The position numbers and the translations under genes are program-made. From NCBI GenBank assembly GCA_977030845.1, contig OZ365113.1, positions 2,604,001 through 2,668,000 of the forward strand: a DNA stretch of 64,000 nucleotides. The letters are read 5' to 3'. Within the stretch, counting starts at the first letter, position 1, and each line of letters begins with the position of its first letter. A model generated the notes under the pieces. That model was not told the origin of the DNA, did not search any database, and was given only the letters and a program-made list of their open reading frames with translations. The stretch comes from Fimbriosthenelais zetlandica. Taxonomy: Eukaryota. Positions 1-64,000 of the stretch are shown here, one piece after another.

Positions 1-43
1 GTTTTGCTGGTATATTTAAAGACATTACAATATTTGCTTCCAG

Positions 44-1625
44 ATGGTCTGTGACGCTGAAAGAATCTTCACATACGTCTACCCGGTTATGCCGGGGGGC
101 GTGCATGATTCTTATGCCTGGAGGTCCAGCGAGCTGTATGCCGGACTCCAGCAGGGCTACGGCCAGAACTTCCACCTTCTTGGTGATTCGGGGTAGGTAT
201 CATAATCAACCTTAATTTGAACCCTGCACATGACCTATCCCTGTTGAATAAATTTGACAATATAATTTCTCCCACATGATTATTTCATTATATTTGTAAA
301 GGCTGAACAAATTATAGAACTTCAAACTTGTAATCTCTGCATATTTAATACACCCCCAACAGGGAGTCTCCATAGAATTAACATTAACATAGAGAGTTTA
401 TATTAAACCCTGGGTACAATACATGACTAGAGATGGACATTCTGATTGTCTCTAATTATTTCTTTTCCTCAAGTATCAAAACTAAATGTAGAAAATGGGG
501 TGAACACACTGCATTCACTTATGGGAAACAAGGCGGGAAGCGCCTGTGGTGCTCCCAAGTGGAAAAAATGTGAACTATCCCTCACTTTCTACTGCACATT
601 TAATGAAATATAATATTGTCGTTTATGATTCATTGGCATGGTTTTTATAATAGAAGTTCTATAATTCCAGTTTTGCATCAGAGCGATTCTTGCTTACTCC
701 CCTGCAACACCCTGTGACCCCAGAAGAAAGACGCTACAATGCCGCCCACATGACGACCCGAGCTACTGTAGAACGTGCGTTTGGGGAGTTGAAAATGAGA
801 TTTAGGTAACTATACTTTCTTCTACATAGACATACACACGAGTGTCACAGACTATGAAAGGCCTCATCACATTCATATACTTCCTATGAATTCCTATATT
901 TACAGACGATTCTTATATATTCCAATAATATATTTAGGAAATATTCGTATATTTCCTGTAGTTTAGATTATAAGCACAAATTTTCTAATTATGAGATGTG
1001 GGTGAAGTATCAAAAAATAGGCTGTAATGGTGTGCTACCGTAGCCCTAAAAAGCTAGTTTTTAATAAGTGAATCACACTGGCGGACTCGTGCGTATATGA
1101 TTATGGACAGTCCCATTTATATTTTTATGTTCAAATTTTCGGGAATAGAAAGTTTCTCATTTTGATATCAAGTACTGCTACATTTTAATATTTGTTATTG
1201 ATATTATATATTTTGTTGTTGATAATTTTATTATATCATTAAAAATTGACATCAACCTAAAGGGTTAGTTATTACCCATTGAAGCATAACAACACTATAA
1301 TTGTAGTTAATGTTATTCGCTGAGGGGACATACACCATATTAACCATATTTATTGTTATATTTAATAATCTTATTTTTATACAGATGTCTGGATGGATCG
1401 GGTGGGTACATTCAGAGTAGGCCACAAATCGCAAGCCAAATGGTGTTGGCCACCGCGGGGCTCCATAACCTTGCTCGGCGGAGAGGTCTCCCAATCATCC
1501 AAGATGAGCAGCCACAGGCAGCCAGACCTCCCGTCGAGCAGCCACCACAGGTCGCCGCAGACCAGCCACCCGCCCTGGCTGCACTTGACGTCCGTCATCA
1601 AGTCATCCAAACATTCCGCGTATAG
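44..1625 (+). CDS. Harbinger (HARBI1-like, DDE_Tnp_4) transposase, 3' exons only
   Basis: Exons 44-192, 671-805, 1385-1625, all GT-AG and phase-consistent. Translation: MVCDAERIFTYVYPVMPGGVHDSYAWRSSELYAGLQQGYGQNFHLLGDSG/FASERFLLTPLQHPVTPEERRYNAAHMTTRATVERAFGELKMRFR/CLDGSGGYIQSRPQIASQMVLATAGLHNLARRR... The HDS, LLGDSG, YNxAH and VERAFGxLKxRFRCL motifs are typical of Harbinger transposases. Confidence 0.93.
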
Positions 1626-1842
1626 ATTCATTCTTTTCTTTCATTCTTTCATCCATTCATTCATGCATGTATTCATTCATTCATTCATTCATTCATTCAT
1701 TCATTCACTCATCAATCCTTCCATTCATTCACTCTCTCTCTCACTCACTCACTCACCTATTCACCCACTCACTCCTCACCCTTCATTCACTCACCCCGTC
1801 ACTCATTCACTCACTCCTCACCGACTCATTCACTGTCTCCTG
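1626..1842. repeat. (TCAT)n/(TCAC)n microsatellite directly 3' of the transposase stop
   Basis: Runs of ttcattcattca and actcactcactc are directly visible. Confidence 0.9.
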
Positions 1843-2454
1843 TAATATAATCTAATGTCACAAGGTCAATAATTACAATTGTATATATTAATAGAATAAT
1901 TTTATTTAATTTATCGCAAGTGTATGTACAAGTGTATGTACTGCGTATGTACTATGTATTGCGTTCTGTACAAAAATTGTTAATATTTTACATTTTTACA
2001 ATTCATAATAATTTTATTTATTAATAATTATGTAATATCATAGAAATAAGAGTTAACAAATCATTCTATAAATTATACTCATTCAATAAGTTACATTCAT
2101 TCAATAAATACTGGTTAAATATAAAAACGTTTATGCCTAATTCTTTCCTTTCTTTTTCCTTCCTCCTTTTGTCCCTCCTCTTTCCTTCTTCTCAATCTTG
2201 AAAAGAGATAACGTATCTATATGTCATATAATATGTAGTAATGGGTGGGGTTATTAGGGTCACTAGTATTGTTAGGATAAATTAGGATACATTAAAAAGG
2301 TGCTTTGTATTCAACAGGTTTTATGATTGACACCATATATGAGTTGTGTGTTTGCATTATACATTATAGGATTTAGCAATGACTCAATGAAAAAGTAAAT
2401 TCAGTTAAGAAACATGTAATGTCCGTTCATCAGAAGTAGAAAAGTGCCTTACCT

Positions 2455-4355
2455 TTAGGCATTACGTTTTTGGAGCAGCTGGATGATGACTTTCTGTCCA
2501 GCCACCAGCTGCTCCAGGAGCTCCTCCACACGCGATGTGGGCACTGATGTATCTGCTGCATCACGGGGAGGGGCAAGGGTAAGGACAGCTGGACCAAGGG
2601 CTGCTGGAGGGGCTAGGGCAAGGGCAGCTGGAGGAGGGGTGGGGGCAAGGGCAAGGACAGCTGGAGGAGGGGTGGGGGCTCGACCAAGGGCTGCTGGAGG
2701 AGCTAGGGCAAGGACAGATGGAGGAGGGGTGGGGGCAAGGGCAAGGACAGCTGGAGGAGGGGTGGGGGCTCGACCAAGGGCTGCTGGAGGAGCTAGGGCA
2801 AGGACAGATGGAGGAGGGGTGGGGGCAAGGGCAAGGACAGCTGGAGGAGGGGTGGGGGCTCGACCAAGGGCTGCTGGAGGAGCTAGGGCAAGGACAGATG
2901 GAGGAGGGGTGGGGACTGAGGCAGTGGATGAAGGAAGGGAAGGGCTATGAGGTCGGGGTGGGGAAGGGGCTGCACCCCCTTCATATAGTTGTAGTGGCAT
3001 GTGGGTGTCGGTAAATAAATCGAACATGGGCAAATCATCAAAATTAATTGTCGACAGTGGTGGTGGTATTTGGGGTAGAGGGGAGGGATTGGGGCGGGGT
3101 TGAGTCTGGAGTAGAGGGTGAGATCGAATCTGGGGTAGTGGATTGACTTGGGTCTGGGGTGGAGGGTTGACTTGGGTCTGGGGTGGAGGGTTGACTTGGG
3201 TCTGGGGTGGAGGGTTGACTTGGGTCTGGGGTAGTGGGTTGACTTGGGTCTGGGGTGGACGGCGGTCGGTACTCCATGGCAGAGAGGATCCTCTGGCTCC
3301 ACTAACCCCTGGAAAATACAAAGGACTTTGATAAGATTATGTTTAACATAAATCTCAGACTGACAATAACAAAATATAACTACATTACTGGCTCCATAAT
3401 GAACAAAGGATATTTATGTTTGCCAGAGGCCACACAACCATGTACATAAATACAAATCTCCCATCTGTTTACTGTTGTCTGCCTGAGCGAGACAGAAAGT
3501 GCATATGTTCCTTGAGTATAGTCGAGAAATTAATCCCTTGCGGTTAATGGAAAAACATTTGTATGAAAAGCATATTATGAAGATATATATTTATACCTTC
3601 AACGCTGACCTCCCCCGAAAAGTGCAGGGCCATCGCCTGCAGTTCCGTCAGCCTGTCTTTGGCAGTTATGCCTGGGGCCCCCGTTTTTCCAAACGCTGCT
3701 TTGTTCTCGAGATTCTGGAAGTATGGACCACATTTTATTGTCAATAATCACTGTTAACCTTACATTGTTCTTACAATGTTCTGATGGCCATATTACAAAT
3801 AATTACCTTCATCCTCGTGTTAGAGGTGAAATGCCTCAACTTGGACTGGACCTGCTTTAGGTCCCTTCGCACATTGGAAACGGCATTGACAGCATCTGTT
3901 AAGAGCCAAATATATTATATTGAATACCGTACATTGTTCTTTTTGTTGTGAAATCTTAAATTAGAAAACTACGGTATCATAACTGGCATTCTTTTACTAC
4001 ATGTTCCGATAGGCATCATCAATCAAAGTGCAATCAAAGCATGAGGTTTTTTTCTGATGTTTTCTTGTAGCACCCCCTAGTTGTTAGCCACCCAACCATT
4101 ACGCACTCAACCCCCCACCCCGACTCCCACTCCCATCCCCACCAAAAACCATACCTCACCTCTATAGTCTCTCAATTTGGTACAAGATTTGTGCTTACCG
4201 AGTATTTCTTGCCATGCAAGATTTTTTCTCATGTTCGACCCTCCAGGCCCATTATGGGAGCCCCTTAATGTCGATCGCCTTTGCAAGGCTGCATGCATGA
4301 GGGCATGTGTCTCCTCTGCTCCCCAGTTATCGCTGCGTTTCCTTTCAGTTTCACC
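2455..4355 (-). CDS. Myb/SANT-like DNA-binding protein of the Harbinger element (second transposon gene)
   Basis: Exons 4355-4199, 3895-3807, 3714-3597, 3308-2455, GT-AG and phase-consistent. N-terminus GETERKRSDNWGAEETHALMHAALQRRSTLRG...RKNLAWQEIL/DAVNAVSNVRRDLKQVQSKLRHFTSNTRMK is a trihelix/MSANTD pattern, followed by a Pro-rich repeat region and the C-terminal helix VEELLEQLVAGQKVIIQLLQKRNA*. A possible first coding exon is 6791-6777 (MVGKK, phase-0 GTAAGT donor), tentative. Confidence 0.85.
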
Positions 4356-6885
4356 CTGCAAATAGGGGAACAAATATATAATAATTATGACGAGGTTTTC
4401 ATGGTGAGGTTTATGCATATAACTGTCGGGAAGAAATATATTTGTAATGAAATACATTCTTTTTTTTTGACATAAATCATAGCTAAAATATGGTGTACAA
4501 GGCAACACACTAAAATAACACGGTCACCTGGAATCAAGGCCTAGTAGGCCTACCTAGATAGAAATGTAACTCCAAATTGTTAGCATAAATTTAGTGTTAA
4601 TTAAATGTAGGCCACTGATTACGTCTATACTACGACTACTGACGATGTCAAACTTGCTGATTCTATATGTTGCTGAAAGAAGATTACCATTAGAATACGT
4701 GGGATAAATAATTTTGGGGGGAATATGACACCGCATCTGTTGTAAACAAGTAATTTGGTGGATGCCAATGAAAAACGTTTTCCCCACGTAGGGCGTAATT
4801 TAGGTTTCTGCCGTACGCTTGGCCTAATGCAGGTGGTTGGTGGGGGGGGGGGGGGGGGGGGGGGGTTGCTTAGTCTAGTCTCTAGGTTTTTGAACACCAC
4901 TAGGCACTACCAGGCCTAATCGGAACCCCCTGTGGACAATCCTTGGTCTTTAATGAGCCTCCCTTTGTTTAAAAAATAGGCCTATAGCTATAGCCTATAG
5001 TAGGCCTATATAGCCTAGTCTGATAGGCCTACGCCTACGGTATTGTAAAATGAAATAATTATTAATCTAGATACATTAAGCCAATTAAGCTCACTATTAG
5101 TACCGGTACCATAGCCTAGGCCTAAGTGTAACACTACAGATGAAGACCTACATTTGGTCATAGATTGGGTGTAGGCCAAGTGTTTCCATGATCACCACTC
5201 CATGGTCTCCAATCCATGGTCACCACTCCATGGTGACACCATGGCTTAGTAACGTGAGATGACGTTATGTAATTACGTCATTGCTACGTCATTTCCCAGT
5301 GAAAACTTCAGCTATGCCGAAGTCGGCCATGAGGGAAAAAAACAGGCTAAATATTGGAGAATCTTGTTTAGAAGCCCACGATACAGATAGGACCCGATTA
5401 TTTAAGATTAAAGGTCGGTATTTTAAAGTCCTAAAACTATTATTTTGACAGCACCGTCCCCAGCCCTGCCCCGGGCAAAACACAAGACAAGTCACAAGAC
5501 AAGTCACAAGTAGACTAATTAATGATAACGTAGGCTATCTTCCCAAAATGTCATTAGTTTGTCATGATTTAATTCCAGAAATTATCAAACATTTTGATGA
5601 TTTCAATGATTTTCAAAGATTACCACAGAGGGCCGGGTATTTTCTGATTAATTAGTCAATCTACCCGGAGATGACTCCCACCACGTCCTTACCCCACTAC
5701 CGGTATGCCTACTCTGGCTCTGCCCCATACCCAGACACAGTTTTCAGGCATTGAACAATCATTCATCAATTAACAAGCAAATGCATGTCTTGGTTCAAAC
5801 ATTGGCACAAAACATGGTGATGGGGCGAATACAGACTAAAATAACAGGGTCTAGATAACCTACAAATAGAAATTTAGGCCTACATGTAGCCTAGGCTATA
5901 TTAGTATTATGTCATTATGATCGGCCCCTTCTACTTAGAAGACCTAGCCCTAGGGTTGCACAGGCTCCACTCAGCGTCTGTTCCTGAAATAGGGATGGAT
6001 ATTCTATCTAGCCTACATGCTGCTACATAACAATTAAATCGTCAATTCTTGCATTTCCCTCTTCAAATAATATTGATCTAATTGATCAGTGACAAGTCTA
6101 GATGTCAAAGACAAACTTGCTGAGTGTTTGTTGCTGAATGAAGTGACAGGAAGAGTTAGAACTAAGAGCCTAAAGAGGGAGGCCAATGATCTTGGAATGA
6201 TTTTCAGTTTGGGAGTGGGACAATCCCATGGCAAAATGGATAGAAATTGACCGAGGCTACTGCAAGTACAGCTGGCATTGTTATTTTTACACTTGACAAG
6301 TGACTTGTCAGTACATGGCACCGCTGGTAGTGCCTTAGTGGTAGCGCACAAGACAAGACCGACAAGTGGGCGTGGCCGTGGCCAACCCCTGTCAATAGTC
6401 AGTGGCGAGTTACGGCAGCTAAATACTTTTGTTTTCTCGATATTCTAACTTGTATAACGGGTATTACTTATATTATATTTCATTAAATTATTTTCTATTT
6501 GTTGGTGGATGTAAGAAAAATCAAAAAGAGCCGTACTCTTGTCAGTTTTGGTCCATTGGTCAACTTTGCACTGCGAGCGAGCCTCTACTCTATGTGAATG
6601 TCAATATAATCATACAAACTTCAAAGTTTCACCACCGCTTCTCACCCTTATGGGCAAAAATGAGTCAAATTACAAGTACATATATTAAGCCGGCTTAATT
6701 TTCTTTCCTATGACCTATCATCGAAGCATACTGGGGGGATCATTTGATAATTATTAACAATTTTATCAATACTTACTTTCTTTCCAACCATCTTCGGCGT
6801 CGTCTGCTTGTTGACAGTGGAAATGACGTCATAGCGGGGGTGTCGCGTGAAATTTGCGCCGCGATAACGTTTCTATGCCGACGGA

Positions 6886-7053
6886 TGTCCTAACTTGGGA
6901 CATTCGCTAAGACACCGAGCCGAGTTTACGCACGCTGTCCTATCTCATTATAAAATGGTAAGCCGATTTTGTCCTAGCAAGATGTCCTAGCTTATCCTAA
7001 TTTAAGACACGTTTCTAAGGATTTTGTCCTATCCATTATGAAAGGGGCCCCAG
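6886..7053. repeat. Harbinger right terminus: subterminal TGTCCTA motifs, TIR and CAG target-site copy
   Basis: TGTCCTA at 6886, 6936, 6970, 6983 and 7025. Terminal 15 nt (7036-7050) read GGGCCCCTTTCATAA on the minus strand. CAG at 7051-7053. Confidence 0.7.
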
Positions 7054-10000
7054 GATTTAACGATAGAAAATACTCAGTACAAAAGCTCCACACCAGTAAG
7101 CTAGGAAAACTCAACCTCAACCCAAAACAGTACTATACATTCTTCCGTAAGTACTCTAGAAATCTTATGCTTTTTATTCAGGGCAATCGAACGGTACTGA
7201 AGTTAAACTAATGTCTTTCTACTAAGTGTCAATCTATCATGTAAAAAACTTTTGACGAAAGATACGCATTAGCTGGAACAGTCTAGGAACTTAGCTTAGG
7301 TCTTAGCCTAATAGGTCAAAAGAGTTCTAGTCATCGCATAAGGTGCTGCTAAATATAACAGCGGAGTAGAGAGGAACTAAAGTCTTTCTGGACAACATAA
7401 ATATCGGTGATACAGCCGCTTTAAGTGTAGGCAATCAAATCTTAACAGTAACATGCATATTAAACAGTGAACTAAGCCTACATGAAAGTGAAACTCGTTG
7501 GACTTCCATCAAAACCATCAATCTCTTCGGTAGCTCCCAGGCCTTGCACATCGTTTAACCATCTAAAAATAAGAAAATAATCATATTGTAAGAGAATTCA
7601 TCAATACGTATAAGACCTATATCCATGCCAATGTACAAACAAATAAGATAGAATATCTTTGTCTCTTAATCGTATTGCAGCCCACACCCCTGATAATAGT
7701 TTCCTTGGATTTGCTGTGCCCAAAGTGGAAACCAACCACACACTGAAGGAGAATATATCACTTTTATACGGCAAAGATCCCACCTACTTCCAGGTATGAA
7801 CGAGGGAGATCCTTTATTTTAAAATATATTTCTAAAATATATACCTTAAAACTTTTAAATGTAGGCCTACATCAATATTGACCTGTACCCAAAATTGATC
7901 CAAATCTTTACTTTATTCATATGGTTCTTTATTTTTAATTCCAGGAAAAGGAACATTTTATTCATAAAATCGGAGCGGTGTTCCCAGTGCATGCCACTAC
8001 AGGGATGGGTCAGCTGCACGGAGTGGTAAACCATGGTGTGCTGACAGGCCTGGAGTACAGAAAACTGATGGAGAAAACGAAGGTAACAAATAATACCAGT
8101 AATCTATCTGTTACCATCCGTACCCAGTGCTGCTAACTGTGTTATAAAAGGCCAGCCATGTCTCCCACTCTCTGTGGTGAGAAGCATGTAAAAGCCCACC
8201 CATGTCTCCCACTGTTGGGTATGTAAAATGCCAGCCATGTCTTCCACTGTCTGTGGTTAGAGGCATGTAAAATGCCAGCCATGTCTTCCACTGTCTGTGG
8301 TTAGAGGCATGTAAAAGGCCAGCCATGTCTCCCACTGTCTGTGGTGAGAGGCGTATAAAAGGCAAGACATGTCTGTATTTGCCATTTTTAAGGTCTTTCC
8401 TTTACCACAGGTGATGTTGGGAGTAGGTCTGCCGGTAGAGAGCTCTGGAGCCCTGGAGGCTATAGCACGTGGTATGGCTTTCATACAACCAGTCCTGCCA
8501 GTCAGCCAGTCAGATAAAATAATGGAGGGCAAACCCACGACAAGAAAGGTAGGAATAAAGCTATATTACAATGTTTTCTTCAATCTGAAATATCTAAGGG
8601 TGCAAGTTAGAATTCTGATTTGATTTCAGGATATTTTCATTATTATTATTTTCAAAATTGTTCCATTACAAAATTTCAAGATCCTAAGAAGACTTATAAT
8701 CTTTGTATGTACAATATACACTTATAAGCTAGAAAGTCATGGGTTCAAATTTCGCTGAAATCGCAATCTTTAAACAAGAAAGTTTTAAGCCAATATATTT
8801 TGACTTCATCAATTTAGAAATGAACTTGTCGTAAGAAAGGTTGAGAAAGTTACATAATTTTAAGGAGAGCCTAAATGTGTGATATTTAAAAAAGTATTGG
8901 AGTAATGTTGAAGGTATATCTATGATTTATTTCTGATACAGTTGACGAGCCAGGTACCGTACCTGGAGAGGTTTATGGGACCACCATACGTGTACACCAT
9001 CGACGAGAATAACGATCAACAAATTAACACAACATTACAAGCTATACTTCACACAAAGGTAAGCACTCCTCCGCACATACTCATCCTAACATCAAATATT
9101 AAACGATACATGGATACATGGAATTGTGAAAATCATAAAATGGCACATGGCTTGACAGTTGTGGAAATCATATAATATAATATAATATAATATAATATAT
9201 GGTTATTCCGAATTTTGCCCTCTTTTTCCCAGTTTTGAAGAGTTCCCCATTTATGACTGATTTTCCCACTATCTTCCCCATTTTAACCACTTTCTCAGCA
9301 TTGACCAATTTTTCACATTTTCTGATCATTACTTCCGATTTTTCACTGATTTCCGTTTGATTTATACACAATTTATTAACTTATTTTTTCAATTTATCAA
9401 TTGTGCCCATTTTAACTATTTCCCACTTGTTTTAAGCTGAGGGCCTTCCTTCCCCGGGAGTTCAGCATGGAGGGAATGTTAGAGAGACTAGCTGTTTTAT
9501 TTGAAAAACAGAATTTCTGTGATCCTGAAAGTCCAATCTGGCCACCTGTGTCTGAGATGAAAGTTACTGTGTCAAAGACAGGCGAAGACTGCATAGACAC
9601 CTGCCACGCCCAAGGCAAGTATAACGTCACTGATTGATTGAATCACAGTTATAAGTTATTTTTGGGCTATGATCTATAATTTCCATATATCCTATCTATT
9701 GGCGGCAATGGAGATTATGCCTATATTAATCAGAAAGCGCACCTGGCAGTGTGAGTGACGTCATTGATCCCCAGATCTACAGATGTTTTCTTGGAATAAA
9801 TATTCTTCATTTTTTCACCCAATGTATCTCAGGATAAATAATTGAAGGTGTTTTGTTTATGCAACACTACATTATACTAGCATTTTCTTCCCCTTTCATC
9901 AACATTTGCTAATAAATTCCACACTATTTTTATGTTACAGGACTTGTTTGTGAACCAGCATACTTTCCAGAAATCAATGGCGACCATTTCAAAAGGTAAT

Positions 10001-10579
10001 ATACTGGCGCAACACTGACACATACATCTCAATACCTGGCTTCTCTGTAAAGCTCTTTGAAATGGATGACTCGTTATTTCTGTGAAATGTGCTTTGAAAC
10101 TACCAGATAACATTCGCTGAAAAATACTTCAATAATTAATAAGTTGCTGACAGTCTCTGTCAACATTTCTATGAATTAATTTATGTTATCGTATTTTTTG
10201 TCACAATCAGTGGCCATACGTCCGGTTTTCATGATAAGTCAAGCCAGCCATATCACTCTAATTTGCATCTCTATACAACTATATCGGGTTCTACTCTGCT
10301 AGCCTATATAACGATATCGAACTCGGTGAATTATGGATGAAAATACTTTAAAATGATTTCTATGTTTTTTGCAGGTTGAATATTTCTTGTGTAGAGACAG
10401 TCAGAGAGAGTGACATCTATTATCCTGCTGTGGTGCTAGACACGGGAATATGTAAACTCCAGTCTACCCCAATATTACACAGCTGTGCTGGCCGACAAGC
10501 TGGACTTGTCCGAGTCTGTCCCTGTAGACAATATATTAAATACCAAGTGGGCCTGTGCAAGACATGCCTTCAACCTTAA
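7051..10579 (+). CDS. MGAT5: MGAT5-like alpha-1,6-mannosylglycoprotein 6-beta-GlcNAc transferase (GT18), 3' part; first exon here is truncated by the Harbinger insertion
   Basis: Exons 7051-7146 (partial), 7681-7793, 7945-8082, 8411-8548, 8942-9058, 9437-9614, 9941-9995, 10375-10579. Motifs GKLNLNPKQYYTFF/PHTPDNSFLGF, GKPTTRK/LTSQVPY, CEPAYF and RVCPCRQYIKYQVGLCKTCL match MGAT5 (GKWNLNPQQFYTMFPHTPDNSFLGF; RVCPCRDFIKGQVALCKDCL). AATAAA at about 10615. Confidence 0.93.
8145..8373 (+). repeat. 44-bp minisatellite array (about 5 units), MGAT5 intron
   Basis: Unit GTAAAAGGCCAGCCATGTCTCCCACTGTCTGTGGTGAGAGGCAT. The same family occurs at 41547, 46043 and 55697. Confidence 0.92.
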
Positions 10580-11094
10580 AATTACAATACCCAAACTTGT
10601 ACATACTGAAACCGAATAAAAACTGATATTTTGTTACAAAACTCAATGATTGTTACAATGGATCCCTTAAAATATTTCTGTAAGTTCCTCCATATCTTCA
10701 CTTTTCAAAGTATTCAATTGACAAATCAAAATTAATTCCCAATAAGTATACCAGATCAACGTTTTGTATTAATTTTTATTGAAACATTGCAAGTGAAAGT
10801 CGGGAATTTTTTGTTCCCCTCACCCTCTGAGAGTGGTTACAGAAAATGCTGCCTAGTTCAGTGAAAAATAAATAAAGTTTCATTTCAATCTTCATCTATA
10901 AGCTTCTAAGCTACAACGATATATTTTTGACAGTGGATATATTGACCCTCCAGGATCAAACAGCAATGAGTGATTATAATATACAACTGGCATCAGGTTT
11001 TATTCACCATCGTTTACTGGTCCAATGACGGTCAATTCACTGGACCATTCTAGTTACTCAGACAAAATATTGTCAGTCTCAATTAAAAGTCCAA

Positions 11095-11397
11095 GACCAA
11101 GCTTTGACTGAGCAAGGCCTTGTTCCTGTCCCATGGCTGTAATCATTTCTTCCTTGCCTGAGACCGCCAGTTAGACCAAGCTTTGACTGAGCAAGGCCTT
11201 GTTCCTGTCCCATGGCTGTAATCATTTCTTCCTTTCCTGAGACCGCCAGTTAGACCAAGCTTTGACTGAGCAAGGCCTTGTTCTTGTCCCATGGCATTAA
11301 TAATTTCTTCCTTGCCTGAGACCGCCAGTTAGACCAAGCTTTGACTGAGCAATGCCTTGTTCCTGTCCCATGGCAGTAATCACTTCTTCCTTGCCTG
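11095..11397. repeat. 79-bp tandem repeat (about 3.8 copies) between the MGAT5 and ASB 3' ends
   Basis: GACCAAGCTTTGACTGAGCAAGGCCTTG... starts at 11095, 11174, 11253 and 11332. Confidence 0.95.
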
Positions 11398-11961
11398 CTA
11401 AAATGTTATACAATCTAAATATAATCTGTAATATCCAGCTGTATGATAGGGTTATGTGCAGTCCCTGTTATTCTAGTGCTAGGAAATCTGCATTGAATAT
11501 GCATGTTATTTCCTGGACAGGAATATAATTATTTTATTGTTTGAAAGGTTATATTATGGCTGTTCTCCAATCATTTGAACTTTTGGATAAGATTCATTGG
11601 TCTTGTTTCTATTGGCTTTCTCAGTTTCATTATAAGGTCGCTAAAAAAATAAGGCATTGTATATATAGAAAGAATAGTAAGCCATAAAGTACATTCAAGA
11701 CCATGTCCTTTCTTTGTCTTTATCATATATATGTAGCTCAGTAGCTTGTACTTGTATTTGGTAAAGTCGAAACCAATCAATTATCGCCAATTAAGGCACA
11801 GTATCATCGAATAATATACTAGCCAGATTACTGGCCATTGAGAAGGGAAAATCGTGACTCAGTCCTACTTGGTAAAATCTAGGATAATCTGAAGTAATTT
11901 TTGAGAATCTCAGACTCCCACACTGAAATCACAGTTAAAATAATATAAATAAAAGATGAAG

Positions 11962-14666
11962 TTACTGTAGGAGTAGGAAGTTCTTTATATAAGTGGGCTG
12001 GGGCAGGTCCAGTATGTTAGTCAGGGCCATGTTGTTATTTCTAAAATGTCGCCGCACGACAGAGCGACACATATCAGACAGAGGGAGTGTGTTCTTCACC
12101 AGTTTCTCCAGTAGTTCGCGTCTCTGGGGCGCGTCTATCAAAAAATCCTCCCTCTCTAACTCATCAAAAAGCCAAGTTTCAGCATTGACATTACAACCTG
12201 CTGCCAACAATATATCAGTCAGGTTAAAACGCTCATTGCGAATGGACGCTTCAAGTGGGGAGAAATTTGCATATTCATGAGCATCGATTGGGGCTCCATA
12301 AAAGAGTAAAAGATTGGCCATATCAGCATAACCAGCCATACAGCAGGCTACCATGGGAGGTGCGATCTTCACACCTCTCCTCCTAGTGTGACCGTCACGT
12401 ATCTTTGCACCAGCGTTTAGGAGTATCTCAGCGACTGATACCGCATTCATACCCACCGCCACATCCAGCGGTTGAACCCCGGACGCACTAGACCAGTTTA
12501 CATCCGCCCCTCGGTCAATCAACAATCGGATGAATGCCGGTTGTTTAGAGGCGCGATCGACCGCGATGGTGAGAGCAGTTTGTGAGTTATCAGGAGTTGT
12601 TAGATTAACATCTAAACCCTTCCCCCACCGCGGATCCAGGAAGATCTTCACCATCCCCCATTTCTGCCATGACAAGGCATGCATTAATGGCGTCTGTCCT
12701 TCTCTGTTAATAAAGTTAGGAGAGAGTCCATCTTCTAATAGTACCTTCACCACGGCACCATTCTCATGACTGTAGAGACAGCTGGTCAGGAGTGATTGTC
12801 GACGTGCATGGCTCACAGAATCCAGCGTCGCATTATTTTCCAGGAGCAGTTTCACGACATCAGCATGACCGTTGGTGATGGCCATACATAGTGGGGCATC
12901 GCCTGCTGCGTTACATAGATTAACATCACACCCGGCACCCACCAGTCGCTCGACGATACCTAGATGTCCCTCCCGCGCCGCCAAACCTAGAGCGTTATTA
13001 GCCAAAGTCTGATCCCTCACGTCTAAATCTATCGGCTCCCAATCGGCCGAGTCCTTGTTGTTCTTATCGTAAGCGAGTAAGAGATCCAAACACTCCGGGG
13101 AGTTTTTGTGGGCGGCGATGTGGATCGGGTAGAGATTGGTCACTTCCTCAGCGATATTCACGTCACATTTGAGGATGAGGAGCTGCTCGGCTATACTGAG
13201 CTGCTCATAGTGAAGGGCGGTGTGGAGTGGGTGGTTGCCATGGCAATCCGCCTCATTGATGTCTACTGTGGCGTCATGGAGCATTTTGAGAGCTGTGTCA
13301 ACTTCCCCGTAAGCGATGGCCATGCATAAATCCTCCGCTCCCGATCCTGAAATACAGATATTATACAGATATTAATACATTTAGATGCCATTTCTCAGTA
13401 TAGTTTCATTTATTTCTTTCAATTAATGAGTTCTTATAATGCTCAATAAGAATCTCACAACATAACACAAATTGCCTAATAGGAAAATTAATCTATTCAT
13501 AAGGATAAAAATGTTAGGTATGTATGACTGAGAACATTGAGAAATTTATCCTGCAAAATGTTGTTTTTATTAATTAAAAATATGATTTTAAAACTGACTT
13601 ACCCAGTTTGTTCTTTTTCCGGTTGCTGAAGCCGGTGGGGACAGGGTAGCCTGTAAACAGGAGAGAAAATATTCCTACAGACCAAAGATATTCAATAATG
13701 AATTATCATCTATTTATTGAAAAAATTATATTTTGTCTATGTTTATTTTAACTACCTCTCTCTTACTATTCCTCCCTCCCTCTCCTCTTTAGATACCTCC
13801 CTCCCTCTCACTACCCCTCCTTTTCATCTACCCTCCCCCCACTCTCACTTTACTACCCCTCTCAAGTTCCACCCACACTCTCTACCCTCAATGCTCTTTC
13901 TAGTACTCTCCCTCTCAACTCTATGCTTTTAAGTTTATCTCTGACGACTCCCATTCATCTATCCTCTACTCCATTCTCTTTCTCTACAGTATATATCAGG
14001 TTCCGTAGACTTAGAGGAAACCAAAATTCTAGGAATTTCAAGAATAAAATTGGACTTTTCAAGGAATGAAATTTGGCATATATGAGGTTTTTCTCAATAT
14101 TTTATGTAAAGTCTGAACTGTTTCAGAATCCATACCCCTGGTCCCATAATTGACACGCCTGATCCACAGCGGATTAAAATGAGGATTGATCTTATACAAG
14201 CATAGCAGAGGCATTTATATTAACCAAAACATTTTAAGGTTTTTTCCTGGAGTCTGATCGGTTTTCCGGGAATTTCCAGTACTGGAAAACACCTATCTGA
14301 TTTTCCAGGAATTTATAGGAGTTTCCAAGAGTCTCTAATAATATTCATTCCTCTTCCTCCCTTTCTCCCCTCACTTAATTGCCCACCTACCGGATCCCAA
14401 CCATATACATTACACATATCCACATTTACCTGTTATATCACATAACACTCAGGGAGACAATGTCAAACAGCCAGCCATGCTGTCATACAGTCATGCCTAC
14501 CCTCCACCATCCTTCCTGCCCGCACATCGCATTATGAATATGTGTCAAGAGAATATATCAATAAACCTTATTGTAGGCGATCACACAACCGCTCATATTT
14601 ACCTGTAGCGTAGGCCTTCCCTCCATAAGCATCCTTCCTCGTCGTTTGCCTTTTCGCGACGATCAT
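11962..14666 (-). CDS. Ankyrin repeat and SOCS box-containing protein (ASB-like), about 498 aa
   Basis: Exons 14666-14603 (MIVAKRQ...), 13650-13603, 13346-11962, all phase 1 GT-AG; 1497 nt in total. Multiple ankyrin repeats (GNHPLHTAL, YPIHIAA, NALGLAAREGH, GDAPLCMAI, GQTPLMHAL) and a C-terminal SOCS box (LPLSDMCRSVVRRHF...LDLPQPTYIKNFLL). The two small 5' exons are less certain than the main exon. Confidence 0.9.
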
Positions 14667-16204
14667 ATTCCAATTTTCCAAGGTCCAAATCCAAAATCTT
14701 ACTCCCAAATGTTCCCACGTCAGGTGGTGGGGATGTGCGTTGTAGAGGTAGGTAGCATGGATGGTATAATGTAGGTTTTTCCAGGCCGTCTTATCAGTTG
14801 GGTAGGGCGGGGTTGGTACTTGGCGTGTGTTAGTAGTGGTACGTTAAATCTCGGTATCAGTAGAGAGTGATAGCTAGGGTCTCTACTACTCCCTCCACCT
14901 CACACACACCCACCACATCACCATGCTGAAATCAATCGTCAATTTGTGGCCTTCTACATGGGCCTCACTGAGCAGATGGCCATGAGCAGATGTTGAGCTG
15001 CTCGCCGGCTGTGATTGTGGCGCCGTCTAGTGTTTAAAGGTAATAACGCTGAATGCTATATAAGTAGGCAAGAGCGTCTATGGCAAGAGTGAGTGGGTGG
15101 GTGGGTGTCTCCCTAAATCGCCAATTGATGGCGACAGACAGCTCAATCTGGCGATAGAATATGCTACTTGGCGAAAAAATTGGCGAACATCGTATGCCTT
15201 TGGCAATGAAACCCGGTTCTGAACCCCAATAACGAAGGCTGTTAGATATATACACGTTAAAAATTCATAGGCCTATTCATTGGCTAACAGGGAATTTGGA
15301 TAATCAAATTCACATAATTTGGTTAAAATTTGACTAAATGTCTTCCTTGGCTAGATCTATCCCTGTGTTCACAATTATAGGTTAATTAGACTATACTATA
15401 TCAGTATAGCTATACCATTACCCTTACAGGGAGGGGGTAGGTGCTGAACTGTTAGAAACTATAGCCTAGGCTATAGCATTACAGTGAGTCGGTGCATGGA
15501 TGCTGTAATAGGCTACTATATCAGAAGCGTGTAGATTGTAAAACTCCAGTTTCGTTTTTTTTTTAGAGTCAATGATATCAATCTTAGTAGTCTTACACCT
15601 CTGAATTAATGAAAATATTATTGTTTTCCAATTTCCCTTTGGAAAACTTCGATATTTTTATATACGTTTTCTCTAAGGAAGGGTCATTTAAAAAGTGTCT
15701 CAAGTTAGCCCGACTTGAGACAGGTCATTATTAAAGATTAGGCCCTAAAGATTATTGTCTCTCACAAAATATATTTAAGGCGAATAATTTTCGGCTGGGT
15801 AATTACCCAGATGTAGGCTACTACCGTATTTCTCTGATTTGTCATTATCAATAAGGTAGGCCTACCATACATATGATACCGGTATATCGTACCGTAGCCC
15901 ATGCTATAGGCTATACAGTACTACAGTGGCTATACTATACAGCATTGCCATTGGCATTGCAGGGAGTCGGTGGGTGTTGTGATGACAATTAGGGTAATTA
16001 TTAAATTAGCTTATGCTATAGCATTGCAGGGGCTGGTTATGCTCAAAAAAGTGTTACGTAATTGTAATTACCGGGTACATACTAGGCCTAAATACCGGTA
16101 TAGTATAGACTAGGCCGGGCCCCCTGCCCTGGGCCTTGGCCCTTGCCTTAATAAAGTTAATTGCACCTGGAAAAAATTAATAGGGCCTAGTTTAGTGAGT
16201 CTAG

Positions 16205-16243
16205 CCATAGATAATAGTAGAATAGTTCTACTATTATCTATGG
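16205..16243. repeat. Perfect 18-bp inverted repeat (hairpin, 3-nt loop)
   Basis: CCATAGATAATAGTAGAA-tag-TTCTACTATTATCTATGG. A related palindrome lies at 49371-49399. Confidence 0.9.
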
Positions 16244-16662
16244 TCTAGCTAATAGATTAGCGAGTCTATGTTATCTACCTTCTTGTCCACACCTGCAACG
16301 TTCTTCTGCTCTGTTCTCCTCCTGTTTCAGTCTTTACAACGTCATCGTCCAAGCTCTTCTTCCATGACCATGCCATATCTGGGCGATAATTGAAGAATTT
16401 AGAAGTTGAACATAACTTTCGCTCAACTAAACCGATTGTAACTTCATTAAGGTAACAAAATATTGTAAAATTCCTGGCAATACTCACAAATTGATGTATT
16501 ATAATCAAAGTATGGTTCAAATTTAGTCAATTCGCCATTAATTCGGGTGGATATTTGGTGTAGCGGACCTTTAAATCGACCGCCATTTTGATGTGTTTCC
16601 ATAGAGACCGTCTGGATGAGCCACCTACCGTCAATATGATCAACTACTGATAGAAAACAAAG

Positions 16663-19600
16663 ATGGCGGACGATGGGCAGGCTGCCAAACTGAAGGAGGA
16701 AATAGACTTCCTTACTAGTGAGTTATCATTATTTTAAGCGAATATTTTAACACAAAAGGAACCTTTAGGAACTAAAGAATCTAGTAGATACCAAAAGTGT
16801 ACATTTTGATTCTTTTCTGTCACTATATTCGGTAATTTCTCTATTATCGACGATCATGCTGTGGCCTATTTTGCAATCCTCTTGAGGCTATTCCTGGAAC
16901 TGACAGCTGTAGCAAGTGAGCAACGCCTACGAAAATGAAACGTTTGTGTGGTTATTGTATTGCGAAATAAGATACCTTTTCAGTCGGTCCATAATTTTGA
17001 CGTTTCAGATTTGATCAATGACGCTAAGAGTAAGAGAAGTGCGTACTATGGGAAACCCAGGTCGTTCAACCAGCAGAACTTTTCCCACAGAAAATGGACC
17101 AATCCTTCCCAAGGTTCATCCAGAAATATTACTAAACCCCCTACTACTGGTGAGCTCTAGTTGTGTTTTAGATGTACGTCAATTTCCTTAGCAAGTGTGT
17201 ACAAATATAGGCCTACCGGTAGCTTGATTTCTTTATTCTAATAATCCCAGGCAATAGAATTAAATAGTGCAGTACTACCATATGTTACGAATTCGTATGA
17301 ATTCACCGTTGAGTAAGTTGATGAAATTTCCTAAATTTAATTTTAATATAGATTCTACCTTAAAAACATAAAATGAAATAATGAATATAAATTCTCCGAA
17401 TATAGGTGATGAATTCTTTGAAATTTATTAAATTTATTAAATTGTTAAGTTGTTAATGATTTTTATAAATTCTTTTTATTTAGAATCGCAGAAATCCCAG
17501 CAAAATCCACCGATGAAAGTAGAATCAGCAATGACGGTATCACGTACTGTTGTGCCACCTAGTGGCTCATCCTTCAAACTCCCAGGACCGGCAAAGACTA
17601 CAACCTCTATACCCCCAACACACCCCACAACCCAAACAACCCAGAACAGGCAGGTGGCCATACCAAAAACTAAATACCCAAACTTTAAACCTCCTGGAAG
17701 TCCAAAATCCACGGTCCATGTCCAACAACGAAAGAAAGTAGTTGGGACACCTGTGGTTAATCCGAAAGTTCAAAGACATGTATTTTCATCTGGCAGTTCT
17801 AGTTCAGGGTTGAAGAATGTCCAAGCTGTCCGACCCTTTAGTGCAGGGAGTCAAAGCCCCACCATCATCCAAGCAGGGAAAAAAATAATCGAGGAAATAG
17901 AAAAGTTGAAAAAAGCTCAGGATGCATTGGAGAAAGCAGAGAAAATGAGAGGGAAAATGGGAAGTAGCTCAAAGTTAAAGACTTCCAAACCAAATCTGAC
18001 GACAGAGAGAAAGAGTGGTGCTAATTATGAACAGAAACTTGTTCAAAACGTGGACCAGAAGCCTGGTCCAAAAGTGGACCAGAAGCCTGGTACAAAAGTC
18101 GGATCTACAGCTCCCTCTCTGAACGTAGTAAGGAACACAAGGTATACACTAGTCAAAAAATCACAGGCAGCAGAAGCACATTCCTTCCCAGCTCCAAAAA
18201 TACCTGCTCAAAACCCAAATATCAAAGCAAAGACGCACAACAGAACTGTCATATCAAATGTAACTGCTCAATCACGGAATCCAAATGTTTGGACACGACA
18301 AGCGGTGCAAAGCCGAAAGATACCGACCAAAAATGGTCCTCCCCTGGTCAAAATATCAACGTCAAATACACTGACTCATTCCAGTTCAAATGTGACCATG
18401 CCAAAGACGCCTGTGATGGCTCAAGCTAGAACATCAACCCCAAATTTATCAAATCAAGTGAGAAAATCTCCATTGTTGAGTGGGAATCGGGAAGTTAAAT
18501 TACAACGGAATCAAATATCTGGTAATAGATATAGTTTAGTCAGGAGTAGTGAGACGTCAAAACGAACTGTGAAGTCACCCCAGGGGATTCAACGACGAAG
18601 GGTGGTGGTCACTAGAAATAAACTCTACAACAGTCCAGTACCGAATAATAAATATAAACTGGTCAAAAAACATAGCACCACTTCAGCTACTGGACAGGCA
18701 GCTAGCCCTAAACCAAAAACTGTGGCTCAACCCTCAAAAGTGAAGTCTGAACTTAAAGAAAGTAAAGTTGAACCTAAAAAGAAGCAGTCGTCGTCGGTAG
18801 TGAATGAGTTATTAAGGGAGTTATCCGTTATAGATATTGCTTTTAAAACAGCCAAACTTCAGTCAAGTCAGAGGTTGGTGCGTAAAGCGGTCATGATGAA
18901 ACAAAAGTCACTACAGAGGAGAAACACAGAGAGTCGTAGTCCAAATACGGCCAGCGGTACGGGCAAGTGGGGGACGTCTGGACGACGTAGGTCCAGATCA
19001 CGGTCTACGTCAGCTCATGTAAAGTCAGACCCACGTCATGCTACGTCAGGTCACGTCCCCCCACGTCATGCTACGTCAACTCACATCCCCCCACGTCATG
19101 TCAGACCCGGCGTCTCACCGCGTCATGTGACGTCACGTTACGTCAGACCCGGCGTTTCACCACGTCATCCCACGTCAGGTCATGTCAGATCTAGGAAGCA
19201 CCAGTCCAGATTCTCGCTGAGAAAGAACACAGCAGGTCTGTTTCTATTTTTAAACGATTTTTGTTTTGCTTTTTTTTAATCTATTTCTCAAAGAAATGTA
19301 ATTTTTAGCTAGGAAAATTACATTATTTTATACTTTCACCTATTTTTTTTTAACAGTTAAAAGTTAATTTCTATTTGCAGATGAGAGCCTTAGTATGAAC
19401 CAGTTACTGGGGAGGAAGATAAAGAACCTGAGTTGTAACAAGTACAAGTTTGTGAGTGCCGGGGGTGAGAGAGGAGCGAAGACTCCCGACAAAACTAAAG
19501 TTACATCAACTAAACTCAGGTAATGTCACAAATTTTACAACTATTAAAATGGTTTATCTGTGAGTTCAAGATTTACAACTGTTAAAACATTTTTTTATCT

Positions 19601-22600
19601 GTCAGTTTTTCCACATATTGGTTCTTACTGTCTCGAATTTAATTTTTTTTAGATTGGAGAATGTCACTGACTTATCAAGTATAATATTAACATTTACAGG
19701 AGCAGTAGGGCTCGCTCTACATATATAGACGGGGTTCTCTTCAGGTCGACCCACAGTCAGCTCAGACGAGCCTCCAACTCTCACGCTCCCTCCAAAAAAC
19801 TCAACAACTGTAAGTCTTCACAAATTTTTGAATTTTTCAAAAATATTTGTTATCAAGGAATTGTCCAAGTAGACTAGGAGTCTGTCCTTTTCAATGTTAC
19901 TCAGAATATTTTAAAATCCTGATTATTCTGTTTGAGCACAGACATTGAGAAAGTGAAGTAAAATGTTGACTATTTTCTAATTGTGTTTGTTTTGTAGTCG
20001 GGAGAAGACAGAGTCGTGCCTTGCTACTGGGAGGTAATAATTTCAGGCTTACAAGAAATGGATGTACTCTAAAACGTGTAGGACGACTCTCACTCAGTCA
20101 GCAACAAGGCGAGTACATGAGTGAACTCTTCCAAATAGCGAACACATTTCAGAGTCCTAAGTTCTATTGTAATAAACTTGTATACAGCTCCCTCTGATTA
20201 GTGAACAACTCCATTATAGTGAACATTTTTTCTGTCTCTAAAAAGGGTTCACTGAAATACAGAGATTTTGCTGCAAGATCAATAATTTTTAGTTATATTA
20301 TTTTAAGTGATATTTCATCTGTTATAGATACGCCTCAGAGACATAGGATTCAGAGTAGGAGTCAGAGTTTCTCAAGACAAGCTTCATTCAGTAGGACTAC
20401 TGCTACACACAGGACTGCCAGGTAAAGAAATACTTTCATTTAATTCATACTTCTCAGAACTTGTGGGGTTCTTTAATACATATTTTGTTTATTATTTCGT
20501 TTCTTATATAGCGCAGTATTTTATTATAGTTCAGTCCGCTTTACATATTTTGATAAAATATTCTGAAAAAGAAATAGATAAGTAAAGTTTTACGACCCAC
20601 AAGACCGATACTGCGATAAGTTAGACTAGACTGGCGGCGGGTTGTATTAGACTACACTATATAATGATCTAATGGTATATATAGACTAAAGTTTTAATTT
20701 CTCCACCATTTTCAGTCAGGCCATATCTCGGAGTATAGCCACGGCGGTGGTGGCAGCTCGTCTCAGGAAGCTAGTCAAGCCTCAGAGACAGTACTGTATC
20801 TTCTACAACAGGTTCGGCAAGTGTAACCGAGGTGAACAATGTCCTTATATCCACGACCCTGACAAAATAGCCGTCTGTACCAGGTATGTCTAATCTTTAT
20901 ATTTAGGTTAATTCTAACTCAAAAATACTTTATTTTTGGGAAAAATTCATACAAGAAAAATAGTAATCTTACTTGTGTGTAAGAGTGATCACTAAAGTTC
21001 CTGGAAATTAAAATAATTTTTTCTGCTTTACATATCTGCAGTGGAACCTCACATGATGGTCACGTCACTAAAGTTTATATTCAGTGACATTCTTGTAAAC
21101 CATATTCTCCACTTAGTTTTCTCTCATTCTCCATGTAGGTACATGTGTCTCATTTCTCTGATCTCCATGTTTTCATCTATTTGGCTCATCTCTATTTCTC
21201 TGATCTCTATTTTTCTCATCTCTATATCTGTCATCTCTATTTATCTCATCTTTATTTTTTATTTCTATTTCTCTCATTTCTAATTGCTCTGTGTCTATTT
21301 CTCTCATCTCTATTTCTCTCATCTCTATCTGTAGGTACCTGCGCGGCACGTGTAAGGTGACTGACTGCCCGTTCTCTCATCAAGTATCACGTGAGAAGAT
21401 GCCCGTATGTACACACTACCTGAGAGGTGTGTGTGCACGTGATCACTGTCCTTACCTGCACGTTAATGTGAGCAGAGACGCAGAGGTGTGTCAGGACTTT
21501 ATAAACGGTTACTGCGGGCTAGGTGACAAGGTGAGACACACTTTAATTACTCTCTCTGTCATTCTTTACTTTCTGTCCACACTTTGTCCTTCTTTCCTGT
21601 GTCCCTCTGTCTGTATTCCTGTCTTCCACCCATCCATTCATCTCTCCATTTATCCATCCAACTATCTNNNNNNNNNNNNNNNNNNNNNNNNNNNNNNNNN
21701 NNNNNNNNNNNNNNNNNNNNNNNNNNNNNNNNNNNNNNNNNNNNNNNNNNNNNNNNNNNNNNNNNNNNNNNNNNNNNNNNNNNNNNNNNNNNNNNNNNNN
21801 NNNNNNNNNNNNNNNNNNNNNNNNNNNNNNNNNNNNNNCATCCACCCATCTATTCATTCATCCACCCATCTATTCATTCATCCACCCATCTATTCATTCA
21901 TCCACCCATCTATCCATCCACTCATCCACCCATCCATCCACCCATGTATTCATCTATTCATTCATCCACCCATCTATTCATTCATCCACCTATCCATCCA
22001 CTCATCCACCCATCCATCCATCCACCCATGTATTCATTCATCCATCTATTCACTCTCATAATCATACATATACCAGAGGCAGAGTACCAATAACATTTAG
22101 TTCTCTTCACTCGTTTTCCTATTTCTATTAAGAGTCATAATTTATCAGATATGCACGTCTGGGTTGATACATGTTAGATATCCTCAGTAGATATATATAT
22201 ATATATAGTGACCATTAATGTATTCCGCCCATCCAGTGTAAGAAGAAGCACACCCTTATCTGCCCTGTCCACGATGGTCAAGGAGGCTGCGCTAAGGGTC
22301 AGTCATGTAAACTGAAGCACCCCCAGACTGCTGGCAAGCGGTCAAGACTGACCAGTACGTCCCAGTCTAAACCAGGGTGAGAAATACTTCTATATACTTA
22401 TATTTCTATATTATATTTTTCCAATGATTTCCTAAAACATTTTCAAGCGAATATGTTTCTGATTGAATATCTTTTTGTGACAAAAAATGAAACATTTTAA
22501 AGATAAGTTTTCAAAGAAATTTTCTTTAAAGCGACATGTTTTATCACTATGACATATACATTGTATACTCACTAAAGCGACCATCCCACTACCCACTACC

Positions 22601-23245
22601 ACCACCCAATGTTGGTCGCAATAGTGAGATGCTACTGTCTATAATATTTTTTAAATCCAGTTATATTTTTATACATATAAGCCAAATTTAGATTTAGTTT
22701 CAAATTTGATGTAAATTTGTGATAATTGAGCATGTGTTAGTGTTTTATGTGTCATTAGTGCGAAGAGAGCGAGGATAGAGAGGGAGAATGAAGAGGAAGA
22801 TGATGAGAGAGATCTACCAATGGGTAAGAGGCGGCTACCATCCTTTATACTGCTGGAGAGAGAGGGAGAGGAGGGGGAGGAGGAGGGGTGCAAACCTACT
22901 ACACGCAGANNNNNNNNNNNNNNNNNNNNNNNNNNNNNNNNNNNNNNNNNNNNNNNNNNNNNNNNNNNNNNNNNNNNNNNNNNNNNNNNNNNNNNNNNNN
23001 NNNNNNNNNNNNNNNNNNNNNNNNNNNNNNNNNNNNNNNNNNNNNNNNNNNNNNNNNNNNNNNNNNNNNNNNNNNNNNNNNNNNNNNNNNNNNNNNNNNN
23101 TTCATTTTGTTCATTAAGTGCCAATATTTAATAAGTATTTTTTAATTATTTATTTATTAATTATCTGCCGTTATTGTTGATGACTTATTTTCCAGTTGAC
23201 GGCCCGCTCCAGATTCATCCCAATCTCTCATTTGATGGTAACTAA
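16663..23245 (+). CDS. ZC3H3: Zinc finger CCCH domain-containing protein 3
   Basis: Exons 16663-16717, 17009-17149, 17484-19235, 19381-19519, 19700-19809, 19998-20033, 20328-20421, 20716-20883, 21335-21530, 22237-22376, 22759 into the gap at 22910, and 23196-23245. Five CCCH fingers: [65 protein letters not shown]...[10 protein letters not shown]-terminal LPSFI and PLQIHPNL motifs resemble ZC3H3. The junction across the gap cannot be verified. Confidence 0.93.
21668..21838. other. Assembly gap (N run) within a (TCCA/TTCA)n microsatellite
   Basis: N characters flanked by catccacccatctattcatt repeats. Confidence 0.99.
22910..23100. other. Assembly gap (N run) covering the end of a ZC3H3 coding exon
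   Basis: The open frame [28 protein letters not shown] runs into Ns. Confidence 0.99.
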
Positions 23246-26200
23246 GTAAGTTTTTTCCGGGTTTTATTCCCAGATTTTCCTCGCTGTTTTTGACAGTGTA
23301 TACACTCAGGAACTATAGTTCAGATCCAGGTGCATATAATCAATATTTCCATCAGCTAAAAAATATTTCATAAAAAAAAATATTTCATAAATATTTTTGG
23401 AAGCATTTTACTTGCCTACTAAAGTGAGTTGCAAAACGCGCAACCCCCCTCAGATTTCTATGAGTGAAGTAATGGGTTTCATTTAATTATTCTTTAAATA
23501 TTTTTTTAAATTTAATGTGGACAAATAAATCAATGTTATATTTTGCGAGATATAATGTTATAGTAGTAGAAATAGTCCTTTTTAAATTCTTCTTTATTCC
23601 AAATTTATAAATGTGGACAGATAGAGTTAAACCTATTTTATTTTTTATTTAAAGTAGAAATAGTCTTCATATTTTTATTGGAAAAATTGTTGGTAAATGA
23701 AAACCTTTGGTGTTGGAGAAGTATTGTGAGTTGGGTCACTAGTTTCGGATGACAGCATTATAAACGATTTATGTTATGTTTTAATTGTTTTATCCGTTAT
23801 AGCCTTTGATGACTTCCCGTTTAGTTTTGATGCAGGATATAGTCATGTATAAGAACAGCCGGGGGAAATAAATAAAAGTATTTATGCAAACAATGCATCT
23901 TTTATAGAGACAAAAAAATCAAACTGTCACGATATATTTGTAAGATGGGTTAGAGACAAGCAGGATGCTGTGCTTGTTCCGAGTTATCACGGATTTTGTA
24001 TTATTACATCCTCATTTCTGTTCCTTATGTTGATCCCAAACGATTACTTTCCAAACAAAATAATTAAATTCCAAAATAATGTATTTCGGGATCTGGCAGT
24101 CAGATGAACCGGCAATTTTAACATTTTTTGAAGTTAGGGTGGTTATTTTTACAGAAGAACAGGGGAAGTTATTTGGTTATTGTTTGGTGGCTGTAGGGAC
24201 GAGTTCGGCGCCTTAGCGTTCAGGAAGTGACCTATTTTCTGAGTTGATACATTTATTTCTGTGTATATATGTCAGTGTTCTATGTTAGGGTACCCATACC
24301 CGTTACCCTTCCAGGATTTGTGACTGAACTTGGTTAAAGCTCAATAAAGTTATTTTTGTTGAAAATTGCCGAGTCTGTAGTCATTTCAGAAGTTAATTAT
24401 AAAATATAAACTATTGTATTAAAAGATCTGTTTTCGTTGAAATAATATCCATTTTGTTTAAATATTACCATTTTTATTCACTATATGGAAGTGTTCGCTA
24501 ATCAGGGCGAGTTGTAAACCACATTAAGAACCTGGGACTGAGAAAACGAAAGTGTTCACTGTAATGGAGGTGTTCACTAATCAGAGGGGGACGTATCCGC
24601 CAGGTTACTAAATCATTCACTATAGGGAGTATTCGTGAATACGTTTACTATTTAGAGGTTTACTCGAATATGTATTCAGGGTAAACTGTTATCCCATTTT
24701 CCAATCAGGGAGAAATCCGGGAATTCCATTGTCCTGTGTCTGTGTCTTAGTTTCAATAAACAGCGACTACGTTTCACTATTAGGCTTAGTTGACGATATC
24801 TCCAGATAATCATCCTGAAATTTTGAGAAATCAGCAGGAAAAGATGAGGGAATTATTTTCCCTGAAATGCTGGGGAAGTCTGTAGGCCACCTGTGCCGGG
24901 TTTTGCCGCATCTGCTGGTTTCCCATATTTAAGTCAATCTTCATTATTCGTGCTTGTTGAAGTAGTCCAGAGTCACCGCCACTTTCAGATGTCTACATTT
25001 TTGCTGAGTCATGGATACTGGGTTAAGCGGCGTATCAGTTGATAATGTGAGATATCAGATGTCGTTGTATACCAGTCTGATAACTAATCGTACCTCCATA
25101 CATACTAGTACATGTACATCCTCATTCAACCATGAATATACTAACCCAACAAACGGAGTTCCCCTTCAGGAGTGGTTGGATCATGTGATAGCTCCCATCA
25201 TTATTTGGTCGAACAATAAGTCACATCTCAAGGTCATGGGACCCCTAAAAGGCCCCCACCCACCCCCATCGATCCCCCATAAACCCAGCTCCCCCAATCC
25301 ACTCCTGTCCTTCCCGGAATGCCCATCTGATAATAATTAACTAGTATAATTTTGGATAATTTTCTATAGGCCTACCCTTACTTAAAAAGTGGGAGTATTG
25401 CCATCACGAATTATAGGCAAACGAAACAATATTTTGGTATTGTATATCTTGGTCATTGGACCCGTTTCAAAAAGAAATAACAATGCTAAGTCTATGGCTA
25501 ATATTTGTTTTGACACAGACTCTTGATGTAATGATTTTCAGCATGGTTAATCAGTAATATCAAGTGTACAGATGAATATAACGCATCTTTCTTTTGTAAC
25601 GGGCCTCAGATAGTTTGAAAGATGAAATAGAAAAACTTTGTGAAAATTGAGGTTCAAAATTGACGATGAAAGTTAATTAATATTGAAATGAAGACGTCCC
25701 TAAATTAACCGAGTGTAAGTGGCTTTTGTCCCAATAGGCACAGAGACAAAAGAATACGACGCTCGGAAACCATAAGAAATAGAGAGGAAATTACCTTAAT
25801 CAAAACTATCCAAACTGATGACCGTAAAGTGCGATACCGTGATGGTGAAAGTCACACCGACCCAAGCTGATATTAATGCGGCTAATTATGTTTCACTCGT
25901 AATCTTTAATAGTTGGATGACTATCTTTAATAGTTACTTGATGTAAACTTTGGATTGTTTTGGTAAATTTTCATAAGAGAGGCAGATGAGTTTTCGGGCA
26001 ATTAATTACTCTAGCGATTAGGTAGGCAAATGAGTTCTCCAGCAATTAGTGAACTGATGCAAATGAGTACTCTAGCCATTAGAAAGGCAAATATGTGGTC
26101 GAACAATAATTAGAGAAACATGTGAATTCTCGAGCAGTTAGGTAATCTAGCCATTAGAAAGGTAAATGAGTACTACAGCTGATGATTTGAGAAAAATGTA

Positions 26201-28969
26201 CTAATTAAGCGACAGAGAAATCTCAAGAAACCCCCATAGAACCTTATATTAATCCCTTATCTTGATAAAATCTTATGAAAATTGAAATATATTCAATGAT
26301 GATATTTTCCTACTCTATCCCTGACTTTTGGCGAGGACTGTATTGGTCAGTGGAAGGAGAGAGAGAGAGCAGGGAAGAAGAGAAGAATCAGTGGACAAGT
26401 CTCTGAGTTGACCTTTACTCCGGCGGAAGACAATGTTTAATATGAGGTTACAGGAAGGCGTGGGCGTCCAGGCCGAGCGCTCACTGATCTTAAACTAAGG
26501 CCTACTACTACTGCTACTACTACACAAGCCCAACTAGGCTCCACAAGTGATGGAGCAAAATATGATGACTTCGGCATTTTATTCTTCATTCTCCGAGAAT
26601 TTATTTTTATTTTTTGATGTCGCAGTGAAATGTGATCAGATGAATGAATTAAAAATTTAAAACAAGGAAGTAGATGTAGTTGAGGAGAATATCCGTGTTT
26701 TTTTTTATCCCTTTATCTCAGCTCTCCTTCCTTCTCCTTTACCTTCCCTTCCCCCTTCCATCTAGGCTATACCTGTTCATTCTGTCCCCTTCCCTCTCCA
26801 CTTTCATCTCCCCTTGTCCTTCCCTTCACTCGATCTCCCTCCCTTCGTCCTCTTCCCTCTCTTCTCTCCCTCTTCCTTCCTTCTCTCCTCTCATTTCCCC
26901 CATCCCCTTCTCTGTCGCCCCTTCCCGCTATATGTGTATACACGTTTCACTCTTTCTCTCCTATATACCCACCACCCAACCATCCTGAACGGAACCCCCT
27001 ACCCCCCCCCCCCCCCCCCCACCCACCCATCCTCAACTTCCACCCCACCTGTCCATACCTGTCTCATAACCCGTCTACACTTTCTAATATCTCTATGTCT
27101 TTCAAATCAATTTTTTCACCTAAACTTTATGAATGTCAGACGACCTATGGTAATGTTACGTATCAATTAATAATAATTATATGTTGACTACGACAAAACA
27201 TAATATGTATCCATTTTTACATCCAGTTGGTTGTTTTATTCGCCAGAAATCACTAACTTCCGGAACCGATATCATTAAAGTGTTTTTCCTCATAAATTAG
27301 GAACACCAGACATGGATTTATGGCTAACACAGCATTTTGAAAGCATGTTGGTTCACCGAAGTCATTGTAGTGGGGGGGGGGGGGGGGGGGGGGGGGGGGC
27401 GTGGGTGGAGGTATCTTTCATGTTGTGTAAGGTAGTGTTTAGTGTTTTAGAAGTAGTGCTGCCTCATACTCGCCCTGCCTGCCTCCTGCATGCATTATTA
27501 CTCTACTATGGAACCTCAAATGCAGCCCAGGGTCTGATAAATGTGTGTTGTCCACTAGAAAATGCAAAATCTAAGATTCAAAGAAGTACATTTCGGTTGT
27601 CCCTGGGGCTACATTTTCCTTCAAAATCATTGCTCAGACCACTTTTTCAGTTGTCACCCGGTTTGGTATCCAAATACCATTATTAAGACTTTCTCAATAA
27701 GATATCAAAATTTCAGCTAAATAAACTAATATGAGGAGGGCAATTGGAAATGCATTAGGAACTCAAAATATTTAGCACTGATCCACCAAATTGGTTTGGA
27801 ATCACTGGTTCCCGATACATTATGGCGGCCATCTTGGATTTTCAATCGAAACCATACACATTTTTACAATAAGTATCATATTTGGTAATCTCACAGTGGA
27901 AACTCGCATATTAGAACTGGTGAGGTATCATGTCATATACATGTGACGTGATACCTCAGTGAGGAACACGAAAAGAGTATAGGGGTCATTCCACACGTAA
28001 AACAACCGTCATAATACAACTGAAAAATTGTTGAAAGTGACCAATTAAACTAATGCAGTAATATAACATTTGGCTTCCCATAGCACCAATTCCCCGAGCA
28101 GCTCTCCTGCCCGCGTTCAATAGAGCAACTACTCGGTCAAGGTCGTTCTACACCCTAGCAAGCCCTTACCCTGCATCAACATAGCCATGCAAGGGTTCTG
28201 TGTATATAACACTACAATTCACATAAAATCCATTCCTCATTCCCTAAAATCACCACAGGATGGGGAATAGTGAGCAAATACCCAAACAATGACACCAAAT
28301 ATATTGAAGAATAATGTCGAGGGCAAACGATAGCCTGTTAATTTGTTGATTTTAGAATTATGGTATATTATTTATGATTTTCAAATATATTTTTGTCCTG
28401 GCGGAATATGGGATACAATTAATTAATAAAATGTAGATAAAGCCTTCCCATAAGAGGTAGGTTTATGGACATGGCTTATATATACCCTGGGATGACCATT
28501 GGAGGTGACTTATATGGTAAGCTTCTGCTCCAGCTAGGTTGTACAAGTCAAGAATATTCACAATCATAATGCATTATATCACAGAAACAAATGATCCATT
28601 CAAATAATGATACAATTCTGATAAGTGCAAGATTTGTATAGTGCACTATTATATCAATCCAAAAATTGATTTAAAAAATCATTAGAAATTGAATGGGAAA
28701 ATACCATTAATGAAATGATAATTAATTGTGGTATTTACTATTACAATGTTACCCCTTGGTTAGTGCCATGTTCAGTAGGTTATATATGGTTAAGTTCCGC
28801 ACCAGGTAAATGGATACGTTGTAAATCCCCGCTAGTTCTACCGGGCCTAGATATTGACGTTTGGAGCCCCAGTGGTAGGAAGAAATCAATCATTGTGTTC
28901 CTGCTATACACTATAACAGTCTAACATCAAATGAGATTACCCAACCTTCATTAATCCTTTATATAATAC

Positions 28970-29408
28970 CATTCTCTCTCATCTCTCTCCTTTCTTCCGT
29001 CTCTATATTCCTCATCTACCTGTCTCTCTTCTCTATACCTGTCTCTCTCTATACATTATACCTCACTCTCTCTCTCTTCCCTCCTATCTCTCTCCCTCTC
29101 CCTCCCTCCTATCTCTCTCCCTCTTCATCCCTCCTATCTCTCTCCCTCTCCATCCCTCCTATCTCTCTCCCTCTTCATCCCTCTCTCTCTCTTCTCGATA
29201 TAACTCTATTTACTTCCGCTATTCCTCTCTTTCCAATACCCACTTGATATCTCTATATATCTTCCTCTCTTTTTCCGTTATCCCCATATTTTATACTTCC
29301 CTTCTGTCTCCTTCTACTCCCCCTCTCACCTTTTAGTGAGAGGGGGAGTCTTCCCCTCTCTCTCCCTCACATTTCCCTCTCTATCTCTCTTTCCCCCCTC
29401 TCTCTCTG

Positions 29409-29458
<50 letters not shown>

Positions 29459-29465
29459 CCTCTAC
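28970..29465. repeat. Pyrimidine-rich simple repeats: about 25-bp CCCTCCTATCTCTCTCCCTCTTCAT units and (CT)n
   Basis: Directly visible tandem units near 29079-29185 and (TC)n near 29400-29460. Confidence 0.8.
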
Positions 29466-31379
29466 TCTATTCTCTCATTTACCATGTAGGCCTATATATA
29501 TACCGGTACCTCTTAATCTTTCCCTATCTCTCACGTCCCGATCTCACCTGTTCAAGCTGCTTGTAATATAAGATATAGTTACCATTCATACCCATTAATC
29601 TTTTATAAAGCATTATAGGTGCAATCATTCCACGTAAACCTCTATATTCAGTATATAAGTACTCACTATAATGAAGTGTTAGTTCCGATCCTAATCAAGG
29701 GCTGGGACCTGTGAGAGAATGTCCATTATTCATTAATCAGAAAACCCCAATAGGTTTTACTTTATATATAAAATGCCATTTCTATGCATAAATCTCTGGA
29801 ATTTTCGTGTCATCAGGAAAGGTTAGGTCTTTGTCTTGAATAAAAGGACGGCATGATGTGAACAAAGGGCATGTCAATCTGAAATAATTGGAGCACAATT
29901 ATTTTCATCATGACAAGAATGGCGAGGAGGATTATAAATGTGGACGCATTTACATCAAGTTGCTAAGAAAGGTTGTAGAAAACCTTCAGGTAGTCATCCT
30001 TTTATAGCCTCCCACCGGGACAGGTTTGGAACTAACTTTTTGTTTTCTGATTCATTTTCTTCTCATTGGGAAAAAGTGTCGAGATGAAAAGGTGGGGTTT
30101 GAAAAGAAAGAGCTTTTTGAGAAAGTAAAACTTTTTCGGGAAAGTAAAGAAAGGATGGGGAGCCTTCTCACCGGAGGGGAAAAACTGTAGGGGATGGGAA
30201 TGAATGGATAAAAAAAACAGTGGGTGAGATTGCTGATAGGAGTAAGTGAGTAAGTGAGGGCGGGATTGAGTCAATGAAGGGATGGGTGTGTGAGTGAGTA
30301 AGTGAGCGAGCGAGTGAGAGAGGGGATGAGTGAGCGAGCGAGTGAATGAATGAATGAATGAATGAATGAATGAATGAAGGGATGAATGATTGATTTAATA
30401 TCGAAAAAGGCCCTACTTTTCAAAGTAACGAAAATCAATTCCAAGTGGTCAAATATATTTTTTCAATTCCCAAACCTGTCCACATATCATTTTAATACAT
30501 TGGAAATTATACCAAATATTCGATTTAATTTATCAGAATATTACGAGTAATAAATCCTGAATTGTTTCCCTATTAAATTCTTATCTGTACTTTCAGAATG
30601 CCACCATTAAACACAATTGTTTCACAATTAATTCAATCTTCTGAATCAGTTCTTTAAGGGAAAAAGTGTCTAATCTATGAGCGCTTTGAAGGAGGAGCTA
30701 AATGTAAATATTGCCATGAGTATGTGAGCTGCTCTTGAACCGAGTCTTTCTTGTAGCAGTCAATATGGCTGCTATAGCTCCCACCACCTCTGCCTCCATC
30801 TCTTCCTCCAGCAGCCAGCCTTGCTGCATCCCCACCAACGCTTCTCGCACCTGCGGAATCACCGAGCAGGGTGAACCCCAGTTTCCATCCAGGGCCGCAA
30901 TGACGCACGAACACACCTTAATTTAGCCCTACCTACGCAAGTGTCTCCATGGTAACGGCCCAGAATAGCCCTGCCCAGCCGGGGATATACCTCCGAGTAC
31001 CACACGGCTATTTTCGACGCTTTACTATAAATATCTTATTTGCGGGCAACCCCAAAATACACACGCGCTGCCTACTCATTAACATATGGAAATCCAACCT
31101 AGGGGGTCTCCCGACCTAATACACGGGGACCACTATACTGATATTTAAACAGGTAAAAAGAGGCCCCAAATGGGGGCGCTCCAACTTAACAAAAGGGATT
31201 CCCCACAGTTTTCTCAGTCCCAAACCAATGTCTGCTACCTTATCTGATTGGGATGTGTAAATGAAATATTCGTGGTCATACCTCCATGAGATTTTGTTTC
31301 GTGATTTTGGATTTAGCTGAGTACGGATAAGTAAACACTTGGGAATTACCTACGCGATCCCTGTGTTTATTCTGGGACT

Positions 31380-32611
31380 GACGCAGCGAGGAATCACCAT
31401 GCGGGTAAGCCCGTCCTCGGCGTTCGTGACGTCATAATATGGGCTAAATTTAGCATCATTTTCTGGTCACGTGACGAGAAATTCCTTCTTGAAATAGCGT
31501 GGGACAGCCGCCCTGCTCGGAGTCACCGCATTATCCTTAACCAAAACACATCAGTGGATTGTACATCATATTGCCTATAGAACACTATGTTAACCCGCGA
31601 TTATATACTTTCCTTCAGCTAAAACCACCACAATTCAACAGGTAAGCTTTTAGAAAATAATCTGTATCTTGTTATTCAAGTCTGGGAGTGAATTGTGTAG
31701 TAATTCCATTCATTCTGGGGTAATTGAGACTCAATATGTAAATTTCGGGGTAAAAGTGGAGTAAAAAAGGGGGTAAATGTCCCCCAATGATTATTCTAAG
31801 AGATAAAATTAATCGAGATAGAAGTGGGAGTGGAGGTGATAAAAATTCTTATTATCTTGTATTAGAATCGCTGACAATGTCTTAATATCTAAGTCATTGA
31901 GATAAGATACATTCGTTATAGGCGATTAGAAACTTTACTATATCAGATAAGAGGATGAGATAAGACTGAATCTGTCCACCCCGTTTAACCAATCAACATA
32001 AAGTAACTGTTATCCGTTGTAACTTTATTTCACATATAAAAAATAATTCTCAAAGATAAATACCTATGGGGATAGAGCACCAATGATCCCACCCAGCCAT
32101 TCCCTCCCCTAGAAATTACTCAAAAGTGTTTAATATATTAAAATACTTTAGATTTGTTAATATAATATGAGGGTGGTCTTTATTTTATTGGTAATTGTTA
32201 AGGGGTGAAGGGTTGCCGCTCTTTTTTCTCGGGTCTTATTCAAAATCTCCATGCATATCATAGATGCAATGGTATAGGCGCCCAGCGAACGCTTGGCTTG
32301 GTGTTGAGGGGGAGGGGCGGTAGGAGAGGGAGGGGGACACCACCGGCATCCCGCCTAGCCTCGCTTTCATTCAGACACTCCCGCGCGGTCATACTTCCCA
32401 AAATAGCAACAACGGTCGTCCCCATTGGCTAATCGTGACGTACCGTCTAAAAATAACTCCCCAATGACGTCAAAGGTGGGCAGACGTACAAAAGCGGAGG
32501 GGATCCCTAGTGCTCGGCGCTCTTCCCCTGCGTCTCTGCCCAGAGTGGATCGTCTGCAGAGAATTCCCTCTCTAGCTACACATTTCTCAATGTTTATCCT
32601 CTCTGTTACAG
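31380..32611 (+). promoter_or_regulatory. Putative Maf upstream region: CRE and E-box motifs, non-coding exon ending 31641, 5'UTR intron 31642-32611 with a GATA cluster
   Basis: TGACGTCA at about 31428 and 32465; GTCACGTGAC at 31466-31475; CAG/GTAAGC donor at 31641; pyrimidine tract plus TTACAG acceptor at 32611; eight WGATAR sites at 31801-32059. Confidence 0.5.
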
Positions 32612-32820
32612 ATCACTCACAACTTGGACATTCATGACCCGAGTGGAACACACATCACCAAGTGACAATACTACTATTATGTATACTTTGGAACGTTTTA
32701 CCAGTTGGTAAATACCCCAAAGGTTCTCGGATTGTGGATCGGTGTGTTGGATATATTTAGCTTCAGCGGCCATAGCGTGAAACCCCTACCATTGCTATTA
32801 ATAGCCGCAGCCTCTTCTCT

Positions 32821-33993
32821 ATGGAAACCAATCAGCAACTCGGGGACGACCTTTTTCGAACCCTCGACGAACTTTCAGAAATCAGCCAGTATTGTGTGGA
32901 CGTGGATACAATGCAGACATATATTAAAGGAGAACAAGAATCCTCTTTGAATGGATGTTACATGGGTGGGGAGCAGAGGGGCCCAGTTCCCCCGGTCTCT
33001 CTGGCTATTGACGGGGGACTCCCGCCCCTCTCCCCGGCCTCTGACGCTTCCACTGTTCCCAGTCCCACTGACCATGTTCGTCCTCTACTAGGGAATGAAT
33101 CATGTATAGGGATGGGGCGAGCTTCCAGTCCCATCCCTCAACGGGGACCTACTAATGCTTCATTCTTGGACGATGCCAGTTGGATCATTCGGAGCCTGAC
33201 AGGAGTGACCAACCCAGATACGTGGGAGTTGGGTCTACTAATAAACGGTGGGCAAGGGGCATCCCAGCAGCAGCCGCAGCAGCAACAAGCGCAGCCGCAA
33301 CAGCAGATGGCGGCCCAGCAGATGCAGCAGCAGCCGCAACAGCAGCCCCAGCAGCAGCAGCCTCCCCAGTCCCACCATCATCAGCCCCAGCAGACCCAAC
33401 CCCAGCAACTCCCCCTCAAAGTCCAACAACCCCTCACTATCAACACCTCTACGACTCACCTACTCCAGGGTGGGGGAGCAGGAGGGGGAGGCGTTCCCCC
33501 TCTAGCTTCCCCTGACAGCCTTGCATCTCTTACTGATCTGGATGAAATCATGTCGGATAACAGTAATAGTTGCCCGCCCAGTTTGGATTCAGTATCCTCC
33601 CGACCTGCCCATCGTCGCTCTAAATGTCGTCTTCGCAACTCAGGTTCCCAGGACATTGACGATGACGAACTCATGACGCTACCGGTGCGTGAACTCAACA
33701 GACGACTCCAGGGTCTCTCCCGCGACGAGGTCGTGCGTCTCAAGCAGAAGCGACGCACATTGAAAAACCGCGGGTATGCCCAGAATTGTCGGAGCAAACG
33801 CATGCAGCAGCGCCATGTCTTAGAACAGGAAAATACTGAACTGAGTAACCAAATACAAAAACTACAGCAGCAACTATCACGTGCCCAGCAAGAACGCGAC
33901 TGCTATAAGCGACAGTTTGAAACGCTTCGCGCGAGAAACGGATCAGAAAGTTCGCTTCCAGGGTCGCCAGAAAGTTGTTACTCTACAGCCTGA
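32821..33993 (+). CDS. MAF: Large Maf bZIP transcription factor (c-Maf/MafB/traffic jam-like), 390 aa, single coding exon
   Basis: Extended homology region and basic region [48 protein letters not shown] followed by a leucine zipper. The long acidic, Ser/Pro-rich N-terminus with a polyQ tract indicates a large rather than small Maf. Confidence 0.95.
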
Positions 33994-36900
33994 CTGAGCC
34001 GCAAGGCACGAAAAACTTGAATCAACTTGAGAGAAAAATAGAGAAAATAGTGAAGATTTAGAGAGAAATATAATTCAGTGGTCTCTTTTTTCTCCCCTTT
34101 TAATTGGAACTATTTTGTGTATACTGCTGGGCAAAATTATATCAGTGGACAGTTAGAACAAACAGATGGACGGGGAAAATATGACGGTTGTACACAAAGT
34201 GGAAAGGACCATCAATGATTGACAAAAAACTACAGTCCCAGATGCGGGGTATACAGTGGTATAGGATGGAAATGATATTATTGTTTCCCATCTCCTATAC
34301 ATGTATACGCCATTCTTCATGTTTTAAAAGAAAGAAAAATGATTATTTTCACCCTCCTGGTCAATGAACTGAAATCCACCATACTGGATGTGCAAGGATG
34401 GGGCAGTATTTTATCGTTTAGAAACTCAAATTAGTTACTAGCTTTCCCACAAGACTGATCTAGTAACGACAAATTATAATTTTATATTTGAAAAAAATAT
34501 TAATGACTGATACATACAAATGTGTATTCTTCAAAAACAGGATAAAAAAACTGGTGAAAATTGGCAGATTACACAGGACTGCCGGGAAAAGTGGAAAATT
34601 TGTTTTAGATTTTTATTTTGTGCACTCATATTTGTCTGGTGTTCTCCTCTGCCACTTTTCGTGAGTCTCTGTACAATTATATTGTCCCTTCGTGCAATGG
34701 ATTTCAAGGAAAAAGTATGTATACATCCTCTGCGAGTTCACCTCTCAGGAAACAATCTGAATAACATTGATAAATATTAATTACCTTGCTCACATGTCCA
34801 GGTGTTAGATCTTGACATTCTAGTATAAAATTGTAGAAAACAAATCTAGAGAAAAAACCCCGAGTATTGATTTAATATAAAAATAACAATTATTATATCA
34901 CGCGCACAGGTATTGTAAAACACATCTTGATTAGGTACTCTATCAACGAGTCAGGCACCTCAAAATTAGTCTTTTTCTGTGCTTAAATAGAATTAATTTT
35001 AATTTTTAATGTAGTAATCATAGCCTAAGGCACCCTAGGTGTTAGATGTTGTCAGGGTTCTATCTCTAAGGCCCTTCAAACATTATAATTACAAGATTTT
35101 GGTGTTGTTCCCTTTTCACAACTGCTATTTCTGGACAGAAAGTAATTATATTGTTGAATTTATTTTGATGTAACGCTCTCCCGGCATCTTTTTAGTGTTA
35201 TGGGAGTAGACCCCGTTCATAATGGTCACCGTTTAAGTGTTAATACATCGTATTATTATATTAACCCTTTTTGTTTCAAATTACACATAGATATATGGTG
35301 TTCTATTGACAGTTTTTTTTCTGTATTATATTTAACATTCTTATATATCTTGCTTCAAATGTCCAGTGTTAAATGATAATATACATATACATATAGTGCT
35401 TAAATATAGTTGTGATATATTTTGATGTGAAAGTTGTAAAAGTACGGTGGGCTTCAGTAATCATAGTGTAAAAGTGTTAAAAGTGCATCAGTTGTGGCAT
35501 ATATATTGAGGTTGTACATTTTTCACATTTTCCTGTGACACACTATCAGTGTATAAAGAATATTTCTTCCCTTATTGGAATTATTACCATAGAGTTCTTC
35601 GTTGGTCAACAGTTCGATGTTGTTCTCCCCACAAAAGCTATACATTGTTGAAAAGCTTTGAATATCAAGCATAGATCTATACTAATTGTTAATGTTCATT
35701 TCTGCCTATACTTCTAATATGCTACTAATGTGGAAAAAGGTTGTTGTTGGGGTTAAGTTACATATTGTTTTTCTATTGGTATTGTATATGTATATATCAT
35801 GCACTCTATATGGTGTCGCCATTTTGGTCTCTTCGGACTTTATAAAAAATCGAACCCGGTTATAATTAGTATTGTAGTAAATAGTTAGGTATATCACCAA
35901 GTCCTTAGCCAAAGTCCCGGTCTTTCAAGCAAATGCTTACTTTCATTTCTATTTTTTGTTAATTTTTAACTCAAAAAATGTTGATTTTGATGGAAAATGT
36001 TCTTGGAACTTTTGTGCCCTTAGATGACATGTTTGTCACGTAGTAAGGCTCTGGGTGTGGAGATATTCACGTCTACAGTTAGGTTGAGATAGGGTTGATT
36101 ATTTTGGGTGCCTCAAAAAATTGTTTTGCTCGAGAGGCATGTAAAAAACAACAACAGGGTTTGATGCCCAACACGTACTGTGATAAGAAATGAGGAAATC
36201 GCAATTCTGTTTTCTCCCCAAAGGATATTTTTCAGAAAATGTTTAAAAAAATAAGAAAAAATGTGTATTTTTGCCTGCTCGAGTTAGAGGTGTATTTAAA
36301 TCCGAAAATTTTGGAGAGTTGATTGGGTTTAAGACGCAGTCTGTGTGAGCAGTATTGTAGTTGGCATTTAAAAAGATGACGAACATATATAAGTACATGT
36401 ATACCCTGAACCGCCCAATTTGGCATGGTAAAGTCCATTACTGATATATGAATTGGTGTGTGCAACGCCGCCAAATGGTTTGGAGTAGGGTATACAAAAT
36501 AAGAAATACTGAAAAGATGGCAACTTTAGAAAACAATATATATTTAGCGTTCATTTAGGAGAAGAAATCTGCCATGGATTTGTTGGGATCTTAAGAATCC
36601 TCTGAATGAATACGCCTACTGTTGATCTATGTATATAGTTGTTGAAGATTGGAGGACACTGTTAACTGATGGTCAAATACTCTCTAAAAAATTACTCATT
36701 ATTTTACGGTGAATCACCGTCAATCTACGGTGATCTCCGGTCAATAACGACCATTTTTTAGAGTGTATAGGAAAATGCTTGAAATAGAGCGTTTACAGAA
36801 TGGTATGTTTGGCACTGCTCCTATATTAGTGCATTGAGAAAGTTTGTATTCTATTTTTCTTTTCTGTTCGCCTATAAAACTATTGGTACTTAAAAAGGAA

Positions 36901-39900
36901 AATAATCTCAAGTTCGGTTTGTATTCTATGGTTGCACAAGTCATTCTTGTCTCGCGGATCTTGTGTAGGTTCTACCATGCCCTTACACTGTTAAAAAGAT
37001 TGTTAATTCCATTGGTGATGTGCAGTGTACACATGCGAGTCGCCAGAAGACGAAGTCCTCTGCCCGACGATAAAACTATTAAAAGATGTATATTTTTGTA
37101 CATAAATGCATGAAACCTGAAAACGTTACTTTTGCTGTTCTTTGTTGACGTTTTTGATCTGTAGTTCTCTCTACTTATCGTAAGAGCTTTCTACTGAAAA
37201 CTCAAAAGAAAAAAAATGAAAAAAATCGAATAAAGCTAAAAACAAAAAGTAATTCCAGTTCGATTTATATTTACATATTACTTTAACATTTTATAATATT
37301 TTTATAATTAAAATGCACTATCTGCAGAATAATGCCCAGGGGTGCGCGAGGGTTTTGGGGGTTCTGCATTTCTGATAGTCACGAATCAAGTGGAAGGTGT
37401 GCCAAAAACAAGGGAAAATGATGAAATCCACAAATTCCTTAACACTTCAGAACAAACTCAAATCTGGGATGGGGATGCTCTGACCTTTCTCCGCAAATAT
37501 GACTAAATGCATGCAAGCGAGAATCGCTCATAGTATGGAGATAGTAATGAATTGACTCAAACTTTACTGAATGCTTCCTTACATGAGAAATCTGCGGTGA
37601 CTGGAGAATTTAGACCAAAAATCTGCTGAAGAATGGAATTTTATGCTTAAATATTAAAGAATATGACGTGCCTGGACGTCAGCATTTGATTCAACAATCT
37701 CCAAAAATTACTCATTATGAACTTTGGTTTGTACATCTCACGACACCTCGGTAGGCTATATTTGCCCCCCCCCCCCCGCTTCTTTTTAGAAAAGAAACTA
37801 TGAAATATTTAAGGACAGTCTCAAATTCATCTACTAAGCATCATCAATCGAAAAAAAGAAGGAAACAAAAATCTTCACCTAGATACATGTATATGTTTGA
37901 CAGAAGCAAATGGAAAATTTCCAATCTACTTCGTAAAGTTGCAGCCCCGATCTTAACAGTCATGTTAAGAAAAGAGGTGAAAAGAAAAACAGTATTTGAT
38001 AGGTGCTCTGTTTATAAAATGATGTATAAAGATCCCAATTTATATTAAAATTATACATACTAACTGCTTTAAAAGAGGATCTTTAAAATTCATAACGAGT
38101 TTAATTCAGTAGCATTAAAAAGAGGTGGTCAGCCGTGACCTTGACCTTCATGGGATAATTTTGAACACACAGAAAACAGCAACATTTGGGACAGATATAA
38201 ATTGAACATATCTCAACGTGGGAGTTTGTAATGTAATTAACAACATTCTTAGAGTAGGCTGGGATGGGAAGCATTATTAAGTTGGCAAGTCATGATGACA
38301 AGGACTGGGGAAGACGATGTGTGGAGGCCGCGGTGTTGGGGTCCAGATAAAAACTTTACATCCATACACATAACAGAAGAATGAAATGGAAGAGGATGAA
38401 GGGCATGGAAGGCGAGAGGGGATTGGGGGCGACAGAAGGAAGGAAGTATGGAAGGAATAGGACCTAGCTTGAGGAACAGAAAGACGGAAGCAAAGAAAGA
38501 AGGACTTGAAACATTACTAAAGAAATTGAAAAAGAATGACAGAAAAAATCAAAGCACAAGGAAAGAAATAAAGTAGACCTAGGGAAGAAACTATGAAGAT
38601 AAGGATAGAAAATAAATGAAGGAACTAAGAAATAAATATATCTGTCCTTGAAGAAACTCCTCGGAACTTTAATTCAGAACTGTACCACCAAATGCTGAAA
38701 CTCAAAATATAAACGATAACCACAAATTGTTATTAGAGAAAATTTTTAAAAATATTTAAACCACGAGTTCCTTAGTAATCCAAAAGGGAAGTAATTGAAA
38801 AGTTCCTTTTTCGCCAAAAGCACGTCAAGCCCGTCTCTACCTAATACCACTGTCACGCCCACGTCATTAAGAGCAATTTGTATTTACTAATTCCTGCACA
38901 ATGAACATTCCCTATTAGGCCTACTTCTCAAATACATTTCTCATGTTTATGTTAAATTCTACAATAATGACATTGAAAATCCTGTCCTCGGAATTTGGGA
39001 AAGTATAGTTTTGAGTGAAAATTTAATAAAATATCAATGATATAATATTTCATTGATTTATCTGATCTATATGAATAGTATGAATGCACGCCATGTCCGT
39101 GCATTCGTCAGAAGGGAGGGGGTGGCATATCCAGCATAGTGCATGTATGGCTATTGTAAAGATAGCTATGCTCCACTTCAGTTTTTAATATATTCAAGTC
39201 TCAAATTTGTGTTGGAGGGGAGGTTGGGTTGGAGGACGGGGAAGGGGTGGGGGTGGGGGTGGGGGTGGGTTAGGTGGAGGTGGAGGTGGAGGTGGAGGGG
39301 GAGGGGCGGTCGAGAGTAGGGGGATGAGGTGTGTGTATAGGGATATGAAGTGAAGGAGGGGGGCAGCCGGGATGAGGAGGGAGATTTTGGTCAAAAAGTG
39401 TAACTTCAAGGACATTCAATACGATACTAAGCAAGTCCGGTCGATGCGAAATAAGTGCGCTACCATATTATGTAGGCATATATTCGATAAATAAATTAAT
39501 AAATAATATAAATAAATAAATAAATAATAAAAATAAATGTCACTATTATAATTGCCAGCATCTGAAAACCTGTTTTGCATCCTCTCCGCTTTTCTCAAAC
39601 TTTGGTACATTTTTTCAAGGCCATGGGCAAAATTCATAATCTTCCAGGAATTGGCATTGACAGAAATTCCGAAATTCCTTGTAAGGAAATTAGAGGAATA
39701 ACCCTAGGTTCTCAAGAAAGTGGAAGTATTTTTTGTGTGGCATTAGGTCAAGGCTATAGATTGCCTGGAAGTAATATTCTAGTTTAAACCGGTTTAATAT
39801 AGCCCCATCATACCTTACAGACCACTCCTACATAGGGAAGCAAAGCGGAACAGATAGGCTGCTAAAAATTCATTACGATTTATCTAAAGCATTGTGGCAT

Positions 39901-40558
39901 AGGGAAGTGGGGGCAGGGAAGTAGGATGAGGGGGAGTTAGCTAACACAGGGATTTACCATTCATTGATCGGCAGTTCAATCCCAGAGCTGGCCAGGGCAT
40001 TTCCATCGCCCCCTCGCTTGGCTGTAGGCCTATATGACTAGACAGAAGATAATCATAACAAATGTATCTGAAATTATTATACAAAGTATATTTATTATCA
40101 CTTGATATTTTTGACAAAGGACAAAGCATTGTTATATAGACTAACACAGAAATATATTGAACATTCCCCAGTGATCAAATTTGAATATTCATTGCATATT
40201 TTTATATTATTAAATGGGAAAACATACATTTCTTTCTCAACAAATATTAAATGTTACCCATAAGTAACAACAAAGTCTTTTCCATTCAATTATAATTTCA
40301 GCAGCCCATATTTATAATATACTGAATTCACATATTTTATGGACAAACATTCCATGAAATGCATTTATTTTGTTTCTTTACAAAATTAGAAATTAAGAAT
40401 TGGTATTTGAGTATATTCTAATGATTGCCTCTAATCGTATAAGCTAATACATCTTCATGTAATTTATTAGTTTGTAGGGCGTCACCGTTTGGGAGAATTT
40501 TAACGGTAGTTAAATTGTGAATAAAAACGATAGATTTGAACTAGTGTCGTTAGAATGG

Positions 40559-43500
40559 TCATTGTTTGGTCTTTAGCGGTATAATGTATACACCATTCCT
40601 GGCCTCTTTTAGTCGCCACCATCGTCCGAGGCGGTGTTCCTGACCAACGCCCGCCACCAAGTACTCCCCCGAACTCGAGAACTTCAGACTGTTCACAAAT
40701 CCAGGCTGAAAAAAAAACACCAAAATATAAAATATAGTAACGTCCAGTAACCAATCAGGACGAGAAAGAAACACGCTGTTGGTGCATAATGGTCTGCTTT
40801 TCTTGTAAAGCAAATTTAATTTGTTTTGTACCGTAAATCTATATTTATTCAGTAGGTACAATCCTACACTCTTTGGTACAATACAGATGCTGAACTAAGA
40901 TGTAATTTGAAGATTTCACAGCAAAAGACAACCAACCGTAAAATACAAAAATATGATACGTAACAAAATATGTGAGCATACATGTGTGGACAGCATGGCT
41001 TACAAAGTTAGAAATAATAGTAGCAGTCAGCTCACTGGAAGCTGCCATGTCTGGACGTAGCCTACGTCGTAGACGTGCAGTGCTATACGTCCAAAATGGC
41101 GGATCATGGATTGTGACACCTGGGGCGTCTCATTAAAAACATCTCGTAGAGGCATAAATGCAGATTCTCAGACGTAAACAACATATAAATTAAGTAACCG
41201 GTATACATAAGTAAAGGAGGACAGGGCTCCTAATAGAAAATTAGAAAACCACATCATAAGTCATAGAAGGGTGTACCAAACAAAACGTTAGGTAGCCATC
41301 ATAAAGAATATGAGGAGAATCGGAGCGGAGAGTTTAGTGAGGGGAGGAGAGAATGGGGGTAGCGGGGGAGGGGGGGGGGGGGGGGGGGGGTGGGTGTTCC
41401 TACCATCTCTTACCATAAAGATTGCCTTTCATCCAATACACCTGTTTTTTCACCTGTTCTATACATCTGATCAGCCTAAAGTCATATAAGTTAACATGTA
41501 CAGATTGAAGGAGATATAGACAATGGTCTGCTCTTCTTGAACGGCTCTTTTACATGCATCTCACTACAGACAGTGGGAGACATGGCTGGCCTTTTACATG
41601 TCTCTCACTACAGACAGTGAGAGACATGGCTGGCCTTTTACATGTCTCTCACTACAGACAGTGAGAGACATGGCTGGCCTTTTACATGCCTCTCACCACA
41701 GACAGTGAGAGACATGGCTGGCCTTTTACATGCCTCTCACTACAGACAGTCAGATACATGGCTGGCCTTTGATATTGTTTGTTTAATATTGATAGCCCCA
41801 TTGATATCCCAGTTAGCAGCACTGGGCGGAGAAGGGCAATAGCAAAAATATCTTTCTTGAGCTATTCTCAAATTACAGGTCTGGGGGGCAGCAGGCACAG
41901 TAGCGACCAATAAGTCATATGGTGGAACTGTGATCAGCTAGCGAGTTCCCTCTGCAGGGCCTCACTTTTATAGTGGGATAACAATTTTATAATTCTAATA
42001 AAAATACACCATCAAATTCCTTGGATGTACGTACTTTGATTAGATTCTCTCTAGCGCCATTATGTATAGAGTTATATGACACTTTATGAGTCAAAGAGCG
42101 ACCATTTTGAAATGTAGCTATTACTTGGTTGATCTTTGTAACCCTTTTTCTATTTCAGTGCCCTATAATTGGCCCCAGAAAGTCGGCAATATAATGTACA
42201 AACATTCCCCTTGGGGGCTCCAGACAGCCATTTTCTTGGAGGATTTCCATTGTACGTGGCATGCACTGTCTCGGTAAAGGGGAACCAGTGCTGGTCTAGA
42301 TAAATGAGTAGAGAAATCGGTCTAGTGTATGCAGGGTGATGGGTGTATGGTGATAGTGGGCTATATGGTCAGTGGACTAAGACGAGAATGTGTACTATAA
42401 TGGTCATGGGGGAGTAAACATGGCTATATACAACCATAGACCTATATACCTGAGGTCGGGGCGGGCGTGGAGGGGGGAGGGGTGATCGAACATTGGCCTT
42501 GTACAAGCATAAAAATGTGATGTGTTTTCTCTAAATTCGAGTCCAAAATTACACAGTGTCATTCTGCGCTAAGGGCCTTTAAGCTATTTATTTCCCTCAG
42601 CATGTCTGCATTAGAAGCAAGTATGTACAATGCTTTGACTATTTTTTGTAAGTGAAATTGAGAAAAAGTCAACTTTGTGCGTTTTGTCTCTTCCCAGATA
42701 GAGGAAGACCAAGAATGTGTAATTTCCAGCATCCTTAGAATACCAACCCACCTCCGCTCAATGAGTCAGAAATTACAAAAGAATTCCTAACATTTCTTTA
42801 CCATTATCTTAATAATATAATTAACTACCAGGTAGATCTTTATATGATAGAAACAAATACCAGTATATTAACATTTACTGGAATTTTAGGATGTACAGTT
42901 AGAAAGACTTTTCATAACTGTTTCGCTTCATTTGAAAATTGAATATATTTGGTTGATTTCATTCAATAAACTGGGGAGTCACTAAGGAGTTAATAAAAGA
43001 TGTGGACAACTAAATGGTCAGAAATGGTCTGACTCACTAACATGACCGTTCTGCTGTGCAAGTAGTTCAAAGAGGTCGCATTAGTGAGAATCAAATGTAA
43101 AAAATCCCGCTAAAGTTTCAGCGAGCCCTCGCTGGACCAGCAGCGAGAGAAAAACATCCCTGTGTGAACTATGGAAACCTCTCACTGGCAACAACAGGTC
43201 TTTTACATGTAACAATACTACTTCAAGAAGTAAAATAGAAAAAACTTACTATAGGAATATTGAAGAGAGGAGAGAGCTCCCGACACCCCGACCCACACCG
43301 CCACAACCTCACTGATCCATCCTTAGATCCTGCTTCACAAAGAAACAACAAAAATTAACAAATAAATATCATAATTAAATAAATCTATTAGTGAACAACT
43401 GTGATTGATGAACGCGTTTAGAGATGCTATACTCTCTGATAGATGAACGTCTCCTTAAATAGTCAACACTTTTTCAGTCCCCAAAAATGTCATGATTTGT

Positions 43501-46500
43501 GTGAAAAACTGTACCCGTTTCAGTTGGGAACTGTAACTGTTCACAAGTTAATTACTCTGTACAACTATTTCATATCACTCTACTAGAATGTATTCAATCA
43601 AATTCAACTTTAATCATCCAAATTCAATTAATAAATCAAATAGAATCGCTCAAATTCAATCAATTAAATTTAATCAATACATTTTAATCGCTCAAATTCA
43701 AATTATCAATTTTAATCATCCAAATTCAATGAATAAATAGAATTTAATCCCTCACATTCAATCATTCAAACTAATTCTAAGAAAAAAATAAAAAAATAAA
43801 AAATAATTGTAAGAATGAGGCCTACCTGAAGCGACCAGGTCGGAGTAGTGGAGGGCGGCCACGGCGGTGATCCAGTTCTCGTGGTGCGGGTTGATTGGTG
43901 ATCCATCATCAAGGCGGTGCCCACCATGCACGTTATCTAGGTGGACCACTGGTTTCTTCTTCATCACACTCCACAGCGCTAACGAACTGAAATTAAAAAA
44001 AAAAAATTGACTTACCATTCAAAAGAGCATCAAGATTTATATAATTTTAATTAAAAGAAAATCCTCGCCATGAATAGCTTTAGCAGCTGGCGCCATTCAT
44101 TCATTCATTCATTCATTCATTCATTAAAAAAAAATATTAAAATGGGAAAAAATAAAATGCAACATATTGAAGTTATCATGCGAAACTCCCAGAGGGAGAA
44201 ATAGCTGAATTTGTTTAAATGGTGCTGATGCTAACTTTAGTTGCTCAAATGCACACAGGAGGGCGTGTAGGTAGTACTTTAACAGTAGTAGGGGTAGTTC
44301 CCAGAAAGCACACTAGAGGGCAGGTTGGTGCATGGACACATTTGAAAAGTAAAATTGTAATAATAAAAAGAAAACTTACTTATCATCGGTCCCCGAGATG
44401 AAATGGTCTTCATCTATCAAGGCTAAACAGTCTATAGATCCCCTGGAATAAATGGAAATATAGTAAGACGTCAATCAATGATTTAAAGAAAAGTTCAGAA
44501 TACTATGAGCCAATGAGAGACAACTTTGACATTTTGTCACTACAAAGCCTGTGCCCCTCTCCATAAAACATGGCATAAACCCCGGAGCCAATCCTTAAAC
44601 ACATTACATATTTTATATTCATCATCTTTGTACACGTTGGAGCATACACGGTTGGGTTTAAATGAGTCTCATGGAAAAGGACTTAATACATTGCGTCGTA
44701 AGTAACGACTGCATTTCCAGGACCTCTCCAGGACTTTTGCTACCATGAAAAAAATCAAGGAATTTCCCAGGACATTGCAGGATAACTTTTTTTCAAGGAT
44801 TTTCCAGGAGTTTTTGGATCCCTGTCTTGTGATAACTTACTTGCGTCCGTGGAACAGTAGCTGTGACTCCTCCACGACCTTCCATACACGTAAAGTACAA
44901 TCACGACCTCCTGACGTTAACGCACGGTCACGTGACAGGCTGTCTACTCCTGTAATCACATCCTGATGACCAAACCTACACAAAAAATACACAATTACTC
45001 ATCATCGACAGACGTGGGTTCGAACCCCCGCGCCGGCGGCATCTTTTTTTGAAAATATTTGTTCTCCATTTTTGGGGGGCTTCGTCCGTTTGTATTGCTA
45101 ACACATTTCCATAAGGAATGCCACTTAGACATAATTGAAAATACCCCAATTGTTTGATGCCTTACCTTCTCAAATCTTGTATGAATTAACTTTGTTATGT
45201 TAATAAATTCATACAACTTGTGTGCACTCTCACACAGGCAATGCCAAGCAAGAAATAAGCGCTCAAATGTCAGCTTTATGAAATGAGACTTATAAATAAC
45301 TTACAAATGTTTTATGAAATGAGAAAATATATGATGAACTTACAGTGTTTCTACATAAGCCATCTCTGAGAGGTTCCATATCTTGACAGTCCTGTCTTGT
45401 GAACAACTAAATAACTGATGGCTTCCTTTCCTGAACGCTAAACCCTGCAAAAATAAATAATTTTGTTTCCAAATATATTATTTTTTTTACAATCTGAATT
45501 CTCATGTTAAAGGGAGACCAAGGTAACATAATCGTCATAACAGATAACGAAGTGAACAGAACGAAGCGAACAATATTGAACTACATATAAACCGCACCTG
45601 ACTATAAACCGCACCTCCACCGCTCAGGTTAAAATCCATATATAAACTGCTGCTTTATCCATAATTAATCGCTTCGTTGTATTAACCGCATACGGCGATT
45701 TTTCGGAAAAAAATGTCGCGGCTTATACTCCGGCAAATACGGTAAAATAGTTTGATGATTTTCCAAAAAATATTATAGTATGGTAGTAATTAATATTAAA
45801 TATTAAACATATAGCAGCAGCCTTACCGTGACAGGCCCGCGGTGACCTGTGAAGGTATGAAGTCTCTCACACGACTCTGGGTTCCACACCATAATGTTCT
45901 TATTCTCATCACCAGACACCTGAAAATTAAAATTAAAAAAAAAAAAAATTTTCTTCAAATTTATAACACAACAGCCCAGATCAGCGGCTCGGTTGATGGA
46001 GGGATATTTAAGTCTACTCTTCTGGATTGGCAGGAATGGTTCTTTACATGCTTCTGATAACAGACAGTGGGAGACATGGCTGGCCTTTTACATGCCTCTC
46101 ACCACAGACAGTGGGAGACCTGGCTGGCCTTTTACATGCCTCTCCCCACAGACAGTGGGAGACATGGCTGGACTTTTACATGCCTCTCACCACAGACAGT
46201 GGGAGACATGGCTGGACTTTTACATGCCTCTAACCGCAGACAGTGGGAGACGTGGATGGCCTTTTACATGCCTCTCACCACAGACAGTGGGTGACGTGGA
46301 TGGCCTTTTACATGCCTCTCACCACAGACAGTGGGAGACATTGCTGGCCTTCGATACTCCTGTTACATGTATCACCACTGGGAGAAAGACAAGGGGAAAT
46401 TCTGGAGCTGCTTTCAGAATAGAACCATAACAATCCGTAAAAATGAATGAGTTAAAGTTTTAGAAAAATAAATAATTATTGATGACATACCAGGAACTGT

Positions 46501-48620
46501 CCGTCTGATGAGATGGCCAGACAGTTAACACGACTTGTATGTCCCACGTGACTCTCTTCTGTTCCCTTTCTACCGCCAGGGATCGTCTTCATCTTCTTCC
46601 TGGCTTTTAGGTCCCCTAATACAGGCAAAATAATACAGGTATAATGAATACAGGTTACATAATACAATTAACACAGGTAAATAACAGGTGGTTTATACAG
46701 GTAAAATAATACACAGGTAATTTATCCAGGTAAAAGTATACAGGTGTAATCTCTCCCTCCATTTTAAGTATTAATAAATAATAAGATTATTATACTTACA
46801 TTTGATAATGGAGCAGTCCTTAGCGCCACTATAGATGTATTTATCATCAGGTGAGATAACGACACAGGTAACAGGTAACTGATGGCCGCGCAGTAGACGT
46901 ACCTCCCCGCTGTCAGGCTCCACTACCTGATTTATTTACGAAGAAAATGTGTTTTACAGAAATAAATTACCCAGTGGCAGTATTATTCTCTGGATCTCAT
47001 GAAAAAACCAGCTAATCTTGAGATTTTCCAGTTCAGAATTTAAATCTACATCAGATTTTACATCAGAATCTTCATTTCAGATTTATTTTATTGCCTGTTA
47101 GGAACTTGTGGTTTTATAAAGTTTGGGAATCTTCAGTGCTTTAAATAATGTAACTTATAAATTACCTGATCTGCAAGATTCTTGTGAAGGCCACCTGAAC
47201 GCGCAAGCTGCAAAAGTAGGGAGAGATTGAGTGAGGTCAATGATGGGTCATTCTAATTACAAAGATTCATTTATAAGTTAGTTTTTGGTTATTTGTACAA
47301 GTGAAAAAGACTGTTGTACGTGTTGCTTACAGCTTCTTGTTTCAATCTGGTATTTATGGCATTTTCTACATCGGCCGAGTCCTCATTCTCCCGCTCTGAA
47401 AATAAAAGAAATTTTAAAAGTTTGTGATTTAAAGAATTGCAAATGATTAATGTCTTGGAAATAATCAGCGCTGCTCAAGAATTTATTAATCATTTTTGAT
47501 GGACCTAATATATAATCACCCGAGATATTTAGAAATAAATTATGGTGAGAAAGAAATTAGAAATTATATTCACTTAGAAAGTAACAATAATATTTAACCT
47601 ACCCTCAGTCTCTAGTTTAGTGAGGTATTCCTTCGCCAGGCGGAGCCGCTTCTCCTGCACTGTCTCCACATCCTCCTCTTCCTCCTCCTCTGACTCGTAA
47701 AATGAAGTTTTCTTATCATCTTCACTAAAAAAATAATACCAAATTATTTATCATTTATACAGAGAACTTTCAGATGGATTCATTGGAATATTTAATCACT
47801 AATTCTAGCAGGGATGATGTAGGATATTATTAAATACTGATACAAAATCCATTGAATAATTTATAACTGATAAACCCACTTCATTCGAGAATTAAAATAA
47901 TTTAGGAGACAAATAATTAAAAAAAAAATCCTCAAAAATTATTTAGAAACTTGAATCACATTAGGTGTGAAAAGCCCCTCCCCCCTTAAATTAAATTTTA
48001 AATAATTTTAAAATAGATAAAATTAAATTAACGCACCTGTCAATGTCGGACTCGCTCAGTATCTCCTCGTCTGACTTATGTCGGGCTGAGGATGACAATT
48101 TTTTCTTCTTCAATGCATTTTCTGATTTTTTACCTTCACGTAGCTTTTGCTCTGTCAACTGTAAAAAAGTAAAGAGTAAGATAAATTCCTTTTCCAACAA
48201 ATTCTATTTTATACTTTTCAAGACTTATGTCATGAATGGCAATCAAACCAGTAGGCCTAATGGCGAGACAAAAAAATAGTAGGCTATATAAATAATAAGA
48301 CGCCGAATTAATACGAAAATGGATATTTTCCCCACTCCAATATTTGACTTAACTGAGAGTAACAGGTTAGTTAAAATAAAGTTGGGGGTTAGGGCAGTGA
48401 GCTGGCGAGACGAGTGCCAAACCACATTGTAGTAAAATCCAATGGGCAAAACACTCAATTATCGCTCACGGTCCACATGTTCACATTCAAGACAGGTTTT
48501 TAACTATTAAACATAATATAATCACCTAAACACTTAATACATTGGAAGAGCCTAACATACCTTTCTTTTTGACACCCCTGGGCCTCTCCCTTTCGTCTTG
48601 TTTCTGATGAAAAACGACAT
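40559..48620 (-). CDS. RRP9: U3 snoRNP-associated WD40 protein RRP9 (U3-55K), complete, 480 aa
   Basis: 14 exons: 48620-48561, 48158-48037, 47724-47603, 47395-47331, 47207-47166, 46926-46800, 46615-46491, 45919-45827, 45444-45344, 44975-44841, 44442-44380, 43986-43826, 43329-43250, 40705-40559 (1443 nt, all GT-AG, in frame). Motifs ETVQEKRLRLAKEYL, LRGHQLPVTC, GLAFRKGSHQLFS, LFGHQD and GVGQEHRLGRWWR. Confidence 0.96.
41547..41770 (-). repeat. 44-bp minisatellite array (about 5 units), last RRP9 intron
   Basis: CATGGCTGGCCTTTTACATGCCTCTCACCACAGACAGTGGGAGA units on +, the reverse complement of the 8145 array. Confidence 0.92.
45005..45045 (+). mobile_element. Possible 5'-truncated tRNA-derived SINE head (Pol III B-box)
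   Basis: GTGGGTTCGAACCCC B-box-like motif at about 45014-45028. No A-box or cloverleaf is visible. Confidence 0.35.
45586..45742. mobile_element. Fragment (one end) of a Tc1/mariner-class non-autonomous element
   Basis: ATAAACCGCACCTGACTATAAACCGCACC and the terminus GGCTTATACTCCGGCAAATACGG-TA, homologous to the end of the 52483-53053 element. Confidence 0.7.
46043..46351 (-). repeat. 44-bp minisatellite array (about 7 units), RRP9 intron
   Basis: Same unit as 8145, 41547 and 55697. Both boundary sequences are shared with the 41547 array. Confidence 0.93.
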
Positions 48621-48770
48621 AATTTCTTGTCAACAAATCTCAGTTCTACCAACCCACATGGCCGACTACCACTGCGCACCTGCCCCGCGCAGGTATGACG
48701 TCATACCGTGACTTCCGGTTCATCAACAAGTGGCTACACCTTAACCAATTTACAGGCCAATTTAGGTGAG
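48621..48770. promoter_or_regulatory. Putative bidirectional promoter, RRP9 (-) / PAK (+)
   Basis: 16-bp palindrome GGTATGACGTCATACC (CRE core) at 48692-48707, ETS-type ACTTCCGG at 48711, TGCGCA at 48673, and a + strand donor TAG/GTGAGT at 48765. Confidence 0.55.
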
Positions 48771-49529
48771 TTTTTCACTACTTTTCTTCCAAGATCCTTA
48801 AAATCAAGTAGACAAGCCACTACCTTGTGTTCATTTGAATGTTTTGTGTTAATTTCGTATTGTTTTATGGGAGAATTCCTGAGAAAATGGTTGATGAATC
48901 GGAGGTTTGTCCTCGTTCATGGTCGGTGGTCCAAGTTCTTCCTTGTCGTGCTTGGCTGAGGATCGGTCGGGCTTGTGTTTCACTACATTCACTCCCTCCT
49001 CCAGCTCTAAAGGAAGCCTTAAGTCACGAAAAATCCCCAATAATAGCCAATTTTGATTCTATAAATGTTTCTAGAGACATTGAAGCTAAGTTTTAGTTTA
49101 CATGTGCTTTTCCTTCGCCAATACACAACTCACTGAGCCTGGGCCACACAAGTGCCAGTGGCAGTGGAACTAGGACAGAGCTAGGCTAAGAGGCAAATCA
49201 TGTTGGCCTAAAATTAAACCCCATATTTAGGCCTGCATTAAATGAACTATTGTATTATCCTTTTGTTAAACACCTTCCCTGGTCCCTTTGTGTGATGAAA
49301 AGGTTGAATTACTAACTCAATTAGCAGGCAGTTCATGGTCTCATATAGAAGATTTAATTAGCTCTGTTACACCATAGATAAAATACTATTATCTATGGTT
49401 ACACACAATTTGAGACTGAGAAAGTTTGAGGAAATAGGTCCCTTATTAATAGCTAGGTAGGGCTTACTAATACTAAATACTAAAGAGATTTTGAGACTGA
49501 GAGTGCAGTAGGGGCATTTCTTATACTCT

Positions 49530-50351
49530 CAGTGTTGGCAAGTTTTGCCCGCCTCCGGTTTAATCTCGGGTTAAACCCCTGGTTTAAACCGGGTGGGGAA
49601 AACCCCCCATTGGGCAAAACTGGGGAAAACCGGGGAAAACTCAATTCTTAATTGCACTTTTTTTGGCCTTTCTAACTACATTCAGCATCAGATAACTCCA
49701 TATATAATATGGCATAAGACTGCTACTAAAAGGTAATAAGTGTGGACAGAATCCAACCCCTCCCCGGGGTTGGGTGGGGGGAGGGGTGGGGACCGGGCTC
49801 TCCCCCGGAAAGTGGACGGGATGTGCCTTGAAACTTCAAGTGCCCGAATGTTGGCCCAAGAAGGAGAGGGATTGTATGTGGGAGGGGGTACAAGCTATAT
49901 CTCGTGTCTCCTATTGTTCTCCGTTCCCCACCCCTCTTGAACACCCACCTATTAAGCAAGCTACTAGCTAGTGAACCAACTAGACCCAACTCAAGGCTAG
50001 ACATAATGTCCCACCTCCTTTGATAATTAATTTCTGACCCACGACGTTCAAACCGTCTGCTTCCAAATGGTTAAGATGCAATCAAATGCACAAAATGGAT
50101 CTACACAAACATAATTATTTCGCATGTAGAGGTTTATAGCACTAAATGGTTATTATTAATAATCATGTGGTTGTTTTGCTCACGGAGATGTGCCACATGT
50201 ACGGACTCACTACTACTGAGACCTATATTGCCCAGTTGTACCCAGGTAAAACACAGTAAAACACAGTAAAACCCGGTTTTACCTGGTTAAACCCGGGTTT
50301 TGCCCACTGGGCTGTGCTAAACCAATAAAACCCGGGCTTTTGCCAACACTG
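49530..50351. mobile_element. Non-autonomous hAT-type element (822 bp) with intact TIRs and an 8-bp TSD
   Basis: 12-bp perfect TIR CAGTGTTGGCAA...TTGCCAACACTG. Identical 8-bp flanks TATACTCT at 49522-49529 and 50352-50359. Subterminal AAACCCGG/GGTTTAAACC repeats at both ends. Confidence 0.93.
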
Positions 50352-51359
50352 TATACTCTTCATTATCCATTCTGATATAGTACATCTACATTAGAAAATC
50401 AATACTTATAATTGAAAATCACAATCAAGAATCCTGAATTTCTTATTGGGGCAAAATACAAACTCACAAACTCTGAAAAATCCCATGACTACAGGTATTT
50501 TGTCTTTACAATCATTAGAAAATTTATTTGAAACAAAAAATTGGTTTGTTTTGTTGATGCGGTGTTTTGGTATAGAAGTGTATAGCTACAGTGCACATGG
50601 CATAATTTCTTTTGTCAAATTCAATTACAGTTTATAAACACAGATGTTTCCTGCTGTCATTATTACAGGTTCATAACACAGGCCTAGATCTCTAGTTCAT
50701 TGTAAGGTCGAATTGGTTCATGTTTTTCCTTTGTGGAAAAAATTACAAGCGTGTTAATCTAGTTCATAGAATCCAGGTGCAAGTCTGTAGGCGTATTCAA
50801 TAGGCCTACATGTCATGGGAAAAAATTACTGGTATAAAAGAACAGGAAATTGGGATTAAATTATAAGAAATAGGCTACTTCAGGGTTCCCAGCCATATCT
50901 AGAAAATCAAAGGGAAAATGGTACCGTACACTCTGAGAAAAAAAATTGAAAAATGCATAGAACAGGGAATTTGACTGGGATGTGATTAGGCTCATCTGGG
51001 GAAAAAATGTTAATTTCTTATCATAAAATTCTATGAACCTCATTACTTTTACAATATGAAAAAGAGTGGTTGAACCACCTGAGTTACGTTATAATAATAA
51101 TTGAATGATATTAATTTTTAAAAAAAATACCCAAGTGATACCGGTAGGTGAAAATTGGGTTTAATTGTGTGAATTATCAGATAGTAATGGAGGTGAGATT
51201 TGAAGCTGGTTTTACCTGCGAGTCGGTGTGGGTGTAGGAGGTGGGGCTATATTGGTTCTATCACTTCCCTATCACATATCCTGCCTCAATGAACTTTGAA
51301 CCCAGGTAATCATTATCAGAAAACTAAGCAACTAGCCAATGGTTTGGAAAACAACCCGG

Positions 51360-51571
51360 NNNNNNNNNNNNNNNNNNNNNNNNNNNNNNNNNNNNNNNNN
51401 NNNNNNNNNNNNNNNNNNNNNNNNNNNNNNNNNNNNNNNNNNNNNNNNNNNNNNNNNNNNNNNNNNNNNNNNNNNNNNNNNNNNNNNNNNNNNNNNNNNN
51501 NNNNNNNNNNNNNNNNNNNNNNNNNNNNNNNNNNNNNNNNNNNNNNNNNNNNNNNNNNNNNNNNNNNNNNN
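51360..51571. other. Assembly gap (N run)
   Basis: N characters. Confidence 0.99.
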
Positions 51572-52482
51572 GTGGTTTTACTCTATAGCTGCCAAGGCTA
51601 TAATATTATTTACTCAGTTCTAGAAGGTCACAAGTCTGAATTAAAAAAAAAATTAAATACCCATATTTGGGAGTACATGTACTAGTAACCTTAGTGCATT
51701 GACAGAAGAAACCAGGACAGATCCTCTTTAATACTTTGAAGTCTTTTTTTATGGAGAGCCCGGGAAGAATGGAACTCATTTTAAACTAGATCTCTTCCAG
51801 GGTAAACTTTATTTTTTTTCCACAATTTACTTGCTTTAATCATGAGTTTTTTGTTTGCTTTTTATCTGCTTTTGATATGATTGATGAACATGTATGTATG
51901 AGTCATAGAAATTATGTATGACACTTTTTTTATTGTAATGATATGTTTTGATTTACACTTGGTTACACGTGATTTTTGAAGAGAAAGTAAATATAGGAAG
52001 TTACTATATTTGGCCAATGCTTCTGTTTTAGCATAATTACTAATGTAGGCACGAGGATATCAGAACAGGGCAGAAGTCTCTATCTATCTTACTACTGAAT
52101 GTTAAAAAATATAAAAGTATATATATTTCCTATACACTAAAAATGAAGTTATAGAACAATTCCCTGCATAGGGGTAAATTAAAAATAACAGGGGGAGAGT
52201 TGGAAACTTAAAAAATATCTTGACAAAAACCGAACTCCCCTTATAGCCCCACTCAAAGAAAATTAATATTAACAAGATAATTCATAAAATATTATAAATA
52301 ACAAATACATTAATCTTTTCTTCAAATTTTAATAAGATATAATTCATTTAGTTAATAACCATTCATTAGCAATGCTGTCTCTAATCTAAAGGCTTCTCAG
52401 TGAAGTTATTAAGATATAAAGATTTCCCATATCGCACAGATTTACAGAATTACAGGTGTATAAAAATAATGGTTTGAGAATA

Positions 52483-53053
52483 CCGTATTTACCACAATTA
52501 TCCTCGCCACGACCCGGATTTTTCCTTGCATTGTGATGCCCTGATTATTATGAAAAATGGGGTTACGGTGTTTTTATTGTGCATGACTACCAGGAGAAAA
52601 TATACCCTCATCATAGTGTGCCTACTGTAACGTGAGGAGAAACCAAGGTGTTATATTGCTGGCCTTATACAGTGGACTCTCACTAAACCGACTATCCCAC
52701 TAAACCGACTATCCCACTAAACCGACCATTAAATGATCTGAACCAAAGATTTTTAACCCCACTTATATCTTAACTAATTAAGATATAGGCATACTCACCT
52801 ATTTTCAAACTAACAAACCATCTCACTAAACCGACCATCTCACTATGTGACCATTTAATGATCTGAAGCAAATGTTTTGACATTACTAAGTCATACTCAC
52901 TAAACTGACCAACACACTATAATGTTATAAGTGCAACGGAGCAATTTTTATATGGATTTCTATTCAAAATCAGCGGTTTATATATGGATTTTAACGTGTG
53001 CGGCCAGGGGTGCGGTTTATAGTCAGGTGCGGCTTATACACCGGTAAATACGG
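52483..53053. mobile_element. Non-autonomous Tc1/mariner-class (Tc2-like) element with TA TSD
   Basis: TA-CCGTATTTACC...GGTAAATACGG-TA (11-bp perfect TIR, TA flanks). Internal CACTAAACCGAC repeats follow a TA-CAGTGG motif at 52668. Confidence 0.75.
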
Positions 53054-55434
53054 TACTGTGGATTTAGGAGTGGGAGTTGTATGTATAGTGTCGTCATTTT
53101 ACTGAGAGATGACTGTAGTGTTGAGATGATAGTTCGGGCGACCATCCCAATCATTCTACAGATTGGATCCTTTGGGAGAATAGTACAACTGACACAGTGA
53201 CCTACTTCACTAACCATGCTCCTTATCATTCCCACAGGATATATCACTAGACTTTCACAACTCCTTCAATTATTATTAAATCTTTAAATTTGATAACAAT
53301 ATCAATCCTTTCTATCCTTTCTATGGGACGCTGAAAAACCCGTGCAAGTCTAGTATTTTCTTTGATCTTATTGTCCCAAACTTCAATAGGAAATATAGGC
53401 GGTAGAATTTTTTTTTTGGTGATTTAAATAATAAAAAATGGATGTCATTGTGTCAAATCTAGGTTTGAAGCATTTACCTTAGAACCTCTGATTAAAGGGA
53501 ATGTCAAGTGTTTTTGCCACAGACCATGTCTCTGTCTGGGTTGGATTCGACCACTGGTATATAAATCACTTGGTATCGGCTATATTAATATAAAAACTTC
53601 TATTTTTTTCTTTTTTTGTGCCAGCATTTCTGGTCTCTAATATGAGTGTTGACCATGGAACTCATGGATTCTCCTCATTGGACATATTGCCTTGTAGGTT
53701 TTCATGAAAATGCCTGAAGCTGCAAAATTTCAGAGAAGTGTACACATGTTAGTTTGAAAACAAAAGGAGAGACTGAAATTATAAATGTTGTACTGGAGCT
53801 TTAACAGGCCACATGTTACAGTAGTGTACTGGGGGACCTGTAGGCATTCCTCACTCACTCATGCATGGTCTCTCCTCCCTCCATGTTCAGTCCTACTAAA
53901 AATCTTATAATATGTGCCGAAATTAAGCCCAAGAACCCCCTTCCCCCACCCCACCCCAAAAGTTGAAAAAAATGTCTCAATTGTGTTCTGAGAGACAATG
54001 AAAATAATATAAAATAATATTAAATAATTTTAACTTCAATGGCTATTAGTATCCGCGTTCAAAGAGGTTCAAATATTCTGAGGTGGCTTTTATTAGGGGA
54101 TTTACCATTGAGTTCTATTTATATATTAGGGGGTTTACATTAAGGATGTGGTCTTTATTTATAGACATTACGGTAGCTTCCTCTGGCTCTGTTTCCTTAA
54201 ATACATAATACTAGTATCCCATCTCAGCCATTGATATCACCAACCACTGGGTCATAATAGATGGAAATATATCAGAAAAAAACCAGTTTTGTAGCTTTGT
54301 TTAAGTTACACTGTACAAATGCCTTTATTATGACACTTAAAACCACCAAAAGACCTATGGATGCTATTATCTTAAATCTCAGATTTTTATGACTAAAATG
54401 TTTGAATATTCTTTACCTTGTGTAGTTGTCTGTAAATATAATGTTGAGTGGTACATATGGGTCTTTAAAGCGGTGCTATCACTCATCCTTTCCCTGTACA
54501 AATTTAAGTTCAACTATTCTCCACTGCTCTTATTTTTGCCAACAATTTAATTCTAACAGTGTGACTTACTTCCAAGGATTTCCAAGATTTTTCCAGCCAA
54601 TACACAGCCTAAAGTCTGGCTCTAATTTCTACATGTTTCCAAGTCATTGTAAACGCATTTTTTCGGTTCAGATAGCATGAATCTAGGTATACCTGACATA
54701 GATTCAGATTAAGTGATTAGTGATAGAGCCGCTTTAATTATAGCTAACAGCTATGAGTCAGTGACTCAGCTGTCATGACTCTGAGACTGACTTCATAGTT
54801 CTCGTGTCAGATGTCTCTTGGGAACCTCGCCAACAATAGTCGAGGAAGTCAAAACAGGGGAAAATCATTGAAGTTTCCTTATAAATAGTGTAGGAGGATT
54901 TGGTAGGGGGTATAGCAGTCTAGATGTGCCCTAGATTTTGTGTGTATCCGGGTATATCCCAAAAAATTGCAAAATTATCTGTTACCCCATCCTGAGAAGA
55001 AAATTAACTTCTGGGCTTGAAAATAGTATAGTCACCTCTCTGAAGCGAAAATCGTAAAGTGACCACTAAATGGTCAGAACCAAATGTTCCACCCCTGAGA
55101 CATACTCACTAAAGCGACCGTCTCACTGTCCTAACTTTGTAAGGCAAATAAATAAATCTATTTTACTCTCGTCGGCTTTATGAGAGTCCATTCTGTGAGC
55201 ATTTTCCACACATTGTTGATCCTGTTTTGGATTATTTTCTTCCTCATTTTTACACCTATTTTTACTCATTCTTGTACCTGTCTTGAGTTGTGTAGAGATT
55301 TATTCACTGACTCATTACCTGTTTTGATGTCCACTCATTAACATTGTTGTACGTGTTTATTAACATTGTTATACGTGTTTTATTTTAGATCAGTTTTCAG
55401 GGCTGGCGGTAGAGCCGTGCAGCCAGCCGCTGTC

Positions 55435-55646
55435 ATGGCTAACGCCACTAAATTCACGCGCTTTATTAGCACTATCATGCCAAACAAGAAGAAAAAAAAC
55501 CGAAAGAGCGAGGACGAGGGCGACATGATCATCTCAGGCCCCATCAACGTCAAACATGAGTGGCATGTAGGATTTGATGAAACGACGGGGGATTTTGAGG
55601 GCCTGCCCCCAGCCTGGTCTCAATGGTTGCAGAACTCTAATATCAG
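55435..55646 (+). CDS. PAK: PAK alternative CRIB/PBD exon A
   Basis: [70 protein letters not shown]; acceptor at 55388, phase-2 donor TCTAATATCAG/GT. Confidence 0.9.
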
Positions 55647-58600
55647 GTAACATTCTAATCAAGTAACACTCTCTCTATCCTACCCTCATAGGTCCACTCC
55701 CAATATCTGCGGTGAGAGGCATGAAAAAGTCCAGCCATGTCTCCCATTGTCTGTGGTGAGAGGCATGTTAAAGGCCAGCCATGTCTTGCACTGTCTGCGG
55801 CGAGAGGCATTGCTGACGTTCGAGAAGAGCAGAATGTTGTATGTCGACTGCTTGTTTTCTCCCAGCCCTGATAAAAATGATAAACTCTCAATTCACATGT
55901 ATTTTCTTCTTCAGTATGTCTGTGAATCATTTTTGTTTCATTTTTACCTTCAAAACCTTTCTTCGACGATCTTAAAACCATATTAAAAGCCATGACTGAT
56001 GCCTTCAAAATTACCCATGGTTTCTAGAAAATGACCTTTTTATGATGTGGAAATTTACCATGATTTGAAGTCAAGAATACATGTGGAAGGTGGAGTGAGT
56101 TTTGTTTCTTTCAGATGCTGTTCTTGTAAGCCGCGGTAGTTTTTTTCATGAAGGAATCAAGGCATTATCTTCATTATATCCCATTTAATCAGTTTCTAAT
56201 GAGCAGACTTCTAATCTCTCTCCTCAGGCTGCCTACCTATGGCTCCCCTATGACTCTCACTAAGTGATTTACTGTTCAGCCAACATGATGAAAATTTTTG
56301 GCCGGAAAAAAGGATCGCTGGACATCCAGCCTCGGATGGTGCCGGAGCCCCCGCCCACCACCATCAACATCTCACCCCCGACTGACTTTAAACATAGAGT
56401 CCATGTTGGCTTTGATCAGATGACTGGGCAGTTCCAGGGATTGCCCCCAGCATGGGGTCAATGGCTGATGACCTCTAATATCAGGTGAGTGTGTCTCCTA
56501 TAGTGGCCTGGTCCTAATCAGGGGGGGGGGGGGGGGGTGAGGGGGATCACCACCCCCCACCTACCCACTCTAACATGGCTCATTCACTGCTCACTATGTG
56601 TCTATATAGAATTTAAATATGAAACTGAGACTTTGTTATACTTGAAATAACAGATTTTGAAAAATTAATATTCAAAATTCGTATTATTAATAGTTTTTGG
56701 AAATTATTGGATTATTTTCTGATAAAAAAATTTGTATTTTAAAGAAATTTGCTATGAAAATTACTTGCCTATTTGGTAACTCTTTAGGATAAAATGTCTG
56801 GAAATATAACGAATCATTTCAAAGAAATTTCTGTAATTCAAATTTGTTAAATGGTATTTTATATCAAGTATTAGTCTCATGATGTTCTTGCAGTGTTTAA
56901 GACAATTTCTGGTTGAAAAGACTTCTCAAAAATGAGGAGAAAAAGAAAATAAGACACAAAAGTGAGTTTGTTGAATTAGCAGTGTAAGTGATAAACTGCA
57001 GGACGAAGCAGAGAGGAGCTAATAATATGGGTCAGTCTTAAACAGTCAAACCAGTCGTTAATTTAGATTACTGTACTTCATATAAAGTACTTCAACAAAT
57101 CCAGATCATCAAATCATACAAAAATACGAATTCTGAGTGACAACTATTGTAGTTTTCTAATATTTAGTTATAGATAGGTTTCTTTGTCATTCTAATGTTT
57201 TTTATTCATATTAGTTTGCTTTGAAACCTTCAGAAAATAAGTAAGTGTCTAAATACAAAAGATAAGTGGAATATTATAAAAAATAATCGACAGAATTTAC
57301 TTGAAATGATTGTAATTTGAAAGAAGTGAATGGTGGGTATTGCGTAATCTAAGTCCTTCCTTAAATTCTTTAATATTTAGCTGAATTTTAAGTTAATTCC
57401 ATTGTAAAAAAGAGCTTCTCCCTACAACTATATATATATGCCACAGAAATCATAGTTTATTAAGTATTTGAGTTTGTTCACACACAAAAAACTTTCAGTT
57501 GAATATTACGTGCAACAGAAAGACATAAAGCTTCGTTAAGTAAATATAATGACTGAACAAGGAAATTTGGGAGGGGAAGGTGAAAAATGATTCTATTATT
57601 GAAAGTGTGAAAGGAAAGCAAAATATGTTCAATTAATTCTTAGAATTCTAAAATTTTAACTCCAAAATAACTGGCTAATCAACCTCCCGGGCTAACCCAC
57701 GGTAGATCATCTTAATGGGTTGATATTAAATCATCAGTAAGCTTCCTATATCTCTGCCTCTGCCATAGAAACCAACATACTAATGCTTCTAGCTCAATGG
57801 TTGCACACTTAGATCTATACATCAAATCCCGAGCATAAAAAATACAACAAAATCTACTGATAACTTGGTGACAGTAAGGTGTGAGAATCTGGTTAAAATT
57901 GGCTGGAATTTATACTATAATATTGCTGGTAATTATTATTAGTGCATTACCCATATATGATGAGTTACTTCACTCTGCTTCGTTAATACTGGAAGGCCGT
58001 CTAGAGGAGATGCACTCAGTCTCTCGGTACTTTATGTTGCCTGGGAAGCTAGTTTTGTTGAATATTCATGATATTTCCCACTCTGTACTCATCATGTTTA
58101 ATATGTTCTCTTCTAACATACAATTGATCCAGGGATGTAAGATTTGGCAGGCAGTTGACCCGCGTTTTGAAATTATTTTATTTTCAAATCGCTTCTTTTG
58201 TGGTTCTTTTCTCCATTTTGTTTGGAGAGTTGATTGAAATGGGGTATCTTTATTCTAATTTTCAAATTAACTTGGCAAATTTTCTTCAAAATTGTCAAGC
58301 TTTATTTTACTTGCCTGACTTGCAAACCTGGGTCACAGTATTTAAACTTGTCTCATACTTTCCTAACGTTTATATTTAACTTTCGGAAGAGATAATTTCC
58401 AAATTAAAGACCTAAATGAAATACCAGTGTATTGCTTGTGAATCACTAGCATCCCTGTGTTAGGTTTTGTCCTTTTAAGGGCGATACCAATATTATAGTT
58501 GGTATATAATCCTCATCCATTGAAGGTGCCAGTGACGGCCTTTCGCTGTTCACTGTTTGCCTTAAACTGGAGCTAAGGATGGATGGGGAATTGTTTACCT

Positions 58601-61600
58601 ACTTTTATTACTGTAGATCACATTTTACTATGAGCACATTCACTACAACTGCTTACCATTGATTCAGGCTTGCAAGGCATTTATAGTGATTATTTTTTCT
58701 CTCAGAAAATTGCTTGAATTTCAAATGTTTCATTTCTTGTTCCTGTTTTCCATTGAATCAGAAAAGACAAGGAATAATGTTGTAACAATGCCGAAAATAT
58801 TATTTAAAAAAAATAATATTATTTATCTCAAAGTGCTTTCAAAATTAGATTTTCAGAAAGACTATCAGAAATTAGTTTTTTTTTTAGCCAACTGACTTGC
58901 ATCCCTGTGTACTATTATATACTGCTATTAACCTTTATTCCACTAAAATAGGTTCTTTTGTATTTCATCTAGATTACAGGTTTTTCATCTCAAGGATTTG
59001 GACTTTCTAGATTTCAGAATCCCCAGTCATTTGACCCGACCTTGTGAAAATGAATTTAAAGATGAATAACTGTTTTGAAATTATAAATTTGTGTTTCATT
59101 TCGATCTATGCTCATTTAAGAAATTCTAATGAAATATACTCATATCAAAAGAATTATCAACGAAAAAATGTTTTAATATGATATATAATAGTTGAACACT
59201 TTTTTCAGCAGATTTATCTTTTCGTAAAGTTGCATTATTTTAACTACAAAAATTTCAGGACGGAATAATTTCGCTTTTTCCTATCAAGAATTATTTTTGA
59301 AAATTGTATGGAGTAAGTTTAGCTATTTCAATCTGAGACTATGTAATTGAGAATTGTTAAATAGTTTTTTTGCTGTGTCGCTGGGAGACAGTGAGTGACA
59401 TGAAGATGTTCACCTTTCAGTAAATCTGAACAGACACAGAACCCTAATGCAGTCATCAACGCCCTCAAAGCCTTTGAGAAGTCCGTGAAGAGTAAAGATC
59501 ATATAAAATACATGGGCACCAACTCTATAGGTGAAATCATCGAGGAGGATGACGACGAAGGTTAGTCATTGTTTTTTTTATTCAAAAAATGTTTTTTTAT
59601 TCAAACATTTCTACAGCTTTGAAGTCAAATAGCCAGTTATCTGGCTGTATTTCTATTAAATAAGCTGTGCCTAGGTGGCTACAATTTAGTATCAAATATT
59701 AGGACAAAGAGGTATTTAAATCTTTAATCTTAATTTTAAAAAAAATAAAAATATTTCTAATTCAGAAAATGTGTTCATTGTCCTGCAACATAATATTACA
59801 ACAATAGTAAGCCTACCTACGTAGGGATTAACATTTTCATAAAAAATCAAAAAATTTTCAATGGATAAAAAAGGTTTTCTTGTCATATTGGTCAGGGAAA
59901 TATTATTAAATTGTCAGGGAAAAGTCATGGAATTTGGGCAATCCCCCTTTGTGGCAACTCTGAATAGTGCGGCTCCTTGTTCAATTTTCTTCCGAGTTTG
60001 TAATAATTCTATGTGATTTTTGTGACTGTTACTTGTTGAATTTTCGTCCGAGTTTGTAATAATTTTGTATGATTTTTGTGCCTGTAGGTTCTGATAAGTC
60101 ACGTGACTCGGCTGTGGACCCGGCACCCGTCACGTCGTTTGAGGAGGAGCAGGAGGAGGAGGAGCGAGGAGGAGGAGGCCGGGAGGAGAACACGATACAC
60201 GTTAAACATATAAAACCTAAAACAGTGGAGGAGAAGGGGTGGGACGAATGGACGCCCACTGACGACATGCCCCCCACAGCCACTCCCGTGAGTTATCTGC
60301 TGCTGCTGGCCTTAAACACAAATTTAAATTCTTAAAAAAAAAGCGAGATATACAAGGATTTAGAAAGAAAAATTGTTATAACTATAAACATGGTTCTCAC
60401 AGAAATTCATTAAAAATTGTGTATAACCGGGAAAAGTCTGGTAAAATTGCAGTTCTATGACCTCGGTGGACAATGAGCTTCTGCTCTTAGGCACTATAGA
60501 TGCCAAGTATAGATGGAAAGTTATAGAATTTAAGATATTATTACTTGACATGTAACGATCGTCTGAGATTGCCACAGTCCAACTCTTCAAGCGCTGATAT
60601 TTTATTACTTCTGTTTCGGTTCTTTCAGCCTATTAATTTTACAACTTTTGATAAATTTGCAGCAAGCGGAAAAATCCTCGAAGAAGACGCCGGAGAGGAC
60701 TCAAAGTGTGAAGGAGATGTCTAAAAAGTTTGAGAATTTAGCCACGGATACAAAGAAGGAAGACGGGGAGCGGAAACCAACCATGAGGAAAAAATCCATG
60801 AAGAAAGTAAAAATGACAGACGACCAGATCATGGCATCCTTACGTGAGTTCACTATTATTTACTCTAATATTTATTTCGGATATTTTCTGGAAAGGTGGG
60901 ATACAAGATAATGGAGTTAGCTCTGTGGGTAAGAGTGACAAAACTTTCAAGGGGCTACCAATCTTCGCAGGGAGTCAGAAATACTTGTAGTACAGAAGGC
61001 AGCATTGTCACTAAAAATCAGTTGCTAAAAACACTCTCTTATCACTGAGACATCTATGAAAGCTGCGAATTTCATGAGAATTTTAAAATTATTCTTTTTT
61101 ACAGGAAAACTGGTCAATTCTGAAGACCCCAGTAAATTGTACGAGATCAAGAAACGAGTAGGAGCAGGGTGAGTATTATTACTCCATAAACTATCTAAAT
61201 TACTCTGCTTTTACTGACAAAGAAATCTGCCATAATAAGCTGCAAAATAATGAAAAATGTAAGTGGGTGCAAGCCCATATATTTACATATACAAGTACAA
61301 GTGAAAGCCATTGATCCGGAAATATGTTCGACAAGTGAAATTTAACACTGATTTCCTCTACAAAAAGGCTTGCTCTGATTCCTCATTTTTCATTCCAAGA
61401 TTCTTGAGCCATGGTACAATTAATGACGGCAGATTTCTTAATAGAAACATAGAATTATCTCGTGATAATCTTGAAGCTTAATCGGGTATAGAACAATATA
61501 AATAACTGCTTCTGCTAATTTACATTTAGTCGGTAGCCTACCAGTATTGGTTTTGGTAAGTACAGAGGTAGAGAACTTATTGTACCCAAGTCAGGGTTCC

Positions 61601-63692
61601 CACACGCCATTGAAAATATCCTCAAAAATTGTCAAAATTGTCATGTTTTATTCGGATTTGTATTGGTCATAGATTTTCTTCAGAATTGGAAAAAAATTAA
61701 CAATAATCTTGGGAAATTCTTCTGTCATCGTTTGAGTTTAGGCTTAAATTTAATTGTTGCGTTTCCCTTGAAAACCTTGTAGAAATAACTTAGGATAAAC
61801 CTAAAAAGAATTCTGATTCTGTTTGAGCAAGTTTTGGGAACCCTGCCACTATGATCCCTGTTTTACTGTTGTTTCTTGTCTCCACCCAGCTGTTGTCGCT
61901 CCTGCATGGCATCGTTGTTACTTGGTTGACAATATACTTGCAACTTTCATCCCAACCCTTTATTTTAGCAGCAAACTTCTTGTGAGATTTTGTCATTGTG
62001 AATCAGTTTTTTTGTCACCAATGGATTTAGATTTGAGAATCAGGATTTGCGACAGCTCGTAGGATTTGCGAGTGGTCGTGGTATTATGCAACCTCCCAGT
62101 GTTCTCTCATTTAGTTGTTTAAACACCCAGCATGTTGTGAAATGGTGTGATGTAGTTAGTAGGAACATTCACCAGGCAAATATCAGGGAATTAGAAACAT
62201 TCACCACGGAAATAACAGGGAATTAGAAACATTCAAGAATAACCAAAATTCATGAGGGAAATATGGGGGAATTTGGAACATTTGTGAGGGAAATGTAGGG
62301 AAACTATGCGGGAAATTAGAGACATTTGTGAAGGAACTTGGAACATTGCTGATTGAAAATTTGGAACAGTCTTGAGGGGATATTTCGGAGGGTAAGTTTA
62401 GGCGAATTTGGTACATTCGGGAGGACGATATGTTGGTAATTTGGAATCCTCAAGCATTATGGGGTGTGAATGTATAATATACTGTATATATCTATAAATG
62501 TTTTGTATAATACATTTTTTATCATAAAATATAATAATATACCTTGTGTTACAGAGCTGCGGGCACGGTATGTGAAGCGGTCGTGATTGAGACTCGTAAC
62601 GCTGTCGCCATCAAAATGATGGACCTGGAAAACCAGCCCAAAAAAGAGCTCATCATCACGGAAATAGAGGTCAGTATCAAAACACATTAATCTCCAAGAT
62701 ATTTTGTTGGGTGGGATCAATTCAGAGCTCCAGCTCATTCAGGGAGTTAGCTCAGAGCACCAGCTCATTCAGGGAGTTAGCTCAGAGCATCAACTTATTC
62801 AGAGAATTAGCTCAGAGCACCAGCTCATTCAGGGAGTTAGCTCAGAGCACCAGCTCATTCAGGGAGTTAGCTCAGAGCTCCAGTTCATTCAGGGAGTTAG
62901 CTCAGAGCATCAGCTCATTCAGGGAGTTAGCTCAGAGCTCCAGTTCATTCAGGGAGTTAGCTCAGAGCATCAGCTCATTCAGGGAGTTAGCTCAGAGCAT
63001 CAGCTCATTCAGGGAGTTAGCTCAGAGCTCCAGTTCATTCAGGGAGTTAGCTCAGAGCATCAGCTCATTCAGGGAGTTAGCTCAGAGCATCAGCTCATTC
63101 AGGGAGTTAGCTCAGAGCATCAGCTCATTCAGGTCAGTTTTCTGAGAAATACTTGTCACTCAGAAACTATCATAGACATGATGATGATGCACTGAAATAT
63201 TCCCTAAAAAACACTCAAAAATGCTACTGCAATTGCTGCATTTGTTTCATTGCTGTCTTCTCCTAAATAACCAAGGAATTATTAATTAACTAATTAATGA
63301 TTGTTAACTAATGAACTAATTAATATCCAGGTGATGAAGGAGTACATCCACCCTAACATTGTCAACTACCTCGACTCCTTCCTGGTGAAGAAAGAGCTGT
63401 GGATCGTCATGGAATACCTGGAGGGGGGCGCACTGACTGACGTGGTCACTGAGACTGTACTCAACGAGGGCCAGATCGCAGGCATCTGCCAGGAATGCCT
63501 CAAGGCACTGGAGTTCCTGCACGCCCGGGACATCATTCATCGAGATATAAAGAGTGATAATGTCCTGCTTGGGATGAATGGTCAGGTGAAACTGACTGAC
63601 TTCGGCTTCTGTGCTCAGATCACACCTGACCGGGACAAGAGGAACACCATGGTCGGCACCCCCTACTGGATGGCTCCAGAAGTAGTGACCAG
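55435..63692 (+). CDS. PAK: p21-activated kinase (group I-type, resembling the invertebrate Pak3 clade), 3'-incomplete
   Basis: CRIB exon A 55435-55646 or CRIB exon B 56285-56484, then 59421-59560, 60088-60287, 60663-60843, 61105-61168, 62555-62669, 63331-63692, all phase-consistent. Kinase motifs [53 protein letters not shown] and [18 protein letters not shown]. Confidence 0.95.
55697..55810 (+). repeat. 44-bp minisatellite array (about 2.6 units) between the two PAK CRIB exons
   Basis: CTGCGGTGAGAGGCATGAAAAAGTCCAGCCATGTCTCCCATTGTCTGTGGTGAGAGGCATG... Confidence 0.88.
56285..56484 (+). CDS. PAK: PAK alternative CRIB/PBD exon B
   Basis: [66 protein letters not shown]; same phase-2 donor TCTAATATCAG/GT. 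Confidence 0.9.
61592..61845. mobile_element. Possible hAT-like MITE (11-bp TIR CAGGGTTCCCA), no matching TSD
   Basis: CAGGGTTCCCA at 61592 and TGGGAACCCTG ending at 61845. The 8-bp flanks differ (ACCCAAGT vs CCACTATG). The same terminus also occurs at 50881. Confidence 0.45.
62722..63132. repeat. 30-bp tandem repeat (about 13.7 copies) in a PAK intron
   Basis: Unit CAGCTCATTCAGGGAGTTAGCTCAGAGCAY in register from 62731 to 63120. Confidence 0.97.
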
Positions 63693-64000
63693 GTAGGTTT
63701 TTGAAAAAAAAATTTCTCTCTCCTTTTATTCCAGGTTAGAATAAGAGAATTAAGTGAAAAAAAATTGATCAAGTATTTTTTTTTTACATCAGGAGGTGCA
63801 GCTATATTTCTTGACCGAATATATTTTCTTTTTAGGTATTTTCATATACATTTTAGGGTGTGGGATTCAGTGTCCAACTTGATTGTGTAAGGTCTTGGGT
63901 TCAATTCTTCCCACAGTCCTGGAAAATCCTCGACTGGGCGACAATTTTTGTGTAGCAAAAACTGCACCAAAGACACTAAATATCTCTTAGCAACTTGCAG

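Follow-up and report, generated by a model that had tools for sequence, protein, structure and literature searches.

The insertion of DNA transposons into exons is a textbook class of mutation. Classical PIF/Harbinger elements, including the progenitors of HARBI1 and NAIF1, produce TWA/TAA target duplications. Introner-like DNA transposons reportedly make new introns by means of their target duplication; these elements are short, and their other end either contains a GT or gives rise to one.

Another group with a characteristic target is NuwaI, which was split from PIF/Harbinger by Han et al. 2015 and belongs to the PHIS (PIF/Harbinger-ISL2EU-Spy) superfamily (PMC4482050). NuwaI elements encode a DDE transposase and a Myb/SANT protein, generate 5'-CWG-3' target duplications and have inverted repeats that usually begin with GGG (PMC4482050). 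Table S5 of the same paper reports DDE_Tnp_4 together with Myb_DNA-bind_5 in elements with lengths up to 8497 bp, which Repbase files as Harbinger; NuwaI-4_CGig, of 8.5 kb, is the Repbase element Harbinger-8_CGi (PMC4482050). The existence of Harbinger-type families with a CWG duplication, which a first-pass annotation of the present locus had invoked, is therefore documented (PMC4482050).

Here we analyse a window of 64 kb (this term indicates the whole stretch of DNA that was studied) where the end of a putative element of this kind meets an exon of MGAT5, a glycan-branching enzyme of glycosyltransferase family 18. The explanation that we consider probable is the insertion of an autonomous NuwaI-like PIF/Harbinger element, longer than 7 kb, in a CAG of a conserved MGAT5 exon.

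The element and its right end

The features of the element, with the evidence for each in brackets, are the following; here and throughout the text a slash in a sequence marks a splice junction.

1 to 7050, plus strand: right-hand part of a predicted transposon with two genes, PIF/Harbinger superfamily, NuwaI-like (genes, subterminal repeats, terminus)
About 20 to 192, plus strand: transposase exon, DDE_Tnp_4 profile positions 27-83, ending ...HLLGDSG (Pfam, donor GG/GTAGGT)
671 to 805, plus strand: transposase exon, FASERFLLTPLQ...TVERAFGELKMRFR (open frame, cag acceptor, gtaact donor)
1380 (approximate start) to 1625, plus strand: final transposase exon, CLDGSGGYIQ...ATAGLHNLARRRG... to the stop (frame read)
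2455 to 3321, minus strand: last ORF of the Myb-like gene, long and proline-rich, ending ...LLQKRNA and a stop (ORF; 90-nt and 24-nt tandem repeats)
4197 to 4355, minus strand: putative Myb/SANT-like exon of the second transposon gene, GETERKRSDNW...AWQEILG (Pfam; ctatttgcag acceptor)
6886 to 7031, plus strand: five direct TGTCCTA subterminal repeats (motif count)
7033 to 7050, plus strand: transposon terminus CCATTATGAAAGGGGCCC (reverse complement of an inverted repeat starting GGGCCCC)
7051 to 7053, plus strand: CAG flank, candidate 3-bp target-site duplication (right flank read)

The transposase exon at about 20-192, of 58 residues, matches Pfam PF13359 with an E value of 1.1e-7 (32 bits against a cut-off of 24.8) and contains the second catalytic Asp region, while the exon at 671-805, from what is known of DDE_Tnp_4, presumably holds the catalytic Glu region. 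The N-terminal part of the transposase, with the first Asp, falls off the window. A word-based search of the protein collection returned no close homologue of the last transposase exon. Concerning the second gene, the exon at 4197-4355 aligns with positions 1-53 of 78 of PF13873 (Myb_DNA-bind_5) with an E value of 5.1e-4 and 20.4 bits, a single-exon match that falls just under the cut-off of 21.7. The ORF at 2455-3321 has no Pfam match, and the same holds for the ORFs at 4500-6880. The two genes are convergent, the transposase gene being on the plus strand and the Myb-like gene on the minus strand, and both contain introns. We assume that the whole of 1-7050 is one element.

The gene with a DDE_Tnp_4 domain and that with a candidate Myb_DNA-bind_5 domain, together with the subterminal repeats, agree with the Harbinger-type element ending at 7050 that had been proposed by the first-pass annotation. 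The same annotation considered the visible exons of both transposon genes intact. This holds for the transposase, whose visible exons are open and retain the GDSG and VE..FG motifs, but for the Myb-like gene the open frame at 2455-3321 is weak evidence of intactness, other frames being open there too.

Of the eight copies of TGTCCTA in the whole 64-kb window, five lie within 146 bp in one orientation, all of them in the final 165 bp before position 7050. A cluster of subterminal repeats is the usual architecture at the ends of cut-and-paste elements, and these copies probably serve as binding sites for the proteins of the element. Longer subterminal repeats are also found, namely GATTTTGTCCTA, present twice, CATTATRAAAGG, and a further pair, CATTATAAAATGG versus CATTATGAAAGGG. 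On the inward strand the terminus reads GGGCCCCTTTCATAATGG; since GGGGCCCC is palindromic, the boundary could move by one base.

Searching the window for the other end of the element, we found neither a left inverted repeat (up to 3 mismatches) nor a reverse-oriented TGTCCTA cluster, and the element should therefore extend past the window start, with a length above 7.05 kb. A sequence at 35208, with 3 mismatches, was discarded as the left inverted repeat because it is in the wrong position and lacks an element-like context. No other copies of the element occur within the 64-kb window, and the terminal 23-mer had no match in metagenome contigs.

The MGAT5 exon at the break

The junction reads ...CCATTATGAAAGGGGCCC up to 7050, then CAG at 7051-7053, followed by GATTTAAC...; a longer read of the transposon side is ...TGTCCTATCCATTATGAAAGGGGCCC, ending at 7050. 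The frame that starts from 7050 encodes the 32 residues PGFNDRKYSVQKLHTSKLGKLNLNPKQYYTFF and then reaches a splice donor, whose GT is at 7147-7148 (TTC TTC C/GTAAGT). From a new reading of the sequence, the coordinates that the first-pass annotation gave for the element end, the exon and the donor are correct to the base. The MGAT5 features that follow the element are listed below.

7050 to 7146, plus strand: 3' remainder of an MGAT5 exon, 97 nt (Pfam, proteins of relatives, exon structures and solved chains)
7681 to 7793, plus strand: downstream MGAT5 exon 1 of 7 (spliced model)
7945 to 8082, plus strand: downstream MGAT5 exon 2 of 7 (spliced model)
8411 to 8548, plus strand: downstream MGAT5 exon 3 of 7 (spliced model)
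8942 to 9058, plus strand: downstream MGAT5 exon 4 of 7 (spliced model)
9437 to 9614, plus strand: downstream MGAT5 exon 5 of 7, with a GC donor at 9615 (spliced model)
9941 to 9995, plus strand: downstream MGAT5 exon 6 of 7 (spliced model)
10375 to 10579, plus strand: downstream MGAT5 exon 7 of 7, stop included (spliced model)

The 32-residue segment corresponds to positions 212-243 of 557 of the Pfam profile Glyco_transf_18 (E 9.8e-5) and to residues 158-189 of 515 of solved MGAT5 chains (E 1.2e-3), and it aligns to residues 396-427 of the Styela protein and 228-259 of that of Ciona savignyi. This match is real and chance is excluded, because seven collinear downstream exons extend the same profile through its final position, 557, and are followed by the stop codon. 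The PF15024 scan covered six of the eight exons, five of the seven downstream ones among them, and all six match, together spanning positions 212-557 with gaps; the two exons outside the scan align to relatives.

In all the relatives, the sequence C-x-x-R-x-L/V-DSFGTE is found directly N-terminal of the 32-residue segment. The first-pass annotation had observed that such a piece (of the type CMLRVLDSFGT) is missing before the segment, and the DSFGT motif is in fact absent, in any frame, from the whole 64-kb window. The N-terminal half of MGAT5 (MGT5A_N and GT18 positions 1-211) gave no match in the window either, at E values up to 5; it is perhaps located further upstream, outside the window.

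The boundaries of the homologous exon were mapped in the MGAT5 loci of Styela clava (L001), Rhopilema (L004), Branchiostoma (L005) and Nematostella (L008). In Styela clava the preceding exon ends with ...TTACA/GTAAGT, and the exon itself starts with tttag/G TGC AAC ATT AGA GTA CTT GAT AGT TTT GGT ACA GAA CCA GAA TTC and ends with ATG TTC C/GTAAGT. In the jellyfish Rhopilema it starts with acag/A TGT AAA ATT CGA and ends with TAT TTC C/GTACGT, in Nematostella it starts with tag/A TGC and ends with ATG TTC C/GTAAGT, and in Branchiostoma it starts at the Cys of residue 422, its 3' side being fused to later exons. The 5' boundary, a phase-2 intron before Cys, is common to these four species of three phyla, while Styela, Rhopilema, Nematostella and the window have the same 3' boundary, which follows Phe and is in phase 1. 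In all four species the exon starts 12 codons before the remainder found in the window. The ancestral exon would have measured about 134 nt, and the window is without its first 37 nt, i.e. one split codon and 12 codons; homology to it ends at 7050, the very base where the transposon terminates. The CAG at 7051-7053 represents bases 2-3 of a Pro codon and base 1 of a Gly codon, and at the equivalent point Styela reads CCA G where the window reads C-CAG. That a transposon end splits a conserved MGAT5 exon is thus well supported by these comparisons.

The transposon might instead lie in an intron peculiar to this lineage, between the Glu and the Pro/Gly codons, with CAG/G at 7053/7054 as the normal acceptor and a gene that is intact except for a damaged polypyrimidine tract. 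An AG is indeed available at 7052-7053, and an exon from 7054 to 7146 would have 93 nt and phase 1 at both ends; some intron positions further downstream differ between the window and Styela, the lineage is very divergent (branch 1.73) and the gene structure is known only from distant species. However, the four species from three phyla have no intron at this point and share the boundary 12 codons upstream, so that one would have to suppose both a new intron and the arrival of a transposon at a distance of exactly 3 bp, and the Pro codon CCA, identical to that of Styela, would be a coincidence. The acceptor itself also argues against this possibility: the pyrimidine fraction upstream of the CAG, where there is an AAAGGGG run, is 0.45, whereas the seven real acceptors have values of 0.65-0.75, making this tract the poorest among the eight sites of the gene. 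We consider an intronic position quite unlikely, and the loss of 37 nt from the exon, which coincides exactly with the transposon end, speaks for an exonic rather than an intronic insertion.

From its tract, the CAG appears to be a poor natural acceptor, which also weakens the idea, advanced in the first-pass annotation, that it could serve as a cryptic one. In a different outcome of the same event, the element would be tolerated as a new and very large intron, using the duplicated CAG as acceptor and a cryptic donor in or before the left end. We judge it highly improbable. MGAT5 would then keep its function with a minor in-frame alteration, and an autonomous CWG-targeting transposon would have been caught in the act of adding an intron to a conserved exon of an animal.

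The junction could also be an artefact of the assembly, a transposon copy having been mis-joined with the MGAT5 locus. Repeated elements are common points of mis-joining and masked or gapped stretches exist elsewhere in the window, but the nearest run of N is at 21668, 14.6 kb away, and a random mis-join would not coincide precisely with the end of a transposon and a canonical CWG triplet, as the junction does here. An artefact is therefore very unlikely.

The downstream gene and the fate of the allele

The spliced MGAT5 model is 1041 nt long and its 346 codons, which make up the C-terminal half and were aligned to six MGAT5 proteins, contain no internal stop or frameshift, in agreement with what the first-pass annotation had read in the downstream exons. 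The donors comprise six GT and one GC (CCCAAG/GCAAGT, 9615), and the other junctions are canonical.

In a maximum-likelihood tree the protein of the window groups with the MGAT5 of the tunicates Styela and Ciona (support 98/92), on the very long branch of 1.73 mentioned above. Two otherwise invariant MGAT5 motifs are altered, WGxW being replaced by LGKL and GFPYEGP by GLPVESS. The gene may be an atypical MGAT5 paralogue whose loss matters little.

Orthologues of the exons at 9437-9614 and 9941-9995, with identical lengths, are present on a Logan contig from a related species (L002). A comparison of 77 codons gives a pN of 0.147 and a pS of 0.81; for most of the time, therefore, purifying selection acted on the MGAT5 lineage. 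The ankyrin/SOCS gene adjacent to MGAT5 in the window has an orthologue on another Logan contig of the same sample. When this neighbour was used to look for MGAT5 in two related species (L006 and L007), none was found within reach. The exact look-up of the ORF at 7038-7208 and of the ankyrin/SOCS gene returned no record, and a word-based protein search with the exon ORF gave no matches. An intronless MGAT5-like gene was met on a further Logan contig (P0033); it is uninformative on intron positions.

Instead of marking a simple insertion, the MGAT5 sequence might be a 5'-truncated remnant, left when sequence at the element end was deleted or rearranged, or a partial duplicate of the gene. The left end would then have no matching half-exon beside it, and a complete MGAT5 may exist elsewhere. 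The absence of the N-terminal half from the window is consistent with such an origin, as are the visibility of the right junction alone and the unusual divergence of the protein at conserved motifs. A remnant, however, does not sit well with seven downstream exons that are open and have good splice sites, nor with the strong purifying selection on the lineage and the exon sizes that it has kept relative to the related species. A CWG triplet at the flank is, moreover, what a clean insertion of NuwaI type should leave. We hold this explanation to be unlikely.

Under the preferred explanation, insertion into the exon, an element with an intron-containing transposase gene and a convergent putative Myb/SANT gene would have targeted a CAG within the exon, and a simple insertion would have duplicated it. 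The missing 37 nt, together with all the upstream MGAT5 exons, would be expected beyond the left end of the element, off the window. The first-pass annotation had described an element that landed in the CAG of the Pro-Gly codons and split the exon; the transposon end and the truncated exon are borne out by our analysis, while the simple insertion with a duplicated CAG is what we infer from them.

The upstream half-exon would lose its donor and the downstream half its acceptor, and with half-exons lacking a donor or a good acceptor the allele would most likely make no functional enzyme. The break is at about residue 158 of the crystallised luminal MGAT5 of ~515 residues, and the plus-strand transposase gene, co-oriented with MGAT5, is located between the two half-exons. 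We also considered a product starting from an ATG that lies in frame within the terminus, at 7038, and rejected it, as it would lack at least 157 of the crystallised residues and everything upstream. Since the 346 codons are free of stops and frameshifts, the disruption would be either recent or not fully inactivating, which fits the "young" insertion of the first-pass annotation without proving it. The possible polymorphism, the likely null state and the active family proposed in the same annotation are conjectural.

If the insertion is clean, a conserved enzyme of N-glycan branching would be naturally knocked out, or at least represented by a severe allele, in the reference individual of what is probably a tunicate-like animal. 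The locus would also be evidence for the recent mobility of an autonomous NuwaI-type element and its site a convenient marker for a presence/absence polymorphism. The understanding of such transposons or of MGAT5 would be unchanged, this being an ordinary class of mutation.

Comparison with known systems

With introners the element shares the possibility that a duplicated CAG gives an AG acceptor at its right junction. Unlike them, it is longer than 7 kb, begins with GGGCCCC and not with GT, and its polypyrimidine tract is weak.

The resemblance to classical PIF/Harbinger elements concerns the two-gene organisation, with a DDE_Tnp_4 nuclease and a putative Myb/SANT/MADF-type partner, and the predicted short inverted repeats with subterminal repeats. 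The flank, however, is CAG instead of TTA/TAA, and this difference points to the CWG-targeting branch. With NuwaI the element has in common DDE_Tnp_4 and, putatively, Myb_DNA-bind_5, a terminus with GGG, a CAG flank that may be one half of a CWG duplication, a large size and an animal host, whereas it departs from NuwaI in having introns in both genes. From these similarities it is reasonable to regard it as most like the CWG-targeting NuwaI group, and "Harbinger with a CWG duplication" would be a suitable description.

Concerning the null alleles caused by transposon insertion in coding exons, the arrangement is the same, a cut-and-paste element that breaks an open and conserved exon. In comparison with them, the host exon is here anchored by an exon structure that different phyla share, and the element gives the impression of being autonomous and not defective.

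Tandem repeats and motifs

The last open reading frame of the Myb-like gene, which is the second gene of the transposon, contains in-frame tandem repeats (window 2498-2923 and 3076-3267); these comprise 90-nt units with a likeness of 95-97% and also 24-nt units, and every frame is open across them. In the non-coding part of the same element, TAGGCCTA / AGGCCTA motifs are dense at 4900-5130 and 5870-5910.

A different tandem-repeat family, with a TAAAAGGCCAGCCATGTCTCCCACTGTCTGTGGTGAGAGGCATG-like unit of ~44 bp, forms four arrays in the window whose mutual likeness is 87-94%:

8145-8382, + strand, ~44-bp repeat array
41547-41770, - strand, ~44-bp repeat array
46043-46351, - strand, ~44-bp repeat array
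55697-55810, + strand, ~44-bp repeat array

One of them is located within an MGAT5 intron and another adjoins a PAK exon. The long open frames found in these arrays are artefacts of the repeat.

Other genes of the window

Besides MGAT5 and the transposon, the following features were annotated:

11962-13323, - strand, intronless ankyrin-repeat gene of 453 codons, with a weak SOCS-box match
17441-19276 and 20690-22377, + strand, Ser/Pro/Lys-rich frame of 612 codons, then CCCH-zinc-finger-like exons (zinc fingers judged by eye)
32821-33993, + strand, intronless large-Maf bZIP gene of 390 codons (bZIP_Maf, E 4e-31)
55342-55647 and 56264-56485, + strand, two consecutive P21-Rho-binding (CRIB/PBD) exons (Pfam, E 5e-14 and 8e-16)

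The ankyrin-repeat gene is convergent with MGAT5 and, apart from two orthologues (64% in Logan ERR14368249 and 49% in ENA ERZ25767047), matches only generic ankyrin. The 612-codon frame has no Pfam match, and together with the zinc-finger-like exons it probably constitutes a single gene, which a masked N run breaks up. A long poly-Gln/Pro tract is present in the large-Maf gene. Each P21-Rho-binding exon encodes one domain, with a spacing of ~900 bp, and PAK-type kinase exons (63301-63693) lie downstream of both; the two exons may be spliced in a mutually exclusive manner, or the 5' module may have been duplicated.

MGAT5 exon boundaries in the window and in other species

The MGAT5 intron 3' of exon 9437-9614 begins with a GC donor (CCCAAG|GCAAGT; window 9437-9620), and the corresponding donor in the Logan contig of a related species (L002) is an ordinary GT (AAAG|GTAGAT). 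At the MGAT5 locus of Branchiostoma floridae (L005), exon edges are duplicated as short tandem copies at 20032-20450 and 23545-24575: the CYFRVVDSFGTEPEF exon has its initial 15 codons in three copies, ~187 bp apart, and the last ~20 codons of the gene are present in five copies 3' of the stop.

What the first reader, a model, noticed from the sequence alone, without database searches (positions are those of the whole stretch)
55389..59560. PAK carries two tandem-duplicated, mutually exclusive CRIB exons: a swappable GTPase-sensing module
Seen: exon A (55435-55646) and exon B (56285-56484) each have their own ATG, encode a full CRIB/PBD, and end with the identical TCTAATATCAG/GT phase-2 donor that fits the common exon at 59421 ([12 protein letters not shown]). 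Splicing A to B via the acceptors at 56279 or 56227 is out of frame, and B has an in-frame TAA at 56261, so a double-CRIB protein is unlikely. The CRIBs differ: B is canonical ([13 protein letters not shown]); A has Val for the conserved Phe ([13 protein letters not shown]) and an upstream polybasic tract KKKKNRK. Known: the CRIB plus adjacent basic residues govern Cdc42/Rac binding and membrane recruitment of group I PAKs. Inference: one kinase gene yields isoforms with different upstream GTPase or lipid inputs. I cannot say whether this is already described in this lineage.
Basis: partly seen in the sequence, partly recalled or inferred. Interest (0 to 1): 0.75.

Follow-up and report, generated by a model that had tools for sequence, protein, structure and literature searches.

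The report
PAK kinase with two alternative CRIB exons
A signalling kinase gene (PAK) in this probably annelid genome holds two old, still-selected copies of the exon that supplies its start codon and its Cdc42/Rac-binding module, almost certainly used one at a time, so one gene should make two kinases with different input ends; related worms and oysters show the same design, but no paper describing it was found.

Summary
Exon A (ATG 55435 to 55646) and exon B (ATG 56285 to 56484) each encode Met, a basic stretch and a CRIB/PBD. Both end in a phase-2 CAG|GT donor that fits the common exon at 59421, giving complete ORFs of 532 and 528 aa. Including both exons gives a stop at codon 106.

The gene is a short (about 480-530 aa) group I PAK found across spiralians. 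It is separate from the canonical PAK1-like gene and the group II PAK elsewhere in this genome.

Three other annelid genomes keep the A-then-B tandem, and two of them have a third copy. Between the window and its nearest relative the introns cannot be aligned, yet both exons are intact (dN/dS about 0.07 for A, 0.13 for B).

A transcript of that relative maps as two 5'UTR exons, then A, then the common exon, skipping B. Other annelid transcriptomes hold B-only mRNAs. RefSeq annotates oyster isoforms of the orthologous gene that differ only by such an exon.

Not shown: use of either exon in this species, because no RNA run was listed. It is also unresolved whether B is chosen by splicing or has its own promoter, and whether the two modules differ in function.

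Verdict: a new member of a known kind, of moderate interest.

The parts
55401..55646 (+). Exon A. The acceptor gttttcag| lies at 55399-55400, the ATG at 55435 and the donor CAG|GTAACA after 55646 (phase 2). It encodes MANATKF..., a KKKKNRK basic tract, an acidic stretch and the [20 protein letters not shown]...GLPPAW...SNI.
   Evidence: Pfam PBD 52.8 bits. The acceptor is placed by homology with L016/L017, where transcript L025 joins 5'UTR exon 2 to the equivalent ttttcag| site. dN/dS against L016 is 0.07.
55647..56279 (+). Intron between A and B (633 nt if B starts at 56280). It holds a 44-nt tandem repeat x2.6 at 55697-55810. Whether it also holds a promoter for B is unresolved.
   Evidence: It cannot be aligned with the relative except for about 15 nt before the B ATG.
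56280..56484 (+). Exon B. A candidate acceptor ctgttcag| lies at 56278-56279, the ATG at 56285 and the donor CAG|GTGAGT after 56484 (phase 2). It encodes [14 protein letters not shown]..., a Pro-rich PEPPPTT stretch and the canonical [20 protein letters not shown]...GLPPAW...SNI.
   Evidence: Pfam PBD 57.8 bits. In-frame TAA at 56261. dN/dS against L016 B' is 0.13. The exon start is inferred, not shown.
59421..59560 (+). Common exon C. It completes the Ser codon left open by A or B, then encodes [21 protein letters not shown]... (the rest of the PBD and the start of the autoinhibitory region).
   Evidence: It is 94% identical in protein to L016. The junction [15 protein letters not shown] is present in the relative's mRNA P0173/L025.
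60088..60287 (+). Exon D (acidic linker).
   Evidence: Splice sites read. The whole model translates without stops. The start aligns to L025.
60663..60843 (+). Exon E (basic linker, ...[11 protein letters not shown]).
61105..61168 (+). Exon F ([21 protein letters not shown], the start of the kinase domain).
62555..62669 (+). Exon G (kinase subdomains I-II, ...[21 protein letters not shown]).
63331..63692 (+). Exon H (kinase core, HRDIKSDN...DFG...). The last coding exon lies outside the window at L015:1145-1469 (G000:C19:2669145-2669469), with stop TAA.
   Evidence: Pfam Pkinase 134 bits..

Best explanation
This is a spiralian short group I p21-activated kinase. Its whole N-terminal input module exists in two tandem, anciently diverged exon versions: the start codon, the basic region, the CRIB and almost all of the GTPase-contacting PBD. 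A mature mRNA carries A or B, never both, joined by the same phase-2 donor to common exon C. The results are a 532-aa A isoform and a 528-aa B isoform. They share the rest of the autoinhibitory region and the kinase domain. Shown: the anatomy; conservation of both copies under purifying selection; A-to-C splicing that skips B in a close relative; and B-to-C mRNAs in other annelids. Inferred for this window: both exons are spliced from shared upstream non-coding exons, as A is in the relative. Transcripts that include both are cut short at codon 106 and would probably be removed by nonsense-mediated decay. Also inferred: the two modules give the kinase different upstream inputs. A keeps a polybasic tract next to the CRIB, like the PAK1 lipid/Rac-sensitive basic region. 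B replaces that tract with a proline-rich stretch and carries an N-terminal basic-Ser motif ([KR][KR]xS-like) shared by B-type exons of other annelids. So the isoforms should differ in membrane or GTPase affinity, or in control by phosphorylation.
For: - Anatomy and frames.
- Exactly two copies in the window.
- The same A-then-B tandem occurs in L016/L017, L020 and Paralvinella palmiformis L029.
- Introns cannot be aligned between window and L016 while both exons are intact (pN 0.118 / pS 0.689 for A, pN 0.294 / pS 0.732 for B).
- mRNA contig L025 (P0173, 82% identical to isoform A) maps to L017 as UTR1, UTR2, A', C' and onward at 100% identity in most exons, skipping B'.
- Full-length B-type transcripts P0181, P0188 and P0189 begin at the B-type Met and join the common exon. 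The one 5'UTR read, that of P0188 (contig L026), has no A exon in it.
- RefSeq isoforms of the orthologous oyster gene are identical after the CRIB exon. Examples are Ostrea edulis X2 (XP_048738641) against X1/X3, and Saccostrea cucullata and S. echinata. The two exons lie 570 bp apart, and joining them gives an immediate stop.
- Both exons cover the 46-residue PAK fragment solved in complex with Cdc42 (1E0A, 1EES).
Against: - No RNA run could be listed for this species, so neither junction is shown here.
- No single annelid species yielded both isoforms in the databases reached. The only same-species evidence is oyster RefSeq prediction.
- The B exon of the window is the most diverged B copy. 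It has a long branch and falls outside the supported B clade.
- In L020 and Paralvinella the nearest AG would join the copies in frame, so decay of double-inclusion mRNAs is not a conserved safeguard.
- The acceptor of B is inferred only from a YAG and about 15 conserved bases.
- Functional divergence is untested.
Confidence: 0.75

Rival explanations
1. Variable first exons rather than splicing choice. B (and the third copies in other species) has its own transcription start inside the A-B intron, as in UGT1A or clustered protocadherin genes. Exclusivity then follows from promoter choice, because B has no working acceptor. The protein outcome is the same two isoforms.
For: - Each copy keeps its own ATG within 4-37 nt of its putative start.
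- The frame relation between copies is not conserved (in frame in L020 and Paralvinella).
- Pyrimidine tracts before B-type exons are weak in L020 and Paralvinella.
- The B-type mRNA L026 has a 168-nt leader that would fit inside such an intron.
Against: - Exon A itself is internal in the relative, so the array is not made only of first exons.
- Window and L016 share the stretch cag|ccaa(c/g)ATG in an otherwise unalignable intron.
- The oyster alternative exon has a good pyrimidine tract plus AG and lies between an upstream coding exon and the main exon.
- RefSeq lists two accession numbers for the oyster X2 protein, which may mean spliced 5'UTR variants.
Confidence: 0.4
2. Only exon A is used in this species. 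B is a conserved-looking but silent or decaying duplicate, or serves only as a decoy exon that sends transcripts to decay.
For: - A-type N-termini dominate the annelid-type full-length transcripts listed (about 20, against 3 B-type).
- The window's B is the most diverged B copy (58% to L016 B'; long branch).
- The relative's only recovered mRNA is A-type.
Against: - B keeps its ATG, an open 66-codon frame, every CRIB consensus residue, GLPPAW and a consensus donor.
- Neighbouring intron sequence has diverged beyond alignment.
- pN is far below pS.
- B-type mRNAs exist in other annelids.
- A decoy exon would not need a CRIB under protein-level constraint.
Confidence: 0.1
3. Both exons are included together to give a double-CRIB kinase.
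For: In L020 and Paralvinella the nearest acceptor would keep the frame. A 153-aa ORF with two CRIBs in a row (P0010) was among the HMMER hits.
Against: In the window every acceptor within 120 nt upstream of B gives a stop, and B's own frame is closed by TAA at 56261. None of the full-length spiralian short-PAK hits listed has two CRIBs. The one two-CRIB hit there, P0215, is a 697-aa mammalian PAK2 prediction. L025 skips B.
Confidence: 0.02

Closest known systems
Oyster 'PAK 1-like / Pak-like' RefSeq isoforms (Ostrea edulis XP_048738641/2 = X2 against XP_056001240 = X1 and XP_048738643/4 = X3; also Saccostrea cucullata and S. echinata)
   Same: It is the same orthologous short PAK. There are two tandem CRIB exons about 0.6 kb apart, each with an ATG and the same phase-2 boundary before the common exon (I-S|). 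The isoforms are identical downstream, and joining both exons gives a stop.
   Different: The exon order is reversed: the divergent alternative exon lies upstream of the main one. The oyster alternative CRIB is degenerate (HINID for HVGFD, no GLPxxW). These are database predictions, and I found no paper on them. Common origin with the annelid A/B pair is neither shown nor rejected (AU p 0.25).
Mammalian PAK3 splice variants PAK3b, c and cb (alternative exons b and c)
   Same: Alternative splicing changes the PBD/autoinhibitory region of a group I PAK and with it the kinase's regulation (PMC10017488).
   Different: In PAK3, short cassette exons are inserted after residue 92 and make the kinase constitutively active. 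The CRIB itself and the N-terminus are not exchanged, and the exons are not duplicates of each other. Here the whole N-terminal module including the start codon is swapped.
Mutually exclusive exons born by tandem exon duplication (reviewed in PMC9013439 and PMC9741552; Mhc clusters, PMC3912159)
   Same: Adjacent homologous exons have the same phase and similar length and are old and conserved, with one copy per mRNA. Double inclusion breaks the frame in the window.
   Different: The duplicated exon carries the initiator codon, so skipping both leaves no normal start. The frame-shift safeguard is not conserved among species. No competing RNA structure was evident.
Variable-first-exon arrays (UGT1A, clustered protocadherins; from general knowledge, not checked here)
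   Same: There is a tandem array of 2-3 alternative exons, each with its own ATG and donor, all joining one set of constant exons and each encoding the ligand-facing N-terminal domain.
   Different: Exon A is preceded by two non-coding exons in the relative, so at least that copy is not a first exon. Promoters in front of B were not testable.

Membership tests
Group I p21-activated kinase | N-terminal CRIB/PBD (Pfam PF00786) | tested here: met
   A scores 52.8 bits and B 57.8 bits against a cut-off of 21.3. The best PDB matches are PAK1/2/3 PBD chains, not PAK4-6.
Group I p21-activated kinase | C-terminal STE20-type Ser/Thr kinase domain | tested here: met
   Pkinase 134 bits on exon H alone. 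The full model is 57-82% identical to the nearest annelid-type short PAKs.
Group I p21-activated kinase | Autoinhibitory segment directly after and overlapping the PBD (as opposed to group II) | tested here: inconclusive
   The common exon continues with [22 protein letters not shown], which aligns with PAK1 TKSEQKKNPQAVLDVLEFY. The kinase-inhibitory segment itself was not modelled.
Group I p21-activated kinase | N-terminal PxxP (Nck) and PIX-binding motifs of canonical PAK1-3 | tested here: not met
   No KPPAPPVR-type motif occurs in either isoform, unlike the canonical PAKs. The genome has a separate canonical PAK1-like gene on C21. This places the gene in a distinct short subfamily and does not remove it from group I.
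CRIB motif (I-S-x-P-x(2-4)-F-x-H-x-x-H-V-G) | All consensus residues present | tested here: met
   B reads [14 protein letters not shown], a full match. A reads [14 protein letters not shown], with Val for Phe. The same Val occurs in A-type exons of other annelids and in bivalve orthologues.
Mutually exclusive tandem-duplicated exons | Adjacent homologous exons with the same phase and compatible splice sites | tested here: met
   66% identity. Both exons end in a phase-2 donor ATCAG|GT, and both give a full ORF with exon C.
Mutually exclusive tandem-duplicated exons | Each mature mRNA holds exactly one copy | tested here: inconclusive
   This holds in relatives: L025 has A and skips B, there are B-only mRNAs, and the oyster isoforms fit. 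It was not testable in this species because no RNA run was listed.
Mutually exclusive tandem-duplicated exons | A mechanism that forbids double inclusion (frame shift and decay, steric hindrance, or RNA pairing) | tested here: inconclusive
   Double inclusion gives a stop at codon 106 in the window, and also stops in L016 and oyster. It stays in frame in L020 and Paralvinella. The intron of 633 nt is too long for steric exclusion, and no convincing docking/selector pairing was found.
Variable-first-exon array (UGT1A / protocadherin type) | Every variable exon is a first exon with its own promoter | tested here: not met
   Exon A' of the relative is the third exon of mRNA L025. Promoters before B are not testable with these tools.

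The most novel reading that the evidence does not exclude
The A/B split is an ancient, lineage-wide regulatory device of a spiralian-specific PAK. Two input modules have been kept apart since before the radiation of annelids, and possibly since the annelid-mollusc ancestor. The oyster alternative exon shares the N-terminal KKLR-RRS-type motif and the EI[KH]xI lead-in with annelid B exons. On this reading the modules couple one kinase either to classical Cdc42/Rac plus acidic lipids (A) or to a different partner or a phosphorylation switch (B). In some lineages the pair expanded to a three-exon array, a small 'variable sensor, constant kinase' locus.
Probability: 0.25. Interest if true: 0.7.

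Novelty: new member of a known kind. Interest (0 to 1): 0.5.

Why it matters
PAKs are the textbook effectors of Cdc42 and Rac. What decides which GTPase, lipid or membrane site switches a given PAK on is usually explained by gene duplication (PAK1/2/3) or, in PAK3, by small insert exons. Here one gene exchanges the complete GTPase-contact fragment while keeping the autoinhibitory tail and the kinase constant. That makes a natural, matched pair for asking how much of PAK input specificity sits in the 40 residues around the CRIB and in the basic tract before it. It also shows that current annotations of annelid genomes miss one of the two exons: the Paralvinella model starts at B and omits A. 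The general principle, tandem exon duplication giving alternative exons, is well known and seems common in this genome, so the finding adds to a known theme rather than opening a new one.

Tried and rejected
- RNA evidence in this species. Two sequencing-run queries (the whole 4.2 kb as rna, and the A-B stretch as any) listed no run; two earlier tries were unanswered. Read laying could therefore not be used.
- Same-species A and B transcripts in annelids. Pairwise comparison of 26 annelid-type full-length proteins found no pair identical downstream of the CRIB exon; the best was 89-90%.
- A region-restricted search with the B-type N-terminus of P0188 returned only P0188 and P0181.
- Comparison of 5'UTRs of B-type (L026) and A-type (L027/L028) mRNAs found no similarity at 77% CDS identity, so it was uninformative.
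- The relative's 5'UTR exons could not be found in the window by blastn.
- Exon phylogeny. The 67 usable columns left most forks open, and the AU tests rejected nothing at 0.05. The age of the duplication therefore rests on exon position and motifs, not on the tree.
- Docking/selector RNA pairing. Only AT-rich chance-like inverted repeats turned up.
- Assembly artefact: rejected (the copies are diverged, and both are conserved elsewhere).
- Double-CRIB protein: rejected for this window.
- Complex prediction with Cdc42/Rac was not run, because no eukaryotic GTPase sequence could be supplied by reference.
- Look-ups of Owenia P0209 and Ostrea P0191 gene loci returned no record. The oyster locus was reached through isoform X1 instead.
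Full report
**1. What is in the sequence**

- Exon A has an ATG at 55435 and ends at 55646 before GTAACA.
- Exon B has an ATG at 56285 and ends at 56484 before GTGAGT.
- Both leave two bases (AG) that are completed by the T at 59421, after the acceptor tttcag. This gives Ser, followed by [11 protein letters not shown].
- Both peptides pass the Pfam PBD threshold (52.8 and 57.8 bits, cut-off 21.3). They cover profile positions 2-39 of 59; the rest of the domain is in the common exon.
- The two are 66% identical over the CRIB part and unrelated in sequence before it.
- B's frame is closed upstream by TAA at 56261.
- Joining A's donor to any AG within 120 nt upstream of B gives a premature stop. 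Through 56280 the stop is at codon 106.
- An HMM built from 50 such exons finds exactly two copies in the 64-kb window, and no third.

**2. The gene**

I traced the remaining exons using a mussel-type homologue (P0030) and a canonical insect-type Pak (P0114) as guides: C 59421-59560, D 60088-60287, E 60663-60843, F 61105-61168, G 62555-62669 and H 63331-63692. The last exon is outside the window at L015:1145-1469.
- With either first coding exon the model is a clean ORF, 532 aa for A and 528 aa for B.
- A profile search shows the gene belongs to a family of short (about 470-530 aa) PAKs. Members occur in bivalves, gastropods, chitons, Lingula, a bryozoan, nemerteans and the annelids Owenia, Capitella and Paralvinella. 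There is also a look-alike in horseshoe crabs.
- These proteins lack the PPAPPVR-type N-terminus of canonical PAK1-3.
- The same genome has a separate canonical PAK1-like gene on C21 and a group II-like PAK on C11, each with a single CRIB hit.
The nearest proteins here are annelid-type transcripts, which fits.

**3. Conservation**

A Logan assembly of a related species (L016/L017) holds both exons in the same order. A' is 79% identical to A, B' is 58% identical to B, and the common exon is 94% identical.
- Apart from exons, nothing in the 12 kb aligns between the two species. The intact ATG, frame, CRIB and donor of both copies therefore reflect selection.
- Nonsynonymous differences are far below synonymous ones: pN 0.118 against pS 0.689 for A, and pN 0.294 against pS 0.732 for B (dS is near saturation, so the ratios of about 0.07 and 0.13 are rough).
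- A more distant annelid contig (L020) has three tandem copies, all with an ATG and the ATCAG|GT donor, followed by the common exon.
- Paralvinella palmiformis (L029) has an unannotated A-type exon 380 bp upstream of the B-type exon at which its gene model starts. It also has a third copy without an ATG.
- A-type exons share MSK..KFF..., a basic then acidic stretch, M-x-I-[SG][12 protein letters not shown]. B-type exons share a basic-Ser motif (RRKSKGKL.I and similar), EIKxI and P-T-G-F-K-H-E-W-H-V-G.
- The window's B fits this pattern loosely (RKKGSLDI; DFKHRVHVG) and is the most diverged member.
- The exon tree has too few columns. It supports a B clade (99/97) that holds L016 B' but not the window's B. 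AU tests reject neither one clade of all B exons (p 0.30) nor a recent A-B sister pair in the window (p 0.097).
- Position and flanking motifs, not the tree, are therefore the basis for calling the window's B the orthologue of B'.

**4. RNA evidence from relatives**

P0173 is a 519-aa protein from a 3966-nt Logan contig (L025) and is 82% identical to isoform A.
- The contig maps to L017 at 100% identity in most exons, as two non-coding exons, then exon A' entered at ttttcag|, then C' and the rest. B' is skipped.
- So A is an internal exon, and the A-to-C junction is real in that species.
- About twenty further annelid-type full-length transcripts in the list carry A-type N-termini joined to the common exon. 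Three (P0181, P0188, P0189) start at a B-type Met and join the same common exon. The 5'UTR of P0188's contig (L026), the only one read, has no A exon in it.
- I found no species for which both forms were in the database.
- In oysters the evidence is in one species but comes from RefSeq models. Ostrea edulis X2 differs from X1/X3 only in the CRIB exon, as do isoforms of two Saccostrea species.
- In the O. edulis locus the alternative exon (18048-18253) lies between an upstream coding exon (10001) and the main CRIB exon (18827-19017). X1 skips it, X2 skips the main exon, and joining both gives Ser-stop.
- The oyster exon order is the reverse of the annelid order. A common origin of the two pairs is open (AU p 0.25).

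**5. How the choice is made**

For the window I favour splicing from shared upstream non-coding exons, with double-inclusion mRNAs cut short at codon 106 and probably removed by decay.
- For this view: A is internal in the relative. Window and L016 share the stretch cag|ccaa(c/g)ATG in front of B, in an intron that is otherwise unalignable. The frame break holds in both species.
- Against it as a general rule: in L020 and Paralvinella the nearest AG would join the copies in frame, and the pyrimidine tracts there are poor.
- A promoter of B's own inside the A-B intron would explain exclusivity without any safeguard, and I give it about 0.4.
- No docking/selector-type RNA pairing was seen, and the 633-nt intron rules out steric exclusion.

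**6. What it should do**

Both exons align over almost the whole 46-residue PAK fragment whose structures with Cdc42 are solved (1E0A, 1EES). B is nearer to it than A, at 47 against 36 bits. The exchange therefore replaces the complete GTPase-contact piece plus everything N-terminal to it. The remainder of the autoinhibitory region and the kinase stay constant.
- A has KKKKNRK some 9-15 residues before the CRIB. From general knowledge (not tested here), this is where PAK1 has the basic residues needed for acidic-lipid and Rac-dependent activation.
- B has PEPPPTT at that place and a basic-Ser motif at its N-terminus.
- A carries Val for the consensus Phe, but that Val is the norm in annelid A-type exons and in bivalve orthologues, so it is not a defect.
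- Different GTPase or lipid affinity, or a phosphorylation switch on B, is a reasonable expectation. It remains inference.

**7. Comparison and novelty**

Full-text searches for alternative or mutually exclusive CRIB exons in PAKs found nothing relevant.
- The nearest described case is mammalian PAK3. Its cassette exons b and c are inserted after residue 92 of the PBD/autoinhibitory region and make the kinase constitutively active (PMC10017488). That is an insertion into the module, not an exchange of it.
- Tandem exon duplication giving mutually exclusive exons is a well-described class (PMC9013439, PMC9741552). Earlier notes of this scan list many such pairs in this same genome.
- Oyster RefSeq already carries comparable isoforms.

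I therefore file this as a new member of a known kind. It is solid as an observation and conserved enough to be functional. It offers a useful natural experiment on PAK input specificity, but it is not a new principle.

Noticed in passing
window 62722-63133: A 30-bp satellite (13.7 copies, 92% matches) sits inside the PAK intron between exons G and H. More than 200 near-identical places occur across the contigs of the genome.
   Followed up: partly
window 55697-55810 and 55337-55380: A 44-nt tandem repeat x2.6 lies directly after exon A's donor, and a 22-nt repeat x2 lies just before exon A's acceptor. Any role in exon choice is unknown.
   Followed up: no
window 56521-56540: A run of about 20 G lies 36 nt downstream of exon B's donor. 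G-runs near donors can act as splicing enhancers. Not examined.
   Followed up: no
window about 51360-51590: A run of N (gap or masked) lies upstream of the gene. It was left as it is.
   Followed up: no
L029:9412-9620 and L029:14023-14229 (Paralvinella palmiformis JAODUP010000333.1): The deposited gene model LSH36_332g02032 starts at the B-type exon and misses an intact A-type CRIB exon 380 bp upstream. A third CRIB exon copy 3.8 kb downstream has a donor but no ATG.
   Followed up: partly
L020:5856-6052: There is a third tandem CRIB exon, with its own ATG and donor, in another annelid contig. It groups with B-type exons (99/97), so the array has grown by a further B duplication in that lineage.
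   Followed up: partly
G000:C21:27782356-27782424 (L004) and G000:C11:46593557-46593658 (L003): The genome also has a canonical PAK1-like gene, whose CRIB is split by an intron after ...HTGEF, and a group II (PAK4/mbt-like) CRIB. Neither is duplicated.
   Followed up: partly
P0003, P0004, P0038 (HMMER hits): These are proteins of 286-616 aa with no kinase domain, made of 4-8 CRIB-like repeats, each followed by a conserved helical unit (...GVP..V..A..KAG.T.EQV..NP.L..D.LY..D...). Their origin and function are unknown.
   Followed up: no
P0010 (ENA contig, 153 aa): A single open frame holds two CRIB motifs in a row (NVTHDVHVEYD... then NVKHQFHVEFN...). This may be a genome in which two copies are fused in one exon.
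   Followed up: no
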